Shown here: in pieces, positions 1 to 64,000 of the stretch | Position numbering within the stretch: the first letter of the stretch is position 1 | How the letters are laid out: each line of letters begins with the position of its first letter | From: Legionellales bacterium | GTDB lineage: Bacteria; Pseudomonadota; Gammaproteobacteria; Eutrophobiales; Eutrophobiaceae | Assembly: GCA_002721165.1 (NCBI GenBank) | Contig: PBJS01000024.1 | Span: forward strand, 1,918 to 65,917 | DNA length: 64,000 nt | Reading direction: 5' to 3' | Made by a program: the position numbers and the translations under genes | Notes under the pieces: generated by a model | Databases searched by the model: none | What the model saw: only the letters and a program-made list of their open reading frames with translations | What the model was told of the DNA's origin: nothing

Positions 1-92
1 GCTGAATGCACAAAAGCTAAACAAAGTAGCCCACTAATAAAAAAAAACTTACCCGCCTTTTGTAATTTGTAGTTAACTAAGGACATGATTTT

Positions 93-1958
93 CTATTTAA
101 CGTCAAACTCGACTGTGTATGGATGAATATCAATCATCCATTCATTAATCCGTTTTTCCATATCAAGTGTTGCACCAACAAATTTCATAAAATAAATTGG
201 CTCTGCACGGCTACGCATCCTTACTGATAATTTGTATGTGCCAGGCTTTTTAATTAAATCTCCTGAGACTTTATACTTCGCATCACGATGCGCTAATGGA
301 GGAATAGAACGTCCTTCCATTCTGGCAAATGGAGGGTGGTTCATAACCGTTGTTGGCTGACCGGCTGGCCTTAGCATGGGGAGCTGATCGATATCAAAAT
401 TAACTGGTAGATACATCTCCCGATCAGTTCCTTTAAGATTTGTTGTCAAAAATTTTGTTTGTAAATTAAAGAGCTGATCATCATGTTCGATTGTTCCCTC
501 AGCTAATTCTATTGAATGAAGATCAACCATATCGCCATATTTATCAACATAACCAGATTCAAACACGCGCTCCCCATCAGGATCGGTAAGCACAACGTTT
601 AACCAAATCTCAGGCTGCGCCCCTAATGATCCAGATGGAAGATTATGACCTTCATCAACGTTGGTTACTCGATACCGAAAATTTAAATCTTTACCTATTT
701 CTGGGCCGCCTTTATCAAAAAAAGGTCCATCAATACGACTTCCGTTCTCCATAACAGCAAGACGATCAAGACGTTTATTTTCCAAAAGTTTTTCGTTTTG
801 ACCAATTATGTACCTTGCTTCTTCGCGTACTTTTCGTGCTGACCATATCTCCGGAAATTCTGGGGTCTCAACCAGTTCCTGTTCGAGTTTATCCTCCCAA
901 TCAGGCATCCCCCATGGTTCACGATAATTAAAAGTTAGCCATTCCTTAACAGACCATTTAAGTGCACGAACATTAAATGGAAATAGACCGGGATGTGCAA
1001 TTGGATAACCGGGTCCATAAAAAGCATGGTTCGAATGTTTACGATTAGCATCGCCAACAACACGTCCGTTTACGATTGCCACGGGGCCTGTATCATAACC
1101 TTTTGCCTCACCAGGTATTTTCCCCATATGACAATCTTGGCACGTCACTCCTTTTCTAAAAGCAGGACTATCTCTATACTGTTCCCAAACTACTTCTAGC
1201 TTGATGCCTATGTTAACTGCCACCTGATGGCATGACACACAAAATTCCGATTGCCCAATCGTTTCAAAAACCTTAGCGCCACCATGAATAGGGAAACCCT
1301 CTTCTTCAGGGCTAGTTGATATTTTATAAAAATCACGTTCGGCTATTACTTCGGCAACACCGGGAGCGTCTCCAGTATTATAAACGGGCTCATAAATACT
1401 ACCTGGGTTTACATGTCGCTCACCATTAACCTTAAAGAATGATTGATTAACCCTGTGGCATGTGATGCATGTTATTCCCTCTCTTGCCACTAACGAACGT
1501 TCCCACAGAGGTGATTCTCTGGGTTCGCCAATCTGAGTCCCGACTTGTTGATGACAGCGCACACAAAAACTGCCCATAGTGCCAGATGTTAGTGCATTGA
1601 CTGCCTGTTCAAATTTATGAAACATCGGCGAGATTGACGCATAAGCGTGGTTTGATGATGCCCATTCAGTAAAAATTCGCTGGTGACAACGGCCGCATAA
1701 TGCCGCCGACGGATATTGTGATTGCTTTAATATCTCAAGATGAGGGTCAATACCTCCGCCCCCACCAAGTAATTTTGGTTCAACATCACTAACCAATCTT
1801 TCCCACTGAGCTTCATAATCCTCGGGGAGCTTATGATTTTGATCGATGATTGACTCATCAGCTAAAGAAAATCTAGAAAATACAAAAAGGATCAGTAAAT
1901 AAAGTGTTGTCTTAAAAAACACCACAAAATATCTGTTTTGATGTATCTGTGTTTTCAT
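93..1958 (-). CDS. Secreted multiheme c-type cytochrome (five CXXCH) with a ~300 aa non-heme C-terminal domain
   Basis: N-terminal signal peptide (MKTQ...FSLADE). Heme motifs CGRCH, CVRCH, CITCH, CVSCH, CQDCH. An EWASSNHA motif resembles the NrfA/c554/HAO superfamily. A GHNLPSG motif sits in the C-terminal domain. Confidence 0.8.
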   Translation of the reverse strand: MKTQIHQNRYFVVFFKTTLYLLILFVFSRFSLADESIIDQNHKLPEDYEAQWERLVSDVEPKLLGGGGGIDPHLEILKQSQYPSAALCGRCHQRIFTEWASSNHAYASISPMFHKFEQAVNALTSGTMGSFCVRCHQQVGTQIGEPRESPLWERSLVAREGITCITCHRVNQSFFKVNGERHVNPGSIYEPVYNTGDAPGVAEVIAERDFYKISTSPEEEGFPIHGGAKVFETIGQSEFCVSCHQVAVNIGIKLEVVWEQYRDSPAFRKGVTCQDCHMGKIPGEAKGYDTGPVAIVNGRVVGDANRKHSNHAFYGPGYPIAHPGLFPFNVRALKWSVKEWLTFNYREPWGMPDWEDKLEQELVETPEFPEIWSARKVREEARYIIGQNEKLLENKRLDRLAVMENGSRIDGPFFDKGGPEIGKDLNFRYRVTNVDEGHNLPSGSLGAQPEIWLNVVLTDPDGERVFESGYVDKYGDMVDLHSIELAEGTIEHDDQLFNLQTKFLTTNLKGTDREMYLPVNFDIDQLPMLRPAGQPTTVMNHPPFARMEGRSIPPLAHRDAKYKVSGDLIKKPGTYKLSVRMRSRAEPIYFMKFVGATLDMEKRINEWMIDIHPYTVEFDVK

Positions 1959-2055
1959 AAAAAAATATTATCCAACTATATTACTCTATAAAACATCACT
2001 CACAATTTTGAACGAGGGTTCACTCATCGTGATTATAGTAGACTCGTTATCATCG

Positions 2056-3408
2056 CTATTTCTTTGAGATCTGCATTTCAGTTTCTACGGCAGCCTTTAT
2101 ACTTTCAATTGCTTTAACAAATTCCGAAGGGCGATATTTTTCATCATATTTAACTGCTTCATAAGCCATATCCATTGCAGTTTTTACTTTTTTTATCGTC
2201 GCACCCTTTAACATTCCCGCATCTTTCATCGCCTCAACAACACTACCAATCGAATAAGTAGCCTGCTCTGCAGCTATATAATTTACGTATTCTCCATGAA
2301 GACCAAACTCTATAAGCGCATTAAGCACCTTGCTCATTTCACCACCAGTGAAACTATGTTTGTTGATTTTTTGCACAACTCCTTGAATTGTTTGCTTCAA
2401 TGTCTTAGCCGCATCATAAGTCGCATCACCGCCTTTCATCGAGGACTGATGTAATATCCTTGCATCATCTTCAATGCGTTTCCCTAGCTCAGGATCAACA
2501 ACTGAAGTAACAACTCTTAACAACACAATATTTGCATCATTTAATTTAGGTATGCCAGGATCCAGACCTACGCTATCTCTCCTCTCCCAACGAAGATTAG
2601 ACATTGGGTGATGACAGGCATGGCAGTCAAAAAAGACCAACTCTGGAAAAATACCCTGACGATTACGTTTTTTATCTGTCAATGCATCTAAGGTTTCATT
2701 TACAGCAACAGCTTGACCAATCGCCCAGGTTTTAACACCGTTAGACCAAGTCTTTCGTTGCCTATAATCAGCATCAACACGATAGTGTGCCGGTTGGGTA
2801 GCTGTGTATGTATCAAGCTCAAAAGATAATCGTGGGTGTCCAGCGCCCATAATCTTATGGGTAAGAAATTTATTTTTTGTACCGTAGTGACAACTAAGAC
2901 AAAGCTTTGCTCTGGCTATTGGTTGCTCAGTTGGATATTGGCCTGCTTCTATATTTTCTTTACGTCCACCTACACCTGCAACATGGATACCGAGCCATTG
3001 CTCTGCGCCCCCGTGACAGGCCTCACAAGTTACACCATCATTTAATGTAAAATTTTTGGCACGTTTTGCTTTTGGGACATTATTCGCATGGCAATTAAGA
3101 CATGTATCATCTTTTTGTGGATCTTCGATACCTAAATTCTTCGCAATACGTAAGGCTCGTTCTTTGCCTAATGTTTTATAAGCACGAGCATGATGGTCGT
3201 ATTTTTTCCAAGTAATTGCCTCGTTTTGAAGTACTGATGAGTTCTGCCATGGCTTGACTGCCCCGTGGCAAGTCGAACCTGCGCAAGTCTGCACACCCAA
3301 GTGCATTGCATCTCCATATTGCGGTAGAGTTTCCGCTTTAAGAATTGAAACTTGAATTATTGATGATAATCCAAGTATAAAAAAAACGTATCTGAAGCCT
3401 TTATTCAT
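2056..3408 (-). CDS. Secreted multiheme c-type cytochrome (four CXXCH plus one CX4CH) with a helical C-terminal domain
   Basis: Motifs CLNCH, CEACH, CLSCH, CHACH, plus CAGSTCH. The signal peptide begins at MNKGFRYVFFILGL (Met15 of the track ORF). A GGGG Shine-Dalgarno-like stretch lies upstream of that Met. The track's alternative start is 3450. Confidence 0.75.
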   Translation of the reverse strand: MNKGFRYVFFILGLSSIIQVSILKAETLPQYGDAMHLGVQTCAGSTCHGAVKPWQNSSVLQNEAITWKKYDHHARAYKTLGKERALRIAKNLGIEDPQKDDTCLNCHANNVPKAKRAKNFTLNDGVTCEACHGGAEQWLGIHVAGVGGRKENIEAGQYPTEQPIARAKLCLSCHYGTKNKFLTHKIMGAGHPRLSFELDTYTATQPAHYRVDADYRQRKTWSNGVKTWAIGQAVAVNETLDALTDKKRNRQGIFPELVFFDCHACHHPMSNLRWERRDSVGLDPGIPKLNDANIVLLRVVTSVVDPELGKRIEDDARILHQSSMKGGDATYDAAKTLKQTIQGVVQKINKHSFTGGEMSKVLNALIEFGLHGEYVNYIAAEQATYSIGSVVEAMKDAGMLKGATIKKVKTAMDMAYEAVKYDEKYRPSEFVKAIESIKAAVETEMQISKK

Positions 3409-3480
3409 ATTGTTATTTGCCCCGTGGGTACTTTCATTAATTATACCCAAACTGCTATTGAATTTTTATCATAATAAACC

Positions 3481-3492
3481 GCTCTTTCGAGC
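3481..3492 (-). terminator. Small GCTC-GAAA-GAGC hairpin followed by a U-rich tract, downstream of tRNA-Ser
   Basis: Inverted repeat gctctttcgagc on the plus strand. On the minus-strand RNA it forms a tetraloop hairpin followed by GGUUUAUUAUG. It lies between tRNA-Ser and the cytochrome operon. Confidence 0.3.
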
Positions 3493-3577
3493 ATTTACAA
3501 TATCACTGGAATACACGATGAATCAACAAGTTGGCTGTAATAATGAAATTTGTCTTAACATTTATCAAAAAAATTAT

Positions 3578-3669
3578 TGGCGGAGAGGGAGGGATTCGAA
3601 CCCTCGATACGGGATAAACCGTATACTCCCTTAGCAGGGGAGCGCCTTCAGCCACTCGGCCACCTCTCC
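3578..3669 (-). tRNA. serV: tRNA-Ser (anticodon GCU) with a long variable arm and encoded CCA
   Basis: Reverse complement folds as a cloverleaf. The 7-bp acceptor stem is GGAGAGG/CCTCTCC. The anticodon loop is CUGCUAA and the T-arm is GAGGG-TTCGAAT-CCCTC. It sits downstream of csrA, as in E. coli. Confidence 0.9.
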
Positions 3670-3721
3670 ATTACTAAAAACGCTGTTTTTTAAATCAATG
3701 AAAAATATTAAAAATAACTAC

Positions 3722-3922
3722 TCAGTCAGCCGTTCCTGATGATACCGAGCCTTCAGATTTTTCATCCTGAATTCGATCGTATATTTCTTCACGATGCACA
3801 GATACATCTTTAGGTGCATTAATGCCAATACGAACTTGATTACCACGAATACCTAAAACTGTAATATCAACATTATCCCCTATCATCAATGATTCCCCCA
3901 CACGTCGCGTTAAAATCAACAT
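3722..3922 (-). CDS. csrA: Carbon storage regulator CsrA
   Basis: [48 protein letters not shown] is a near-consensus CsrA sequence. Confidence 0.95.
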
Positions 3923-3987
3923 TTATTTATCCTCCTTGTGCTTCCTTAAATTATTTTTTCCAAATCCTTAATAACTAGTCTTTAACA

Positions 3988-5205
3988 CTAATCTGTTCCC
4001 AGATCAAATACCATATGTAAAACACGAACTGCGGGTTTTAAATATTTTTCATCTACAACAACAGAAACTTTGATTTCTGACGTTGAAATCATCTGAATAT
4101 TTATTTTTTCATCTGCCAACGCCTTGAATATAGTACTAGCAACTCCTGCATGAGAACGCATACCTACACCAACAACAGAAATTTTTACAATCCTGTTGTC
4201 GCCAGTTACATCTGTAGCATCTATGTCTTTTGCAGTTTCTTTCAAAATTGACATAGCTTTGTCATAGTCATTTCGATGAACTGTAAAAGTAAAATCAGTA
4301 CTATTATTTAAACCAACATTTTGAACAATCATATCCACTTCAATATTTGCTGCGGCAATTGGGTCAAGTATCGTAGATGCAATCCCAGGTTTATCCGGTA
4401 CGCCGACTACGGTCAATTTAGCCTCATCACTATTATGAGCAATTCCAGATATTAAAGCCGCTTCCATAATTTCTCCCTCATTAGTTATTAAAGTTCCCGG
4501 CCCCTCTTCAAAACTAGATAATACACGTAAATTTATATTATATTTCCCGGCAAATTCAACCGCGCGTGTTTGCAAAACTTTCGAGCCGAGGCTCGCCATT
4601 TCGAGCATTTCCTCATATGTTAATGAGGGCAATCTTTGTGCATTCTCAACTATCCTTGGATCTGCGGTATAAACACCATCAACATCTGTATAAATTCTGC
4701 ATTCATCGGCAGCAAGGGCTGTTGCCATAGCAACAGCTGTAGTGTCTGAACCACCTCGTCCTAATGTTGTTATATCTCCATCTTCGTTAACCCCCTGAAA
4801 ACCAGCGATGACAACAACTTTTCCCTGTTGTAATTCCTTTTTGACTCGTTCCACCTCTATATTAGCTATTCTCGCTTTGTTATGAGCGCTATCAGTATGT
4901 ATGCAGACCTGTCCACCAGTAAAAGACAGGGCCTGACAACCTTTCACTTCAAGTGCCATTGTTAACAAAGCGATTGTAACTTGTTCTCCGGTCGACAGAA
5001 GCACATCTAATTCTCTTGGATTCGGTGACTTTGTTATGCTATCAGCAAGAGAGAGTAGACGATTGGTTTCACCACTCATAGCAGAGACAACTACAACAAC
5101 TTGATGACCTTGTTTTTTGGTTTCAATCACCTTCTCAGCAACCAGCTGAATTCGCTCAGCAGTACCAACAGAGGTTCCACCATATTTTTTTACTATTAAT
5201 GCCAT
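3988..5205 (-). CDS. lysC: Aspartate kinase (monofunctional, LysC type)
   Basis: KYGGTSVG motif. 405 aa with ACT domains at the C-terminus. Confidence 0.9.
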   Translation of the reverse strand: MALIVKKYGGTSVGTAERIQLVAEKVIETKKQGHQVVVVVSAMSGETNRLLSLADSITKSPNPRELDVLLSTGEQVTIALLTMALEVKGCQALSFTGGQVCIHTDSAHNKARIANIEVERVKKELQQGKVVVIAGFQGVNEDGDITTLGRGGSDTTAVAMATALAADECRIYTDVDGVYTADPRIVENAQRLPSLTYEEMLEMASLGSKVLQTRAVEFAGKYNINLRVLSSFEEGPGTLITNEGEIMEAALISGIAHNSDEAKLTVVGVPDKPGIASTILDPIAAANIEVDMIVQNVGLNNSTDFTFTVHRNDYDKAMSILKETAKDIDATDVTGDNRIVKISVVGVGMRSHAGVASTIFKALADEKINIQMISTSEIKVSVVVDEKYLKPAVRVLHMVFDLGTD

Positions 5206-5271
5206 TGTTTTACCAAGTGTTAAAAAATCGTGGGATTCTATCTGAACTAAAAAGTATTAGAAATAGACAAT

Positions 5272-7878
5272 TTAGTTTTTAAGTTGGCTACGGACCCAAT
5301 CTGGAACTTTTGCTAAAGCACTTTCTAATTTCTTAGGATCATCGCCTCCGGCTTGTGCCATATCAGGACGTCCTCCCCCTCGCCCTCCAACCTGTTCTGC
5401 TACAAAATTTACCAAGTCACCCGCTTTAATGCGATTAGTCGTGTCGTCAGTAACGCCTGCAACTAAGCTCACCTTTGATTCATTAACAGTCGCAAGAATT
5501 AATACAGCTGTCCCAAGTTTATTTTTAAGCTGATCAACGGCATCACGAAGACTTTTCGGATCAGCAGTATCAATTGATTTAGCAACAATACTAATATCAT
5601 CAATTACAGTGGTTTCCTCAAGCAAATTTAAACCCGCATTGCTGGCTAATTTACCTCTAAGTTGTAATAACTCTTTTTCAAGTTTACGAGTTTTTTCAAG
5701 TTGTAAATTGAGTTTAGAGTCAACTGTTTCTACATTAGATTTCAATGATTCTGCCATTCGTTGTAACTTTGCTTCCATATTTTCAATCCAGACAAATGCT
5801 TCAAGGCCAGTAATTGCTTCAATACGCCTTACCCCTGAAGCTATACCTGATTCTGAAATAATTTTAAATACACCTATATCACCGGAACGTTCGACATGTG
5901 TCCCGCCACATAATTCACAAGAAAACTCCCCGCCAATATTTAACACCCTGACAGTATCTTCATATTTCTCACCAAATAATGATATCGCTCCTGATAATTT
6001 CGCTTTTTCGAGGGGCATAACCTGAATCTGAGTTTCATTATTCTCTAAAATTTTAGAATTCACTAGTTGCTCTATTTCCTTCAGTTGCTCATAAGTTAGT
6101 GATTCGTTATGTGAAAAATCAAATCGCAATCGATTGCTTTCAACTAGAGACCCTTTTTGTACAACGTGATCTCCTAGCATCTTTCTTAACGCAGCATGAA
6201 GTAAATGGGTGGCAGAATGATTACGTGCAACATCAGTTCGTATTTTTTGGTCGACTGAAGCACGAACAACATCACCCACTTTAAAAGTCCCTGTGCGTAG
6301 AATACCTAAATGAATATGTGACTGTCCTTGCTTTTTAGTATCTTCAACTTCAAAGAAAACATCGCCAGCAAATAATTCACCCTTATCACCAACTTGCCCC
6401 CCGGATTGCGCATAAAAGGGAGTCTCTAACAAAATTACGCCGCCGACATCACCTTCATTTAATTCTTTTACGTTTCTTCCGTCTTGGTAAAGCCCAATTA
6501 TTGTCGTCTTTTGCTCTAATCTTTCATATCCAGTAAATGCACTCACTAAGTTACTATCAGTATTAATAGAAACATCAATATCAAACTTACTTGCAGCCCG
6601 AGCTCGTTTTCGTTGTCCGGCCATAGCTTTGTTAAAACCCTTCATATCAACTTTCATATTTTTTTCACGGGCAATATCAGCTGTTAAATCTACTGGAAAT
6701 CCATAGGTATCATACAGACGAAAAACATCTTCGCCATGAATAACGTCACCTTTTGTTTTTGTAATAACTTCATCTAAAATTTTTAATCCTTGATCCAAAG
6801 TTTCAGCAAAACGCTCTTCCTCACTAAGCAACATGCTCTCGATATTTGATCTTGTTTTTGATAATTCAGGATAAGCATCGCCCATTTCTTCTTCAAGAAC
6901 CTCAACCAATTGATGAAAAAAAGGTTTTTTGAAGCCTAACTTATTACCATGTCGAATTGCACGGCGAATAATTCGTCGCAACACATAACCCCTACCCTCA
7001 TTAGAAGGAATTACACCGTCTGCCAATAAAAATGAACAAGATCGAATATGGTCAGCAACGACACGGCTAGAAGTTAAATCAATTTTTTTATTGCCACAAA
7101 GAGTTTTTATTTTTTTGATAATCTTTTCGAATGACTCAATTTCAAAATTATTATTAACTCCCTGCATGACGGCGGTAACTCTTTCGAGCCCCATTCCCGT
7201 GTCGACTGAAGGATGTGGGATAGGTGTTAATGAGCCGTCACTACCACGGTTAAATTGTGTAAACACTAAATTCCATATTTCAACATAACGATCTAAATCA
7301 GCGTCTTTAGACCCCGGAGGTCCACCAGGTATATCTTCGCCATGATCATAGAAAATTTCACTACACGGACCACAAGGTCCGGTGTCTCCTGCTGACCAGA
7401 AGTTATCTTTTTCGCCACAACGAGTAAATTGCTTTGATGAAACACCAATTTCTTTTAACCAAATATTAGCTGCCTCTTCATCGTCTTCAAAAACTGTTAT
7501 CCAAAGTTTAGACTCTGGAATTTTTAATACAGCTGTCAAATACTCCCAGGCATAAGTAATAGCATCTTGTTTGAAATAATCCCCGAAACTAAAATTCCCT
7601 AGCATTTCGAAAAACGTGTGGTGTCTTGCTGTGTATCCGACATTTTCTAGATCATTGTGTTTACCGCCGGCACGTACACAACGCTGCGATGATGCAGCTC
7701 GTTTGTATGGACGACTCTCTCTTCCAAGGAACACATCTTTAAACTGGACCATGCCCGCATTTGTAAATAACAGTGTTGGGTCATTTGCAGGGACCAAAGA
7801 ACTGCTTGGGACAATTTCATGATCTTTTGATTTGAAAAAATCCAGAAAGGATTGGCGGATGTCATTACTAGTCTTCAT
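5272..7878 (-). CDS. alaS: Alanine--tRNA ligase
   Basis: 868 aa. HHTFFEMLGNFSFGDYFK class II motif. C-terminal GGGRPDMAQAGG. Confidence 0.95.
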   Translation of the reverse strand: MKTSNDIRQSFLDFFKSKDHEIVPSSSLVPANDPTLLFTNAGMVQFKDVFLGRESRPYKRAASSQRCVRAGGKHNDLENVGYTARHHTFFEMLGNFSFGDYFKQDAITYAWEYLTAVLKIPESKLWITVFEDDEEAANIWLKEIGVSSKQFTRCGEKDNFWSAGDTGPCGPCSEIFYDHGEDIPGGPPGSKDADLDRYVEIWNLVFTQFNRGSDGSLTPIPHPSVDTGMGLERVTAVMQGVNNNFEIESFEKIIKKIKTLCGNKKIDLTSSRVVADHIRSCSFLLADGVIPSNEGRGYVLRRIIRRAIRHGNKLGFKKPFFHQLVEVLEEEMGDAYPELSKTRSNIESMLLSEEERFAETLDQGLKILDEVITKTKGDVIHGEDVFRLYDTYGFPVDLTADIAREKNMKVDMKGFNKAMAGQRKRARAASKFDIDVSINTDSNLVSAFTGYERLEQKTTIIGLYQDGRNVKELNEGDVGGVILLETPFYAQSGGQVGDKGELFAGDVFFEVEDTKKQGQSHIHLGILRTGTFKVGDVVRASVDQKIRTDVARNHSATHLLHAALRKMLGDHVVQKGSLVESNRLRFDFSHNESLTYEQLKEIEQLVNSKILENNETQIQVMPLEKAKLSGAISLFGEKYEDTVRVLNIGGEFSCELCGGTHVERSGDIGVFKIISESGIASGVRRIEAITGLEAFVWIENMEAKLQRMAESLKSNVETVDSKLNLQLEKTRKLEKELLQLRGKLASNAGLNLLEETTVIDDISIVAKSIDTADPKSLRDAVDQLKNKLGTAVLILATVNESKVSLVAGVTDDTTNRIKAGDLVNFVAEQVGGRGGGRPDMAQAGGDDPKKLESALAKVPDWVRSQLKN

Positions 7879-7888
7879 GAATGCCTAA

Positions 7889-8329
7889 TTATGACAAAAG
7901 TTGGCTAATTAGTTGACTGCTAAAACCCCTATTGAGTAAAAATCTTGATTGTTTTGATTTTTCCATACTATCGGAAGGAGGGTTTCCCCCAAACCTCTTA
8001 ACTCTAGCTGTCTCGGCTTGTGATAACCAGTCAACTGAGCATGCCTCGAGGTATTGTCTTATCACAGCTTTTGCTATGCCACGTTGCTGTAATTCCTGCT
8101 GAATTTTCAACGGCCCCTTCCCGCTACCAGCACGGTGATTTACGAAACTCTCTGCAAATCGTTCATCGCTTTGTAAGCCCTCGCTCGAGAGCTTATCCAA
8201 CAGCTCGTCAATTAATGTTTGGTCTTCACATGCCCTGGCAAGTTTGCGTGCTAATTCCTGACGGCTATGTTCTCTTCTTGCCAGAAAGTCACAAGCACGC
8301 TGTAAGACTTGTTGACGCTCTGTACTCAG
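7889..8329 (-). CDS. recX: Recombination regulator RecX
   Basis: The track ORF (7889..8200) starts at TTG. The frame stays open upstream to a TGA at 8360-8362 and encodes ...[17 protein letters not shown], a conserved RecX N-terminal motif. No ATG, GTG or TTG lies in that stretch. A CTG at 8327-8329 overlaps the recA stop (CTGA), so the start coordinate is uncertain. Confidence 0.7.
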
Positions 8330-9390
8330 ACTACTGCCTCCTCCTCTGTTTCTGTCTCTTCAGTTAATTCTTCAACTGGAATGGTCGGTAATAGTTTAGC
8401 CCGAATTTGCTCTTCTATTTCATTTGCAATCTCAGGGTTTTCTTTTAGGAAAACTCTCACATTATCTTTACCTTGGCCGATACGATCATCTTTATAGCTA
8501 TACCAAGCACCCGCCTTATCTACCAATCCTTCCTTGACGCCCAAATCAACTATCTCACCCTCACGAGAAATACCTTCATTATATAAAATACCGAACTCAG
8601 CCTGCTTAAATGGCGGGGCAATCTTGTTCTTGACGACTTTTACTCGTGTTTCGTTCCCTACCACTTCTTCGCCTTTCTTGATTGCGCCAATTCTACGAAT
8701 GTCTAAACGAACTGATGAATAAAATTTTAATGCGTTACCCCCTGTTGTGGTTTCGGGATTACCAAACATGACGCCTATCTTCATGCGAATTTGGTTAATA
8801 AAAATCACACAGCAATTTGCACGTTTTATATTTCCGGTTAATTTTCTTAAAGCTTGAGACATTAAGCGGGCGGCAAGACCCATATGAGAATCACCCATCT
8901 CACCCTCTATTTCTGCCCGAGGAACTAATGCTGCAACAGAATCAATTACAACCAATTCCACAGCACCACTGCGTACTAACATGTCGCAAATTTCAAGTGC
9001 CTGCTCTCCGGTGTCCGGCTGAGAGACCAGTAAGTCATTAATATTCACACCAAGTTTTTCAGCATAAACAGGATCCAGCGCATGTTCTGCATCAATAAAA
9101 GCACAGATCTTTCCCTGTTTTTGCGCTTCAGCAATTGCTGACAAAGTTAATGTCGTTTTACCAGATGATTCCGGTCCGTAAATTTCAACAACTCGACCAT
9201 AGGGTAATCCTCCTGCTCCCAAAGCAATATCAAGACCCAGCGAGCCGGTACTAACAGATGCAATTTTTGTGGCAGGCTGATCTCCCATTTTCATCACCGA
9301 GCCCTTACCAAATTGTTTTTCGATTTGGCTCAGTGCCATCGTTAACGCCTTTTTTTTGTCATCTCCAGTTTCTGTTGTCGCCATGTTCAT
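8326..9390 (-). CDS. recA: Recombinase RecA
   Basis: [12 protein letters not shown] Walker A motif. 354 aa. Strong AGGAGAA Shine-Dalgarno sequence upstream. Confidence 0.97.
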
Positions 9391-9427
9391 TTCTCCTATA
9401 TCGTTAAACTACCTTCATTTTGAATAG

Positions 9428-9456
9428 ACTATAGGGTATACTTTTATAGATGTCAA
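9428..9456 (-). promoter_or_regulatory. Candidate sigma70 promoter for recA (TTGACA, 17-nt spacer, TATAGT)
   Basis: On the minus strand, TTGACA lies at 9456-9451 and TATAGT at 9433-9428 with a 17-nt spacer, about 40 nt upstream of the recA ATG. The spacer contains repeated TATAG half-sites. Confidence 0.4.
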
Positions 9457-9553
9457 TACTTTTTATGACCTTTATATTTTTTACCATATCATAGATTTTA
9501 CTATGTTTTTCCTATTTTTTTGTATAATTCACTGAATTTCATAGGATTTAGTA

Positions 9554-10444
9554 ATGGCAAAACAAAAAGTAACGATGGATGAAATTAAGTGGGGTACACG
9601 GCAACGTCTGCAATATATCGAATTAATGGCGTTTTATGCCGGGGTAATTACGCGAAGTGATATTGCTAAGGCATTCGCTATCTCAGATGCGGCTGCGACT
9701 AAAGATTTAAAATTCTACAGTGAAATCGCACCCGATAATCTGATCTACAAACACAGCGTATTCGGCTTTGTCCCCAGTAGCTCATTTCGTGAGGTCTTCG
9801 CTGATTTATCACCAGCGGTGGCATTATCAATATTTGAAGCAAATTTTATTATCTCAAGCATTCCAAATATTGATAATCATATGTTTGGCATCCCTACTTC
9901 TGGATTAACCTTGCCAAACCGACTACCAAAAAAATCAGTGCTAGCACAAATTACTCGTTCTATATGTAGTAAGAAAAAATTAAAGGTTAGTTACCATTCA
10001 CTAACTGAAAAGGCACAGCCAACGAAAAGAATTATCGAGCCGCATTCGCTCGTCAACACGGGTTTTCGTTGGCATGTCCGCGCCTATAGTGAGGAGAGTT
10101 TTGATTTTCGGGATTTTGTCCTTTCCCGTTTTATAAGTGCAAAATGCCTTGATGATGAAGTCGAATCAAATGAATTATATGATGATGATTGGGTAGAAAT
10201 AATATCACTTGAACTCGCTCCTCATCCGAAACTTATTAAAGAAAAACAGAAAAGTTTACTGCTTGATTACAGTGCTAATAAAAATGTGATCAGCATTAAA
10301 GTAAGACGTGCGCTAATTGGGTACTTACTACAACAACTTTCTGTCGACACCACAATTGATCACTCATTAAATCCAAATAAATATCAACTTATTGTACTTA
10401 ATCGAGATGAAATCGAGCCTTTTGCGAGCTGGGCATTTGATTAG
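9554..10444 (+). CDS. HTH-WYL-WCX family transcriptional regulator (PafBC/DriD/BrxR/CapW-like)
   Basis: The N-terminus is a winged-HTH-like segment (SDIAKAFAISDAAATKDLKFY). The central motif GFRWHVRAYSEESFDFRDFVLSRF matches the WYL domain. A C-terminal extension follows. The gene is divergent from recA. Confidence 0.7.
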   Translation: MAKQKVTMDEIKWGTRQRLQYIELMAFYAGVITRSDIAKAFAISDAAATKDLKFYSEIAPDNLIYKHSVFGFVPSSSFREVFADLSPAVALSIFEANFIISSIPNIDNHMFGIPTSGLTLPNRLPKKSVLAQITRSICSKKKLKVSYHSLTEKAQPTKRIIEPHSLVNTGFRWHVRAYSEESFDFRDFVLSRFISAKCLDDEVESNELYDDDWVEIISLELAPHPKLIKEKQKSLLLDYSANKNVISIKVRRALIGYLLQQLSVDTTIDHSLNPNKYQLIVLNRDEIEPFASWAFD

Positions 10445-10464
10445 TTAACAAGTAGGAGGAAAAA

Positions 10465-10734
10465 ATGAAAGAGTTTTGGTTTACACCTAAAAATTATGGC
10501 AATGGGTTCTACCCTTCTTCTTGGCAAGGATGGTTAATCATCCTAATTGCCCTTGCATTAATTTGTGCAGCTTTTTATCTCAGTAATCCTTTTGAATATA
10601 AAACAACTGAACAAGCCATAAATGATTGGCTACGTTTTATTATCGATTTTATCGTGATTCACACTGTATATTTTGTTCTTGTTAAAGATAGGGTAAAGGG
10701 TGGAGTGAGATGGCGTTGGGGGAAAGAAAATTAA
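10465..10734 (+). CDS. Small hypothetical inner-membrane protein (two predicted TM helices)
   Basis: Strong Shine-Dalgarno AGGAGG 6 nt upstream of the ATG, 20 nt after the WYL gene stop. Hydrophobic segments GWLIILIALALICAAFYL and FIIDFIVIHTVYFVLV. Confidence 0.65.
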   Translation: MKEFWFTPKNYGNGFYPSSWQGWLIILIALALICAAFYLSNPFEYKTTEQAINDWLRFIIDFIVIHTVYFVLVKDRVKGGVRWRWGKEN

Positions 10735-10743
10735 ACAATCTTT

Positions 10744-11241
10744 TTAATCTGAGGTCTTTTGCAGAATATCAAGCAGTCCTTGCATTGCTAAAAGACAAGA
10801 TTGCTCCCTTACTCTTCGACGGTCTCCTTCAAAATGAATGCACGTTGTATTACCACCCTTGTCTCTTTCGCACCATGCAACACAAACTGTCCCAACGGGT
10901 TTTTCTTCACTCCCCCCATCAGGCCCCGCAACTCCTGTAATTGAGACACTAAAATCTGCAGAACTCATATCAAGCGCACCTTTTGCCATAGCAAGCGCTG
11001 TCTCTTCGCTAACGGCACCAAATTCCTCCAGCGTATCAATGGGAACAGCTAAAAGATCCCGTTTTGATTGGTTTGAGTAAGTCACAAACCCGCATTCATA
11101 CCATAACGAACTACCAGGCAGCTGTGTTAAATTCTCTGCTAAGCCACCGCCTGTACATGATTCAGCGGTAACGAGTTTTTTTGAAGCTTTTAAAAATCGT
11201 TCAGCTAACTGTTCAACTAAAACTTGAGTGGCATTCGTCAT
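10744..11241 (-). CDS. pncC: NMN amidohydrolase PncC (CinA C-terminal domain protein, YgaD-like)
   Basis: 165 aa. TAESCTGGGLA and FVTYSN motifs. ITGVAGPDGGSEEKPVGTV aligns closely with E. coli YgaD. Confidence 0.9.
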   Translation of the reverse strand: MTNATQVLVEQLAERFLKASKKLVTAESCTGGGLAENLTQLPGSSLWYECGFVTYSNQSKRDLLAVPIDTLEEFGAVSEETALAMAKGALDMSSADFSVSITGVAGPDGGSEEKPVGTVCVAWCERDKGGNTTCIHFEGDRRRVREQSCLLAMQGLLDILQKTSD

Positions 11242-11699
11242 GACTTTTTTAATCTTTTTTCTTTAAAAAAATTTTTAATTAATGCTTGGCATTCTTTTTC
11301 TAAAACACCTTTTTTAATTTCAGTATTATGGTTTAATTCCTCTGCTTGAATCATATTAAAAACACTACCACATGCGCCTGTTTTTTGATCGTCAACAGCA
11401 TAAACAAGCTTTGCAATACGAGCATGGACCATAGCTCCTGCACACATAACACAAGGTTCAAGCGTGACATACATAGTAGAATCTAAAAGGCGATAGTTGC
11501 CAATTTTTTCTCCCGCATCTTGTAATGCCATAATCTCAGCATGCGCCGTGGGGTTATTTGATGAGATAGGTTGGTTCCAGCCCTCACCAATGATTTTATT
11601 TTTATAAACAATGATGGCGCCAACCGGTACCTCATCCCTCTCTTCAGATTTTTTAGCAAGCTGAAGTGCATATTGCATCCATTCTTCATCAATATTCAT
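11238..11699 (-). CDS. tadA: tRNA-specific adenosine deaminase TadA
   Basis: HAEIMAL and PCVMCAGAM zinc-deaminase motifs. 153 aa. Confidence 0.9.
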   Translation of the reverse strand: MNIDEEWMQYALQLAKKSEERDEVPVGAIIVYKNKIIGEGWNQPISSNNPTAHAEIMALQDAGEKIGNYRLLDSTMYVTLEPCVMCAGAMVHARIAKLVYAVDDQKTGACGSVFNMIQAEELNHNTEIKKGVLEKECQALIKNFFKEKRLKKS

Positions 11700-11714
11700 T
11701 AATTTATTTAATAG

Positions 11715-12446
11715 CTACGCAGATAATTTTTCATTTAACTTGATCTGTTCAGAAAAGCGTTTCTTACTTAATTCAATAAATTTTTTATCTATCTCAATGC
11801 CGATGTATTCTCTATTAGTGCGAATACATGAAACACCTGTTGTACCACTACCATTAAAAGCATCTAACACTAAATCACCCTCATTAGTTACGGCTAAAAT
11901 CAATCTATCTAATAAGGCAATGGGCTTTTGTGTTGGATGTTTATCATAAGTTTTTTCAGACTTGCCTGGTGCCGTCATCACCCACACATCTTTCATTTGT
12001 TTGTCATTATTTATTTCTTTCATCAATTCATAATTAAACTTATGTTTTGATTTAAGATTTTTAGCGGCCCAGATAATCGTTTCCGTACTATGTGTGAAAT
12101 AACGACAAGCTAGATTAGGCGGTGGGTTTGGTTTTTGCCAGGTTATATTGTTTAAAATTTTCATATTAAGTTGCTGCATTGCATAACCAATCGAATAAAT
12201 CACATGAAAAGTGCCGGAGACCATTAATGAACCGTTTGGCTTTAAGATTCTTTGGCATCTTTTTAACCATTCGTAATTAAATTGATGATTAACTTCGGCG
12301 CCATTTGATTTATCCCAATCACCCTTATCGACTTTTACCATGCGTCCATTCTGGCAAGTAATACCACCATTAGACAGAAAATATGGAGGATCGCAAAAAA
12401 TCAGATCAACAAACTCACCCCGCTCCTCGTAGAGTTTATCCATCAC
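11715..12446 (-). CDS. Beta-class N6-adenine DNA methyltransferase, CcrM/M.HinfI/YhdJ family, short form
   Basis: Motif IV DPPY lies N-terminal and motif I FNGSGTTG lies C-terminal. Long stretches align with CcrM (WLK..L...G...V.G..H; NITWQKPNPPPN; HPTQKPIALLDRLILAVTNEGDLVLDAFNGSGTTG). It lacks the CcrM C-terminal domain. Confidence 0.85.
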   Translation of the reverse strand: MMDKLYEERGEFVDLIFCDPPYFLSNGGITCQNGRMVKVDKGDWDKSNGAEVNHQFNYEWLKRCQRILKPNGSLMVSGTFHVIYSIGYAMQQLNMKILNNITWQKPNPPPNLACRYFTHSTETIIWAAKNLKSKHKFNYELMKEINNDKQMKDVWVMTAPGKSEKTYDKHPTQKPIALLDRLILAVTNEGDLVLDAFNGSGTTGVSCIRTNREYIGIEIDKKFIELSKKRFSEQIKLNEKLSA

Positions 12447-12494
12447 TTCTAAACAATTTCCTTCTATGAGTTTGATTTTTTTTACCTATTTTTT

Positions 12495-12800
12495 CTATTT
12501 AATATTTAAGCCTTCTTTTTTTAAAAGACTCTTTTTTTGCTTAATTCCACCTTTACCACTATAACCGCCTAGATAGCCATTTGAGCCAACTACTCTGTGA
12601 CATGGAATTTTAATAGGATATGGATTTTTGCCACAAGCATTAGCAACGGCTCTTATAGCTCTAGGTTTTTTTATAATTCTAGCTAGTTCTTTATAAGTTC
12701 TAACTTCACCTTTTGGGATTTTAGATATTGCCTTCCAAACTTTGACTTGAAACGCAGTGCCCTCTAATATCATCTTTGCCTCTATTCTCTTGCGACACAT
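12495..12800 (-). CDS. Minimal methylated-DNA--protein-cysteine methyltransferase (Ogt/MGMT C-terminal domain only)
   Basis: Active-site PCHRVV motif. TYKELA helix-turn-helix. 101 aa. Low GC and AGA-rich arginine codon usage. Confidence 0.8.
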   Translation of the reverse strand: MCRKRIEAKMILEGTAFQVKVWKAISKIPKGEVRTYKELARIIKKPRAIRAVANACGKNPYPIKIPCHRVVGSNGYLGGYSGKGGIKQKKSLLKKEGLNIK

Positions 12801-12855
12801 AAGTGTATTTCAATTATCTTGATACATAAACCAATATAAAATTATAAACTGGAAA

Positions 12856-13707
12856 ATGAATAAAAAAATACATAGAAAACAAGCTAATATTGACTCTAAA
12901 GTGGTAGAGGACTTTGGTAAAGAGTGGGAAGCATTCAATCAGGAGGCTTTTATCGGCGAAAGCTTAGAGAGTGCGTTTAATCAATACTTTTGTATTTTTC
13001 CTATGGAAAAATTAAATACAAACTCTGTAGGCTTCGATATGGGTTGTGGCAGTGGGCGTTGGGCAAAACTGATTGCTCCAAAAGTAAAACAATTAAACTG
13101 TATTGATCCAAGTAATTTAGCACTAGAACAAGCAAAAAAAAATCTGTCCGAATTCCCAAACTGCAAATTTGAATGCGCTTCAGTTTCAGATAATACTCTC
13201 GAAACCAATTCTCAGGATTTTGGATATTGTTTAGGAGTGTTACATCATATTCCAAATACACTTGAAGGTCTTAAATGTTGTGCTGAAAAAATGAAAAAGG
13301 GGGCGCCTTTCCTTTTATATATGTATTACCGTTTTGATAATAAGCCAATATGGTTTAAGTTTATTTGGAAGTTATCTGATATTTTTCGAAGAGTTATAAG
13401 TAAGCTGCCTTTCCCTATAAAATTATTTGTTTGTTTCGTTATTGCTGTATTTATTTATTACCCTCTTTCAAGATTCTCTTTACTTCTTGAGAAACTTAAA
13501 ATTAACGTTTCAAACATACCACTATCTGACCATCGTAATAAAACTTTTTATGTTTTAAAAACTGATGCATTAGATAGATTTGGAACAAGGTTAGAAAAAA
13601 GATTTACAAAAAATGAAATTCGAGAAATGATGGCTAAAGCGGGATTCAAAGATATTTCATTTAGTAACGGTACTCCTTTTTGGGTAGCAATTGGGACAAA
13701 ATCCTAG
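12856..13707 (+). CDS. Class I SAM-dependent methyltransferase with a hydrophobic C-terminal region, substrate unknown
   Basis: Motif I FDMGCGSGRWAKL and post-II GVLHHIP. Hydrophobic stretch LFVCFVIAVFIYYPL. Low GC. Confidence 0.7.
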   Translation: MNKKIHRKQANIDSKVVEDFGKEWEAFNQEAFIGESLESAFNQYFCIFPMEKLNTNSVGFDMGCGSGRWAKLIAPKVKQLNCIDPSNLALEQAKKNLSEFPNCKFECASVSDNTLETNSQDFGYCLGVLHHIPNTLEGLKCCAEKMKKGAPFLLYMYYRFDNKPIWFKFIWKLSDIFRRVISKLPFPIKLFVCFVIAVFIYYPLSRFSLLLEKLKINVSNIPLSDHRNKTFYVLKTDALDRFGTRLEKRFTKNEIREMMAKAGFKDISFSNGTPFWVAIGTKS

Positions 13708-13717
13708 AGCAATAATC

Positions 13718-15292
13718 TTATTCCCACTCGATTGTTGCTGGTGGTTTACCTGAAATATCATAAGTCACCCTCGATATGCCCTCAACCTCATTAATAATAC
13801 GATTAGAGACTTTTTCTAGAAATTCATAGGGTAAGTGCGCCCAGTGTGCCGTCATAAAATCAACAGTCACAACAGCTCGAAGTGCGATAACGTAATCATA
13901 TTTACGGGTATCCCCCATTACACCGACCGACCTAACGGGTAAGAACACCGAAAAAGCCTGACTAACATCATCGTACAGGTCATGTTCCCTGAGTTCTTCA
14001 ATATAAATATTATCTGCAAGACGCAATAGATCGGCGTATTCTTTTTTTACTTCCCCTAAAATTCTAACCCCCAGTCCCGGCCCAGGAAACGGGTGTCGAT
14101 ACACAAGTGATTTAGGTAACCCAAGTTCTATACCTATTTTTCGAACCTCATCTTTAAATAATTCACGCAGGGGTTCAACTAATTCCATTTTCATATTATC
14201 TGGCAAACCACCGACATTGTGGTGTGATTTTATTACATGCGCCTTACCAGTCTCGACACCTGCCGATTCAATAACATCAGGATAAATAGTACCTTGTGCC
14301 AGCCACTTTGTGTCCTCAAGACTTTTTGCCTGTTCTTCGAAAATCTTGATGAATTCAACACCGATGATTTTACGTTTCTCCTCAGGGTCACTAACCCCTT
14401 TTAGAACTTTTAAGAAACGAGATTCAGCATCAATGCGAATAACATTTATTCCCATGTGTTTAGCAAATGTCTCCATGACCTGGGCAGCTTCATTTAATCT
14501 CAGCAATCCATTATCAACAAATACACAGGTTAATTGCTTGCCAATTGCTTTCTGAAGTAGTGCGGCAACAACAGATGAATCAACACCTCCCGATAAGGCT
14601 AAAAGCACCTTATCGCTACCTACTTTTTCCTTAACACGTGTGATTGAATCATCAACAATCTTCTCAGTTGTCCACAAAGATTGACAGCCAACAATTTCAT
14701 GAAGAAAACGCTCCAATATTTTCATGCCTTGTGTAGTGTGGGTGACTTCAGGATGAAATTGCAGGCCATAGAACTTACGGTCTTCATCTGCCATCGCGGC
14801 AATTGCTGTGTTATCAGTTGAGGCAATTGATTTGAAGCCTTTGGGTAAGGATGCAACTTGGTCACCATGACTCATCCATACGTTTAAAAGACCATGACCC
14901 TCATCATTTGTCTCGTCTTGTATATCTTTAAATAAGTCTGAATGGCCGCGTGCTCTGATTTGTGCATAGCCGAATTCTCTTAGATTTGAACTGACAACCT
15001 TCCCACCAAGTTGCTCAGCCATGGTTTGCATCCCATAACAAATACCTAAAACGGGTCGTCCTATATTGAAAACTAATTCAGGCGCACGAAAGCCATTAAG
15101 AGAAGTAACAGATTCCGGACCACCAGATAAGATGATTGCGCTAGGTTTGAAATCTTTTATTTTTTGATCGTCAATCTCGTAGGAGTGAATTTCACTATAG
15201 ACGCCCGCCTCGCGAACACGTCTTGCTATCAATTGGGTATATTGGGAACCAAAATCAAGAATAAGTATTCTTTCGGAATGAATGTCTGTCAT
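13718..15292 (-). CDS. guaA: GMP synthase (glutamine-hydrolysing)
   Basis: 524 aa. Glutamine amidotransferase N-domain. [11 protein letters not shown] pyrophosphatase motif. C-terminal ...PPATIEWE. Confidence 0.95.
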
Positions 15293-15324
15293 TAAATAAA
15301 ATTTTTTATAAAATTCTCTCTGTC

Positions 15325-15786
15325 CTATTTACCAAAAGATAATGAACCAACAATATTAATGGTACCAACCATACCCATTTCTTCATGATTATCCTTATGA
15401 CAATAAAGTTTTAAATTTTTACCTTTTTTCATAGGATAAAAATACCATTCAACAGTTGAGTTGGGGAATACCTCAATATCATGAATATCGCCGTAAACTT
15501 CAGCTAGTGCTTTACCATTTGGGCCAACGACTTCAATCTTACGGGTATAGATGCGAGTTGCAAAAGCATCGGTGCTAAAGTAATGCGCATTGGGACTTGG
15601 GTTTGATATAACCAGCTTGTAGTGCTTACCGCGTTCGAATGTAAGGTCATTTGGTATGAATACCATCTTGCCATCTTTAGTCCCCGCTTCGACTTTTACC
15701 TCGATTGCTTTACCGCCATGTTTTCTCTCCTCAGAAAATAAAGGTAAAGCAAAGAAAAATAACACTAGATAGGTAATCATTCTCAT
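15325..15786 (-). CDS. Secreted cupredoxin-like (type 1 blue copper) protein
   Basis: Signal peptide [17 protein letters not shown], starting at Met17 of the track ORF with a GGAG Shine-Dalgarno sequence upstream. Plastocyanin/azurin-like ligand pattern: His in PNAHYF, then C-x4-H-x2-M ([12 protein letters not shown]). Confidence 0.65.
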
Positions 15787-15847
15787 ATTTTTCTTCTCCA
15801 ATAAATAGACCGGTTTATGTTTATCGCATTTCAAATATTATTAAAAT

Positions 15848-17308
15848 TTACATACGATAGTTTGGTGGCTCCTTGGTAATTGCAACATCATGTACGTGGC
15901 TTTCTTTAAATCCAGCGCTTGTTAACCTGACAAATTTTGCTTTATCTCTCATTTCTTCTAAGTTGGTACATCCCGTATAGCCCAATGCCGCTCTGATGCC
16001 GCCACAGAGTTGGTGGATAACTGCATCAAGTGCACCTTTGTAAGGTACACGGCCTTCAATACCTTCGGGTATGAGTTTTTCAACCTCATCATTCTCCTGA
16101 AAATAACGATCCGAAGAGCCGTATTCCTCAGCCATTGCACCTAATGAGCCCATTCCCCTATATGTCTTGTAGGAACGCCCCTGATAAAGCTCAACCTCGC
16201 CAGGCGCTTCCTCTGTTCCAGCAAACAACCCACCAATCATCATGCTGTTTGCTCCAGCTGCAAGTCCTTTCGCCAAATCACCTGAATAACGAACACCGCC
16301 ATCTGATATAACTGGTATACCTTTATTTTTAAGCGCCTTTGCTACGTTTGTTACCGCTGAAACCTGTGGCATACCTACACCACTTACAATTCGTGTCGTA
16401 CAAATTGAACCTGGACCGATTCCAACCTTAACTGCGTCTGCACCTGCCTTAACCAATGCCAATGCAGCATCCGCTGTCGCTATATTCCCGCCAATAATTT
16501 CTGTATCTTTAAAATTTGTTTTTATCCATTTCACCATATCCAACACACCTTTTGAGTGACCATGGGCAGTATCAACAACAATGACATCAACACGAGATTC
16601 AACAAGTTGCTCAACTCGACTCTTTGAAATTTCTCCTACACCAACTGCAGCCCCTACTCTCAAACGCTCAGCCTCATCTAAACAAGCATTTGGATACTCA
16701 GAGGCTTTTTGCATATCTTTGACTGTAATTAATCCTGCAAGCTGAAATTTATTATTTACGACTAAAACTTTTTCAATACGATGTTTATGTAAAAGTGTGC
16801 GAATTTCTTCTTTGGTCGCATGTTCCTGAACGGTAACCAAAGATTCCTTTCTGGTCATAATATTTCTGACAGGATCATCTGTTTTTTCTTCAAAACGCAA
16901 ATCTCGGCTTGTGACAATACCAACGAGGTCATCTCCGTCCACCACAGGAACTCCTGAAATATTTTTTTGTCTGGTTAAATCAATGACCTCTTGAATGCTA
17001 GTGTAAGGAGTAACGGTTACAGGTTCTTGAATGATGCCACTCTCATATTTTTTAACACGGCGAACGTTCTTTGCCTGAAGCTCAGGAGACATATTTTTAT
17101 GAATGATGCCGACACCGCCCTCCTGTGCTAATGCTATTGCCAGCTCTGATTCGGTTACAGTATCCATTGCCGCTGAGACGAGAGGGATATTCATTTTTAT
17201 CTCACGAGTTAGCTGAGTTTCCAATGATGCTTGCCGAGGGAGGATCTCTGAATAATCAGGAACTAGTAAAACATCGTCAAATGTAAGGGCTTCTTCCGTA
17301 ATATTCAT
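15848..17308 (-). CDS. guaB: IMP dehydrogenase
   Basis: 486 aa. Tandem CBS domains. Catalytic [11 protein letters not shown]. Confidence 0.95.
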
Positions 17309-17419
17309 GACAAGACCCTGTATTGGATTTAAAATAGCCGTGCATTATAGTCCGAACTTTGATAACGGCAAGTCCGTCTTGTAATTTATTTCCAATTTTC
17401 TTCAATTAAAAAATAGAAA

Positions 17420-18784
17420 ATGGCCAAAACTAGATCAAATAATACGGTTCCAACGACCGAAGACATCTACACAATTAGTCGTCTAAATCATGAAGTCAGG
17501 CAACTTCTGGAGGAGGTATTCCCAGTGGTCTGGGTAGAAGGTGAGATTTCTAACCTAGCCAAACCAGCTTCGGGCCATTTTTATTTCACCCTAAAGGACG
17601 ATAATGCTCAGGTAAGATGTGCTTTTTTCAAGAATAGGCACGCTAATTTGAGCTTTGACCTTGATAATGGACAAAAGGTACTCGCGAAAGCAAATGTTGG
17701 ACTCTACGAGGGGCGTGGTGAATATCAACTTATTATCGAACAAATAGAACCAGCAGGTGCTGGAGCACTGCAAATCGCATTCGATGCCCTAAAACAAAAA
17801 CTTGCTGCCGAGGGATTATTTGATGAAAAACATAAAAAAGACCTTCCAATATACCCTAAAACAATCGGCATTATCACTTCTGCGACGGGTGCCGCCATTC
17901 GCGACATTTTAAGTATTTTGAAACGTCGCTACCCGCTTGGCAACCTTGTGATCTATCCCGTCCCCGTACAAGGAGAAGATGCTGCTGCCACGATAGCAAA
18001 AAAAATAAAAGTTGCTGAAAAAAGAAATGAGTGCGACTTACTTATTCTTACACGTGGAGGGGGATCACTAGAGGATTTATGGGCATTTAATGAAGAAATT
18101 GTTGCGCGAGCAATATTTGATATCAACACACCAATTATCAGTGGTATCGGTCATGAAATTGATTTTACAATCGCAGATTTTGTCGTCGACTTAAGGGCTG
18201 CAACACCATCAGCAGCAGCAGAATTAGCAACACCAGATATTAATGAAGTGATACAAAAATTAAGTAATCGTGAAAAACAATTGATACGTTTTCAAAAACA
18301 AATCATAGAAAACTTTAAAAATTATGTTGAAATTTTTTTCAGGAAGCTTCCACAACCTAGTCAAAAACTATTTGAGCTGATACAACGTACTGATGAATAT
18401 TCTATGCGCCTTAAGTACAATATCGAAAAAAAGATGACATCCGAAAAAATTATGCTTACAGAAATAAATAATAATCTTGAAAAATTAAACCCTATCCAAG
18501 TTATCATTAAACAACTTGATTATATAAAGAATTTGAATACCCGGTTTAATGGGGCAGTTACTTTATATTTTGAAAAAACAAAAAATAAAATATTAAGAAT
18601 AGATGATATATTAAAATCAATTAGTCCTATTTCAACTTTAGATAGAGGTTATGCAATCGTCACTGATCGTAAAACTAAAAAAATCATTAAAAATGCCAAT
18701 CATTTAAAAATAGGCAAAAAAATACATGTGAAATTAGCAAGTTCGGAAATTGATTCAACAGTGGATAAAATTTATGAAAAATAG
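17420..18784 (+). CDS. xseA: Exodeoxyribonuclease VII large subunit
   Basis: 454 aa. N-terminal OB fold. Divergent from guaB, as in E. coli. Confidence 0.9.
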   Translation: MAKTRSNNTVPTTEDIYTISRLNHEVRQLLEEVFPVVWVEGEISNLAKPASGHFYFTLKDDNAQVRCAFFKNRHANLSFDLDNGQKVLAKANVGLYEGRGEYQLIIEQIEPAGAGALQIAFDALKQKLAAEGLFDEKHKKDLPIYPKTIGIITSATGAAIRDILSILKRRYPLGNLVIYPVPVQGEDAAATIAKKIKVAEKRNECDLLILTRGGGSLEDLWAFNEEIVARAIFDINTPIISGIGHEIDFTIADFVVDLRAATPSAAAELATPDINEVIQKLSNREKQLIRFQKQIIENFKNYVEIFFRKLPQPSQKLFELIQRTDEYSMRLKYNIEKKMTSEKIMLTEINNNLEKLNPIQVIIKQLDYIKNLNTRFNGAVTLYFEKTKNKILRIDDILKSISPISTLDRGYAIVTDRKTKKIIKNANHLKIGKKIHVKLASSEIDSTVDKIYEK

Positions 18785-19601
18785 ATTATTATCTTTTTTA
18801 ATCTCAACTTGCCTAGCAATCGCATTTAGTTTTGTTAATGCTAATGAATTGCCAGATGAGTTAAATGCCCCTGGTGGAGTTGTGATAATACCAATCAATT
18901 CAAAAGATAGGCCAAAGGCATTTTTTTATGACAAAAGGGTATTGGTAATTGGTGAGAGCCAGAATTGGAAAGCAATTATCGGCATCCCATTAAAAATAGA
19001 ATTAGGTGAACACAAATTAAAAGTTGTAAGTAATGGAGTTGAAGCTAATTATCTTTTCGAAGTGGTAGGTAAGGCATATGAAGCACAATATCTTACTATT
19101 AAAAATAAACGTCAGGTTAATCCAAATAAAGAGGATATGTTACGTATTACAAGGGAAAGAAAATTAATCTCCAAAGCAAAAATAAACTGGAGAGAGATAG
19201 ACAATGTTCCTTTGAGATTTATCAAACCTGCTAAGGGGCCATTTAGTAGCTCTTTTGGGCTGCGTCGATTCTTTAACAACCAGCCAAGAAATCCTCATAG
19301 CGGTCTTGATATTGCCGCAGAGACAGGCACACCAATCGTTGCCCCTGCAGCAGGGATTGTAACTAACGCCGGTGATTACTTCTTTAATGGTAAAACAGTA
19401 TTTTTAGACCACGGGCAGGGATTAATCACCATGTACTGTCATATGGAAAATATTAGTGTCGAAGAAGGCGATATTGTAGATGTGAACGATTTACTTGGTA
19501 CTATTGGTTCCACAGGCCGAGTTACAGGCGCTCACCTGCATTGGAGCGTGATTCTAAATAACACAACTGTCGAACCACTTCTTTTTTTAAAAGCTGAGTG
19601 A
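18774..19601 (+). CDS. Secreted M23 family metallopeptidase (LytM/NlpD/EnvC-like)
   Basis: Signal peptide MKNRLLSFLISTCLAIAFSFVNA. HSGLDIAA and HLHWSV M23 motifs. The track ORF begins at a TTG at 18750, and the gene overlaps the xseA 3' end. Confidence 0.8.
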   Translation: MKNRLLSFLISTCLAIAFSFVNANELPDELNAPGGVVIIPINSKDRPKAFFYDKRVLVIGESQNWKAIIGIPLKIELGEHKLKVVSNGVEANYLFEVVGKAYEAQYLTIKNKRQVNPNKEDMLRITRERKLISKAKINWREIDNVPLRFIKPAKGPFSSSFGLRRFFNNQPRNPHSGLDIAAETGTPIVAPAAGIVTNAGDYFFNGKTVFLDHGQGLITMYCHMENISVEEGDIVDVNDLLGTIGSTGRVTGAHLHWSVILNNTTVEPLLFLKAE

Positions 19602-19611
19602 ATCTTAATGA

Positions 19612-20562
19612 CTAAACAGAAGCTTGTATATCAGCGTGATAGGAAGAGCGTACTAATGGCGAGCTCGCGACATTAATAAAACCTAGTGATTTAGCATAAC
19701 AGGCAAGTTCTTCAAATTCATCAGGATGGACATAACGCTCTACTGGTAAATGATATCGACTTGGTTGTAAATACTGGCCCATTGTGACCATATCGCAATT
19801 GTGGTCTCTCAAGTCTACCAGTACATCTTTAACCTCACCTAATTTTTCACCTAAACCTAACATCAAACCTGACTTAGTTAGAACATTTTTATTTTTCTCT
19901 TTAAATTTTTTAATTAGTAACAAAGATGCAGAATAATCAGCTCCAGGTCTAATTTTTTTATACAAACGTGGTATAGATTCAAGGTTATGATTAAAAACAT
20001 CAGGAGGTGATTTTGCTAAAATACTAAGGGCATCATCAATCTTTGAACGGAAATCTGGAACTAATATCTCAATTTTTATTTCTGAACATTCTTCTCTTAT
20101 CTTATCAATACAAGTAACAAAATGCGTAGCTCCCCTATCAAGCAAATCGTCACGATCAACAGATGTAATAACGACATATTTCAGTTTCATCTCTTTAATT
20201 ATATTAGCCAGATTCTTAGGTTCATTTTTGTCTGGTTCTTTTGGTTTTCCGAAAGCAACATCGCAAAACGGGCAGCGCCTTGTACATACATCACCCAAAA
20301 TCATAAAAGTCGCCGTACCACTTGTAAAACATTCCCCAATATTTGGGCAAGCAGCCTCTTCACACACTGTATGTAACTTGTTTTTCCGAATTAATTTTTT
20401 TAGATTTAGTACATCATTATTAATTGGCGCTTTAACTTTAATCCAGCGTGGTTTTCTTTTTATTTTTTTATTTGTGGATAAAAACTGGATTGGTATTTTA
20501 TTAGTCTTTAGCTTGCCACGTCTGCTTTGTTCAGGTTTTTGATAAGTGTTATTTTGATACAT
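19612..20562 (-). CDS. lipA: Lipoyl synthase
   Basis: [12 protein letters not shown] and CTRRCPFC iron-sulfur cluster motifs. Confidence 0.95.
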
Positions 20563-20578
20563 AATTTAATCCAGAAAG

Positions 20579-21214
20579 TTATGCAACATCACTCAGAGTA
20601 ATTGGATTTTTATCGAGGTACTCTAATATATAACTTAATAGCTCTCCTTTTGCCTTATTTAAAGTTATATTTTTTTTGAAATCGATTAACTGTGTAGGAG
20701 AGATTCCTTTCATTCCGCAAGCATTAATACCATCAAATGGCGTTAGATCCATGTCTACATTAAGTGACAAACCATGGTATGTACAGTTTTTTTTGACGCG
20801 TAAACCTAATGAGGCAATCTTACAATCCTTAATATAAACACCAGGTGCGCCTTGTTTCCGTTCTGCATTCATACCAGAATCCTTTAGATATTGAATCACT
20901 GATGTTTCTATTAGTGAAACTAATTTTTTAATTTTATATGGTCGTCTAGACAAATCGATTAATAAATAAATAACTAATTGACCCGGGCCATGATAAGTAA
21001 CTTGCCCTCCTCGATCTGTTGAAACAATAGGTATATCGCCAACGTCAATAATATGCTCTGTTTTTTTTGAGAAGCCGAGCGTATAAACTGAAGGATGTTC
21101 GACCAACCATATTTCATCTTTTGTTGAAGAATTACGGCTTAGAGTAAAATTACGCATTAAATTATATATCTCAATATAATCTTTTGTGCCAAAATCTTTT
21201 ACTTTAAACGTCAT
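20579..21214 (-). CDS. lipB: Octanoyltransferase LipB
   Basis: 211 aa. GGQVTYHGPGQ motif and a conserved cysteine region. Confidence 0.9.
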   Translation of the reverse strand: MTFKVKDFGTKDYIEIYNLMRNFTLSRNSSTKDEIWLVEHPSVYTLGFSKKTEHIIDVGDIPIVSTDRGGQVTYHGPGQLVIYLLIDLSRRPYKIKKLVSLIETSVIQYLKDSGMNAERKQGAPGVYIKDCKIASLGLRVKKNCTYHGLSLNVDMDLTPFDGINACGMKGISPTQLIDFKKNITLNKAKGELLSYILEYLDKNPITLSDVA

Positions 21215-21483
21215 AACGCCATTATTACCTTTTTATGTTCTGTTAAATCGAAATAAATATCATCAAGTTGCTTTCTACTTTCAGCTTCAATTGTAACGGT
21301 GACTGAAACATAATTACCTTCTTGACTATATCTGCTTTTTACTGCGCTTTCAGACAAATTAGAAATATGTTTTTTAATTATGTTCGTAACAATGATATCA
21401 AAATCATCAGACGCAATTCCCATAACTTTTATGGGAAACTCACATGGGAACTTCATAATTGTATCTTCGTCGGTCTTGCTCAT
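21211..21483 (-). CDS. ybeD: UPF0250/DUF493 protein YbeD
   Basis: The FPCEFPIKVMG...GNYVSVTVTIEA segment aligns with E. coli YbeD. The position next to lipB is conserved. Confidence 0.85.
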   Translation of the reverse strand: MSKTDEDTIMKFPCEFPIKVMGIASDDFDIIVTNIIKKHISNLSESAVKSRYSQEGNYVSVTVTIEAESRKQLDDIYFDLTEHKKVIMAL

Positions 21484-21597
21484 AATACTAATATAAATAT
21501 TTTTTGTAAAAGATTAACATATCTTAATTTCATGTAGTATTTTTGCTATATAATATAATGAATCTGCCTATATTAAAAAATTATTAATAACTTTCTC

Positions 21598-22515
21598 ATG
21601 ACAGCACTTGTAATAGACAACTTAACAAAAATATACCCAAATAAGCTTACTGCTTTAAATAGTATTAGTTTGAATGTTAATCAAGGTGATTTCTTCGCAT
21701 TACTTGGGCCAAATGGTGCAGGCAAATCAACAACCATTGGTATTATTTGCGGTCTAACTAATAAAACGTCGGGGGCTGTTAAGATCTTTGGTAACAATAT
21801 TGACGAAAATAGTGATGCCGCAAAATCCTGTATTGGGATTGTTCCACAGGAAATCAATTTCTCACAGTTCGAGACATGTCTTGAAATTGTCGTCAATCAA
21901 GGGGGATTTTACGGCATTAAACGTTGTGATGCGCTTGAGCGTGCTGAAAAATATCTACGTAAGTTAGATCTTTGGGATAAACGTAATGAACGCTCGCGTA
22001 ACTTATCCGGTGGTATGAAACGACGTTTAATGATAGCAAGAGCTTTGGTTCACGAACCAAAAATGCTAATCCTAGATGAACCCACCGCAGGAGTGGATGT
22101 TGAATTGAGGCGCTCTACCTGGAATTTTTTAAAAAGTATTAATCAAAAGGGAATCACTATTTTATTGACCACACACTACTTAGAAGAAGCAGAATCGCTT
22201 TGTAAGAATATCGCTATAATAAATGATGGTGAAATCGTAGAAAATACTTCTATGAAGAAATTATTATCGAAACTCAACAAAGAAACTTTCATTTTCGATA
22301 CAGTCGAGCCTATCGAGGAACTACCAAATTTAAATGACTTCGATCTCAAATTAATAGATAACACAACTATAGAAGTAGAGGTAGACCGCAGAAATAACAT
22401 TAACGAGCTTTTTGCATCCTTAACATCTAAAAATATCAATGTAACTAGTATGAAAAATAAAAGAAACCGTCTTGAAGAATTATTTCTGAACCTATTGAAT
22501 GACCGAGAAAAGTAA
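21598..22515 (+). CDS. yadG: ABC transporter ATP-binding protein (YadG-like)
   Basis: Walker A GPNGAGKST, signature LSGGMKRR, Walker B ILDEPT. Confidence 0.85.
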   Translation: MTALVIDNLTKIYPNKLTALNSISLNVNQGDFFALLGPNGAGKSTTIGIICGLTNKTSGAVKIFGNNIDENSDAAKSCIGIVPQEINFSQFETCLEIVVNQGGFYGIKRCDALERAEKYLRKLDLWDKRNERSRNLSGGMKRRLMIARALVHEPKMLILDEPTAGVDVELRRSTWNFLKSINQKGITILLTTHYLEEAESLCKNIAIINDGEIVENTSMKKLLSKLNKETFIFDTVEPIEELPNLNDFDLKLIDNTTIEVEVDRRNNINELFASLTSKNINVTSMKNKRNRLEELFLNLLNDREK

Positions 22516-22526
22516 AATAAATAATT

Positions 22527-23300
22527 ATGTATAAAAAAACAACGATAATCGCATTAAATACTATTGTAATTAAAGAAATTAATCGGTTTACTCGAATTTG
22601 GATGCAAACAATACTACCGCCAACAATTGGCATGGCTCTTTACTTTGTAATTTTCGGTAGCTTAATTGGTCCAAGAATTGGAACAATGAATGGTTTTGTC
22701 TACATGGAGTATATTGCCCCCGGCCTGATAATGATGGCTATAATTAACAATTCCTACGGAAATGTAGTTTCGTCTTTTTTCGGAGCTAAATTTCAAAAAC
22801 ATATTGAAGAGATATTAGTCGCTCCAATTCCGAATATCATAATTTTAATAGGATTTGTAGCTGGTGGAGTAGCAAGGGGTATTTGTGTAGGCATTGTTGT
22901 GACATTTGTCGCATTATTTTTTACAAAATTGAGCATGCATAGTCTTGGAATCACAATTGCAATAGTATTGCTTACTTCGATTGCATTTTCACTAGGAGGT
23001 TTAATCAATGCCATCTTTGCTGAAAAGTTTGATGATATTGCTATTATTCCCAACTTTGTCTTAGCTCCGCTAATTTATTTAGGTGGAGTTTTTTATTCAA
23101 TTGATATGCTGCCAGAGTTTTGGCAGAAAGTATCAGCGCTTAACCCGATATTATATATGGTGAATGCTTTTCGGTATGGTATTTTAGGTGAGTCTGATAT
23201 AAATATAACGCATGCCTTTGCTATTCTTATTATTTTTATATTTATTCTTTTTTATGTTTCACTATATTTATTAAATAAGGGAACTAGAATAAAAAATTAA
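22527..23300 (+). CDS. yadH: ABC-2 type transporter permease (YadH-like)
   Basis: 257 aa, six predicted TM helices, directly downstream of the ATPase. Confidence 0.8.
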   Translation: MYKKTTIIALNTIVIKEINRFTRIWMQTILPPTIGMALYFVIFGSLIGPRIGTMNGFVYMEYIAPGLIMMAIINNSYGNVVSSFFGAKFQKHIEEILVAPIPNIIILIGFVAGGVARGICVGIVVTFVALFFTKLSMHSLGITIAIVLLTSIAFSLGGLINAIFAEKFDDIAIIPNFVLAPLIYLGGVFYSIDMLPEFWQKVSALNPILYMVNAFRYGILGESDINITHAFAILIIFIFILFYVSLYLLNKGTRIKN

Positions 23301-23320
23301 GCCTACTAAGTATAGTATTT

Positions 23321-23677
23321 CTATTCACCCTTATATATACATCCGGAAGTACACGTCTCCTTTACAACAACTGAATATAAAAGTGGTAAGTCAGGTTGAA
23401 GCTCATGCCATATCCATTTCGCTAAATTCTCACTTGTTGGATTCTCTAAGCCAGAGATTTCGTTAAGGTAACAATGATCTAAACGCTTATAAATAGGTTG
23501 GAATATCTCACCAATATCTGCAAAATCCATAACCCATCCATTAGTATTATCATTACTGCCACTAACGTGCACTTCAATTACAAATGAATGTCCATGTAAT
23601 CGACTACACTTATGATTCTCAGGTAAATTAGGCAATCTGTGAGCAGACTCAATTACAAATGTCTTATATATTTCCAT
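23321..23677 (-). CDS. queD: 6-carboxytetrahydropterin / 6-pyruvoyl-tetrahydropterin synthase family protein (QueD/PTPS)
   Basis: C-x3-HGH motif (KCSRLHGHSF). About 120 aa. Probable start at MEIYKT, after the upstream gene's stop; the track ORF extends to 23770. Confidence 0.75.
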   Translation of the reverse strand: MEIYKTFVIESAHRLPNLPENHKCSRLHGHSFVIEVHVSGSNDNTNGWVMDFADIGEIFQPIYKRLDHCYLNEISGLENPTSENLAKWIWHELQPDLPLLYSVVVKETCTSGCIYKGE

Positions 23678-23678
23678 A

Positions 23679-24518
23679 TTATTCGCAATAGTCATTTTTA
23701 AAATCTTGATAAAGTTTATTTGCTTGCTGCCATAATGGTCCCGGCTTACCACTACCCACGAGCCTATCATCTAATTCAACAACGGGGACTATTTCCCATG
23801 TAGAACTTGTTACCCAAATCTCGCCAGCACTAAGCAATTTACTCTCGCTAATTGACCCTTCTACGATTGGCAGATCATTATGCATCAATATTTCGACTAT
23901 TAAATCTCGTGTTATACCAGAAAGAACATGACTAGTTCTTGCTGGTGTTAAAATCTTATCATCAGTACAAACAAATACATTACTCGCAGCCCCTTCTGTT
24001 ACATATTTATCCCTAATAAGAATAGCCTCCCTTGCTTCTTGCTCCTTCGCCTTATGTCTAAGTAAAATACTAGGTAATAAAGTAGTAGCCTTTATATTAC
24101 ATAATTGCCAACGAATATCTTCATGCGTTATTGCTTTTATTCCCGATGAAAAATTATTTGCCTCCAATGGACGACTCATTGCAAATACTGTTGGCTTATC
24201 AGCTATGCTAATATCATGATCTCGTCTTGAAACACCCCGTGTTATTTGTAAATATATTGATTGGTTAACTTGTTCTAAAGAATCTATTAATTTATTAAAA
24301 ATGTCGCGCCATTCATTCTCCTTTAAGGGATTACTCATGTAAATTTCTCTCAAGCTATTTTCAAGACGCATTATATGTTCTGAGAATCTAAAAATTTTTC
24401 GATTGAAAATAGGAATAACTTCATAAACTCCATCACCAAAAGTGAAGCCGCGATCTAAAACACTGACGGAAGCTTCTTCAATTGGTTTGAACTCTCCATT
24501 AAGATAAACAAGACTCAT
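23679..24518 (-). CDS. Class IV (fold type IV) PLP aminotransferase: D-amino-acid aminotransferase or aminodeoxychorismate lyase (PabC)
   Basis: 279 aa. GxGVYE-like N-terminus (FTFGDGVYEV). Class IV architecture. The two functions cannot be told apart from sequence alone. Confidence 0.7.
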   Translation of the reverse strand: MSLVYLNGEFKPIEEASVSVLDRGFTFGDGVYEVIPIFNRKIFRFSEHIMRLENSLREIYMSNPLKENEWRDIFNKLIDSLEQVNQSIYLQITRGVSRRDHDISIADKPTVFAMSRPLEANNFSSGIKAITHEDIRWQLCNIKATTLLPSILLRHKAKEQEAREAILIRDKYVTEGAASNVFVCTDDKILTPARTSHVLSGITRDLIVEILMHNDLPIVEGSISESKLLSAGEIWVTSSTWEIVPVVELDDRLVGSGKPGPLWQQANKLYQDFKNDYCE

Positions 24519-24527
24519 AATCGACTA

Positions 24528-25694
24528 TCAATCTAACAAAAAAAGATGAATCTCATCTTTTAATCGATTAAAAATACTACCTCTCGTGATTTCTGTTTTA
24601 GCTAACAATGAAACTGAGGCTATATTTTCCTCTGATAAAAAAATATTCAAAACCCCTTGCCGTTCTCCTTGCCTGATCGGAGCTATTATTTTTGTATCTA
24701 TTTCAACAACCGGATCAAGTTTGTCGTATTGGCCACGAGGAATAGTGATATAAAAATCGTCTTTTACTGTTAGTTCTATAGAATCCGTATTAGCCTTCCA
24801 TACTCTAGCATTAGTTACAACATCACCTTTGTTATAAAGTTTATGTGTTTCATAAAATCTATAACCGTAATTTAAATTAGTTTGGCTTGCTTTAGCTCTT
24901 GTATTTTCGCCGCTTGCACCCATCACAACAGAAATTAAACGCATGTCATCTCTAATCGCTGAAGCAACTAAACAATAACCTGCTTCTTCTGTATGTCCTG
25001 TTTTTATGCCATCAACGCTTTTATCCCGCCATAGTAGTTTATTTCGGTTATATTGCTTTATTGGGGGGTTGGAACCGTAAGTGAATTCTTTAATTTTATG
25101 TAAATCATATACCTCAGGGTAATCTTTTATAAGCGCTCTTGCTAATATTGCTAAATCATATGCTGTAGTTGAGTGTTCTGTGCCCTCAACTGGCAGACCC
25201 GTGCTATTAGCAAATTGAGTATTCTTCATTCCTAAATGTAGTGCATGTTGGTTCATAAGGTTAGCAAAAACTTCCTCGCTCCCTGAAATATGTTCTGCCA
25301 GCGCAACACTTGCATCATTTCCGGACTGAACAACAACCCCGAGTAGTAAATCATTCAATTTAACCCGATCGCCTATCTCAATAAACATTCTTGATCCGAG
25401 CGTATCATAAGCCTTCTTGCTCACCATCACTTCATCCAACAAAGATATCGTTCCCTTCTCAAGCTCATAGGCCACAACGTAAACTGTCATCATCTTAGTT
25501 AAACTTGCTGGTGGAAGCTTTTGATGGATATTTTCCTCGATCAATATTTCTCCGCTATTGTGATCCATTAATAGATATGAAGATGCTGGTACTTTAGGTG
25601 GTGAAGGTACAATTGTTATATCAGCAAAAGAATACTGATTCTTAAAAAAAGAGAATAGTAAAAACCATACAACGTAACGTAATTTTATATTCAT
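24528..25694 (-). CDS. dacA: D-alanyl-D-alanine carboxypeptidase (PBP5/6)
   Basis: SLTKMMT (SXXK), SGN and KTGHT motifs. Signal peptide. C-terminal beta-sandwich domain. Confidence 0.9.
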   Translation of the reverse strand: MNIKLRYVVWFLLFSFFKNQYSFADITIVPSPPKVPASSYLLMDHNSGEILIEENIHQKLPPASLTKMMTVYVVAYELEKGTISLLDEVMVSKKAYDTLGSRMFIEIGDRVKLNDLLLGVVVQSGNDASVALAEHISGSEEVFANLMNQHALHLGMKNTQFANSTGLPVEGTEHSTTAYDLAILARALIKDYPEVYDLHKIKEFTYGSNPPIKQYNRNKLLWRDKSVDGIKTGHTEEAGYCLVASAIRDDMRLISVVMGASGENTRAKASQTNLNYGYRFYETHKLYNKGDVVTNARVWKANTDSIELTVKDDFYITIPRGQYDKLDPVVEIDTKIIAPIRQGERQGVLNIFLSEENIASVSLLAKTEITRGSIFNRLKDEIHLFLLD

Positions 25695-25714
25695 TTGAAT
25701 TCCAAAATTTTTTT

Positions 25715-26545
25715 TTAATTAGTCACAATACGATGTTCAAAAATACCAAAATCTGACAACTTGGAGACAATAGAATCAGAAAGCTTAGTATCTGTAAATG
25801 GTCCAATTCTAACTCGGTATAAGGTATTACCAGAGACTATAACATTGCTAATTTTTATCAAATTATCGCCAAACGAACCAAGTTTCTGTTTTAATATTTT
25901 TGCACTTTCTAATTTACTAAATGTACCTACTTGTATGTAAAAACTGGTATCTTGCGTGGAAATCTTATCATCTTTAACGAGATTATCTTCCTTTGGTTCT
26001 TCTGGATCGATTGCTTTGACTTCGACCAAACCTGTTCCTTTCTGAATAATATCAAGTTTAATTGCTGCTGTGTACGATAAATCGATTATACGATTTTCAT
26101 GAAATGGTCCTCTATCATTAACTTTTACAACTATAAATTTATCATTACTCAAGTTTGTTACCTTTACATATGTAGGTAAGGGTAACGATTTATGTGCTGC
26201 CGTCATTGCATACATATCATATGTTTCGCCACTTGAAGTTCGTCTGCCATGAAATTTAGTTCCATACCATGATGCAATACCTTTTTCAATATACCCCTTA
26301 CCACTATCCATAACATAATAACGTTTGCCAAATACAACATAAGACTTCGGATTACCGTAACGACTTTTTGGCTCCTTTTTAGGGATTGCGTTTGGAATTG
26401 TTTCTACATCAATTTTCTTTTTTGGTGCTGAATCAACGGCAACGGGTGATACAACCTTATCTATTCTGCCGCATGAGAATAATAAAAAACAACTAAGTAA
26501 GATTAATATAATTCTTTTAAAGACAAATATTCTGGAAAAAAACAC
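25715..26545 (-). CDS. rlpA: Septal ring lytic transglycosylase RlpA (DPBB domain plus C-terminal SPOR domain)
   Basis: Lipoprotein signal LSCFLLFSCG. ASWYG...HGRRTSSGETYD DPBB motif. SPOR-like C-terminus. Confidence 0.85.
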   Translation of the reverse strand: MFFSRIFVFKRIILILLSCFLLFSCGRIDKVVSPVAVDSAPKKKIDVETIPNAIPKKEPKSRYGNPKSYVVFGKRYYVMDSGKGYIEKGIASWYGTKFHGRRTSSGETYDMYAMTAAHKSLPLPTYVKVTNLSNDKFIVVKVNDRGPFHENRIIDLSYTAAIKLDIIQKGTGLVEVKAIDPEEPKEDNLVKDDKISTQDTSFYIQVGTFSKLESAKILKQKLGSFGDNLIKISNVIVSGNTLYRVRIGPFTDTKLSDSIVSKLSDFGIFEHRIVTN

Positions 26546-26547
26546 TC

Positions 26548-27549
26548 TTAGTTCTCTTTAGCACTAGCTTTATTATTTTTGTACTCTTTAATTTTTTGAG
26601 CCAGCTGATAAACAGCCATTGCATATAATTTACTATGATTATAGCGTGTTATCACATAAAAGTTTTTTTGTGCAAGCCAAAATTCTGATCTATTTTCTAA
26701 TTTAAATTCGAACAATTTAAATTTCTCATCATCATGAAAATCAAAACTAGTCAAAATCCCATACTTTTTCAAATCTGTTTTACTTATATTTAATTCTAAA
26801 CTTTTATCTAAAATACTTTTATATTCATCCCCTTCAATCATCACTTTACTTATTATTGGCTCCTTATTTTTCCAACCATGTTCGAAAAAATAATTTGCGA
26901 CACTTCCAATGACATCATCTGGGTTGTGCCAAATATCAGCAACATTATCATTATCAAAATCAATAGCATAATTACGATAACTACTAGATATAAATTGCGG
27001 CATTCCCATAGCTCCTGCATATGAACCTTCTAATTGTTCGGGATCAAAATCCTGCTCTCTTGTGAGAAGTAAAAAATGCTCGAGTTCAGAAAGAAAAAAA
27101 GCTGCACGTTTTGGGTAGTGAAAAGCAAGAGTATTGAGTGAATCAATAACACGATAGCTTCCCGAATTTCTACCATAAAATGTCTCAACCCCAATAATTG
27201 CCGTTATTATTTCTGGTGGTACGCCAAATTTTCTTTCGGCTTCCTCTAATTTTAGTTTATTATCTAACCAAAATTTTACCCCTTCTTTAATTCTTTTTTC
27301 TTTTATAAAAATTTTACGGTACTGATACCATAAAAATTTTTTTTCTGCTGGTCTTTGTATTGCATCCAAAATAGATTTGGAAATAACTGTTTTGTCAAAT
27401 AATAGATTTAATTGTTTATAGTCAAATCCATGTTTTTCTTCCATGTAGGATATAAATTCTTCTCTAGAACCAATATCTTTTGAGTGAACAGTAGGTGAAC
27501 CTAATAGTAGATATAATAGTACTGTATGTATAAAATATTTTTCTTTCAT
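26548..27549 (-). CDS. mltB: Lytic murein transglycosylase B
   Basis: GAMGMPQFISSSY motif. 333 aa with signal peptide. Confidence 0.85.
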   Translation of the reverse strand: MKEKYFIHTVLLYLLLGSPTVHSKDIGSREEFISYMEEKHGFDYKQLNLLFDKTVISKSILDAIQRPAEKKFLWYQYRKIFIKEKRIKEGVKFWLDNKLKLEEAERKFGVPPEIITAIIGVETFYGRNSGSYRVIDSLNTLAFHYPKRAAFFLSELEHFLLLTREQDFDPEQLEGSYAGAMGMPQFISSSYRNYAIDFDNDNVADIWHNPDDVIGSVANYFFEHGWKNKEPIISKVMIEGDEYKSILDKSLELNISKTDLKKYGILTSFDFHDDEKFKLFEFKLENRSEFWLAQKNFYVITRYNHSKLYAMAVYQLAQKIKEYKNNKASAKEN

Positions 27550-27556
27550 TTATTTA

Positions 27557-28648
27557 TTAGCGCTTCAAAAATTTTCTATTTGTATGTATCGACATTAAAA
27601 TACCAAAACCTGCCATCAATGTTACAATTGATGTGCCGCCGTAACTGATTAATGGAAGCGGAATACCGACAACTGGTAGTTGCCCTGTTACCATTCCTAT
27701 ATTAACAAAAATATATACGAAAAAACTTAGTGTTATGCCGCCTGCTAATAATTGACGGAATGCGTCCTGTGCATTATATGCAATATATAGAGCACGAAAA
27801 ATTATCAACGAATAGATTGATAAAATTACCAAAACACCAAACATCCCAAACTCTTCACATAGTACTGCAAAAATGAAATCTGTTGAGCGTTCTGGTAGAA
27901 ATTCAAGATGAGATTGAGTGCCATTTAACCATCCTTTACCATAAAAACCGCCTGAACCAATAGCAATTTTTGATTGTATTATATGATAACCCGCCCCTAA
28001 TGGATCTTTTTCTGGATCAAGAAAAGTTAATACTCTCTGTTTTTGGTATTCTCGCATAAAATGCCATAGTGACGGAATACTAAGTGCCGATATAATAGAT
28101 ACAGAAAGTAAATAACGCCAAGAAAGTCCCGCAATAAAAATAACAGAGAATCCGGCAATTGCAACCAATAAGGCGGTTCCCAAATCGGGTTGTTTAGCAA
28201 TCAACACAACAGGAACAATTATGAAAACAAAAGATAGAACAATTCTTAAAAATTTTGGAGGCAAAAATCTACTCGAAAGGTATGACGAAACAATAATTGG
28301 TACCGCAATTTTCATTAACTCCGAAGGCTGGAAGCGTAAAATCTTTAAATCTAGCCAACGTTGAGCGCCTTTGCCAACATCGCCAAAAATAGCTACAAGT
28401 AATAACAAAATAACTCCAAAAAAATATAATAATAAGGACAGACGATTCAAATTAGCAGGGGGCACTTGCGCTACTAAAATCATACACAATAAAGCAATGA
28501 AAAGTTTTGTTGCTTGATTATATACCAGATCAATATTCTGCCCGCTTGCGCTATATAAAATAATTAAACCGCACAGACAGAGAACAAAAATAAGAGCCAA
28601 AAGAATAAAATCTATATGTATTCTATAACCTAGTGAATTTTCATTCAT
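27557..28648 (-). CDS. mrdB: Peptidoglycan glycosyltransferase RodA (SEDS family)
   Basis: 363 aa polytopic membrane protein of the FtsW/RodA family. Gene order rodA-mrdA. Confidence 0.9.
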   Translation of the reverse strand: MNENSLGYRIHIDFILLALIFVLCLCGLIILYSASGQNIDLVYNQATKLFIALLCMILVAQVPPANLNRLSLLLYFFGVILLLLVAIFGDVGKGAQRWLDLKILRFQPSELMKIAVPIIVSSYLSSRFLPPKFLRIVLSFVFIIVPVVLIAKQPDLGTALLVAIAGFSVIFIAGLSWRYLLSVSIISALSIPSLWHFMREYQKQRVLTFLDPEKDPLGAGYHIIQSKIAIGSGGFYGKGWLNGTQSHLEFLPERSTDFIFAVLCEEFGMFGVLVILSIYSLIIFRALYIAYNAQDAFRQLLAGGITLSFFVYIFVNIGMVTGQLPVVGIPLPLISYGGTSIVTLMAGFGILMSIHTNRKFLKR

Positions 28649-28653
28649 AAGAA

Positions 28654-30546
28654 TTACTCTCTAGAAGTTAAATCTCTATTCACAAAGTAATTGTCGAACA
28701 TTTTTCTGGCTATGGGAGCTGCTACTTTAGATCCGCCTCCACCATTCTCAACAATAATTGCTACGGCTATTTCTGGTTTCTTAACAGGAGCAAATGCAAT
28801 AAAAAGTGCATGGTCCTTCAATTCATCTGCAATATCTTCTTCTTTATATTCTTCTTCTTGATCAATTCCAATAATTTGTGCAGTCCCGGTTTTACCCGCA
28901 AAAAAGTATTCCGCGTTTAAGCCGCTTCTCCATGCAGTACCGCCTGCCCGATGAACAACACTCTCCATTGAATCAATAATCTCATCCCAAAAAAGACTAT
29001 TTTTTACATCAATCTTATTTTCAGTGCTATTTGACATTAAGGTTAAACCCTCCTCTCCTGGACTATTAATACCTAAGACTAATCTAGGCTTAACCATTAG
29101 ACCATTAGTCGCTATAGCTGAAGTTGCTTTGACTAATTGTATTGGTGTTGTCAAGGCATAACCTTGGCCTATACCCAATATGACCGTTTCACCAGGAAAC
29201 CATACTTGTTGCATATTATTACGCTTCCACTCTCTGGATGGGAGTAATCCAAAACTTTCACCATAAATATCAACACCACTCACTTCCCCAAAACCAAACT
29301 TTGATAACCCAGCGTATATGCGATCAATTCCCAATTCATAAGCTAAGTTATAAAAAAAGACATCGCAGGACTGAACTATTGCCTTATCTAAACTTGTATG
29401 TCCATGCCCCTCTTTTTTCCAATCGCGATAACGATGTTCATGTCCTTGTAACGTAAACCAACCTGGGCACCAAACTTCCTCTTCATTATTACTAATTCCA
29501 TTATCCAATGCGACCAACCCAAGAAATGGCTTAATAGTTGAACCAGGCGGATATTTACCTTGAATAACTCTATTAAGTAATGGCTTATCTTTTGAGGATA
29601 GAAGTGAATTATATGATTCTGCACTTATACCACTTGAAAATTTATTTGGATCGTAAGTAGGTGAACTTACAAAAGCTAATATATTTCCATCTCTCGGGTC
29701 AACGGCAACAATTGCTCCTCTTCGACCACCTAAAGACTCAGAAGCAATCCTTTGTAAGGATAGATTGATAGTCAGATAAAGGTTCTTACCAGATTGAGGA
29801 GCTATTCTCTCTAACACACGAATAACCCTTCCTTCAGCATTAACCTCTACTTTTTGATAACCAACTTCTCCATGCAAATAGGATTCATATGATTCTTCAA
29901 CACCAAGCTTTCCTATGTGGGTCGTAGCACTATAACTTGAGCTTTTATCTAATTTCGAAATATTTCGAAGATCACTCTCATCAATACGAGCCACATACCC
30001 AATACTATGAACAAGTTCTTCGCCTAAAGGATAATGCCTAATGAAACCTTCAACTACATCAACGCTCGAAAACAAATGCCGATTTATAGAAAATAATGCG
30101 ACTTCATTTTCACTTAAATTAATTCTCAGCGGGACTCTCTCAAATCTTCTTTTTTTGCCAGATAATTTCTTAAACCGTTCAATATCCTCTTCTCCGATAT
30201 GAATTATTCCTCTTAATTCCTCAATAAGTAGATCGATATCTGATATTTTTTCAGGGATAACTTCTAAGCTATACGTTGGTTTATTTTCTGCAAGAACTAC
30301 TCCGTCACGACTATAAATTAAGCCTCTTATTGGCGCTATTGGTAATATCTTTTGACGATTTTCCTTTGACTTAGTTGTATAGTGATCGTTTTCTAATACT
30401 GTGAGAGAGAAAATTCTAGAAAGAAGTATGGTTACAAACAATAATATTAATAATCCTGACAAATGGATACGTTTTTTGATAAGAGCTGATTCAGTATCCC
30501 GATCTTTCAGGATAAATTCTACTTTGTCTTTGGGAAATAAGTCCAT
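28654..30546 (-). CDS. mrdA: Penicillin-binding protein 2 (elongasome transpeptidase)
   Basis: 630 aa. GSTIKPF (SXXK) and KTGTA motifs. Confidence 0.9.
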   Translation of the reverse strand: MDLFPKDKVEFILKDRDTESALIKKRIHLSGLLILLFVTILLSRIFSLTVLENDHYTTKSKENRQKILPIAPIRGLIYSRDGVVLAENKPTYSLEVIPEKISDIDLLIEELRGIIHIGEEDIERFKKLSGKKRRFERVPLRINLSENEVALFSINRHLFSSVDVVEGFIRHYPLGEELVHSIGYVARIDESDLRNISKLDKSSSYSATTHIGKLGVEESYESYLHGEVGYQKVEVNAEGRVIRVLERIAPQSGKNLYLTINLSLQRIASESLGGRRGAIVAVDPRDGNILAFVSSPTYDPNKFSSGISAESYNSLLSSKDKPLLNRVIQGKYPPGSTIKPFLGLVALDNGISNNEEEVWCPGWFTLQGHEHRYRDWKKEGHGHTSLDKAIVQSCDVFFYNLAYELGIDRIYAGLSKFGFGEVSGVDIYGESFGLLPSREWKRNNMQQVWFPGETVILGIGQGYALTTPIQLVKATSAIATNGLMVKPRLVLGINSPGEEGLTLMSNSTENKIDVKNSLFWDEIIDSMESVVHRAGGTAWRSGLNAEYFFAGKTGTAQIIGIDQEEEYKEEDIADELKDHALFIAFAPVKKPEIAVAIIVENGGGGSKVAAPIARKMFDNYFVNRDLTSRE

Positions 30547-30573
30547 TAATTGCTGAGTGACATCAATTTATTA

Positions 30574-31023
30574 TTAGGCTACATTATATTTACGACGTAT
30601 ATCTCTCATTACAATAAATAACCATGGCCATATTAACATACTAGTTATTGCTGGCAGCCAATAGTCCCATGTGTAAACAATCTTACCTGATAAAAAAGTC
30701 ACTAATAGCATAATAGCCTTGTACATTATGAGATAGACGCAAACCATGATGGCTTGGTGTAGTAATGGGTACACCCGTAACTGTTTATGATTTTTTAAAA
30801 TAATATAAGCTAAAAAGGTAAACCCCAGTGCATGTTGTCCAAAAATAAAACTTTGCTGCACATCGAACAACAATCCCAAGAACCAGGCCGATGATATCCC
30901 AACTCTCTCAGGTAATGCCATACACCAATATATTAAGAACATGGCTAACCAACATGGGCGCCAATCAACAAGTGTATCAGGCAATGGTAATGCTGATAAA
31001 ACAAAGCCCAAAACAAATGTCAT
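30574..31023 (-). CDS. mreD: Rod shape-determining protein MreD
   Basis: 149 aa hydrophobic protein downstream of mreC. Motif WRPCWLAMFLIYW. Confidence 0.8.
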   Translation of the reverse strand: MTFVLGFVLSALPLPDTLVDWRPCWLAMFLIYWCMALPERVGISSAWFLGLLFDVQQSFIFGQHALGFTFLAYIILKNHKQLRVYPLLHQAIMVCVYLIMYKAIMLLVTFLSGKIVYTWDYWLPAITSMLIWPWLFIVMRDIRRKYNVA

Positions 31024-31081
31024 CGCAATAATAATGTTACTTTTAAGTGACGATTGAATAGCAATACCCTCTATTTATATG

Positions 31082-31846
31082 TTAATCAGTGTTTCTATAT
31101 TCATTTGGCCAAACCATTAGTACTTCTCTTATTTTACCAAATTGCGCAAATGGTTTAACAATTACTCTTGCAGACAGTTCGCCTGGACTTTGAATTATTT
31201 CTTGAACCTCACCAACTGGATAATCTCTTGGAAAACGTCTGCCAAGTCCAGAAGTGACAATTAAATCACCGATCATTACATGAGCTTTATTTGGAAGACC
31301 TGGATCTGTTATTAATGGCTTAGGAAGATGTTCAAGCACAAGTAATTCACTTTCTCCTGAACCAACAGCTCTTGCACGCAATCCATTTCTATTAATTTGA
31401 ACAGGTATAGCATGATTAGGATCGATTATTAATAAAACAGTGCTTGAAAAAGGATTAATTTGGGTAATCTGCCCCATTATACCACTAGAATCTAGTATTG
31501 GTTGGCCTTCATATCCGCCATCACTTTTGCCTTTATTTATAACGATCTTTTTTTGGAAAGAATCTAATTGTATTGCAACTGGCTGAGCTACAAGAACTTT
31601 GTTTTTGAGACGAAATGATGATTCAAGTAAATCACGTAGGCGATGGTTTTCAGCTTCTATAATGTCATATTGCTGTAATCTAGCTTTTAATAAAAAAAGT
31701 TCTTTTTTTAGTTCTTGATTTTCTATTGTTAAAGTTTGTTTAGAAACGATGATATTTGAAACAGAGTCAGTAATTTTAAATGGCAAACTAGCTATAACTT
31801 CTATTGGATAGACTAAAGCCCCTAAAGTTGAACGAAAATTTTTCAA
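31082..31846 (-). CDS. mreC: Rod shape-determining protein MreC
   Basis: N-terminal coiled coil. Position between mreB and mreD. Confidence 0.85.
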   Translation of the reverse strand: MKNFRSTLGALVYPIEVIASLPFKITDSVSNIIVSKQTLTIENQELKKELFLLKARLQQYDIIEAENHRLRDLLESSFRLKNKVLVAQPVAIQLDSFQKKIVINKGKSDGGYEGQPILDSSGIMGQITQINPFSSTVLLIIDPNHAIPVQINRNGLRARAVGSGESELLVLEHLPKPLITDPGLPNKAHVMIGDLIVTSGLGRRFPRDYPVGEVQEIIQSPGELSARVIVKPFAQFGKIREVLMVWPNEYRNTD

Positions 31847-31963
31847 GGCGCCTTCTCTATTATCAAGAATAATAAGTGCTATTGATAATAACGTAAAAAA
31901 GAAAAAGCTGGTTTTTGGTGAAGCTCCTTTTCTAAACAGATTGTTAATTTGGTGCTCCCCCGA

Positions 31964-33010
31964 TTAATCAAGAGTAAGTATATCTAAACCATATTCATCA
32001 ATCATCTCAAGATATTTGCCTCCTCCTCTGGCAACACAAGTTAGAGGGTCTTCAGCAATAATTACAGGAACACCGCATTCTTCCATTAACAATGTATCTA
32101 AACTTTTTAGCATCGCACCTCCACCAGTTAATACTAATCCCTGTTCAGCGACATCAGAACCCAGTTCAGGTGGTGTTTTTTCCAATGCATTTTTTACAGC
32201 GTCAACTATTCCTATAAGCGGTTCTTGTAAAGCTTCTAAAATCTCATTACTATTCAACGTGAAGCTCCTTGGGATCCCTTCTGCAAGGTTCCGTCCTCTT
32301 ACTACCAATTCATTTACTTCATTCCCAGGATACGCACACCCAATTTCTTTTTTTATTCGTTCAGCAGTTGAATCCCCAATTAAACTTCCATAATTTCTTC
32401 GCACGTAATTTATTATTGCATCATCGAATCGATCACCACCGATACGTATAGAGTTAGAATAAACAATTCCATTTAATGAAATGATTGCGACTTCTGTAGT
32501 ACCACCGCCAATATCTACCACCATAGAACCTCTTGGATCACTCACAGGCATACCTGCACCAATCGCAGCTGCCATTGGTTCTTCTATCAAATGTACAGTT
32601 CTTGCCCCGGCACCACTTGCTGATTCTCTAATAGCACGTCTTTCTACTTGAGTTGAACCACAAGGAACGCAGACAAGTACTCTTGGGCTTGGTTTAAAAA
32701 ATGTTGAACCATGTGCGCTATGAATAAAATATTGCAGCATTTTTTCAGTAACAGTGAAATCAGCTATAACTCCATCCTTTAAAGGGCGAATAGCAGTTAT
32801 ATGCCCGGGTGTTCGTCCTAACATCTTTTTTGCTGACTCTCCAACAGCAACGATAGATTTTGGGCTTATTTTGTTTCCGTCTTTACGAATTGCTACAACT
32901 GATGGTTCATCGAGAACAATGCCTTTGCTACGTACATAGATTAGTGTATTTGCTGTACCCAAATCTATGGATAAATCATTAGAAAAAAGACCTCTTATTT
33001 GTTTAAACAT
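31964..33010 (-). CDS. mreB: Rod shape-determining protein MreB (actin homologue)
   Basis: [14 protein letters not shown] phosphate-1 motif. 348 aa. Confidence 0.95.
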
Positions 33011-33256
33011 AATATAACCTGCTAGTTAACATTTTTTAGCTTTTTATGGCATATACCCCGAACAGACTGAATATTACAAGATTATAGCAACTACCCTCGT
33101 ATTCATCTAAAATCGAAAACATGCTATCTGCCAAATACAATGAGAATGAATTCCATACCTATGCAGGCGTAACTTTATCAATGGGCGGAGATTTGAGCAA
33201 GCAAAAGGAACACAATAAATTCCAATTTTTTCAATAAATTAAGAACGACTATTTAT

Positions 33257-33544
33257 ATGTCTCTCGATAAATCTGAAATACAGAAAATAGCCTGGTTGGC
33301 GAGATTAGCAATTAATGAAGAAGATATTGCTAATTATTGCCATGAATTAGCTGAAATTGTCAACATGATGGAACAAATGAATTCAGTAGATACAACTGAT
33401 ATTGCTCCGCTTGCACACCCGCTCGAGGTATTTTCAAGGCTTAGAACTGATGATGTGACAGAAACTAATCAACGTGAAAATTTCCAATCAAACACATCAG
33501 AGAAGAAAGATGGTTATTATCTTGTCCCAAAGGTAATTGAGTAA
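33257..33544 (+). CDS. gatC: Asp/Glu-tRNA(Asn/Gln) amidotransferase subunit C
   Basis: 95 aa. Upstream of gatA and gatB. Confidence 0.85.
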   Translation: MSLDKSEIQKIAWLARLAINEEDIANYCHELAEIVNMMEQMNSVDTTDIAPLAHPLEVFSRLRTDDVTETNQRENFQSNTSEKKDGYYLVPKVIE

Positions 33545-33598
33545 TCAAAAAAGTTTGTTGAATTAATAATTTTAAAAATCTATTAAAATAAAAAATAA

Positions 33599-35053
33599 AT
33601 GTATAAATCTACAATAGCGCAATTGTCAGCAGCACTCGAATCGAAAAAAATCAGTAGTGAAGAGTTAACTCGACTATATATTGAACGCTGCAATAAACAC
33701 AATAAGTCACTAAATTGTTTTATTACAATTACTGAAGAAGATGCGCTAAAAAAAGCAAAACAAGCAGATAAAAAAAGATTTAATGGAGGTCACAATCCAC
33801 TTACAGGAATTCCTATTGCTCAAAAAGATATTTTTTGTACAAGAGGGACAAAAACCACTTGTGGATCCAAAATGCTAGATAATTTCATAGCTCCATATGA
33901 TGCAACAGTAATAAAAAAAATGAATGATGCTGGTTTTATAATGCTAGGAAAGACTAATATGGATGAATTTGCAATGGGTTCATCAAACGAAACTAGCTTT
34001 TATGGACCAGTCAAAAATCCTTGGGATACTAGTCGTGTCCCAGGAGGTTCGTCGGGGGGATCGGCAAGTGCAGTTGCAGCTCGATTATGTCCGGCAGCAA
34101 CTGGTACTGACACGGGCGGCTCAATACGACAACCATCTTCATTCTGTGGTATCACTGGACTAAAACCAACCTATGGAAGAGTTTCCCGTTACGGTATGAT
34201 AGCTTTTGCCTCTAGTCTTGACCAAGGAGGGCCAATGACACAGACGGCTGAAGATGCAGCATTAATTATGAATGTTATATCAGGGTTCGACCATAACGAT
34301 TCAACATCGACCGAAAAACCAATAGATGACTATTCTGCTAAACTGAATAATTCAATTAAAGGGTTAAAAATTGGACTTCCAAAACAATACTTCGATAAGA
34401 ATTTGAATAATGATGTAGCTATTCTAATTGAAAATAGTATAAAAGAATTAGAAAGGCTAGGGGCAAAATGTTTTGATATTGAATTACCTCGTACAAAATT
34501 ATCTATACCCGCATATTATGTTGTGGCTCCAGCGGAATGCTCGTCTAATTTGTCCCGTTATGACGGTGTACGCTTTGGTCACCGTTGTAAGGAACCAAAA
34601 GATCTTTCAGATTTATATTGTCGAAGTCGTCAAGAAGGATTTGGTAAAGAAGTAAAAAGGCGAATAATGACTGGAACTTACGTTCTTTCTGCGGGTTACT
34701 ATGACGCCTATTATTTAAAAGCACAAAAAATAAGACAAATAATACGAGACGATTTCCAAAACGCATTCAAAAATGTAGATCTAATTGCCGGGCCTACAAC
34801 AACGGGTACTGCTTTTGGGCTGAATGAAAAATTGAATGACCCGATTAGCATGTATCTCTCAGATATCTATACTGTTTCAGCAAATCTTGCAGGGTTACCT
34901 GCAATTTCTATCCCATCTGGTTTTATTGAAAAATTACCTGTTGGGCTACAATTAATTGGTAATTATTTTCAAGAATCACTGCTAATAAATGTCGCACACC
35001 AATACCAAAAAGTAACAGACTGGCACCAAAAAATACCGCAGCCATATGAATAA
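33599..35053 (+). CDS. gatA: Glu-tRNA(Gln) amidotransferase subunit A
   Basis: Amidase signature [12 protein letters not shown]. 484 aa. Confidence 0.93.
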
Positions 35054-36506
35054 ACTAGAAAAATGGGAAACTGTAATAGGGCTCGAAATACATGCCCAAC
35101 TATCAACAAAAAGTAAAATCTTTTCTGGCGCCTCAACAAACTATGGTGCTGATCCAAATACACAAGCTTGTGCGGTAGATTTAGGTTTGCCTGGTGTTTT
35201 GCCTGTCATTAATGAAGAAGCAATACAAATGGCAATAAAATTTGGTCTTGCTATTAATGCTAAAATTCCTAAAACATCTGTATTCGCGAGAAAAAATTAC
35301 TTTTACCCTGACCTCCCAAAAGGATATCAAATCAGTCAGTTTGAATTGCCAATAGTAAGTAACGGACATATTGAAATAGAAACTGAGAATAAAAAAAACA
35401 AAACCATCAGAATTACAAGAGCACATCTTGAAGAAGATGCTGGTAAATCAAATCATGATGAATTTATTGGTTTCACGGGAATCGATCTTAATCGAGCAGG
35501 TAACCCTTTATTAGAAATTGTATCTGAACCGGATATGAGTAATGCAAAAGAAGCCATCAGTTATTTAAAAAAAATTCATACACTTGTTTGTTATTTAAAA
35601 ATTTGTGATGGTAACATGCAGGAAGGCTCATTTCGCTGTGACGCAAATGTTTCTATAAAGCTAAAAAAACAAAAAGAGCTAGGTACTCGTACTGAAATAA
35701 AAAACCTAAACTCTTTCAAATTTATTGAGTCGGCTATTAACTATGAAATTGAACGTCAAATTAATGTAATTGAATCTGATAAAACAGTAGTTCAAGAAAC
35801 TCGCCTCTATGATTCTAATAAAAATGAAACCCGTTCTATGCGGAGTAAAGAAGAAGCAAATGATTATAGATATTTCCCCGATCCTGATTTGCTACCAATT
35901 TTAATCGCCGATGAGACAAAAGAAGCAATTAAAAAATCAATTCCCGAATTACCGGATGTGAAATGTAAACGCTATCAAAAGGAGTTAGCTCTCTCAAAAT
36001 ATGATAGTGATAATTTGACCTCTAATCCAGATATAGCTGATTATTTTGAGGAAACAATAAAAATTACAAACGGCAACGCAAAAATATGTGCAAATTGGAT
36101 TATGGGTGATTTATCAGCCTCATTAAACAAAAAAAATATAGCCATAAAAAATAGCCCGGTATCAGCAAAAATGCTTGGGGATTTGATCAACCTTATTATA
36201 GATAAAACAATTTCTGGAAAAATTGCAAAAACGGTTTTTGAAGCAATGTGGAATGGTGAAGGTAACGCTATCTCGATAATAGAAAGTAAAGACCTTAAAC
36301 AAGTGACTGATTCCGGTAAAATTGAGAAAATTATTGATGAGATTATTACAGAAAATTCATCTCAAGTTGAACAGTACAAAAATTCTTCAGATGAAAAAAA
36401 ACAAAAGCTAATTGGTTTTTTTGTTGGTCAAATTATGAAAAAATCTAAAGGTAAAGCCAATCCAAAACAAGTAAATGAATTATTGAAAGAAAAATTGGAT
36501 AATTAG
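35046..36506 (+). CDS. gatB: Asp/Glu-tRNA amidotransferase subunit B
   Basis: 486 aa. Conserved GatB N-terminus ([13 protein letters not shown]). Overlaps the gatA stop. Confidence 0.93.
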
Positions 36507-36509
36507 GTC

Positions 36510-36899
36510 TTATTCAGTTGACCCGTCATCAGGTAACTTTTGAGGTCTATCTACTAACTCAACAATTGCCATGGCTGCCTTATCGCCAGTTCGAAAACCG
36601 CATTTGAGAATTCGTAAATAACCGCCAGGACGCTCTTTATATCGTGGGCCTAGCTCATTAAATAACTTTGTAACAATGTTTCTGTTACGGAGACGAGAAA
36701 ATGCTAAGCGTCTTTTTGCTACATTATCAATTTTTGCCATTGTGATTAGTGGTTCAGCAAAACGGCGTAGTTCCTTCGCTTTTGGTAAAGTTGTTCTAAT
36801 CATTTCATGCTCTATTAATGAAACAGCCATGTTCCTAAACATTGCTTTACGATGAGAGCTATTACGGTTTAATTTTCTACCACTTTCTCGATGACGCAT
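36510..36899 (-). CDS. rplQ: 50S ribosomal protein L17
   Basis: [20 protein letters not shown]... consensus. Last gene of the alpha operon. Confidence 0.95.
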
Positions 36900-36917
36900 T
36901 ATTTTTCTCTCTTCAAA

Positions 36918-37925
36918 TTATGCTGACGCACTTTCTTGATTGTTAAACCCTACTGGCGGCCAATTATCTAAATGCATGCCCAGAGATAAACCACGTGATG
37001 CAAGTATATCTTTTATTTCAGTCAATGATTTTTTACCTAAATTTGGCGTCTTCAAAAGTTCAACTTCTGTGCGTTGAATCAAATCTCCAATATAGTAAAT
37101 ACTTTCTGCTTTTAAACAATTTGCCGAACGAACAGTCAGCTCAAGATCATCAACAGGTCTTAATAAAATTGGATCAACCTCAGGTTCACTGCTTTTACTT
37201 GCTTCAATAGCTTCTTCTGCTTCAAGATCAACGAAAATAACTAACTGTGAACGAAGTATTGTTGCCGCTTCTTTTATAGCTTCATTAGGATCAATCGTCC
37301 CATCTGTTTCTAATTCCAAAATTAACTTATCTAAATCAGTTCTTTGTTCAACTCGTGAATTACCAACATCATATGAAACACGTGTAACCGGACTAAATGA
37401 AGCATCTAATTTTATTTTCCCAATAGTCTGTTCGTCACTATCTTTGCCCCCAGCAATGACAGGCTTATAGCCTCTACCATGAGCTACCTTCATAACCATA
37501 CTTAATTGACCGGCCTTCGTTAAATTAGCTATCGGATGATCAGGGTTAGCAATCTCAACATCGTGGTCAACAGTAATATCTCTTGCACATACTTCTCCTG
37601 GACCACTTTTTTTCAATGTTAATGTTGCCTCATCCTTAGCATGCATAATTATTGCAAGACCTTTAAGATTGAGAATTATATCCGTGACATCTTCTTGAAC
37701 GCCTTCCATCGTTGTGTATTCATGTAATACTTCTGGTTCTATAATCTCAAGTTCGGTAACTGCACAGCCCGGCATTGACGACAGTAAAACTCGACGCAAT
37801 GCATTACCAAGAGTATGGCCAAAGCCTCTTTCCAATGGTTCAATAATAATTTTTGCTGAAGTACTATTGATTTCCTCCACTTGACATTTACGTGGTTTTA
37901 ACAACTCTCTAGTTATCGATGACAT
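36918..37925 (-). CDS. rpoA: DNA-directed RNA polymerase subunit alpha
   Basis: 335 aa. [15 protein letters not shown] and C-terminal domain [14 protein letters not shown]. Confidence 0.97.
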
Positions 37926-37949
37926 ACGTGATAATCCTCCACACGTTAA

Positions 37950-38570
37950 TTACTTAGAATACAACTCTACAACAAGCTGTTCATTAATTTCAGACGGTAA
38001 TTCATTTCTATCTGGAACGGACTTAAAAGTACCTTCCATACTCTTGGCGCTAACTTCAACCCAATCTGGAAACCCATATTGTTCTGCAACATTTAAAGCA
38101 TCTTTAATTCTCAATTGATTTTTGCTTTTTTCCCTAATCGTAATCTTGTCGCTAGGTCTCACTTGAAAAGAAGGTATGTTGACACTTTTATCATTAACTA
38201 AAACAGTCCTATGACTTATTAATTGCCGTGCCTCATTGCGAGTTGAACCAAAACCCATTCGGTACACTACATTATCTAATCGACATTCTAGTATCTGCAA
38301 TAAATTCTCACCAGTTGAGCCTTTCTGACGCGCTGCCTCCTTGTAATACCTACGAAATTGTTTTTCAAGAACACCATAAATGCGTCTTAATTTCTGCTTT
38401 TCTCTTAATTGCAAAGCATAGTCAGACATTCTTCCAGGTCGCGCAGTTCCCATTCCTGGTGTTTTGTCTATTTGGCACTTAGTCTCTATTGGTCTTGCGC
38501 GACTTTTTAAAAATAAATCTGTCCCCTCACGACGACTAAGTTTACATTTTGGTCCAAGATAACGTGCCAT
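37950..38570 (-). CDS. rpsD: 30S ribosomal protein S4
   Basis: [23 protein letters not shown] consensus. Confidence 0.95.
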
Positions 38571-38585
38571 AACTAATCTCCTAAA

Positions 38586-38975
38586 TTAAACACGACGCCT
38601 TTTTGGCGGACGACATCCATTATGTGGAATTGGAGTAACATCTGTAATATTAGTAATTTTAAATCCGACTGTATTAAGTGCTCGAACTGCTGACTCACGA
38701 CCCGGACCGGGCCCTTTAATAAAGACCTCTAAGTTTTGTAACCCAAATTCTTTCGCAGCTTCTCCTGCTTTTTGAGATGCAATTTGTGCTGCAAATGGAG
38801 TGCTCTTGCGTGATCCACGAAATCCACTTCCTCCTGAAGTTGCCCATGAAAGTGTATTACCTTCTCGATCAGTTATTGTAATGATAGTATTGTTGAAAGA
38901 AGCATGTATATGAGCAATACCATCGAGAACATTCCTTTTAGATTTTTTACGTCCCTTTGTTGTTGTTTTTGCCAT
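38586..38975 (-). CDS. rpsK: 30S ribosomal protein S11
   Basis: Consensus S11 sequence. 129 aa. Confidence 0.95.
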
Positions 38976-38996
38976 AATTTATATAAAACCTTTTGT

Positions 38997-39353
38997 TTAT
39001 TTTTTGATCATTTTTTTCGGGCCTTTACGAGTACGTGCGTTAGTACTTGTACGTTGCCCACGAACTGGTAACCCTCTACGATGACGAATACCACGGTTCG
39101 TACCTAGGTCCATTAAACGTTTAATATTCATTGAGACTTCTCTACGTAAATCACCCTCAAGATTTAATTTGCCAACCTCAGCACGTATGTTGTCTAAGTC
39201 CGCCTCTGTTAATTTACTAACTTTAATTGAATATTCTAAATTTAATGCATCGCAAATTTTTTCAGCGCTAGTACGTCCGATACCATATATATATGTCAAA
39301 GCTATATTCAGATGTTTATTGTCTGGTATATTAATTCCTGCAATACGTGCCAT
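38997..39353 (-). CDS. rpsM: 30S ribosomal protein S13
   Basis: [14 protein letters not shown] consensus. Confidence 0.95.
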
Positions 39354-39381
39354 TATTTTATAATCTCCATCATTTTTTATT

Positions 39382-39495
39382 TTAGCCTTGGCGTTGTTTA
39401 TGACGTGGATCTGAGCAAATCACTCGTACAACCCTATTACGTCGAATTATTCTGCAATTCCGACAAATTCTTTTTACTGACGCTCTAACTTTCAT
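39382..39495 (-). CDS. rpmJ: 50S ribosomal protein L36 (zinc-ribbon type)
   Basis: Not in the ORF track because it is under 60 aa. The reverse complement encodes [37 protein letters not shown], between secY and rpsM. Confidence 0.9.
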
Positions 39496-39522
39496 AATTA
39501 ATTTTCATAGCCATTAAATAAA

Positions 39523-40866
39523 TTAACGTCTGCCATGCCCCTTAAGATTAGCTTTTTTCATGAGCCCTTCATATTGATGAGACATCAAGTGTGCTTGTAT
39601 TTGCGACATAAAATCCATAACAACCACAACAATAATTAACAGTGATGTTCCGCCAAAATAAAACGGTACATTAAATTTAACAATTAAAAACTCGGGTAAT
39701 AAACATACAAGAGTTATATAAACAGCCCCTGCAAGTGTTAGCTTTGTTAATACTTTATCGAGGTAGCTTGCTGTTTGCTCACCAGGTCTTGTGCCAGGAA
39801 TAAAAGCTCCCGATTTTTTTAAATTATCAGCAGTTTCTCGAGGATCAAAAACCATAGCAGTATAGAAGAAACAGAAAAAAATGATTCCTGCTGCATAACA
39901 CAAAACATAAATTGGTTGGCCTGGTGATAGTGTCGTTGCAAAATCCTTAAGCCAATTCATCCCCTCGCTTTGACTAAACCAGCCGGCAATTGTAGCTGGG
40001 AACAATATTAAACTTGAAGCAAATATCGGAGGTATAACTCCAGCCATATTTAACTTTAGTGGTAAATGACTTGCTTGCCCGCCGTACATCTTTCTACCAA
40101 CTTGGCGTTTAGCATAATTAACAGTTATTCGTCGCTGACCTCTTTCGACAAACACAACAAATCCCGTAACAACAATTGCCAAAGCAAATAATGCGAAAAC
40201 GGCTAATAAATGCATTTCACCTGTTCTAGATAATTCTAATGTTCCGCCAATTGCAGCAGGTAAGCCCGCAACAATACCAGCGAAGATTATCAATGAAATA
40301 CCATTTCCAACCCCTCGCTCTGTTATCTGCTCGCCCAACCACATCAAAAACATGGTTCCAGTTACTAGTGTGGTAATTGCTACGACTCTAAATCCAATTC
40401 CTGGGTCCATAACAACGCCTTGTCCGCTAGCTTGCTGTCCCTCTAGAGCTATAGCGACCCCAAAAGCTTGAAACGTAGCTAAAAAAACTGTTCCATAGCG
40501 AGTGTACTGAGTTATCTTTCTACGTCCCGATTCACCCTCTTTTTTAAGCTGCTTTAATTTTGGGTCAACGACAGACAACAATTGCATAATAATTGATGCA
40601 GATATATAGGGCATAATACCTAGGGCTACAACAGAGAAACGACTTAATGCTCCACCGGAAAACATATTGAACATATCCAAAATCGTTCCACGTTGTTGGT
40701 CAAATAATTCAGCTAATGCAACAGGGTTAATTCCTGGCACTGGAATATGTGTAGCAATTCTATAAACAAATAAAGCAACTAAAACAAAAAAAAGTCGCTG
40801 TCTTAGTTCTTTCAACTGCCCAAGTCCTGCAAGACCTCCTGGTAGAGCTGTATTTGATGTTGCCAT
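39523..40866 (-). CDS. secY: Protein translocase subunit SecY
   Basis: 447 aa, ten TM segments, GGLGELK-like N-terminus. Confidence 0.95.
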
Positions 40867-41301
40867 TTATTTTTCCACCTTTCCGCCAGCTGTTTCAATT
40901 GCGTTTTTTGCGCCTTTCGTTGGTATAAGACCTTTTATTGTTATAGGCTTATCTAACTTTCCAGATAAAATAATTTTTGCACGCTTTATGTTTTTGCTTA
41001 TCAAACGTGCTGATTTAAGTACATCAATATCAATAACTTCAACATCTAGATTAGCTAATTCGTGCAAGCGAATTTCGGCAGTAATACGGCTAACGCGAGA
41101 GCTAAATCCAATCTTTGGTAGACGTCGTTGTAAAGGCATTTGCCCACCCTCAAAACCAACCTTATGATATCCCCCAGAACGAGATTTTTGGCCTTTATGT
41201 CCACGTCCACCAGTCTTGCCATTTGCAGAACCAATGCCACGACCAACACGTTTTGGATTTGAGGTTGAGTCTGGATGAGGTTTAAGTATGTTTAGTCGCA
41301 T
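40867..41301 (-). CDS. rplO: 50S ribosomal protein L15
   Basis: Start trimmed to MRLNILKP, matching the E. coli N-terminus [25 protein letters not shown] motif. Confidence 0.9.
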
Positions 41302-41305
41302 AAAT

Positions 41306-41509
41306 TTATACCTCTTCATCAACTGTTAACAAATAATTCACTTTGTTAATCATGCCGCGTGCCTCTGGTGTATCTTCCACAGTGATACTATGTCCTATGC
41401 GCCGCAAGCCAAGCCCACTAATACATGATTTATGTTGTTTAGTGCGCCGATTTACACTTTTTATTAGTGTAACTTTTAGCTTGCCAGTAGATTTTTTTTT
41501 CTTTGCCAT
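41306..41509 (-). CDS. rpmD: 50S ribosomal protein L30
   Basis: [26 protein letters not shown] consensus. The N-terminus carries an extra KKKK run. Confidence 0.9.
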
Positions 41510-41510
41510 A

Positions 41511-42017
41511 TTAACTAATTACTTCTTTTATAGATTTACCACGTTTTGCTGCTATATAGTCAGGTGAAGACATTAATTGCAGTCCTTTAATGGTTGCGCG
41601 AACAACATTAATTGGATTTGTTGAACCAATTGATTTTGCTAAAACATTATTAATACCGACAACTTCAAAAACTGCTCGCATTGGCCCTCCCGCAATGATT
41701 CCTGTACCTTCCGATGCTGGCTGCATATAAACCTTTGCCGCACCGTAAGTTGAGGTAATCGCATATTGAAGTGTGCCTTCTTTTACTGAAACAAAAACCA
41801 TATTTCGACGAGCATCTTCCATTGCCTTCTGTATAGCTAGAGGTACTTCCCGGGATTTTCCTCGGCCTATACCGACCTTTCCGTTGCCATCACCAACAAC
41901 AGTCAGCGCAGCAAAACCAAATTGACGACCGCCCTTAACCACCTTAGCAACCCTATTAACTGTTACAAGTTTCTCCTGAAGATCTTCGTTTCCTGTTATT
42001 GAATTTTCTAATTTCAT
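41511..42017 (-). CDS. rpsE: 30S ribosomal protein S5
   Basis: 168 aa. [12 protein letters not shown] motif. Confidence 0.95.
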
Positions 42018-42028
42018 ATATTTTTCTC

Positions 42029-42382
42029 TTAAAATTCTATTCCATTTTCACGTGCAGCATTTGCAAGTGCTTGTATACGTCCATGAAATTTAAATCCAGA
42101 ACGATCAAAAGCAACTTTTTTTACTCCAGCTTTTTTAGCGCGCTTAGCCAAAATCTCTCCTACAACTATTGCAGCCTCAATATTCCCAGTGTACTTAACT
42201 TTATCCCTAATCTCTTTATCCAAACTCGAGGCACAAGCAATTACTGTTGAACAATTTGATGAGATTACTTGTGCATAAACATGTTTAGATGTTTTGTGAA
42301 CGCATAATCGATCCGTACCAAGTTTCTTAATTCTGGCACGTGTCTTTTTTGCACGTCTTAGTCTATCTGTTTTTTTACCCAT
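42029..42382 (-). CDS. rplR: 50S ribosomal protein L18
   Basis: Start trimmed to [18 protein letters not shown] (E. coli MDKKSARIRRATRARRK). The track ORF otherwise overlaps rplF. Confidence 0.9.
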
Positions 42383-42386
42383 TAAA

Positions 42387-42920
42387 TTAAGCCTTCTTTG
42401 CTTCTTTTCGAATAATTCGTTCATCTAAATAACGCACTCCCTTTCCTTTATAAGGTTCGGGGGGGCGATAAGCGCGAATATTTGCAGCAACTTGTCCTAC
42501 CTGTTGTTTGTCGCTACCTTTAATTGTGACTTCAGTTTGACTAGGTGTTTCAATTGTAATCCCTTCGGGTATCTTAAATGCAATAGGATGTGAAAAACCT
42601 AAAGTTAAATTCAATGTTTTTCCCGATACTGCAGCACGATACCCTACACCGATAATTTCAAGTTTACGCTCAAAACCTTCGCTCACACCAGTCACTATAT
42701 TTTGTATAAGTGCGCGCGTTGTCCCTGAGAGTGCCTTGGCAAACTTGCTGTTACTTTTGGTTGATGTCTTTAATGTATTGTCTGCTTGCTCAACCTTAAT
42801 TAGGGGATGAATATTATGAGATAATTCTCCTTTACTCCCCTTAATTGTGACCATGTTCCCAGCTATATTGACATCAACACCTGTCGGTATATTTATTGGA
42901 TTGTTTGCTATTCTAGACAT
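42387..42920 (-). CDS. rplF: 50S ribosomal protein L6
   Basis: [12 protein letters not shown] consensus. 177 aa. Confidence 0.95.
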
Positions 42921-42936
42921 AATTTAACCTAAGTTT

Positions 42937-43332
42937 TTATGACACGTAACAAAGCACTTCACCGCCAATACCATGTTCCCGTGCCGTCTTATCTGTCATT
43001 ACACCCTTTCCTGTAGAAATGATCGCTATTCCAAGGCCACCCATTACTTTGGGAAGTTCATTAACCGATTTATATGAACGAAGACTTGGACGACTAATTC
43101 GTTTTATAGACTCTATCACCGGTTTACCTTTAAAGTATTTCAAGTCTATGATTAATATTGTTCTATTATCTTTTTCTTCTACTCTATAATCCTTAATATA
43201 ACCTTCTTGCTTCAATATATTTGCAATTGCTACTTTTAACTTTGACGAAGGTATACTTACATCCCGCTTATATCGCTGTAAGGAATTACGAATTCTAGTC
43301 AACATATCTGAAATTGGATCTGACATACTCAT
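42937..43332 (-). CDS. rpsH: 30S ribosomal protein S8
   Basis: [16 protein letters not shown] consensus. Confidence 0.95.
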
Positions 43333-43354
43333 TATTCTTAGCTCTCTCTATTTT

Positions 43355-43660
43355 TTACCAACTTGCCTTAACCAAACCGGGTATATCACCACGCATTGCG
43401 GCTTCACGTAATTTATTTCGTCCCAACCCAAATTTTCTATAATACCCATGTGCACGTCCCGTTATATTACAACGATTGCGAATACGAATCGGATTAGCGT
43501 CTCTTGGCATCTTGTTTAATTTCTCACGAGCTTCACTACGCTCATCCTCAGTTAATAATGTATTTTTAATTACTGCTTTTAGCTCAGCTCTTTTTGTTGA
43601 GAATTTTTTTACCATACGAATTCTTTTTATTTCTCGATTTACCATACAAGATTTTGCCAT
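43355..43660 (-). CDS. rpsN: 30S ribosomal protein S14 (long, non-zinc type)
   Basis: Start trimmed to [13 protein letters not shown]. 101 aa. Confidence 0.9.
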
Positions 43661-43672
43661 ATTCAATAAACC

Positions 43673-44212
43673 TCAAGCCTTTATTGGTAATTTAAATAAT
43701 GTTAATAATGCCCGTGCTTCTTCATTTGTACGCGCAGAAGTTGTGATAGTTATATCCATTCCTCGGAGGGAATCTATTTTATCGAAATCAATTTCTGGGA
43801 AAATAATTTGTTCTTTAATACCTATACTGTAATTACCTCTTCCATCGAAAGATTTCGCATTTAAACCACGAAAATCTCTAATGCGAGGTATAGCGATTGA
43901 AATCAAACGCTCAAGAAATTCGTACATACGTTCGCGCCTAAGTGTAACTTTGCAACCAATTGGCCAACCTTCACGAACTTTAAAATTTGCAACGGATTTT
44001 CTAGCTTTAGTGACAACAGGTTTTTGTCCTGCAATCTTAGATATATCATTTACCGCATTCTCAATAATTTTTTTATCGGCAACAGCCTCACCTAAACCCA
44101 TATTTAGTGTTATTTTAGTAATTTTTGGCACTTGCATACTCGACTTATAACCGAATTGTTTGGTCAATTCCTTAATTACATTATTTTTATAGTGTTCTTG
44201 TAGTGTAGCCAT
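43673..44212 (-). CDS. rplE: 50S ribosomal protein L5
   Basis: 179 aa consensus L5. Confidence 0.95.
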
Positions 44213-44221
44213 TAAATAATC

Positions 44222-44542
44222 CTATACATCGACAACTTCATTATTTGATTTAAAGTAGCGAACCTTTTGGCCATCTTCTAAATGTCGATAACCTATTCTG
44301 TCATTCTTATTAGTTACCGGATTCCATATTGCAACATTCGACTGGTGTATCGGTGACTCTTTTTCTATTATGCCGCCGGGAGCTCCTTGTGATGGATTTC
44401 CTTTTGTGTGTCGTTTTATCATATTGATATTTTCAACAATCACTTTATTTACATCATTCATAACTGTTAAAACAACACCTCTTTTGCCTTTATCTCTTCC
44501 AGCAATCACAATAACCTCGTCACCTTTCTTCACTCGAGCCAT
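44222..44542 (-). CDS. rplX: 50S ribosomal protein L24
   Basis: [22 protein letters not shown] consensus. Confidence 0.95.
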
Positions 44543-44544
44543 TT

Positions 44545-44913
44545 TTATAATACCTCCGGCGCCAACGAAACAATTTTCATAAATTTTAGCCCTCGCAATT
44601 CTCTTGTAACTGGGCCAAAAATACGTGTGCCAATAGGTTGCAACTGCGCATTCAATAAGACTGCTGCATTACCATCAAAACGTATCAGTGAGCCATCATT
44701 TCTTCTAACACCTTTACAAGTACGTACCACTACCGCGTTATATACCTCACCTTTTTTTACTTTTCCTCGAGGAATAGCTTCTTTTATACTTACCTTAATA
44801 ACATCTCCAACATTTGCGTATCGGCGTTTCGAGCCACCCAAGACTTTCACGCACATAAGGCGACGTGCACCACTATTATCTGCTGCATCAAGCATTGTTT
44901 GCATTTGTATCAT
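44545..44913 (-). CDS. rplN: 50S ribosomal protein L14
   Basis: [18 protein letters not shown] consensus. Confidence 0.97.
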
Positions 44914-44928
44914 TATAAATTCCTATTC

Positions 44929-45195
44929 TTAAACCGTTTGAGCCTTACTAACAATTTTTTGTAAACGCCATGATTTATTCTTAGATAATGGGCGTGATGA
45001 TTCTATAATCACAACATCACCTTCATTACACTCATTAACTTCATCATGAGCCATTACTTTGGTTGAACGCCTTATATATTTCCCATAAAGGGGATGCTTT
45101 ACAGTTCTTTCGATGCAAACTGATATAGTCTTATCCATTTTTGAACTAGTGACTGTACCAGTTACCGTCTTAGCTTTTTTTGTTTCAGCGCTCAT
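44929..45195 (-). CDS. rpsQ: 30S ribosomal protein S17
   Basis: 88 aa. [14 protein letters not shown] consensus. Confidence 0.93.
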
Positions 45196-45401
45196 ACACT
45201 TTCCTTATTTGAAATATTTTTATTCTCATTGAGAACTGTATGTATTTTTGCAATATTGCGCCTTGTCTTTTTTATTTCGCTAGGTTTATCTAATTGACCA
45301 GTCCCTTTTCTCATCCGTAAATTAAATTGTGAGCGCAACTCTTCTAGCAACAAAGATTGTAGTTCCTCATTCGTCTTTTCTCTTAATTCTAATATTTTCA
45401 T
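45192..45401 (-). CDS. rpmC: 50S ribosomal protein L29
   Basis: 69 aa, [14 protein letters not shown]. Confidence 0.9.
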
Positions 45402-45814
45402 TACATTATCGTCCTTGCAACGAAAGTCGTCTTAACAGGTAATTTTGCTGCAGCTAATTCAAAAGCTTCGCGCGCTAAGTCCTCAGGAACCCCTTCCATC
45501 TCATATAGCATTCGACCAGGTTGAATTTGCGCAACCCAATATTCAACATTACCCTTGCCCTTGCCCTGCCTAACTTCCAAAGGTTTTTTTGTTATTGGTT
45601 TATCGGGAAAAATTCTGATCCAGACCTTTGCTCCACGTTTTACTTTTCGCGTTAAAGCCCGTCGTGCAGCTTCGATTTGCCGAGCAGTTATTCGACCTCT
45701 TCCAACTGCCTTTAACCCGTATTCGCCAAAGCTTACCTTATTACCAACCGTAGCTAGACCACGATTACGGGATTTGCTTTGTTTTCTAAATTTAGTTCTT
45801 TTTGGTTGTAACAC
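45401..45814 (-). CDS. rplP: 50S ribosomal protein L16
   Basis: [11 protein letters not shown] consensus. Confidence 0.97.
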
Positions 45815-45825
45815 TTTTTTTCCTA

Positions 45826-46506
45826 TTATGTACTTGTAGTTACTTCGTTCTGATTTTCATCTTCTAATTGCTTTTTGTGGCCAAAAATTTCGCCCTTGAA
45901 AAGCCAGACTTTTACCCCAATAATGCCGTAAGTTGTACTAGCTTCAGTAGTTGCGTAATCAATATCAGCTCGCAAAGTATGAAGCGGCACTCGACCTTCC
46001 CTGTACCATTCGGTGCGTGCTATTTCTGCCCCATTTAATCTTCCACTTACAGTAATTTTGATCCCCTCAGCCCCTAATCTCATTGTATTTGTAACTGCGC
46101 GCTTCATTGCTCTTCGAAACATAATTCTTCTTTCAATTTGTTGAGCAACACTCTCGGCAACTAGAAAAGCATCTAACTCTGGTTTACGAATCTCTTCGAC
46201 GCTAACGTGCGTAGGAACACCCATCATGTTTGAAACTTGAATACGAAGACGTTCAATATCTTCGCCTTTTTTACCAATAACAATTCCAGGACGAGCTGTA
46301 TGAATAATAACCCGTGCATTACCTGCTGGCCTTTCAATTTGAATACGGCTAACAGATGCATTTGCTAATTTCTTACGCAAAAAGTCTCGAACCTTTATGT
46401 CTGCATTAAGATATTCGGCATAATTTTTACTATCCGCGTACCATGTAGACGTCCAATCTTTAATAATGCCTAAACGTATTCCTGTTGGATGTACTTTCTG
46501 ACCCAT
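45826..46506 (-). CDS. rpsC: 30S ribosomal protein S3
   Basis: [14 protein letters not shown] consensus. 226 aa. Confidence 0.97.
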
Positions 46507-46511
46507 AAACC

Positions 46512-46853
46512 TTATTTCTCTCCCTTCTCTGATACTTTCACAGTTAAATGACTCGTTCTTTTTAAAATCCTATCAGCTCGACCTCTTGCTCGTGGACGTA
46601 ATCGTTTCATCGTCGGCCCTTGATTCACTTGAACTTCAGTTATTTTAAGTTCATCAATATCAGCACCGTCATTATTTTCGGCATTCGCAATTGCTGACTC
46701 GAGTACTTTTTTAACAATTTTCGCCCCTTTTTTATTACTAAATGACAATAAAGTAACGGCGCGATCTGCCGACATACCGCGTATTTGATCTGCTATCAAT
46801 CGCATTTTTTGCGGTGACAAATGTGTGTACTTCAATGTTGCTGATGTTGTCAT
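46512..46853 (-). CDS. rplV: 50S ribosomal protein L22
   Basis: 113 aa consensus L22. Confidence 0.93.
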
Positions 46854-46877
46854 TGTGTATTTCTTTATTTTTAACCT

Positions 46878-47147
46878 TTATGTTTTTTTGTCTGCAATAT
46901 GTCCTCGAAAAGTCCGAGTAAGTACAAATTCACCCAATTTATGTCCCACCATATTTTCAGAAACATAAATAGGTATATGATCACGACCATTATGAATAGC
47001 AATTGTTAGGCCTACCATCTCAGGCATTATCATTGAACGACGCGACCAAGTTTTAATTGGGCGTTTATCACTAGTTTGCTTAGCAACCTCTATCTTTTTT
47101 AAAAGATGATGGTCAACAAATGGTCCTTTTCTTATCGATCGTGCCAT
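46878..47147 (-). CDS. rpsS: 30S ribosomal protein S19
   Basis: [18 protein letters not shown] consensus. Confidence 0.95.
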
Positions 47148-47983
47148 TATTTTTCTCTCTGTAATTTACGTTTACGAACGATTAATTTATCAGTTCGTTT
47201 ATTTTTTCTTGTCTTAAAGCCTTTCGTTGGAGTACCCCATGGACTCACTGGATGACGCCCGCCAGAAGTACGCCCCTCACCTCCTCCATGCGGATGATCA
47301 ACAGGGTTCATTGCGACGCCACGAACAGTTGGTCTTATTCCACGCCAGCGCTTCGCTCCTGCTTTTCCTAATGATCGCAATTGATGTTCGGTATTACTAA
47401 CCTCCCCTATTGTGGCTCGACATTCTGATAATATTTTACGCATTTCACCAGAACGCAATCTAACAGTTGCATGATGACCTTCTTTAGCAACTAATTGGGC
47501 TGAAGTTCCCGCACTTCTTGCAATTTGTGCTCCCTTGCCTGGTTTTAATTCAATGCAATGAATATTAGTACCTAAAGGTATATCTCTCATACGCATACAA
47601 TTACCAATTTGGATTGATGCTTGTTCACCAGACATTACTTTATCACCCTGTTTGAGGCCATTAGGAGCGATTATGTAACGCCTTACACCATCAACATACA
47701 GTAAAAGTGCAATATGGCTTGTCCTATTAGGGTCATATTCAATACGCTCAACTTTGGCCGATAATCCGTCTTTATCACGTTTGAAATCAATTAATCGGTA
47801 ACGCTGTTTAGAACCGCCCCCACGGTGTCTAACCGTTATCCGTCCATTATTATTACGTCCAGCACATTTGTTCTGCTTTTCCAATAGAGGTTCATATGGT
47901 TTACCCTTATGAAGCTCGGGACTGGCGACTTTAATCATCGAACGGCGTCCGGCTGATGTCGGTTTTGGATTAATTAGTGTCAT
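47147..47983 (-). CDS. rplB: 50S ribosomal protein L2
   Basis: 278 aa. [16 protein letters not shown] motif. Confidence 0.97.
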
Positions 47984-48003
47984 AGTTTATACAAACCTTA
48001 TTT

Positions 48004-48303
48004 TTATCCATCACCCATAAAATCAATATCGAAACCAGGTTTCAACTTGATGTAGGCTTTTTTCCAATTTGCACGTTGCCCAGGTGAGCGTTTAAAAATT
48101 TTTCTTTTCCCTTTAACATTTGTAACCTGAACTGATTCTACTTCAGCTCCATCAAACATAAGTTCTATTGCTTTTTTAATTTCCGGTTTTGTTGCACTTT
48201 TAGAAACTTTAAAAACATACTGATTGTTAAGCTCACCAATCATGCTAGATTTTTCAGTTACTTTAGGCTCCAACAATATCGACATTATTTTTTGCTCATT
48301 CAT
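48004..48303 (-). CDS. rplW: 50S ribosomal protein L23
   Basis: Start trimmed to [13 protein letters not shown]. The track ORF extends to 48312. Confidence 0.9.
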
Positions 48304-48917
48304 GACAACCATTCCTCTACTTTCTCAACAGCTGTCTGTGTTATCAAAACTTTTTCAAAACCAATTAATGAGTAGGGATCAATCTCATTAGTATCCATTA
48401 CATCAACTTTTGGAATATTTCTAACGCCTAAATAGAGATTTTCGCTTAGCCCTTCTGTTATAATTAAAGCTTCTTTAAGACCAAGTTTATCTAACTTATC
48501 TTTTACCAACTTTGTCTTTGACTCAGCCACATCAAATTCATCAACACATATAAATCTCTTTTGTCTCACAAGTTCAGAAAAAATTGATCGCATTGCGCCA
48601 CGAAACATTTTTTTATTTATTTTTTTACTATAATCACGTGGTTTTGTAGCAAATGTAACACCGCCTCCACGCCATAGTGGACTACGAATAGTGCCAACTC
48701 TTGCGCGACCAGTTCCTTTTTGTCTCCATGGTTTTCTGCCTCCGCCTCTAACTTCTGAGCGAGATTTTTGAGCTTTTGTTCCCGAACGAGAACCAGCCAT
48801 ATAACTAACTAAAACTTGATGAACTAATGGCTCATTAAATTCAGCGGCAAAAACACTATCAGCGACGCTCATTGTGCCTGCTTGTTTTTTGCCTGATTTT
48901 TCAATTTTAAGTTTCAT
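48300..48917 (-). CDS. rplD: 50S ribosomal protein L4
   Basis: 205 aa consensus L4. Confidence 0.95.
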
Positions 48918-48924
48918 AAATTAA

Positions 48925-49656
48925 TTAGTCCGATTCTTCTTTTTTGGCTGCTTCTTTTTTAGGAGCTTCTTCTTTTTTGGCTGCTTCTTTTTTAGGAGCT
49001 TCTTGCTTTATATTTTTGGTTATTTTAGTCGATGGTCTAACAATAACACTTCCACCTTTGCTGGCTGGAATTGCTCCTTTTATTAAAAGAAGGTTACGTT
49101 CAATATCTATGCCTACGATCTCAAGATTTTGAGTTGTCCTTTTCACGTCTCCATAGTGTCCAGCCATTTTTTTTCCTTTAAATACTCTGCCAGGTGTTTG
49201 ACATTGTCCTATCGAACCTGGGGCACGATGTGATAAAGAATTGCCATGTGTGTTACGTTGATGGCTAAAATTATGGCGCTTAATAACACCAGAAAACCCT
49301 TTCCCCTTTGACGTGCCTGTAACATCCACTTTTTGACCAGTCTCAAAAATATCAACTTTTATCGCCTCACCGAGTTTATATTGTTCAAGTTCTTCTAGAT
49401 TAACTCTATATTCTAAAAGTCCTTCACCCATATCAACGTTTGCTTTTGCATAATTACCTGCTTCAGCTTTGGTTAGTCCATTAGTTTTTTTCGACCCCCA
49501 TGAAACTTGGACAGCGCTATAACCTTTTTCTTGTTGAGTTAATAAACTAGTTACATGATTTGGTGTAGCCTCTACAACCGTAACAGGTATAGAAGCACCA
49601 TCTTCCCTAAAGAGACGTGTCATTCCGCATTTTCTACCTACTATTCCGATTGTCAT
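48925..49656 (-). CDS. rplC: 50S ribosomal protein L3 with a lysine/alanine/glutamate-rich C-terminal repeat extension
   Basis: N-terminus [16 protein letters not shown] is consensus L3. The C-terminus ...[26 protein letters not shown] extends beyond a typical L3 of about 210 aa. Confidence 0.93.
48934..48999 (-). repeat. Perfect tandem duplication of a 33-nt unit (2 copies) inside the rplC 3' end
   Basis: ttcttcttttttggctgcttcttttttaggagc occurs at 48934-48966 and again identically at 48967-48999. It encodes the in-frame 11-aa unit [11 protein letters not shown] twice. Confidence 0.9.
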
Positions 49657-49686
49657 TTCTACTATTCCAATTTATACCTGTTACTA

Positions 49687-50001
49687 TTAATTAAGTTTGA
49701 TTTGAACATCAACACCAGCGGCTAAATCAAGTTTCATTAAAGCATCCACCGTTTTGTCAGTTGGATTTATAATATCCATAAGCCTTTTATGTGTTCGAAT
49801 TTCATATTGGTCTCGAGCATCCTTATTAACATGAGGTGAAATTAGAACAGTAAAACGCTCCTTTTTAGTTGGTAAAGGAATAGGGCCTTTTATTTGGGCA
49901 CCCGTACGTTGTGCAGTTTCAACAATCTCCTTTGTAGACTGGTCAATCAATCGATGATCAAATGCTTTAAGACGTATTCTAATTCTTTGTTGTTCAGCCA
50001 T
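49687..50001 (-). CDS. rpsJ: 30S ribosomal protein S10
   Basis: [20 protein letters not shown] consensus. Confidence 0.97.
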
Positions 50002-50034
50002 TTATATTCTCAAATAATTATATTTATTAATAAG

Positions 50035-52134
50035 TTAGTTTCTGCTTGTTATGCTTTCGGCAATATTTGCCGGGACTTCATTGTATTTTTCAAATTCCAT
50101 TGTATAAACTGCACGACCTTGTGTTGCGGAACGAAGATCAGTTGCATATCCAAACATTTCGCTAAGCGGTACTTCAGCACGTATCACTTTCCCAGCGGGA
50201 GTTTCTTCCGTACCCTGCAAAATACCGCGACGTCTATTTAGATCTCCGTTTACTGTACCCATATATTCTTCTGGTGTAACAATTTCGACTTTCATGATTG
50301 GCTCAAGTAGTACCGGCTTTGCTTTGCTTGCGCCTTCTTTAAAACCCATTGACCCGGCTATTTTAAATGCCATTTCACTAGAATCTACATCATGGTAAGA
50401 CCCATCGTATAAAGTAACCTTAACATCAACAACAGGATATCCCGCTATGATCCCATTTTCCATTTGATCAACAACGCCTTTCTCAACAGCGGGAATATAT
50501 TCTTTTGGCACTACTCCACCAACAATTTCATTTACAAACTCAAAACCTTCGCCAGCTTTTTTTGGCTCAATTTTAAATACAACATGTCCATATTGGCCTC
50601 GACCACCGGATTGTCTAACAAATTTACCTTCGACCTTTTCAAGAATTAAGCGAATTGTTTCGCGGTATGCTACTTGAGGTTTTCCTACATTAGCTTCAAC
50701 ACTAAATTCTCGTTTCAATCGATCAACAATAATTTCAAGGTGAAGCTCACCCATGCCCGATATGATTGTTTGCCCTGACTCTTCGTCAGTATGTACTCTA
50801 AACGAAGGATCTTCCTGGGCTAATTTACCTAAGGCTATCCCCATTTTTTCTTGGTCAGGTTTAGTTTTGGGTTCAACAGCAACGGATATAACTGGATCAG
50901 GAAATTCCATCCGTTCTAAGGTGATAATATTATTTTGGTCACAAAGTGTATCGCCCGTCACAATATCTTTTAATCCGACTGCTGCTGCTATATCTCCAGC
51001 ACGAACTTCTTTAAGTTCTTCGCGACTATTAGCATGCATTTGTAATATTCGACCAACCCTTTCTTTTTTTCCTTTTACAGGATTAAACACCGTGTCGCCT
51101 GTATTTAGAACACCCGAGTAAACTCTAAAAAAAGTCAGCGTTCCAACAAAAGGATCTGTTGCGATTTTAAATGCTAATGCTGCAAATGGGTCATCATCAG
51201 ATGATTTTCTCTCACCTTCTGTTTCATTTTTATCGTCTAAAATTCCTTTAATTGGAGGTACATCAATGGGGGATGGTAAGTATTCGATAATAGCGTCTAA
51301 CACTGTCTGTATGCCTTTATTCTTAAATGCTGAACCACAAAATACCGGGACAATTTCATTTGCTAATGTTTGTAATCGTATACCTTTTTTTATCTGTTCC
51401 TGAGAAAGTTCGCCTGATTCAAGATAAATATTCATAAGTTCTTCATTTGCCTCAGCAGCACTTTCGACTATTTTTTCGTAATATTTCTTAGCTTCACTTT
51501 GCATTTCTTGGGGTATATCCTTCTCTTCAAACTTAATCCCCATATTTTCTTCTTCCCAATAGATTGCCTTCAATTTCACCAAATCGACGACGCCTTCAAA
51601 GTTGTCTTCTGCGCCGATTGGTAATTGCATAGTGATAGCGTTGGAGTTTAGGCGTTCCCTTATTTGTGTAACAACTCGTAGAAAATTTGCCCCTGCCCGG
51701 TCCATTTTATTTACGAAGGCAATTCGGGGGACTGAATATTTGTTTGCTTGACGCCAAACAGTTTCAGATTGAGGCTCAACTCCGCCTACAGCACAAAATA
51801 CCGCACAGCTTCCATCTAAAACACGCAGCGAACGTTCTACTTCGATTGTAAAATCAACATGCCCTGGTGTATCTATAATATTAATACGGTGCTCAGGAAA
51901 TTGTGATGATGTCCCTTTCCAAAAACACGTTGTTGCAGCAGAAGTAATTGTAATTCCTCTTTCTTGTTCTTGTTCCATCCAATCCATAGTCGCCGCACCG
52001 TCATGAACTTCCCCAATTTTATGTGATACACCAGTATAGAAAAGAACGCGTTCTGTTGTTGTTGTTTTACCAGCATCAATATGAGCCATGATTCCTATGT
52101 TTCTGTAGTGTTCAATTGTTGTGTTTCTTGTCAT
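50035..52134 (-). CDS. fusA: Elongation factor G
   Basis: 699 aa. [14 protein letters not shown]1 motif. Confidence 0.97.
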
Positions 52135-52161
52135 GATGCTTTCTCTAATTTTACTTCTCTC

Positions 52162-52632
52162 TTACCATCGAAAATGTGAAAAAGCTTTGTTTGCTTCTGC
52201 CATTCGGTGAGTATCTTCACGTTTTTTAATTGCCGTCCCGCGATTTTCCGAAGCATCCAGTAATTCACCAGCTAAACGTGAACCCATATCCTTTTCACTA
52301 CGTTTTTTTGCAGCATCAACAACCCAGCGCATAGCCAACGTCATGCTTCTTGCGGTCTTAACTTCAACTGGAATTTGGTAAGTGGCTCCACCAACACGCC
52401 GTGACTTTACCTCGACAATTGGTCTTATATTTTCAAGTGCTTTGTTAAAAATTTCGATTGGTTCTGCATTACCCTTGTTATTGATCTCATTGAGTGCGCC
52501 ATAAACGATTCTTTCTGCAATTGATTTTTTGCCACTTCGCATAATGATATTAATAAATTTTGCCAAGACCATGTCTCCATATTTTGGATCTGGTAGGATT
52601 ATCGTTTTCTCAGCAACTCTTCGTCTTGACAT
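52162..52632 (-). CDS. rpsG: 30S ribosomal protein S7
   Basis: 156 aa consensus S7. Confidence 0.95.
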
Positions 52633-52677
52633 TGTCTATCTTTCTCAATTTATTTTTTAAGTTTACGGTCTAGTACT

Positions 52678-53052
52678 CTATGATTTTGGACGTTTTGCCC
52701 CATATTTAGATCGTCCACGTCGTCTGTCACCAACACCAGAAGTATCTAGCGTACCTCTTACTGTGTGGTAGCGAACACCGGGTAAGTCTTTAACTCTCCC
52801 ACCTCTAATTAAAATTACAGAGTGTTCTTGTAGATTATGACCTTCACCACCAATGTATGTAGTTACCTCTTGACCATTAGTAAGTCGAACACGGGCCACT
52901 TTCCTCAATGCAGAGTTTGGTTTTTTTGGTGTTGTAGTATAAACACGGGTACACACCCCACGTCTTTGAGGGCACGCTTCTAACGCTGGGACATTGCTTT
53001 TAGCATTTTGTCGTTTTCGCGGTTTTCTAACTAATTGGTTTATTGTTGTCAT
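52678..53052 (-). CDS. rpsL: 30S ribosomal protein S12
   Basis: [13 protein letters not shown] consensus. 124 aa. Confidence 0.97.
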
Positions 53053-53240
53053 AAAAACTCTATATTTTTCAATTTATTATACGCGCAGACTACCTCGTTC
53101 ATCCGAACTGAACATACCTAATATATATGTATGTTTATTAATTCCAGTACGGATATACGTAAAAATTTCTTCGGATATCCTGAGGCACTATCTGGTATGT
53201 CAGCAAATTTACAAAAAATTCACTATTTTTCCAGTACTTA

Positions 53241-53279
53241 ACGCAAAACGACAGGCGAGAAATAACCATCTAGCCTGTC
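53241..53279 (-). terminator. Candidate rho-independent terminator downstream of rpoC
   Basis: On the minus-strand RNA, GACAGGC, a 16-nt loop and GCCUGUC form a 7-bp stem followed by GUUUUGCGUU. It lies 60-100 nt after the rpoC stop. Confidence 0.4.
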
Positions 53280-53338
53280 AAAGAGGCGAGATTTTATGTC
53301 TTCGATAAGTATTATGTCAAGGAGATTACAGCTTATAA

Positions 53339-56300
53339 TTAAGTTGTTGTTGATCCTTCCGCTGGTTCTGAGCTCGTTTCTGACGGAGTTATTTCTATTT
53401 CCTCAGATTCTCCCATATTTTCATCCACTTCTGACTCAGATTCACGCTGCTTATGCTCCTCTCTTGACTCAGTATGATGGGCAAGTCCAGAACCTGCCGG
53501 TATTAAACGCCCAACAATTACATTCTCCTTCAAACCTCTTAGCTGATCGCGTTTTCCATTCACGCTGGCTTCCGTTAGTACTCTTGTTGTCTCTTGGAAC
53601 GATGCAGCAGAAATAAATGATTCAGTTAGTAGCGATGCTTTGGTAATACCAAGTAAAATTGGCTCCCAGCCTGCTGGCTTTTTACCATCGGCCTCGAGTT
53701 TTTCATTTTCCTCTAAAACTCGTGTCCTTTCTAATTGCTCACCTTTTAATAATGTGCTGTCTCCCGGATCTGTAATCTCAGCCTTTCGTAACATTTGTCT
53801 TACAATGACCTCTATATGTTTATCATTAATTTTGACCCCCTGAAGACGATAAACCTCCTGAATTTCACTGCTGATGTAATTTGATAAAGCTATAACGCCC
53901 TTTAACTTAAGAATATCATGAGGTGTCGGTGGTCCATCTACTATACTTTCTCCTTTTTCTACATGCTCACCCTCAAATACGCCAATGTGTCGCCACTTTG
54001 GGATCAGTTCTTCATGAACCTCATCATTTTGTCCTGTTATAACGATTCTTTCTTTACCTTTTGTTTCTTTGCCGTAAGTAATTGTGCCGCTAATCTCGGC
54101 TAACACTGCCGGCTCCTTAGGTTTACGTGCTTCAAATAAATCAGCTACTCTTGGCAAACCTCCAGTAATATCTCTAGTTTTAGATGATTCCTGAGGAATA
54201 CGTGCAATTACGTCACCAATATTAATTCCTTGTCCATCACTTACATTTATGATCGCCTTAGGCGGAAGCAAAAAATCAGCGTTGTGATCAGTTCCCGGAA
54301 GTTTAAGCTCATTTCCTTTAGTATCTACTAACTTAACAACGGGTCGCATATCTTTTGCACTTGTAGGCCGTTGTTTTGGATCCATTATAATTGTATCCGT
54401 CAAACCAGTAATATCATCAGTATAACGAGCGACTGTCACACCTTCCTCAATATCCGAAAATAAAACTTTGCCATCAAGCTCAGATAATACAGGATGGGAG
54501 TGTGGATCCCATTTTGCTATTTGATTCCCTGATTTAACCGGGTCACCATCTTCAAATTCTGTATCAGCACCGTATGGTATTTTATAACGTTCTCTTTCGC
54601 GACCAGCATCATCAAGAACCACAACTTCACCTGAGCGTGAATTAACAATACTTTTACCACCTTTTTGTTTAAGTTTTTTAACTTTGAGAAACTTTACTGT
54701 TCCGTCGTTTTTTGCTTCTATACTACTTATCGCAGCTGCTCGTGATGCTGCTCCGCCAATATGAAACGTACGCATCGTTAGCTGAGTTCCAGGTTCTCCT
54801 ATTGATTGAGCCGCAATAACGCCAACCGCTTCTCCAATATTAACTAAATGTCCCCGGCCTAAATCACGGCCATAACATTTACGGCAAATTCCATAACGAG
54901 TTTCGCATGTGATTGCAGAACGAACTTTAACTTGGTCTATTCCGTTTTCATCAAGAACATCCATCCACGATTCATCAAGTAAAGTACCGGCCTCAGCAAT
55001 AACTTCTTCATCTCTATTGATTGCATCTGCTGCCAATACTCTACCTAAAACAAGTTCTCTTAGGGTCTCGATTACGTCGCCACCTTCGATAATTGAACTC
55101 ATATTTAGACCTTCATTAGTACCGCAATCTTCTTCGGTAACAACTAAATCTTGTGCAACATCGACCAAACGACGAGTTAAATAACCCGAATTTGCCGTTT
55201 TAAGTGCCGTATCAGCTAAACCTTTACGTGCGCCATGCGTTGAAATAAAGTACTGCAGAACATCAAGTCCTTCTCTAAAGTTAGCTGTAATTGGTGTTTC
55301 AATAATGGAACCATCTGGCTTAGCCATTAATCCACGCATACCCGCTAGCTGTCTTATTTGTGCTGCTGAACCACGTGCTCCGGAATCAGCCATCATAAAA
55401 ATTGAATTGCCCGAAGTCTCTTTCTTTTCCTTGCCCTCTGAATCTAAATAGGTTTCCTCCCCTATTTTTTTCATCATTGCCTTTGCAACTTGATCATTTG
55501 TAGTAGACCAAATATCAACAACTTTATTATATCTTTCTCCATCAGTAATTAGCCCAGATGAGTATTGCCCCTGAAATTTTTTCACTTCTTCTTCAGCTTT
55601 AAAAATAATATCACTTTTATTTTCTGGAATTATCATATCTTCCACTCCGATTGACACACCAGCATGTGTCGAGTATTTAAATCCAGCATACATTAATTTA
55701 TCTGAAAAAATGACGGTATCTTTTAGCCCGAGTTTCCTATAACTAGTATTGACTAATTGTGATATTGTTTTTTTGTCTAATACTTTATTAATGTGTTCAA
55801 ATGATAATCCCTTAGGTAGAACACGAGATAATAATGCGCGTCCGGCAGTTGTCTTGTATCGTTTAAATACGATTTTTTCATCTCCGTTCTCATCAGGCAA
55901 TTCTTCCTTTATACGAACTTGGATCTTTGCTTGCAAATCTAATATAGGAGGTCGAGACTGATATGCACGATGCACCTCATTGATATCGGAAAATATCATC
56001 CCGTTACCCTTAGCTCTTTCCGATTCTCGTGTAAGATAATAAAGACCTAGAACAACATCCTGAGTTGGGGTTATTATTGGTTCGCCGTTAGCAGGCGAAA
56101 GAATATTATTCGTTGACATCATTAATGTTCTGGCTTCAAGTTGAGCTTCAATAGATAGAGGAACATGAACAGCCATTTGGTCCCCATCAAAATCTGCATT
56201 GAAAGCCGTACATACCAAAGGATGTAACTGAATCGCTTTTCCTTCGATTAGTACCGGCTCAAACGCCTGAATTCCAAGCCTATGTAATGTGGGAGCACGA

Positions 56301-57571
56301 TTTAACATTATTGGGTGTTCGCGGATTACTTCCTCCAAGACATCCCATACTTCTGACCCTTCTCGTTCAACTAATTTCTTGGCTGCTTTTATTGTTGTAG
56401 CTAAACCACGTCTTTCTAATTTACTAAAAATAAATGGCTTAAATAGTTCCAGAGCCATTTTTTTGGGAATCCCGCACTGATGTAAACGTAAAGTTGGGCC
56501 AACAACAATGACGGATCTACCCGAGTAATCAACTCGCTTACCTAGCAAATTCTGACGAAATCGTCCTTGTTTTCCTTTTATCATATCCGCCAATGACTTT
56601 AATGGAAGTTTATTTGTTCCTGTAATAGCTCGACCACGTCTGCCATTATCAAGTAATGCATCAACAGATTCTTGTAGCATGCGTTTTTCATTACGAACAA
56701 TAATATCTGGTGCATTTAGATCTAATAAACGTTTCAAACGATTATTTCTATTAATTACACGTCGATATAAATCATTAAGATCGGACGTTGCAAAACGACC
56801 GCCATCAAGCGGAACTAAAGGTCGCAATTCAGGTGGAAGCACTGGTAGAACCAGCATAACCATCCATTCAGGTTTGTTGCCAGAATTCATAAAAGCTTCT
56901 AGTAATTTTAATCGTTTAGTTAATTTACGTAATTTTGTTTCTGAATTTGTATTTGGAATTTCTTCTCTTAATGTTTGAACCTCATTTTCAATATCAATAG
57001 AAAGTAGTAATTCACGTATCGCTTCAGCACCCATCTTTGCTTTAAACTCATCACCATAATTTTCAAGCGCTTCGAGATAATTTTCTTCAGTCAACATTTG
57101 TCCACTTTCAAGTTCGGTCATACCTGGATCAATGACGACATAAGCTTCAAAATAAAGAATTCTCTCAATTTCTCGTAGCGTCATATCAAGCATTAAACCC
57201 ATTCTTGATGGTAAAGACTTTAAGTACCAAATATGAGCAATAGGAGTTGCAAGTTCAATATGGCCCATACGTTCTCGCCTAACTTTTGAAAGTGTTACCT
57301 CAACACCACATTTTTCACAAACAACGCCCCTATGCTTAAGTCTTTTGTATTTTCCGCATAGACACTCATAATCTTTAATGGGCCCAAATATCTTGGCGCA
57401 AAAAAGTCCATCTCGTTCAGGTTTGAATGTTCGATAGTTAATTGTTTCTGGTTTCTTTACTTCCCCAAAAGACCACGAACGAATTTTTTCAGGAGAAGCT
57501 AAGCCAATCGTTATTACATCGAACTCCTCAGTTTGCCCCTGCTGCTTTAAAAGTTTAAGTAAGTCTTTCAA
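53339..57571 (-). CDS. rpoC: DNA-directed RNA polymerase subunit beta'
   Basis: 1410 aa. NADFDGDQM catalytic motif. Zinc-binding cysteines near the N-terminus. Confidence 0.98.
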
Positions 57572-57663
57572 GGTTACCTCCTCGATGATTTTTTCCCAAA
57601 AAATTTATCGAAAACATAATCAATAAATTATTAATTTTTTCAATTTTCATTGTGCTCATACGA

Positions 57664-60600
57664 TTAAGTATCTAGATCTATATCGATTCCAAGTGATCTA
57701 ATTTCTTTGACAAGAACATTAAATGATTCGGGCATACCTGCTTCCATATGATGATCACCATCCACAATATTTTTATACATTTTAGTTCGACCGCTCACGT
57801 CATCCGATTTCACAGTGAGCATTTCTTGTAATGTATATGCAGCACCATAGGCCTCAAGAGCCCATACTTCCATTTCACCAAACCTTTGACCACCAAATTG
57901 TGCCTTACCTCCCAAAGGTTGTTGTGTTACCAAACTATACGGCCCTGTTGAACGTGCGTGCATCTTATCGTCGATCAAGTGATTTAACTTCAGCATGTAC
58001 ATATAACCAACTGTAACTTTTCGGTCAAAGCGATCGCCTGTTCTACCGTCCCACAACCAAGCCTGTCCATCTTCCGGTAATTCGGCAAGCCTTAACATTA
58101 GTTTGATTTCATCTTCACTCGCGCCATCAAAAACTGGAGTAGCTAAAGGTACGCCTGATTTAAGATTTTTTGCTAAATCGATTACTTCGCGATCTGTTAG
58201 TGATTCTAATTCTTCAGTCTTTCCACTAGCGTTATAAACTTTATCTAGAAAGTTTCGCATTTCTACAACTTCAGCTTTTTGTTCAAGCATCTTTCCAATC
58301 TTGAGGCCAATACCTTTTGCTGCCCAGCCCAAGTGCGTCTCCAAAACTTGTCCGACGTTCATTCGAGAAGGAACACCGAGGGGATTTAGTACAACATCAA
58401 CAGGCGTTCCATCATCCATATGAGGCATATCTTCTACTGGTACAATTGTTGAAATAACACCTTTATTGCCGTGTCTTCCAGCAATTTTATCGCCGGGCTG
58501 AATACGACGTTTTACTGCAAGGTAGACTTTTACCATTTTCAATACACCCGGTGCTAAATCATCTCCGGAGGTTAATTTCTTTTCTTTTTCTTCATATTGC
58601 CCATCAAAATCTTTTTTCAAAAGATCGAGTTGCTCTGATGCAAGCTCAAGTTGTTTATTAGTGGCATCATCTTTAACGCTAATCTCAAACCATTTCTCAC
58701 GAGGTATTTGTTCAAGATGACTTTGAGTTATCTTTTCATCTTTTTTTAATATGAATGATTCGCTTTGTACAATCTTACCTAATAGTAACTTCTCAATACG
58801 TTGATAGACTCCATCTGACATTATTCTAAGCTGGTCATTTAGATCTTTTCTCACGCTATTTAATTCCGATTCTTCAATTTCGAGTGCTCTAGTATCTTTC
58901 TCGACGCCGTCACGAATGAAAACCTGAACATCAATCACGGTACCATTCATACCTGATGGGACACGAAGAGATGTATCCTTAACATCTGATGCCTTCTCGC
59001 CAAAAATAGCTCGTAATAATTTTTCTTCGGGTGTAAGTTGAGTCTCGCCTTTTGGGGTTACTTTACCAACTAATATATCCCCAACATTCACTTCGGCCCC
59101 AATAAAAACAATACCTGATTCATCGAGCTTATTAAGAGCGCTCTCACTGACATTTGGTATATCTGAAGAAATTTCTTCCGAACCTAGCTTTGTATCACGA
59201 GCTACACAAGTTAGTTCTTCGATATGTATTGTTGTGTAACGGTCCTCTTTAACTAATCTTTCAGATAATAAAATCGAATCTTCAAAGTTATAACCATTCC
59301 AGGGCATGAAAGCGACAAGCATATTTTGTCCTAATGCTAATTCACCCATATCTGTCGAAGGTCCGTCTGCTAACACATCACCTTTTTCAATTTTATCGCC
59401 AGGTTTTACCAAAGGTTTTTGATTAATACATGTATTCTGATTTGAGCGTGTGTATTTGGTTAAATTATAAATATCAACACCTGGCTCACCTTCCGCCGTT
59501 TCTTTATCGTTTACACGAACAACTATTCTGCTTGCATCTACGGAATCAACAATGCCTCCTCTAATGGAAACTACTGTCACGCCTGAGTCGATTGCAACCC
59601 TCCTTTCCATTCCAGTGCCGACTAACGGAGTATCAGTACGTAACGTGGGCACTGCTTGTCTTTGCATATTTGATCCCATAAGCGCACGATTTGCATCATC
59701 ATGCTCTAAAAATGGTATTAAAGAAGCGGCAACAGATACTATTTGCCTTGGTGATACATCCATATAATTGATCTTTTCTGGAGTAGACATGGTAAATTCA
59801 TTGTTATATCGGCAAGAAACTAGTTCATCGACCAGTTTACCCTTCCCATCGATAGTCGCACTTGCTTGCGCTATCATAAAATCACCCTCTTCAATCGCAG
59901 ATAAAAATTCAATTTCATCGGTCACTTTTCCGTTCAAAACCTTACGATATGGTGTTTCAAGAAAACCATATTCGTTTGTTCTTGCATACACAGCTAAAGA
60001 ATTGATAAGTCCTATATTCGGACCTTCTGGAGTTTCTATTGGACAAACACGCCCATAGTGAGTTGGGTGCACATCACGAACTTCAAAACCAGCTCTTTCT
60101 CGAGTTAAACCTCCGGGGCCAAGTGCAGAAATACGTCGTTTGTGTGTAATTTCAGATAAGGGATTATTTTGATCCATAAATTGAGATAATTGGCTTGAGC
60201 CAAAAAATTCTTTTATAACTGCTGCCACTGGTTTTGCATTAATTATCTCTTGAGGAAGTAGGCCTTCTGATTCAGCAAGACTCAATCTATCTTTAACCGC
60301 GCGTTCGACTCTTACAAGACCAACACGAAACTGATTCTCTGCCATTTCTCCGACGCTTCTTATTCGACGATTACCAAGATGATCGATATCATCAATATTC
60401 CCTTTCCCATTTCGTATACCGATTAAAACTCCTAATACATCGATAATATCCTGACTTGACAGAACCCCTTCACCTACAACATCTTTTGCACCTACGCGTC
60501 TATTGAATTTCATTCTACCAACTGGAGATAAATCATAACGTTCTGGATTAAAAAATAAATTTTTAAACAAATTTTCAGCGGCATCTTTTGTTGGTGGTTC

Positions 60601-61797
60601 GCCCGGACGCATCATTCGATAAATTTCAATCTGTGCCTCTAGTTGATTAGTTGTTGAATCATCTTTTAGCGTGTCAGAAATATATGAACCGTGATCCAAA
60701 TCATTTGTATAGATTGTTTCAAATTTAAGACCAGGATGATTAAGAATTCCTTCTAACGATTCTTCTGTAATTTCATGATTTGCTGGGAATTCTATTTCGC
60801 CCGTTTCTTCGTCAATAATATCCTTAGCAATTACTTTACCAATCAAGCAATCAGCTGGAGCAGATAAAGAAGTTAATTTTGCCTTTTCAATTTCTTTTAT
60901 ATGACGGGCTGTAATACGACGATCCTTTTCAACAATAACAGTTCTTTTGTTCTTAATTTCAAAAGCTGCTGTTTGACCGCGTAAACGTTCTGGAACTAAA
61001 TGAGTAATAATGTAACTCTCTTTAGCACTAAAGTCAGGCTCACCTGTTTCTTCGTCAACAACAATACTAAAGCCTTTACTTGGAATTTCGAAAGTTTCTG
61101 TATCAAAGAAAAAATTAAGAATTTCTTCGGTAGTGTATCCCAATGCACGTAGCAATATAGTTGCATGGATTTTTCGTCGTCTATCAATTCTGCAATAAAC
61201 AAGATCTTTCGCATCAAATTCAAAATCTAGCCATGAACCACGATATGGTATGACACGTGCAGAATACAATAATTTTCCAGATGAATGTGTTTTCCCCTTG
61301 TCATGTTCAAAGAAAACACCCGGCGATCGATGCATCTGAGAGACTATAACCCGCTCTGTTCCGTTAATAACAAAAGTTCCGGTGTCAGTCATTAATGGCA
61401 TTTCGCCCATATAAACTTCTTGTTCTTTTATATCCTTTACAACTTTATTATTGAGTCCAGCTTCCTTATCATAGATAACTAAACGAACACTAACTCGTAA
61501 TGGTGCAGCGTATGTTAAACCCCTAAGTTGGCATTCTTTAACGTCAAATACGGGATTGCCTAATTTGTAACTAACGTACTCTAAAGCAGCATTACCTGAA
61601 AAACTAACAATCGGAAAAACTGATTTAAACGCAGCTTGCAGTCCGATATCTTTTCTTTTGTCAGGTTGAATATCGAGCTGTAAAAATTTACCGAATGAAG
61701 CAAGTTGAGTTTCAACTAAATAGGGGACCTCTAGTATGCTAGAGCTTTTCCCAAAATCTTTTCGGATGCGCTTTTTTTCAGTATATGAATAGGCCAT
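57664..61797 (-). CDS. rpoB: DNA-directed RNA polymerase subunit beta
   Basis: 1377 aa. Consensus beta subunit, including the rifampicin-cluster region ([17 protein letters not shown]). Confidence 0.98.
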
Positions 61798-61913
61798 TGG
61801 ATTACCTCGTTAATAATTTTTTTGTGATTTGAACACGCACAAAAAACCTACAGAAGTTAAAAAACTCCTGATCATGATTTCTAATTTGCTGAACTTGAAC
61901 AATTAAGGTGAAG

Positions 61914-62312
61914 CTATTTTAATTCTGCCGATGCGCCGGCTTCTTCAAGCTTCTTCTTAATATCCTCTGCCTCTTCTTTACTCGCGGCTTCTTTAACAGT
62001 TGAAGGAGCGCCTTCGACAAGTTCCTTCGCTTCTTTAAGCCCAAGACCTGTTACTGCTCTAACTGCTTTAATTACACCAACTTTATTATCGCCCATACTC
62101 GACAATACAATATCAAACTCAGTTTTCGCATCCTCTGCTCCAGCGGCATCACCGCCAGCAGCAGGTGCAGCTGCAACTGCCACAGGCGCAGCCGCAGACA
62201 CGCCCCATTCATCTTCAAGTTCTTTGATTAAATCAACAAGTTCAATCACTGGCATTTTACCTAGTGCTTCTTTGATTTCTTCACGAGAAACTGCCATTTC
62301 ATAATCCTCCAA
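61914..62312 (-). CDS. rplL: 50S ribosomal protein L7/L12
   Basis: 132 aa. Alanine-rich hinge. C-terminal domain [19 protein letters not shown]. Confidence 0.95.
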
Positions 62313-62354
62313 TAAAAACTACATAAATTTATGTATATTAACCTCTGCCATTAT

Positions 62355-62873
62355 CTACTGTTTGTCACGTTTTGAACCGAGCACTCTTGCGAACTTAGTA
62401 GTAGGCTCAGACACAGTACGAACAAATTTAGTAAGCGGGGCAAAAAATAATCCGAGTAACATAGCGCGTGCTTCATCAAGTGAAGGCAGACTAGCGAGCT
62501 TAGAAATTTCAGATGGCTCCAAAAGTTTACCATCAAGAGATACGAGTTTAACTTCGAGCTTTTTATTGTCCTTAGAAAAATTACGAACAACTTTTGCTGC
62601 GCTTCCTGGCTCATTATTCGAAAATACCAGTAACAACGGGCCGACTAAATCATCTCTCATACACTCGAATTGTGTATTCTCAAGTGCACGACGAGCGAGT
62701 GTGTTGCGAACTACTTTTATGTATACGCCTGCTTCACGCGCTGCATTACGTAGTTCAGTCATTTCTGTAACTGTTAAACCGATATACTCTGCCGCAATCG
62801 CCGAGGGAGCTGCTGCTGCAATACTATTAACTTCTTCGACAATTGCTTTTTTTGCGTCAAGAGTAAGTCCCAC
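62355..62873 (-). CDS. rplJ: 50S ribosomal protein L10
   Basis: 172 aa. Aligns with E. coli L10 (EMTELRNAAREAGVYIKVVRNTL). Confidence 0.93.
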   Translation of the reverse strand: MGLTLDAKKAIVEEVNSIAAAAPSAIAAEYIGLTVTEMTELRNAAREAGVYIKVVRNTLARRALENTQFECMRDDLVGPLLLVFSNNEPGSAAKVVRNFSKDNKKLEVKLVSLDGKLLEPSEISKLASLPSLDEARAMLLGLFFAPLTKFVRTVSEPTTKFARVLGSKRDKQ

Positions 62874-63180
62874 TCTTTGTCTCCTTTGTTACAAGTTTAT
62901 ATACATAACATACATTAACTAAAAATCTATCAGCTAATAATCAAGCGATAGACGGTACACGGTGACAAATAAAAGTTTATCCAGTTATCTGATAACACCG
63001 TCTGCGTGGGCAAAACTTTTACTACATTTAAGACACCCTATTCAAGCATGTCACCCACGGTCTTTGACGTCTGGTAGCTAACTACCAATGACAAAGTCTT
63101 TTAAACACTACAAATAAAGAATAATCGAAAATAGTGTTTTATATTTCGTATAAATCATTTAATTTACAAACTTCATATAT
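62874..63180 (-). promoter_or_regulatory. rplJ 5' leader region (candidate L10-leader autoregulatory RNA)
   Basis: A 307-nt untranslated gap between rplA and rplJ. It contains several inverted repeats: AGACGGT...ACCGTCT, GCGTGGG...CCCACGG and GGTAGCTAACTACC. The L10(L12)4-binding leader sits at this position in gammaproteobacteria. Confidence 0.4.
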
Positions 63181-63876
63181 TTAAATCGACAAACTACTTT
63201 GGTCAACTAGTAAACCAGGGCCCATTGTTGTCGATAAACTTAATTTTTTTAGATAAGTGCCTTTAGCGCTACTGGGTTTTATTTTTGCCAAATCAGTTAG
63301 TAGAGTATGTAAATTTTCTATTAACGAATCTGTTTCGAATGAAACCTTACCTATAACGCAATGAATAATGCCATTCTTATCTGTTTTATAGCGTACCTGC
63401 CCACTTTTCGAATTTTTAACTGCTTGTTCGATATCCTTTGTAACAGTACCATCTTTTGGGTTCGGCATTAATCCACGTGGTCCTAAAACCTTACCAAGTT
63501 TTCCAACAACCGGCATTGCATCGGGCGTTGCTATAACAACATCATAATTAACCGCTCCCTTTTGCATTGTTTCTGCTAGATCTTCAAAACCCACCACATC
63601 TGCACCTGCTGCTTTAGCCAATTTTGCATTTTCTCCTTCAGTAAAGACTGCGACCTTAACGGTTTTACCGGTACCTTTTGGGAGGACAGTTGAACCTCGT
63701 ACTTGTTGATCTGATTTACGTGCATCAACCCCCAGATTTATCGCGACTTCAACTGATTCATCAAATTTTACTGATGAAATTTCTTTTAATAAATTCACGG
63801 CATCTTGGATAGAATAATATTTACCTAGTTCAACCTTATCTCGGAAAGCGTTAATACGTTTTGATAGTTTTGCCAT
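63181..63876 (-). CDS. rplA: 50S ribosomal protein L1
   Basis: 231 aa. [15 protein letters not shown] consensus. Confidence 0.95.
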
Positions 63877-63887
63877 TACAATTTCAC

Positions 63888-64000
63888 CTAAAGATCTGTT
63901 TCAATGCCCATACTACGAGCAGTGCCAGCTATTGTTTTAACAGCTGCGTCTAAACTAGCGGCTGTCAAGTCGGGATCTTTTGTTTTAGCAATCTCTTCGA
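63888..64000 (-). CDS. rplK: 50S ribosomal protein L11, C-terminal part only (gene runs off the window edge)
   Basis: The reverse complement encodes ...[34 protein letters not shown], ending at a TAG at 63888-63890. Confidence 0.85.

Follow-up and report, generated by a model that had tools for sequence, protein, structure and literature searches.

The two secreted multiheme cytochromes c encoded on the minus strand at the left end of the window, i.e., the whole 64-kb stretch of DNA that was analysed, belong by sequence and synteny to one conserved system of six genes with about 20 c-type hemes. On identical marine contigs, ptdD-ptdA-ptdB is convergent with an operon for a flavoprotein, a membrane protein and a decaheme cytochrome, and in dozens of alpha-, beta- and gammaproteobacterial loci this set of six proteins is found together. 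Together they would form a trans-envelope, quinone-independent chain that, in our estimation with somewhat better than even chances, carries electrons outward from NAD(P)H as far as PtdA at the PtdB porin. The genes in the window are probably ptdA and a ptdD-like gene of the type of system named ptdABCDEFG in 2023 from marine MAGs, a putative porin–cytochrome cluster that was left uncharacterised there (bioRxiv 10.1101/2023.11.21.568154); this match was made to the published description and not by alignment. In its passages on the cluster, the preprint presents PtdB as a porin beside PtdA, PtdA as a COG3303 protein related to T. tepidum c552, PtdD as a periplasmic tetraheme, PtdG as a decaheme, PtdE as a cyclic-nucleotide-binding and 4Fe-4S protein, PtdF as a small transmembrane, ferric-reductase-like protein, and PtdC as a separate FAD/NAD(P)-binding, flavohemoprotein-like oxidoreductase (bioRxiv 10.1101/2023.11.21.568154). 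Compared with these passages, the system shares the parts list, the c552 relative of PtdA and the marine proteobacterial hosts: We recover PtdA, B, D, E, F and G as described, but not PtdC, and the gene order differs, with D-A-B convergent with E-F-G. No orthology to a well-characterised cytochrome emerged, with which the preliminary description of the pair, a module of unknown substrate, would have been at odds; the system has a name and is uncharacterised.

The larger cytochrome gene, ptdA, spans 93..1958 on the minus strand (621 aa, ATG start), and the smaller, ptdD-like gene spans 2056..3450 on the same strand if it starts at TTG (464 aa) or 2056..3408 if it starts at ATG (450 aa). Open reading frames, signal peptides and CXXCH motifs bear out that both encode secreted multiheme c-type cytochromes; CXXCH occurs in no other ORF of the 64-kb window, which also holds no ccm genes. 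The operon of two genes that had been proposed is too narrow. The 5′ end of ptdB occupies 1..86 of the minus strand with its first 28 codons (ATG at 86–84; remainder past the window edge) and starts 7 nt beyond the ptdA stop in the same direction, and the spacer between ptdD and ptdA (1959..2055, minus strand, 97 nt) contains no terminator-like site. The transcription unit is at least cytochrome–cytochrome–porin, ptdD-ptdA-ptdB, and, as had been anticipated, the partners lie to the left of coordinate 1. Matches in a promoter and terminator scan were no commoner than in shuffled sequence.

The operon is flanked on its upstream side by a tRNA-Ser(GCU) gene (3578..3669, minus strand; tRNA/Rfam identification), which neighbours the system but plays no part in its function; its distance from the TTG start, 127 nt, agrees with the roughly 130 bp given before. 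The non-coding interval 3451..3577 (minus strand) is the presumed operon promoter by position; it has nine promoter-like sites versus 11.8 expected, which is no excess over chance, and the tRNA is the only Rfam element of the region. A match to ‘Plastid-psbl-rps4’ is antisense, sub-threshold and overlaps the tRNA, and we regard it as spurious. The preliminary description had pointed to the tRNA as an integration hotspot, and on this view the cytochrome pair would have arrived on a genomic island that inserted at tRNA-Ser(GCU). The operon does start only 127–169 nt from the tRNA 3′ end and the cluster is patchily distributed between classes and phyla, but the GC content of the cytochrome genes (0.39–0.41) equals that of their surroundings (0.32–0.42 across the window), no integrase is present, and there is no att-like repeat of the tRNA 3′ end within 13.5 kb beyond it. 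A relative with 86% identity (locus L008) moreover retains the position after csrA, and other taxa hold the cluster in unrelated contexts without a tRNA. We consider an island at this tRNA very improbable. Each genome inspected has different genes around the cluster, and since these neighbours are not conserved, they give no hint at the substrate.

The smaller protein is a c554-like cytochrome with a helical, non-heme C-terminal third. Its true start is likely the ATG at 3408, which gives a classical signal peptide (MNKGFRYVFFILGLSSIIQVSILKA/ET), agrees with the JGI gene call on a related locus (L006, 450 aa) and fits the lengths of homologues (440–455 aa). Five heme sites had been assigned to it; we find four CXXCH motifs (residues 117, 142, 184 and 276 in the 464-aa numbering), so that the count holds only if the additional CX4CH motif (CAGSTCH, 56–62) binds heme. 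The CX4CH motif is 97–98% conserved among 64 homologues, and the family has exactly five conserved non-motif, i.e., distal, histidines (87, 156, 198, 205 and 222). Because of these two observations a fifth heme is supported, and the sequences suggest that it is carried at CX4CH; this conserved fifth site goes beyond the preprint passages. In the profile comparison that had been recommended, the protein scored above the gathering threshold of PF13435, the c554 family (E 1.9e-10, 42.0 vs 20.8 bits), and the PtdD family profile aligns with some 90 residues of N. europaea c554 (1bvb; E 4.9e-6). The Nitrosomonas c554 equivalog NF043010 was not reached by the smaller cytochrome (19 bits vs a cut-off of 400). 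By analogy with N. europaea c554 (PDB 1BVB/1FT5), PtdD may be a soluble periplasmic electron carrier, although it is twice as long and differs by the CX4CH site and the helical C-terminal domain.

PtdA has the five heme sites that had been assigned to it: CXXCH at residues 88, 132, 164, 240 and 273 accounts for 10 of 10 cysteines, none of the five motifs varies among 65 homologues, and a rough composition-based estimate, which is not a tool output, puts the number expected by chance in a protein of this size at about 0.005. N-terminally, PtdA has a helical domain that holds the five hemes and has seven invariant non-motif histidines, and C-terminally an Ig-like β-sandwich with an invariant GHNLPSGSLGAQPE loop; the quality of the AF2 models is moderate, with pLDDT values of 70 and 59. 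Both motifs singled out earlier are present and essentially invariant, EWASSNHA with W99, S102, N103, H104 and A105, and GHNLPSG with G437, H438, N439, P441, S442 and G443. About 65% identity is kept between proteobacterial classes. The two cytochromes were also compared as potential paralogues, which we reject: hhalign gives only 27% probability, over a single heme-motif stretch.

The kinship of PtdA with NrfA and HAO that the EWASSNHA motif had seemed to indicate did not survive comparison with curated profiles. NrfA would require a CXXCK active-site heme and a match to PF02335, TIGR03152 or NF008339 over the whole protein; PtdA has neither, and PF02335 and the NrfA models match it weakly and locally around heme 5. 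HAO and the octaheme nitrite or tetrathionate reductases have eight hemes versus five in PtdA; the HAO-related hydrazine dehydrogenase model gives 11.2 bits (cut-off 900), the Octaheme_Shew model 14 bits (cut-off 375), and octaheme nitrite reductase appears in the PDB sequence search at E ~1. Against the MtrA/DmsE type speak 33.8 versus 192 bits for TIGR03508 and five hemes without a decaheme rod. Membership in the NrfA, HAO, OTR, MtrA, TorC or NapC families is thus rejected, all matches being local to heme motifs and far under the curated cut-offs. PtdA might also be read as an N-oxide enzyme in the periplasm that belongs to the NrfA/HAO/ONR superfamily and acts as reductase or oxidase for nitrite, hydroxylamine or NO. 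This reading is raised in the preprint on account of the COG3303 assignment, and the passages on the cluster also report co-occurrence with highly transcribed nod genes in MAGs from oxygen-deficient zones (bioRxiv 10.1101/2023.11.21.568154); the local matches at heme 5 point the same way, as does the Y-shaped five-heme core, like that of nitrite reductase, in MccSep and c552 (bioRxiv 10.1101/2025.11.18.688581). We rate this reading as quite unlikely.

PDB sequence searches with the cytochromes returned weak matches only (28pb, 5ze8, 6i5b and 1bvb). The closest structural relative of PtdA is the low-potential penta-heme c552 of T. tepidum (PDB 5ZE8), with an identity of only 16%; it has 435 residues versus 621, the extra length of PtdA lying mainly in the C-terminal half with its large invariant loops. 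We know of no porin partner of this c552. PtdA also resembles MccSep/ExtKL, the pentaheme selenoprotein polysulfide reductase of Geobacter sulfurreducens, in combining an N-terminal helical five-heme cap with a C-terminal Ig-like stem. The MccSep gene lies in the extHIJKL cluster, which also encodes an outer-membrane barrel. MccSep demonstrates that a cap-and-stem architecture can be a periplasmic enzyme instead of a wire. Its catalysis, however, depends on a Cys that ligates a heme and on a Sec/Cys of the Ig-like domain, both of which are missing from PtdA (no Cys outside CXXCH, no in-frame TGA in ptdA); the ExtKL model NF040886 gives 27.9 bits versus a cut-off of 250, and the electron input differs from that of Ptd. 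The heme core of MccSep has itself been compared with that of c552 (bioRxiv 10.1101/2025.11.18.688581).

PtdB comprises 839 aa in this lineage: a signal peptide, two NTF2-like (Cds6_C) domains, which are extra relative to the preprint's passages, an acidic linker, a conserved segment of about 100 aa and a barrel. The conserved C-terminal ~490 aa, ending in ...RLELRRKF, are predicted to form an 18-stranded outer-membrane β-barrel of the Occ/MOMP/AlgE/maltoporin class, a model-based assignment that likewise goes beyond those passages. ptdB directly adjoins ptdA in 72 of 75 loci, and a multiheme cytochrome gene beside a barrel gene, with further periplasmic multiheme cytochromes feeding it, is also the arrangement of MtrCAB, PioAB and MtoAB. 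The preprint's leading suggestion is a porin–cytochrome wire of the MtrAB/PioAB/Geobacter Ext type (bioRxiv 10.1101/2023.11.21.568154), in which PtdA would sit inside PtdB and a surface heme would reduce (or oxidise) insoluble Fe or Mn minerals, electrodes or partner cells. The long periplasmic heme chain upstream fits this suggestion, the ~100-aa segment before the barrel could thread or plug it, and the passages on the cluster mention transcription of ptdAB in an oceanic oxygen-deficient zone and iron reduction at the depth of this transcription (bioRxiv 10.1101/2023.11.21.568154). The known conduits have 26 strands versus the predicted 18-strand class of PtdB, a ten-heme rod versus the five-heme cap-and-stem of PtdA, and an input of quinol via CymA or ImcH, whereas NAD(P)H is the proposed input here; Ptd also has no surface decaheme. 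We regard the wire as possible but doubtful.

With respect to electron input, there is indeed no quinol dehydrogenase of the NapC/NrfH/CymA type. The flavoprotein of the convergent operon is predicted to be cytoplasmic and combines a TrxR/YpdA-like FAD/NAD(P)H domain with PtdE, i.e., two PF00027 cyclic-nucleotide-binding domains and Fer4 domains. GxGxxG is conserved, both cNMP cassettes read GE..R[ST]A, and the Fe–S part has 16 cysteines, 100% conserved, in four ferredoxin groups, where the preprint passages give two clusters. This Pyr_redox domain is fused to PtdE in 31 loci, in contrast to the separate FNR-like PtdC of the preprint passages, while another cluster type (locus L068) has a separate FNR-like and 2Fe-2S PtdC that is non-homologous to the fusion. 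No separate ptdC gene lies within 10 kb on locus L001, and by gene content PtdC is replaced in this lineage by the flavoprotein fused to PtdE. That two non-homologous NAD(P)H modules fill the same role speaks for NAD(P)H as the cytoplasmic partner. PtdF, the membrane protein, has 280 aa and about five hydrophobic helices, of which the third and fifth carry two His-x13-His pairs (His87/101 and His258/272; 97–100% conserved); a Pfam search matched no family. The decaheme PtdG has 10 CXXCH motifs, 100% conserved, and 10 conserved distal histidines. In 32 of 33 sequences compared, its N-terminus is FHA-like and a TM helix lies at ~145–165, the exception (locus L028) being an N-terminally short ORF of 478 aa. 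PtdG is thus membrane-anchored with a cytoplasmic FHA-like domain and not simply periplasmic, in extension of the preprint passages.

From these parts, we propose the following order. The flavoprotein, with its two cyclic-nucleotide-binding domains and four Fe–S Cys groups, would oxidise NAD(P)H in the cytoplasm, and PtdF would pass the electrons through the inner membrane via two stacked b-hemes. The membrane-anchored PtdG decaheme would take them up in the periplasm, the c554-like five-heme PtdD would act as onward shuttle, and the electrons would arrive at PtdA, with its five-heme cap and Ig-like stem, at the putative 18-stranded porin PtdB, the ptdD-like gene, ptdA and ptdB forming the outer module. 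PtdA may be the terminal oxidoreductase and act on an oxidant, soluble or chelated, that PtdB either lets through or presents; the first candidate would be complexes of Fe(III), with O2, N-oxides and iodate as alternatives, and the electron flux might be gated by cyclic nucleotides. Such an input module of NAD(P)H flavoprotein, Fe–S groups and di-heme b would explain the missing quinol dehydrogenase since it would bypass the quinone pool. Several observations count against this export chain: The seven invariant histidines of PtdA suffice to make all five hemes bis-His, which would favour pure electron transfer over catalysis, PtdF is without a Pfam family, linkage is limited to ptdD-ptdA-ptdB in at least one genome (locus L092), and the carriers given in the preprint's passages include nitrite oxidisers, which would gain from inward flow.

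Inward uptake would have PtdA take electrons from a donor in the periplasm or outside the cell, be it Fe(II), reduced sulfur, hydroxylamine or NO, or a cathode, and the chain deliver them to NAD(P)+ or cytoplasmic Fe–S acceptors, a reverse electron flow for nitrite oxidisers and other autotrophs. The cluster is carried by Nitrospina and Nitrospirales according to the same passages (bioRxiv 10.1101/2023.11.21.568154). Every cofactor is reversible in principle, and c552, the closest structural relative of PtdA, comes from a sulfur-oxidising phototroph. On bioenergetic grounds, however, a two-heme transmembrane wire would run against the membrane potential, and transfer from c-type hemes to NAD(P)+ (−320 mV) would be strongly uphill, and the cluster shows no site for coupling. 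Most ptd carriers, by their names and general knowledge, look like heterotrophs, which also counts against uptake. We judge the inward direction unlikely.

Returning to export, the logic of the input module is familiar. In NOX, FRO and MsrQ, electrons run from NAD(P)H via flavin and two stacked b-hemes, held by His pairs 13 residues apart on helices three and five, to an outside acceptor. The Ptd input module would follow the same logic, but it is split into subunits, has four Fe–S groups between flavin and hemes, has five predicted helices in PtdF versus six, lacks a Pfam match for PtdF, and feeds ~20 c-hemes downstream. A more speculative extension, to which we assign a low probability, is that Ptd amounts to a bacterial counterpart of NADPH oxidase/ferric reductase, split into subunits and lengthened by ~20 c-hemes. 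Gated by cyclic nucleotides and independent of quinones, it would let aerobic planktonic bacteria spend NAD(P)H on electron delivery to the outer membrane, where PtdA at its own porin would reduce Fe(III) in organic complexes so that it can be taken up, or turn O2 into extracellular superoxide. In that case it would provide a molecular basis, so far missing, for the reductive acquisition of iron or the ‘dark’ production of superoxide by marine heterotrophs. With a cofactor chain that is complete from NAD(P)H to the porin, what had been two orphan cytochromes becomes a hypothesis open to testing: If the chain exports NAD(P)H electrons without the quinone pool, aerobes would have a new envelope-spanning electron-transfer route, with bearing on marine iron, reactive-oxygen or nitrogen chemistry.

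No description of the cluster turned up in the literature on electron uptake by Thioclava electrotropha or the Tenderiales (Uet), nor under the combination of FHA, multiheme and porin; the MHCscan paper does not deal with it specifically. PtdA-specific peptide patterns identified at least 568 encoding stretches among 185,579 species-representative genomes, and metagenomic homologues number in the thousands. Judged from names, the family seems to occur also in freshwater, groundwater and soil genomes, beyond the preprint's passages. Cultured carriers found here are Solimonas terrae and Kordiimonadales IMCC3096, next to Roseibium aggregatum, Tistlia consotensis and Sulfidibacter corallicola in the preprint table (bioRxiv 10.1101/2023.11.21.568154).

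The two cytochrome genes of the window lie next to each other on the minus strand beside a tRNA-Ser(gct) gene on the same strand (3578..3669), as the preliminary description had stated: our ORF scan places the larger, PtdA (621 aa), at 93..1958 and the smaller, PtdD-like one (464 aa from a TTG start) at 2056..3450. For the latter, the ATG at 3408 is the better start because the resulting protein of 450 aa yields MNKGFRYVFFILGLSSIIQVSILKA/ET and agrees with one public gene call as well as with the lengths of the homologues. Both proteins have a Sec-type signal peptide, and neither contains a lipobox. Five heme sites had been ascribed to each of them; for PtdA this holds literally, as five CXXCH motifs (residues 88, 132, 164, 240, and 273) use all ten cysteines and leave neither a free cysteine nor a selenocysteine in the protein sequence, while the smaller cytochrome combines four CXXCH motifs (117, 142, 184, and 276) with one CX4CH motif (CAGSTCH, 56–62). 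A comparison of 65 PtdA homologues revealed that the five CXXCH motifs, ten further histidines, and the previously highlighted EWASSNHA and GHNLPSG motifs are all invariant. In the smaller cytochrome, the CX4CH motif is kept in 97–98% of 64 homologues and is accompanied by exactly five non-motif histidines (87, 156, 198, 205, and 222), which makes five bis-His hemes the economical reading of this sequence. Neither protein is a paralogue of the other.

The pair had been described as a two-gene operon that continues past the window edge. The continuation is real, the limit to two genes is not: A third gene begins at window 86, 7 nt past the stop of the 621-aa gene. At least 23 public marine contigs carry a gene for a protein identical to the 621-aa one, and the proposed leftward extension was conducted on six of them (L001–L006). 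The third gene, ptdB, encodes an 839-aa porin and precedes an operon of three genes convergent with the cytochrome genes, which encode a flavoprotein (PtdE-like, 804 aa; Pyr_redox, two cNMP-binding, and 4Fe-4S ferredoxin domains), a membrane protein of 280 aa without a Pfam match (PtdF), and a decaheme cytochrome (PtdG, 566 aa; L001:14400-16100) whose N-terminal FHA-like domain accompanies ten CXXCH motifs. Toward the window interior, the neighbors are csrA, lysC, alaS, recX, and recA. The nearest genomes among the matches listed are two ‘uncultured Legionellales’ ocean MAGs, with 90% and 86% identity in the 621-aa protein.

Taken together, these components form, on paper, a continuous chain that would lead from FAD and Fe–S clusters via two hemes b and 10 + 5 + 5 hemes c to the porin. 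The flavoprotein contains a GxGxxG FAD motif and a second dinucleotide motif, GxGxxA; in NCBIfam, it most resembles YpdA/TrxR-type flavoproteins, whose redox cysteine pair it lacks. Its sixteen cysteines, arranged in four ferredoxin-type groups, are all 100% conserved, and both cNMP domains carry the canonical GE...R[ST]A phosphate-binding cassette. The membrane protein has about five hydrophobic helices and two histidine pairs, H87/H101 and H258/H272, each 13 residues apart and 97–100% conserved, which is the classical signature of two b-hemes predicted to stack across the membrane; we infer that its long basic loop (135–245) is cytoplasmic. In the decaheme, ten further conserved histidines complement the ten CXXCH motifs, and an FHA-like N-terminal region of about 140 residues is followed by a single transmembrane helix in 32 of the 33 sequences compared, the exception being an N-terminally short ORF of 478 aa (L028). 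This arrangement points to an inner-membrane anchor with a cytoplasmic domain. It is unusual for a c-type cytochrome to bear a phosphothreonine-binding domain; the FHA-like domain (Pfam FHA, E 2.4e-4) hints at control by a kinase or at a docking site for the flavoprotein. At the opposite end of the chain, the porin N-terminus (L001:11873-12900, its first 28 codons corresponding to window 86-1) comprises two tandem Cds6_C domains that, together with an acidic linker, precede the conserved part; elsewhere in the database, Cds6_C occurs in Ser/Thr-kinase and TPR proteins (P0274, P0275).

Our search for literature on the c552 structure turned up a preprint that names a ‘ptdABCDEFG’ operon in ODZ Alphaproteobacteria and other marine MAGs (10.1101/2023.11.21.568154). 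This preprint describes PtdB as a porin, PtdC as an FAD/NAD(P) oxidoreductase, PtdD as a tetraheme cytochrome, PtdE as carrying cNMP-binding domains and 4Fe-4S clusters, PtdF as a transmembrane ferric-reductase-like protein, and PtdG as a decaheme; it reports ptdAB transcription of about 500–900 FPKM and calls the function ‘completely unknown’, suggesting extracellular electron transfer, iron reduction, or nitrogen cycling. By this part-for-part description, not by alignment, six of the seven parts match our cluster, whereas the seventh, PtdC, is absent from it. On this basis, the window cytochromes are the PtdD-like and PtdA subunits of a named, uncharacterised trans-envelope redox system in a variant architecture. 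The preliminary description was accurate and the feature is real, but its framing was too small, as the pair consists of subunits of a larger system. The identification is not categorically new, and in the literature searched, no further paper uses the name ptd; the system nevertheless deserves attention because the family is large, its genes are transcribed in the ocean, and a concrete cofactor path is now available for testing. The full seven-gene type is represented by a Kordiimonadales locus (IMCC3096, L068), in which PtdE has no flavin domain and a separate gene encodes an FNR-like NAD_binding_1 domain together with a 2Fe-2S domain. In the window cluster, by contrast, a Pyr_redox flavoprotein non-homologous to this FNR-like gene product is fused to PtdE, a fusion shared by 31 of the 80 loci analyzed. 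That unrelated NAD(P)H-flavin modules were recruited twice to one position is, in our view, the best available evidence for NAD(P)H as the cytoplasmic partner.

Conservation was analyzed by tblastn: The six proteins were compared with 80 genome loci from Alpha-, Beta-, and Gammaproteobacteria and a few MAGs with other labels, each of which encodes a relative of the 621-aa protein. Co-location of the six recurs across these loci in several gene orders: The porin homologue adjoins the 621-aa gene in 72 of the 75 loci with enough sequence, following it except in three Nevskiales-type loci, where it comes before; the smaller cytochrome is present in one or two copies in 47 of the 80; and flavoprotein, membrane protein, and decaheme occur together in about 30. 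By far the most conserved component is PtdA with a median identity of 66% outside the lineage, compared to 32–51% for the other measured components and 45–69% for the porin in a separate tblastn comparison. Conservation of the 839-aa protein is limited to its C-terminal ~490 residues; its two NTF2-like (Cds6_C) domains occur in this lineage only, and relatives outside it (about 495–545 aa) lack both these domains and the acidic linker. On a 3.07-Mb contig (L092), the linked set comprises only the smaller cytochrome, PtdA, and the porin, followed by LemA, DUF2207, and a ferredoxin-reductase-like gene (Pyr_redox_2 and Reductase_C); flavoprotein, membrane protein, and decaheme genes are missing within 10 kb of these outer genes, indicating that the outer module can be genetically separate from the input module. 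By record and isolate names, some relatives (loci L044, L053–L056, L063, L067, L073, and L074) seem to occur in groundwater, in a lake (Baikal), and in soil or freshwater genera (Solimonas, Nevskia, Hydrogenophaga); the family seems to reach beyond saline habitats, contrary to what a figure legend of the preprint implies.

No curated family claims either window cytochrome, and Pfam offers only generic multiheme domains. The profile search that had been recommended found PF13435 above its cut-off in both proteins, whereas the NrfA family PF02335 reached 17.4 bits against a cut-off of 24.1 over a match of 27 residues, and the NCBIfam enzyme and conduit models all remained far under theirs. The smaller-cytochrome family profile aligns with Nitrosomonas cytochrome c554 (E 4.9e-6). 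We rejected a reading as an NrfA/HAO-type enzyme, as the defining features are absent. PtdA has the cap-and-stem architecture of MccSep/ExtKL of Geobacter, a periplasmic polysulfide reductase in which a cysteine and a selenocysteine of the Ig-like domain complete the active site at heme 2 (10.1101/2025.11.18.688581). With neither residue free in PtdA, that chemistry is not shared; the example nevertheless shows that a cap-and-stem fold can be an enzyme.

For this fold in PtdA, we favor the role of a terminal oxidoreductase that acts in the periplasm and docks at a dedicated channel. A heme wire through the outer membrane to the cell surface, as in an MtrAB-type conduit, is disfavored by the barrel class and by the shape of PtdA: MtrB needs 26 strands to house MtrA, whereas the porin belongs to the 18-strand class. 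The extreme conservation of PtdA, the large invariant loops of its Ig-like domain, and the fact that the cluster encodes no surface cytochrome likewise argue for an enzyme. Electrons would flow outward, from NAD(P)H via the flavin and the two transmembrane b-hemes, a direction suggested by the NOX-like layout and by energetics; inward electron uptake is disfavored because electrons would have to move against the membrane potential and energetically uphill to reach NAD(P)+. As a first guess, the substrate of the putative oxidoreductase would be Fe(III) complexes, since the system operates without energy conservation and looks assimilatory or protective, and since PepSY_TM and FMN_bind genes, of a kind associated with periplasmic ferric reduction, adjoin it in this lineage. 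Beyond the left window edge, three genes lie directly upstream of, and co-directional with, the flavoprotein operon (L001:19774-21866); they encode a membrane protein of the PepSY_TM type (239 aa), an FMN_bind protein that is secreted (175 aa), and a porin-like protein (PF13609/Porin_O_P). The three may constitute a second periplasmic reductase module and give a weak hint of iron reduction. The PepSY_TM and FMN_bind genes recur in the related locus L008 and are absent in other taxa, whose flanking genes are uninformative as to the substrate; the association is weak and lineage-specific.

The tRNA-Ser gene had been regarded as an integration hotspot. We rejected an island at this site, where neither a repeat, an integrase, nor a GC shift was found; the GC content of the cytochrome pair resembles that of the remainder of the window, as the preliminary description had noted. 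In L008, too, the cluster lies after csrA, the neighbor on which this comparison rests. Antisense to tRNA-Ser, at window 3581-3634 (+), an Rfam match to ‘Plastid-psbl-rps4’ (49.5 bits, gathering score 68) can almost certainly be dismissed as an artefact that the tRNA sequence causes. Between recA and guaA (window 9554-12446) lie genes for a WYL/BrxR-like regulator (296 aa, +; PF26109, PF13280, and PF26107 on an identical contig), a CinA-like and a dCMP/cytidine-deaminase-like protein, and an N6/N4 DNA methyltransferase (243 aa); within this housekeeping region, they could form a small island related to defence or to an orphan methylase. Further along, the GC content falls to 0.32–0.36 over about 18 kb (window 18000-36000) compared to 0.38–0.42 elsewhere, and the GC skew changes sign locally at 18–20 kb and 34–36 kb of the window.

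Follow-up and report, generated by a model that had tools for sequence, protein, structure and literature searches.

Among the regulators that carry a WYL domain, the nearest relatives of the protein considered here that have been characterised are the phage-defence regulators BrxR and CapW. BrxR, for which the proteins of Acinetobacter sp. NEB394 (PDB 7T8K/7T8L) and Escherichia fergusonii (PDB 7QFZ) were used in the comparison, binds one 25-27 bp palindrome, and in its operators the arms are separated by 5 bp of A:T-rich DNA, where the minor groove is narrowed (PMC9122589; PMC9122601). Co-location with phage defence, reported for 48-61% of BrxR homologues, is typical rather than universal (PMC9122601). 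CapW, which is associated with CBASS (PDB 7TB5, 7TB6, 9C5G), lies divergent from the operon that it controls, with a bidirectional promoter, and binds one palindrome of 19-24 bp that covers the -10 element of the defence operon. In Rl CapW, single-stranded DNA (ssDNA) is contacted by S144, R164, R168 and R184, corresponding to a serine, an RWHVR motif and a distal arginine (PMC11662680), and the mechanism proposed below, in which a repressor is released by ssDNA, is borrowed from this protein (PMC11662680).

A second group of WYL regulators acts on the DNA-damage response. DriD of Caulobacter and PafBC of Actinobacteria are ssDNA-sensing, global activators of LexA-independent damage responses, and PafBC controls recA. 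DdaA of the Moraxellaceae, a larger protein of 38.7 kDa from a WYL clade next to DriD, is the activator of a genome-wide regulon of damage-response and defence genes, recA and aciT among them; it takes over the control of recA in gammaproteobacteria without LexA and has been proposed to sense ssDNA (PMC12392091, PMC13010146). The regulator described here resembles DdaA in being a WYL protein that may control recA in gammaproteobacteria, but it falls in a different clade and is adjacent to recA, which has not been described for DdaA.

The recA locus and its WYL regulator

The 64-kb stretch of DNA that was analysed, referred to as the window, contains the following genes around recA.

3988-5205: aspartokinase gene, between alaS and csrA
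7889-8200, minus strand: recX, short form of 103 aa (Pfam RecX_HTH2 and RecX_HTH3), downstream of recA
8326-9390, minus strand: recA (Pfam RecA, E=1.7e-143), the presumed target gene and divergent partner of the regulator
9554-10444, plus strand: wHTH-WYL-WCX regulator of 296 aa (Pfam WYL, E=1.9e-12)
10465-10734, plus strand: two-helix membrane protein of 89 aa (ORF; hydrophobic helices at about residues 20-40 and 56-74)
10744-11241, minus strand: pncC/CinA (Pfam CinA, E=3.7e-55), the convergent flank

The recA and regulator genes are separated by a 163-bp intergenic region (9391-9553). Locus comparison revealed that the gene order recA-recX-alaS is kept in relatives, and recX is probably in the same transcription unit as recA. 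An ORF check placed recA, the regulator, the 89-aa ORF and pncC exactly where a preliminary description of this DNA had put them, and the AGGAGG ribosome-binding site that it had placed in the 20-nt gap ahead of the 89-aa ORF is present. The order downstream of recA, given there as recA-recX-alaS-csrA-tRNA-Ser, is recA-recX-alaS-aspartokinase-csrA-tRNA-Ser. The regulator and the 89-aa gene had also been regarded as a two-gene module inserted between pncC and recA. The regulator is no insertion peculiar to this genome: the divergent recA-regulator layout, usually with pncC on its far side, recurs across a large gamma/betaproteobacterial group, and the 89-aa gene alone is lineage-specific.

On sequence and predicted structure, the 296-aa protein is a member of the BrxR/CapW repressor clade, outside the PafBC/DriD/DdaA activators. 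Precomputed annotation assigns the domains WHD_BrxR, WYL and BrxR_CTD to every homologue of the regulator. The family profile matched BrxR (7t8k) with E=1.2e-45 and CapW with E of about 1e-39, versus 6e-6 for PafBC, whose similarity was confined to the WYL domain; neither profile search nor alignment gave a sequence-level match to DriD. The regulator aligns over its full length with BrxR and CapW chains, at about 31-35% identity to BrxR, and shares with BrxR the wHTH-WYL-WCX architecture and fold and a conserved basic WYL pocket. The top 15 Foldseek hits of its AF2 model (pLDDT 75) were BrxR and CapW, with E values from 1e-18 down to about 1e-23, against about 1e-8 for DriD/PafBC, and PADLOC WYL models match the protein as well. 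The HTH-WYL-WCX architecture put forward in the preliminary description is borne out by the Pfam WYL match, the full-length BrxR/CapW alignment and the Foldseek search with the predicted structure, but PafBC and DriD, its suggested analogues, come from the wrong clade, as the regulator is of the BrxR/CapW type, and these are repressors (PMC11662680).

Conservation of the predicted ligand pocket is complete. In the alignment, the CapW ssDNA contacts S144/R164/R168/R184 have S149, R172, R176 and R192 as their counterparts, and S149, the R172-W-H-V-R176 motif and R192 are invariant in 25 diverse members of the family. The recognition helix, by comparison, reads SDAAATKD in the regulator versus SRQQASAD in BrxR, and operator predictions are therefore not transferable from BrxR (SDAAAT vs SRQQAS).

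The recA-linked proteins form a tight clade of about 5 clusters at 50% identity within 361 BrxR/CapW-like clusters, and they evolve about as slowly as alaS. A mobile-element origin was considered and rejected, the plasmid relatives of the regulator being at most 35% identical. As far as these comparisons go, and unlike the mobile and diverse BrxR, the regulator group is a chromosomally fixed, slowly evolving, vertically inherited orthologous group inside the BrxR/CapW clade. It also departs from the phage-defence co-localisation of BrxR/CapW proteins: its neighbours in relatives (recA, recX, alaS, LigT, pncC, tadA, guaA) are housekeeping genes, and no defence operon was consistently present beside it in the window or the relatives' loci.

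These data bear on the idea that the protein is a degenerate defence regulator of the BrxR/CapW type that has lost its defence operon. Its closest characterised relatives do control BREX, CBASS and restriction systems (PMC9122601), and the PADLOC matches point the same way. However, the ORF is intact and highly conserved, its ligand pocket is invariant, the gene occupies the same chromosomal position by recA across gamma- and betaproteobacteria with housekeeping rather than defence neighbours, and its rate matches that of alaS; the comparative data thus speak against such a reading, which is scarcely tenable. Where the preliminary description had allowed for a BrxR/CapW-like defence regulator without cargo, it was right about the family and wrong about the cargo, since recA is the conserved cargo.

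Linkage of the regulator to recA

The regulator is divergent from an adjacent recA in 78 of the 79 species-level loci with upstream sequence, and in all 96 metagenome contigs with both flanks readable and the control block (see below) present; the arrangement is also carried by the cultured Thiobacillus sedimenti, in locus L091 of CP141769.1. The gene itself is present in 506 GTDB species. Not one case of the conserved block and recA without the WYL gene was found among about 100 readable contigs. On the other side, the downstream neighbour of the regulator varies over 120 non-redundant loci (LigT 40, pncC 27, small ORF 8, other 45), so that pncC is a common but not constant neighbour and the recA side is the only constant one. 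Identities of RecA and of the WYL protein correlate (Spearman rho = 0.72). Judged by these comparisons, the key pairing is that of the regulator with recA, rather than with the membrane protein. The link to recA is real and much stronger than could be told from the sequence alone (78/79 loci and 96 metagenome contigs, with control DNA in common that is deeply conserved), and the suggested comparison with relatives finds the regulator-recA pairing recurring across gamma/betaproteobacteria. No published description of a recA-linked WYL regulator was found in the literature, in agreement with the earlier view that it had not been described.

The 89-aa gene begins 20 nt past the regulator, with AGGAGG in the gap and no terminator predicted between the two, and is probably co-transcribed with it. 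Homologues share 39 invariant residues, which marks a real conserved protein, although Pfam, NCBIfam and PADLOC searches for a family returned sub-threshold noise alone; its AF2 model reached low to moderate confidence (pLDDT 62). Of the 120 non-redundant loci, only 8 have the gene downstream of the regulator, and these all belong to the clade of the window, with the order regulator then 89-aa gene in five loci (L004-L008) and 9 metagenome contigs. Homologues with 56-62% identity reside at an unrelated locus, upstream of a type IV/competence-pilus cluster, where neither a WYL gene nor recA lies close by.

A damage-checkpoint pair, in which the small protein would act as a damage-induced division inhibitor like DidA, SidA or AciT, could draw on the probable co-transcription (20-nt gap, strong ribosome-binding site, no terminator) and on the existence of small membrane-anchored division inhibitors under WYL control (DidA, AciT). 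Such a pair is nevertheless highly improbable given the restriction of the gene to 8/120 loci of one clade, the relatives at the pilus cluster away from any WYL gene or recA, and the lack of a match to any family in Pfam, NCBIfam or PADLOC. The preliminary description's comparison of the two genes to a DriD-DidA module is not supported, for the same reasons of distribution, and the 89-aa protein is probably a lineage-specific passenger.

The control region shared by recA and the regulator

The intergenic region contains the following elements; positions relative to a start refer to recA.

9420-9501: conserved non-coding control block of about 82 bp, common to recA and the WYL gene
9428-9433, minus strand: recA promoter -10, TATAGT (promoter scan)
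9438-9448: candidate site R1, ATACTTTTATA, in the recA -35/-10 spacer, centre about -22, with conserved ATAC.TTT
9451-9456, minus strand: recA promoter -35, TTGACA (promoter scan)
9456-9466: candidate site R2, ATACTTTTTAT, abutting the recA -35, centre about -40
9474-9484: candidate site R3, ATATTTTTTAC, centre about -58
9491-9501: candidate site R4, ATAGATTTTAC, in the -35 region of the WYL gene's own promoter, about -75
9523-9528, plus strand: probable WYL promoter -10, TATAAT; TATAAT/TATACT follows R4 at variable distance in all loci

Alignment of 77 unique sequences revealed 31 of the 82 block columns at 90% identity or above and 45 at 80% or above, versus 0 columns at 90% in the adjoining 30-nt flank. 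The block is conserved across gamma- and betaproteobacteria though the GC content of the intergenic region ranges from 20 to 51%. Each locus has one copy, and in a test for a wider regulon neither the block nor R2-R3 turned up a second time in the 64-kb window or in the loci retrieved; metagenomes gave about 10 stray 22-mer matches that lacked the rest of the block, a number within chance expectation. In contrast to the global DriD and PafBC, the regulator is read here as local. An RNA element was rejected, as Rfam gave no significant match for the intergenic region and transcription is predicted to start, on either side, only past the block. In locus L037, on OZ253445.1, where the WYL gene has moved off recA, its upstream region has lost R1-R3 and keeps TATAAT/TATACT; the block therefore belongs to the recA/regulator junction and not to WYL expression alone.

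The recA promoter scores 11 of 12 matches in the window, with TTGACA in 77/79 loci and TAnnnT in 79/79 at a fixed 17-bp spacing. Such a near-consensus promoter needs no activator, and the weak or absent -35 typical of activator-dependent promoters is not seen. The four candidate protein-binding sites, which overlap this promoter and the -35 region of the WYL promoter, are A/T-tract pseudo-palindromes of the form RTA-N5-TAY, 17-18 bp apart. R2 is the best conserved (CAATAyTTTTTAy.ACCT), and R3 is a perfect TAGTA-N5-TACTA palindrome in 8 relatives. In Thiobacillus-type loci, the T-tract of R2 is flipped to an A-tract, together with that of R3. The recognition-helix substitution A46P accompanies every A-tract-flipped operator, but co-variation of recognition helix and operator was rejected: other beta lineages carry A46P too, although their operators are unflipped, and the match is phylogenetically confounded.

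Compared with the known operators, the candidate sites resemble those of BrxR in having two arms around a 5-bp A:T-rich centre, and the regulator, like BrxR, is encoded next to the promoter that it presumably controls. The candidate sites differ in that four short ones recur at regular intervals in place of one long palindrome, and, relative to CapW, in lying over the spacer, the -35 and further upstream of a core repair gene. A dyad scan found no clean palindrome of the BrxR or CapW kind (19-27 bp) in the block, its axes being weak (0.52-0.53 vs a background of 0.30 +/- 0.08). The short arms with a 5-bp A:T centre parallel BrxR operators and were counted in favour of a repressor, as were the site within the spacer (R1) and the site against the -35.

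Other points weigh against this. BrxR-type sites of 25 bp at 18-bp spacing would overlap each other, the centres at about -40, -58 and -75 would also suit class I/II activators, the A-tracts upstream of the -35 could serve as an UP element, and another protein, for instance an uncharacterised LexA variant, could bind the block.

No LexA, DdaA, DriD or PafBC motif of a known type occurs in these regions. The LexA boxes CTGT-N8-ACAG, GAAC-N4-GTTC, TGTTC-N4-GAACA, GTTC-N7-GTTC and TTAG-N6-TACTA gave 0 hits upstream of recA in the 79 recA-WYL regions, and no lexA gene was found within the 64-kb window or any fetched locus. In some lineages R3 reads TTAGTATTTTTTACTA, which was considered as the Xanthomonadales LexA box TTAG-N6-TACTA and rejected as a literal match, the spacing being N7 and the palindrome TAGTA-N5-TACTA. 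Likewise, the DdaA/DriD/PafBC motifs CGWCA-N5-TGWCG (that of DdaA), CGAC-N7-GTCG and RecA-NDp TGTCRGTG-N8-TAnnnT had 0 matches in the 79 recA-WYL intergenic regions.

An ssDNA-dependent activator of recA like DdaA, DriD or PafBC, bound at about -40 in class II fashion at both promoters and recruiting RNA polymerase, would be in keeping with the WYL regulators of recA and damage responses in other phyla, which are all activators (PMC12392091; PMC13010146). The position of R2 (centre about -40 for recA) and of R4 (about -39 for the WYL promoter) would suit it, as would the poor -35 of the window's WYL promoter. This is an unlikely reading, though one of some weight: sequence and fold group the regulator with the BrxR/CapW repressors and well apart from the activators; the consensus -35 of recA in 77/79 loci with a good -10 at 17 bp leaves an activator unneeded; R1 lies within the spacer, where a bound protein normally blocks polymerase; and the motifs of DdaA, DriD and PafBC are missing from all 79 regions.

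The A-tracts that directly precede the consensus -35 of recA look like subsites of an UP element. The regulator might only autoregulate, or have distant targets, and stay by recA through inheritance, the block being the recA promoter with an UP element and/or the operator of another protein, such as an unrecognised LexA variant; the lack of a clean long palindrome and the wide variation of LexA motifs among Proteobacteria (PMC4951493) could be cited for this. We consider it quite unlikely. Conservation covers non-A/T positions (ACCT, TAC, GGC) and the spacer, beyond what a promoter and an UP element need, and the R2+R3 flip of Thiobacillus-type loci destroys the UP-like A-run on the recA strand but keeps the pseudo-palindrome. 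Moreover, none of about 100 readable contigs has the block and recA but lacks the WYL gene, the regulator is constant on its recA side while the other varies, and all five known LexA motifs are absent.

A proposed ssDNA-released switch of recA

The interpretation that we favour, at a probability of roughly 55%, is that the regulator would be a dedicated repressor that holds down recA and its own gene until ssDNA releases it, acting independently of LexA and RecA. That it binds the block, that it represses and that it responds to ssDNA are deduced from homology and conservation. Briefly, the regulator, as a dimer or higher oligomer, would bind the four-site array over the intrinsically strong sigma-70 promoter of recA and the -35 region of its own promoter, and in undamaged cells would keep both divergent promoters down. 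ssDNA arising from damage, stalled forks or possibly DNA uptake would bind the conserved WYL pocket, and the ssDNA-bound regulator would leave the DNA, so that recA (probably recA-recX) and the regulator gene rise together, joined in this lineage by the downstream 89-aa membrane-protein gene. Induction of recA would thus proceed without LexA and without RecA co-protease activity, and by analogy with CapW the regulator probably switches recA on directly upon ssDNA.

In this proposal, the logic resembles that of the SOS system, namely a repressor that occupies both a strong recA promoter and the promoter of its own gene and is removed when ssDNA appears. The protein, however, is unrelated to LexA, and neither self-cleavage nor a RecA filament would be needed if ssDNA is read directly.

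The induction of recA without a LexA box is understood for few groups, such as the actinobacteria with PafBC and the Moraxellaceae with DdaA. The locus is a concrete candidate for a wide range of ecologically important lineages, among them marine gammaproteobacteria and sulfur oxidisers, e.g. Thiobacillus, Ectothiorhodospiraceae and genomes labelled Thiotrichaceae, and it comes with a defined promoter and putative operator, predicted ligand-pocket mutations and a cultured host. The regulator family has so far been known for the control of phage defence, and by sequence comparison a member of it lies back-to-back to recA in hundreds of bacterial species. More tentatively, and with rather less confidence than in the switch itself, a BrxR/CapW-type repressor may serve as a LexA- and RecA-independent recA switch in more than 500 GTDB species of gamma- and betaproteobacteria, cultured Thiobacillus included, with RecA closing a negative feedback loop as it coats the free ssDNA that would lift the regulator from its four-site operator. 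If so, it would represent a third design of recA control, beside LexA cleavage and WYL activators, and the defence WYL repressors would have a housekeeping branch or possibly have arisen from one. BrxR/CapW proteins, known from mobile phage-defence islands, would then also act on a core repair gene that is passed on vertically, which bears on the evolutionary relation of damage sensing and immunity regulation.

A BrxR/CapW-clade regulator linked to recA

Re-examination of the sequence matched the coordinates and open reading frames of the preliminary description. The gene order is tRNA-Ser, csrA, aspartokinase, alaS, recX and recA, followed by the divergent regulator and small ORF, then pncC and tadA. 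The alaS-csrA-tRNA-Ser block described as contiguous is present, but with aspartokinase between alaS and csrA.

Genes of the recA-regulator locus and the tadA-guaA interval (window coordinates)
7889-8200, recX, 103 aa (Pfam RecX)
8326-9390, minus strand, recA ORF (Pfam RecA)
163 bp, intergenic region between recA and the 296-aa ORF
9554-10444, plus strand, regulator ORF, 296 aa (Pfam WYL domain)
20 nt, gap between regulator and small ORF, containing AGGAGG
10465-10734, plus strand, small ORF, 89 aa
10744-11241, minus strand, pncC/CinA, convergent (Pfam CinA)
11715-12446, N6/N4 DNA methylase with no obvious partner nuclease
12495-12800, 101-aa protein consisting solely of the C-terminal O6-methylguanine methyltransferase domain (PCHRV active site)
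12856-13707, SAM methyltransferase

The last three genes (11715-13707) are extra genes between tadA and guaA; in the relative's locus L001, guaA directly follows tadA. The window RecX matches the second and third three-helix repeats only, the first seeming to be missing here and in the closest relatives, and the recX-recA gap is 125 nt. The region 93-3450, adjoining tRNA-Ser, encodes two large c-type cytochromes with multiple haems (621 and 464 aa; Cytochrome_C554, NapC/NirT-like), as would fit a respiratory or chemolithotrophic lifestyle of this AT-rich marine gammaproteobacterium.

The proposed wHTH-WYL-WCX architecture was borne out, structure prediction included. WHD_BrxR, WYL and BrxR_CTD domains are present in every homologue, and the family profile matched the BrxR structures 7T8K (E=1.2e-45) and 7QFZ (E=9e-44) and three CapW structures (E about 1e-39), versus E=6e-6 for PafBC, over the WYL domain only. 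The AlphaFold model (pLDDT 75) likewise matched BrxR and CapW (E 1e-18 to 1e-23) far better than DriD and PafBC (E about 1e-8). In the CapW-ssDNA structure, the ligand is contacted by S144, R164, R168 and R184, the RWHVR motif included (PMC11662680); the aligned S149, R172, R176 and R192 of the regulator are invariant among 25 diverse family members. Together, these profile and fold matches and pocket residues place the predicted protein in the BrxR/CapW clade, with an intact ligand pocket. The activators PafBC and DriD, earlier offered as analogues, are not its relatives, and neither is the activator DdaA.

The protein search returned more than 1,400 homologues, the best 120 of which are all at least 64% identical, and when one genome was scanned for each GTDB species, 506 species had a relative. 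Among 1.8 billion cluster representatives, the tight regulator clade comprises only about five 50%-identity clusters, rising from a broad plateau of BrxR/CapW-like proteins; no plasmid-borne relative exceeds 35% identity. The regulator gene is divergent from recA in all three long contigs, and in the set formed by these and the 80 best loci, 78 of the 79 with upstream sequence have recA as the divergent neighbour. Among the lineage labels represented are Legionellales, Thiotrichaceae, Ectothiorhodospiraceae, Chromatiales, Thiobacillaceae, Hydrogenophilales and Burkholderiales, and the cultured Thiobacillus sedimenti (complete genome) carries recX-recA <> regulator - CinA. Identity in RecA varies together with identity in the regulator (rho = 0.72). 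At a median identity of 64%, the regulator evolves about as slowly as alaS (67%); the medians for pncC and recX are 58% and 51%.

The downstream neighbour varies: LigT in 40 of 120 non-redundant loci, pncC in 27, the small ORF in 8 and other genes in 45. Of the pair proposed at recA, the regulator keeps its link, but the small ORF accompanies it in only 8/120; the conserved partner is recA, not the small protein. The latter, which has only 17 database homologues, is a genuine conserved protein: 39 of its residues are invariant, and it has two hydrophobic helices. Relatives 56-62% identical (loci L084-L090, e.g. L084 6001-6273) have neither recA nor a WYL gene in the vicinity and are followed, after about 190 nt and in the same orientation, by a type IV/ComP-type pilus cluster. 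Among its products are a ComP_DUS-type minor pilin, a PilB-like ATPase, prepilin peptidase and PilY1; a large MORN-repeat protein is encoded on the opposite side. This neighbourhood hints at a link to DNA uptake rather than cell division. The two genes first described as inserted at recA are therefore no recent joint arrival: the recA-regulator pair is old, and a passenger gene was added to it in the window's lineage.

The shared control region

Alignment of 79 recA-regulator intergenic regions on the invariant TGTCAATA revealed a block of about 82 bp (9420-9501), in which 31 columns are at least 90% and 45 at least 80% identical across 77 distinct sequences. The adjacent 30 nt have no column at 90% identity in these same sequences, and intergenic GC spans 20 to 51%. 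On the recA strand, the block contains a sigma-70 promoter (TTGACA in 77/79, a fixed 17-bp spacer, TAnnnT in 79/79), overlain by four related 11-bp candidate sites, R1-R4, with consensus RTA-yTTTT-TAY and spacings of 18, 18 and 17 bp.

Promoter elements and candidate sites (window coordinates)
9428-9433, recA strand, recA -10
9438-9448, R1, within the recA -35/-10 spacer
9451-9456, recA strand, recA -35
9456-9466, R2, abutting the recA -35
9474-9484, R3, a perfect TAGTA-N5-TACTA palindrome in eight lineages
9491-9501, R4, where the regulator promoter has its -35 region
9523-9528, TATAAT, probable -10 of the regulator promoter

In form, the candidate sites resemble both solved BrxR operators, in which two arms flank a 5-bp A:T-rich centre where the minor groove is narrowed (PMC9122589, PMC9122601). 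No 20-27 bp palindrome and no RNA family match was found in the block, and no second copy elsewhere in the window; each locus has one. In Thiobacillus-type loci (L055, L061, L070, L071, L078, L081 and the T. sedimenti locus L091), R2 and R3 have both had their T-tract flipped to an A-tract (ATAAAAAATAT), in effect the inversion of a pseudo-palindrome, which argues against a simple UP-element reading. This variant also gains a TCACGTGA-like palindrome. In the recognition-helix region of the regulator, A46P occurs in all flipped loci and T33S in most; other beta lineages whose operators are not flipped carry A46P as well.

Intergenic regions reach 270-480 bp in L033, L021, L053, L064, L065, L069 and L078. 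Several long-spacer lineages carry repeat or palindromic insertions, such as a unit of about 27 nt present three times in tandem in L033, CACTGAC(G/T)TTCGGGA(T/A)G(A/T)CAAACCGGG, always outside the intact block. In most relatives, the recA 5' untranslated region has a 7-9 bp hairpin just after the predicted start (e.g. GCUGUUC-GGGG-GAAUGGC), seen in L001-L003 and L009-L032 with pairing kept by compensatory changes between lineages; it is absent from L004-L007 and window 9391-9420, the window clade having a short, 31-nt leader.

Public metagenome contigs were scanned with a 22-nt pattern spanning the recA -35 and R2, yielding 120 stretches. Of these, 96 have recA and the WYL gene on opposite sides; the others come from truncated contigs or are bare 22-mers that lack the remaining parts of the block, roughly as many as chance predicts. 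The exact pattern stands alone, with no recA or WYL gene, in L093, L152 and L183 (identical sequence from three samples), L115/L210 and L178. In so large a database, such isolated hits are probably due to chance, or conceivably are single operator sites at other promoters.

The regulator might be a bystander at a block bound by another factor, the second alternative considered; no contig among the 120 stretches carries the full block and recA without the regulator. The sole converse case, with the regulator away from recA, is L037 (5500-6003; OZ253445.1, a complete 2.1-Mb chromosome). There, R1-R3 are gone from the region upstream of the regulator, and only its own -10 and a decayed R4 survive; the block is thus a feature of the recA-regulator junction and not merely the regulator's own promoter. 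The L037 gene follows pilT/pilU-like genes and a TauE-like membrane protein, and a run of 13 G lies upstream.

Possible control of recA

No lexA gene was found in the window or any fetched locus, and the 79 recA upstream regions contain none of five known LexA motifs and no DdaA, DriD or PafBC motif. The regulator probably acts on recA by way of the block, with a probability of about 0.65-0.7. In the model borrowed from CapW and BrxR, it would hold down recA and its own gene, and ssDNA bound by the WYL domain would release it. In favour of this model are the regulator's clade, its invariant ssDNA pocket, a recA promoter needing no activator, conserved sites within its spacer and against its -35, and the divergent, bidirectional layout, which is also typical of CapW. 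Release by ssDNA from repression specifically is a tentative proposal, at slightly below even odds. Its main rival is activation of recA by the regulator, with which candidate sites near -40, -58 and -75 would agree.

WYL regulators so far known to control recA are activators, namely PafBC and, in Moraxellaceae, DdaA (2025-2026; PMC12392091, PMC13010146); DriD activates damage genes other than recA. BrxR and CapW have been described solely as defence-system regulators (PMC9122589, PMC9122601, PMC11662680), and the BrxR family survey nowhere mentions recA (PMC9122601). Literature searches on WYL, BrxR or CapW with recA, recX, the recA promoter or gene neighbourhood yielded no recA-linked regulator of this type, in agreement with the initial view that the locus had not been described. 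The recA-regulator pair is of real interest for the bacterial DNA-damage response field, and is directly testable in cultured Thiobacillus.

Follow-up and report, generated by a model that had tools for sequence, protein, structure and literature searches.

The locus lies within a window of 64 kb (the whole stretch of DNA that was analysed) and is built around two genes pointing away from each other, namely, recA on the reverse strand (8326..9384, 352 aa when counted from the ATG at 9384, matching TIGR02012 at E = 1.9e-173) and a gene encoding a 296-aa WYL-domain regulator on the forward strand (9554..10444), with the 163 bp between them accommodating two back-to-back promoters around a 75-bp core. 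The G+C content of this intergenic region is 24%, that of the window 37%. Downstream of recA follows recX (7889..8200, reverse strand, Pfam RecX_HTH2 and RecX_HTH3), which keeps this position in all of the related loci retaining that flank, and downstream of recX lies alaS (5272-7878). The start of recA is itself somewhat ambiguous, as gene callers split between a product of 352 aa and one of 354 aa (from the ATG at 9390, reverse strand) on identical contigs. The ATG at 9384 is the likelier one because the ribosome-binding site AGGAGAA (9397-9391, reverse strand, by direct sequence reading) lies 8 nt away from it vs 2 nt for the ATG at 9390, and it is also the start used by two of the three full-length recA gene calls, which come from identical Tara Oceans marine metagenome contigs.

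A near-consensus sigma70 promoter on the recA strand, already pointed out in the initial annotation, is indeed present and conserved: the -35 hexamer TTGACA (9456..9451, reverse strand), a 17-nt spacer and the -10 hexamer TATAGT (9433..9428, reverse strand) together agree with the consensus at 11 of 12 positions, with the end of the -10 being 37 nt (ATG 9390) or 43 nt (ATG 9384) from the start codon, and the promoter geometry predicts transcription to start from the A at 9421 (9420..9422, reverse strand), 7 nt past the -10. When 77 non-redundant orthologous intergenic regions were aligned gap-free and anchored on TCAATA, TTGACA was found to be exact in 74 of them, the -10 followed the pattern TAnAnT across all 77 (with T1, A2 and T6 being invariant), the 17-bp spacing was fixed, and core positions -33..-31, around the predicted recA start, were conserved as well. 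A promoter having such a near-consensus -35, a fixed 17-bp spacer and a TAnAnT -10 should need no activator. The spacer itself contains an element, ATAC.TTT (here ATACTTTT, 9438..9445), whose positions (-15..-8) carry 0.9-1.8 bit each among the 77 orthologs, and, since promoter spacers are not usually conserved in sequence, we infer that a protein contacts the DNA there.

Neither CTGT nor ACAG occurs anywhere in the 163-bp intergenic region, just as had been claimed, and the complete box CTGT-N8-ACAG is absent from the whole 64-kb window, although both words are also missing in 53% of dinucleotide shuffles and 0.7 boxes would be expected in the window, so that neither absence is significant when taken alone. 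What makes the absence meaningful is that none of the 77 orthologous recA upstream regions, those of G+C-rich genomes included, has a LexA box of the Beta/Gamma, Alpha or Gram-positive type, with one mismatch to CTGT-N8-ACAG being tolerated in just two hits among the 77 regions, both outside the core. A tblastn search with E. coli LexA (E <= 1) likewise returned no LexA homolog from the window or from 86 loci, sequence that represents a small fraction of each genome. The conclusion of the initial annotation that recA is not under classical SOS control can thus be upheld, at the recA promoter only. LexA sites are palindromes of approximately 16 bp, and no such palindrome is seen in the core, which argues against recA still being under LexA by way of a non-canonical operator located there, with the WYL protein being an additional or an unrelated player. 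This scenario draws on the divergent LexA motifs known from several phyla (PMC3108266) and is, in our opinion, quite improbable, given the lack of canonical boxes in the 77 regions, the failure to find a LexA homolog in the window or the fetched loci, and the report that LexA homologs are lacking in two related families, Nitrosomonadaceae and Chromatiaceae (Cambray et al., PMC3108266). The Thiobacillus, Chromatiales and Ectothiorhodospiraceae that carry the module described here are relatives of these two families, and this kinship, as a hint of LexA being absent from them too, is suggestive only.

The initial annotation had also proposed that repeated YATAGA/TATAG elements within this region could be an operator for the adjacent WYL regulator. 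Their enrichment is real, as seven YATAG copies are found on the two strands of the 163 bp, where 1.5 +/- 1.1 would be expected and none of 2000 shuffles reaches seven; conservation in relatives, which that annotation had itself named as the test of the idea, is, however, where the repeats failed. The copy at 9445 is kept in one and the copy at 9490 in two of the 77 orthologous regions, both sit at variable positions and have disappeared even from relatives with an 82-93% identical regulator, while the copy at 9430 (19 of 77) is nothing but the opposite-strand reading of the recA -10 hexamer, and the copies at 9491 and 9445 overlap conserved units in part, with their G not being conserved. As this lack of conservation extends to the nearest relatives, the repeats can be rejected as the operator, and their enrichment may be a by-product of the TA-rich units dealt with below or a strain-specific feature. 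The other half of the proposal, that the regulator has an operator here, is strongly backed by the gene order and by the 75-bp core.

This AT-rich core (9428..9502), the presumed operator array together with both -35 boxes, averages 1.10 bit per position over the 77 regions vs 0.16-0.17 in the flanks, and is common to more than 100 bacteria, including ones whose genomes have a G+C content of 55-66%; the core itself has a mean G+C content of 21%, and 24% in the 28 loci above 55% G+C. Judged from the alignment, its conserved elements are ATA-W5-TAY units, the stretch TGTCAATA...TAYCACCT and the ATAC.TTT in the recA spacer. The most conserved of them is the unit S_B, which overlaps the recA -35 (with its flanks TGTCAATA-CTTTT-TATGACCT, 9451..9471; ATA-W5-TAY core 9456-9466): TGTCAATA is found in 74 of the 77 loci, A15 and T18 in 76, the ACCT block (9468-9471) is nearly invariant, and S_B is kept even in a relative (L122) whose regulator is 43% identical. 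Midway between both promoters lies S_C (ATATTTTTTAC, 9474..9484), having near-invariant TA pairs at core positions 22/23 and 29/30 and a 5-bp centre that is ~95% A/T, whereas S_D (ATAGATTTTAC, 9491..9501) coincides in part with the -35 region of the regulator promoter and largely keeps its TA pairs at core positions 39/40 and 46/47 (T39 in 70, A40 in 58, T46 in 71 and A47 in 70 of 77), its left half TNRTA mirroring the TAYNA halves of the other two units.

Centred at 9461, 9479 and 9496, the three ATA-W5-TAY units are 18 and 17 bp apart, and the strongest self-similarity of the core is an 18-bp direct period; groupings of the TA steps centred at 8/26/43 or at 17/34.5 fit equally well. No long palindrome of the BrxR/CapW type (19-25 bp) is present in the core, the best symmetry found by scanning being weak, with no more than 61% of pairs complementary. 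In S_B and S_C, the 5-bp centres are 90-95% A/T and change from T-rich to A-rich jointly in 20 loci, a behaviour that suggests readout of DNA shape. The ATA-W5-TAY pattern alone is not enriched in the window (16 matches vs 13.8 expected), and the matrix built from the whole core finds a single match there, the core itself. Searches of the window and of ~700 kb of related loci with position-weight matrices revealed no second copy of the core or of S_B, with two partial copies of the same control region being the sole extra matches; this DNA holds few repair genes, and the window offers no other repair-gene promoters in which regulon sites could be sought, so that there may be a wider regulon beyond recA.

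On the regulator side of the core, a -10 hexamer TATAAT (9523..9528, forward strand) is found, which in the orthologs is located 65-71 bp from the anchor and reads TATAAT in 53 and TATACT in 18 of the 77, and the gene has a ribosome-binding site, AGGA, at 9543-9546. The candidate -35, TTTACT (9497..9502, forward strand, four of six positions matching), was placed by its distance to the -10, leaving a spacer of 18-20 bp, and the Thiobacillus clade shows TTGTAT at that place with a 16-bp spacer. With the -10 at this distance from the anchor, the regulator -35 falls on the third unit, S_D, and, as S_B covers the recA -35, the arrangement amounts to one unit per -35 with S_C in between. In the spacer of the regulator promoter of four loci (L012, L015, L016 and L027), there is also a 7-bp inverted repeat, ATCAGGC...GYYTGAT, followed by TTTTG; it lies ~50-70 bp to the right of the TCAATA anchor (fold z-score < -3, 9 of 73 loci), and no such hairpin is present in the window. 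The recA/regulator intergenic region contains no Rfam RNA family, the sole Rfam match in the window being a tRNA gene (3581-3669, reverse strand).

The regulator is, by its Pfam domains and PDB matches, a BrxR/CapW-type protein with a winged helix-turn-helix (wHTH), a WYL and a WCX domain: PF26109 (WHD_BrxR), PF13280 (WYL, E = 1.9e-12) and PF26107 (BrxR_CTD) reproduce the N-terminal wHTH, WYL and C-terminal WCX architecture of BrxR and CapW. A profile of its family matches the BrxR structures 7t8k (E = 4e-45) and 7qfz and the CapW structures 7tb5, 7tb6 and 9c5g (E ~1e-31) over the full length, as opposed to PafBC, matched over the WYL domain only (E = 1.6e-5), and DriD, for which no profile match was obtained at E <= 0.1. 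Foldseek ranks these proteins in much the same way (BrxR 3e-17 and BrxR/CapW ~1e-16 vs PafBC 5e-8 and DriD 2e-6), with the query being a low-confidence model: the AlphaFold prediction for the regulator is poor (pLDDT 57.5), and its domain geometry is not analysable. On the strength of these sequence comparisons, the regulator belongs to the BrxR/CapW repressor clade and not to the DriD, DdaA or PafBC clades. No NCBIfam model exists for it, and PADLOC yields generic WYL matches only.

Residues S149, R172, R176 and R192 of the regulator align with S144, R164, R168 and R184 of CapW, RWHVR included, so the conserved basic ligand pocket of CapW (a Ser, RWHVR and a distal Arg) is present here as well, and S149, RWHVR (R172-R176) and R192 are invariant in 18 family members. 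Wherever S_B is retained, the recognition helix SDAAATKDLK is retained with it, down to an overall identity of 43%; as the base-contacting SRQQ of BrxR corresponds to SDAA in the regulator, the two would differ in DNA specificity. The regulator is 60-75% identical across Gamma- and Betaproteobacteria, and, when compared with 1.84 billion 50%-identity representatives, its family forms essentially one cluster, beyond which there are a few intermediates at 38-52% identity and then a broad BrxR/CapW continuum at 30-37%. The 43%-identical relative mentioned above (L122, also P0124) comes from a metagenome locus in which the gene is still divergent to recA, and it keeps the recognition helix and S_B, with the right half of the core having diverged, but has lost three of the four single-stranded-DNA contacts (RWHVR is changed to HWYAR and R192 to H, and there is a gap at S149); judging from these changes, it may be a variant that is blind to the ligand or controlled in another way.

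When one genome per GTDB species was scanned, 469 species were seen to carry a relative of the regulator, and the linkage was counted in the best 80 loci of that scan and in 42 added metagenome loci. Among the 80, 76 have the regulator gene divergent to recA-recX, the BLAST matches lying 160-456 bp apart; three of the remaining four loci end upstream of the regulator (two of these retain upstream sequence, and both carry the S_B motif at the edge) and one, L042, is rearranged. In the metagenome set, the gene is divergent to recA in 37 of the 42 loci, with the other five being cut off. The linkage is found in Gammaproteobacteria (Legionellales-like bacteria, Thiotrichaceae, Chromatiales, Ectothiorhodospiraceae) as well as in Betaproteobacteria (Thiobacillus denitrificans, T. 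thioparus, Hydrogenophilales), and the nearest species genomes, MAGs bearing the label “uncultured Legionellales bacterium”, have regulators 82-93% identical to that of the window. Just past the regulator gene, on the recA strand, there is usually cinA/pncC. In E. coli, the order of these genes is pncC-recA-recX-alaS, by comparison with which the regulator gene appears to have been inserted between pncC and recA. Neither the window nor any of 113 related loci has phage-defence genes adjoining the regulator, its neighbours being recA, recX, alaS and cinA. In L042 (3600-4020 of OZ253445.1), the sole locus with enough flank in which the regulator gene stands apart from recA, the regulator-side part of the core and TATAAT are retained and the recA-side half is gone, so the breakpoint must have been inside the control region.

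Could the two genes be neighbours and nothing more, with the WYL protein regulating its own gene or distant targets, and the core, kept by synteny, being a strong recA promoter combined with an UP element and sites for general DNA-bending proteins? The A/T tracts upstream of the -35 do flip their orientation between clades in the manner of a shape or UP-element signal, the core is devoid of a long palindrome, and neither the window nor the ~700 kb of related loci yielded a second operator copy that would help to define the specificity of the protein. Two proteobacterial classes have, however, kept the linkage, with a single rearranged exception and amid otherwise varying neighbours; invariant TA steps and an ACCT block go beyond the specificity of an UP element; the core continues unbroken into the -35 of the regulator gene; conservation of the recognition helix goes hand in hand with that of S_B; and where recA has moved away, as in L042, the recA-side half of the core has gone. 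Such mere adjacency is thus an unlikely explanation.

Instead, we infer, at a probability of roughly 60% and with binding, repression and signal all included in the inference, that the regulator is a dedicated, self-regulated WYL repressor of recA that is released by single-stranded DNA; the core would, most likely, be what lets a single-stranded-DNA-sensing repressor, and not LexA, switch recA on after damage. In an undamaged cell, one or more regulator dimers would sit on the core, contacting the ATA-W5-TAY units 17-18 bp apart, TGTCAATA...TAYCACCT and the ATAC.TTT in the recA spacer, and would thereby keep RNA polymerase from both the recA and the regulator promoters. DNA damage or stalled replication would then produce single-stranded DNA, its binding in the WYL pocket would make the wHTH domains part as they do in CapW, the regulator would come off the DNA, and recA would be derepressed together with the regulator gene. 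A circuit of this kind would play the role of LexA at recA without RecA-driven self-cleavage.

The case for such a repressor is made by the family membership and pocket residues of the protein, by the strength of the promoter, by the conserved bases that cover both -35 boxes and the recA spacer, by the co-conservation of the recognition helix and S_B, by a linkage of regulator and recA that spans Gamma- and Betaproteobacteria, and by the lack of any competing LexA, DdaA, DriD or PafBC motif in the 77 regions. CapW and BrxR are both repressors (PMC9122588, PMC9122589), and CapW, whose gene and target are transcribed away from each other, acts as a repressor on both sides (PMC9122588); single-stranded DNA, contacted through S144, R164, R168 and R184 (RWHVR included) in the WYL pocket, parts the CapW wHTH domains and takes the protein off duplex DNA after damage (PMC11662680). 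BrxR binds a site that overlaps a -35 and whose A:T-rich 5-bp centre shows a narrowing of the minor groove (PMC9122589). What speaks against a repressor is that a palindrome of 19-25 bp is lacking and an 18-bp direct period dominates instead, that the ATA-W5-TAY unit by itself shows no enrichment in the window, that an UP element or a nucleoid-protein site could account for some of the A/T-rich conservation upstream of the recA -35, that the AlphaFold model is of poor quality, and that the WYL regulators which do control recA, PafBC and DdaA, are activators.

PafBC-type promoters are without a -35, unlike the recA promoter here, for which 74 of the 77 orthologs combine the consensus -35 with the optimal spacer length of 17 bp, and this is one reason for considering it rather unlikely that the WYL protein binds upstream of the recA -35 and, once loaded with single-stranded DNA, stimulates transcription as DdaA, DriD and PafBC do. 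Further ones are the placement of the regulator in the BrxR/CapW repressor clade instead of the DriD/DdaA/PafBC clades, the conserved bases within the recA spacer (9438-9445), and the fact that DdaA, DriD and PafBC motifs occur in none of the 77 regions. An activator would, on the other hand, be in keeping with the unit centres lying at about -40, -58 and -75 relative to the predicted start, which are typical class I/II activator positions, and with all WYL regulators shown to control DNA-damage genes, recA included, being activators (PMC12392091, PMC13010146, PMC9186387, PMC8635444).

The proposed recA repressor can be compared with CapW, with which it shares the three-domain architecture, the full-length match (E ~1e-31), the divergent gene, the shared two-way promoter (PMC9122588) and the pocket residues (S, RWHVR, R), CapW itself being released by single-stranded DNA arising from damage (PMC11662680). 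The two differ in that the target here is the housekeeping recA-recX and that of CapW a CBASS anti-phage operon, in that their sequence identity is just ~30%, and in that the regulator family is unusually uniform (one cluster at 50% identity); moreover, CapW sites are single imperfect palindromes of 19-24 bp over the -10, whereas here a 75-bp array of short AT-rich units extends over both -35 boxes. BrxR provides the best match to a solved structure (7t8k, E = 4e-45 with the family profile), and its -35-overlapping site, with a 5-bp A:T centre read by shape (PMC9122589), resembles the W5 centres, but its base-contacting residues are SRQQ and not SDAA, its site consists of two 10-bp half-sites matching at 9 of 10 positions, a symmetry that is absent here, and it belongs to BREX/defence islands, in contrast to the lack of nearby defence genes at this locus.

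As for the LexA/RecA SOS system, the likeness that we propose is that of a self-regulated repressor over a strong recA promoter relieved by single-stranded DNA; the regulator is, however, unrelated to LexA and has no S24 peptidase domain, CTGT-N8-ACAG is absent, and the circuit is, within the DNA searched, local to recA and not a regulon. The signal would also be sensed by the repressor directly and not via a RecA filament and self-cleavage, so the response could be reversed without any need for new synthesis. DdaA (Moraxellaceae), DriD (Caulobacter) and PafBC (Actinobacteria) are, like the protein proposed here, LexA-independent WYL regulators sensing single-stranded DNA, and DdaA and PafBC both act on recA; they differ in being activators from separate WYL clades that are not encoded beside recA and control regulons, and their motifs (CGWCA-N5-TGWCG, CGAC-N7-GTCG and TGTCGG-N8-TAnnnT) are absent here. 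Full-text searches of the literature found WYL control of DNA-damage genes described only for PafBC, DriD, SiwR and DdaA, and BrxR/CapW-type repressors only at defence systems, with no recA-adjacent member among them. The sensor module and the repression logic are thus known, while recA as the target, the dedicated and highly conserved clade, and the presumed non-palindromic multi-unit operator are new.

Taken to its full extent, the proposal would be that this BrxR/CapW-type clade acts as a dedicated recA master switch, a RecA-independent and LexA-free “mini-SOS”, in at least ~470 species of Beta- and Gammaproteobacteria, a generalization to which we would tentatively give slightly less than even odds. 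If it is true, it could explain how LexA-less lineages, meaning the relatives of Nitrosomonadaceae and Chromatiaceae and the marine Legionellales-like bacteria, are still able to induce recA, and it would connect phage-defence island regulators with a regulator of DNA repair, be it ancestral or co-opted. Control of recA without LexA or LexA boxes has been solved singly by PafBC in Actinobacteria, DriD in Caulobacter and DdaA in Moraxellaceae, and the module would represent a fourth solution, this time a repressor from a family otherwise known only at anti-phage systems. The system is compact and testable (one 296-aa protein and a presumed operator of 75 bp, with the cultivable Thiobacillus denitrificans and T. 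thioparus among its carriers), the conserved recognition helix and core make it a clean case for studying wHTH-WYL-WCX dimers on non-palindromic AT-rich DNA, and several hundred entries currently annotated as “WYL domain-containing protein” would gain a specific name.

Some further observations concern the surroundings of the module in the window. Directly after the regulator gene, there is an 89-aa hydrophobic ORF (10465-10734, forward strand) that has no Pfam match and is found only in the closest clade (L007-L011), being absent from all the other loci. Beyond it, a run of DNA-modification/repair-type genes (10744-12800, reverse strand) stands beside the module and consists of a CinA/PncC-like gene (10744-11241), a tadA-like deaminase gene (11238-11699), an orphan N6/N4 DNA methyltransferase gene (11715-12446) and a gene for a 101-aa MGMT-type DNA_binding_1 protein (12495-12800), all on the reverse strand. 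Much further along, a long block on the reverse strand (36500-62000) resembles, by the sizes and order of its ORFs only, the rpoB/rpoC and ribosomal-protein operons.
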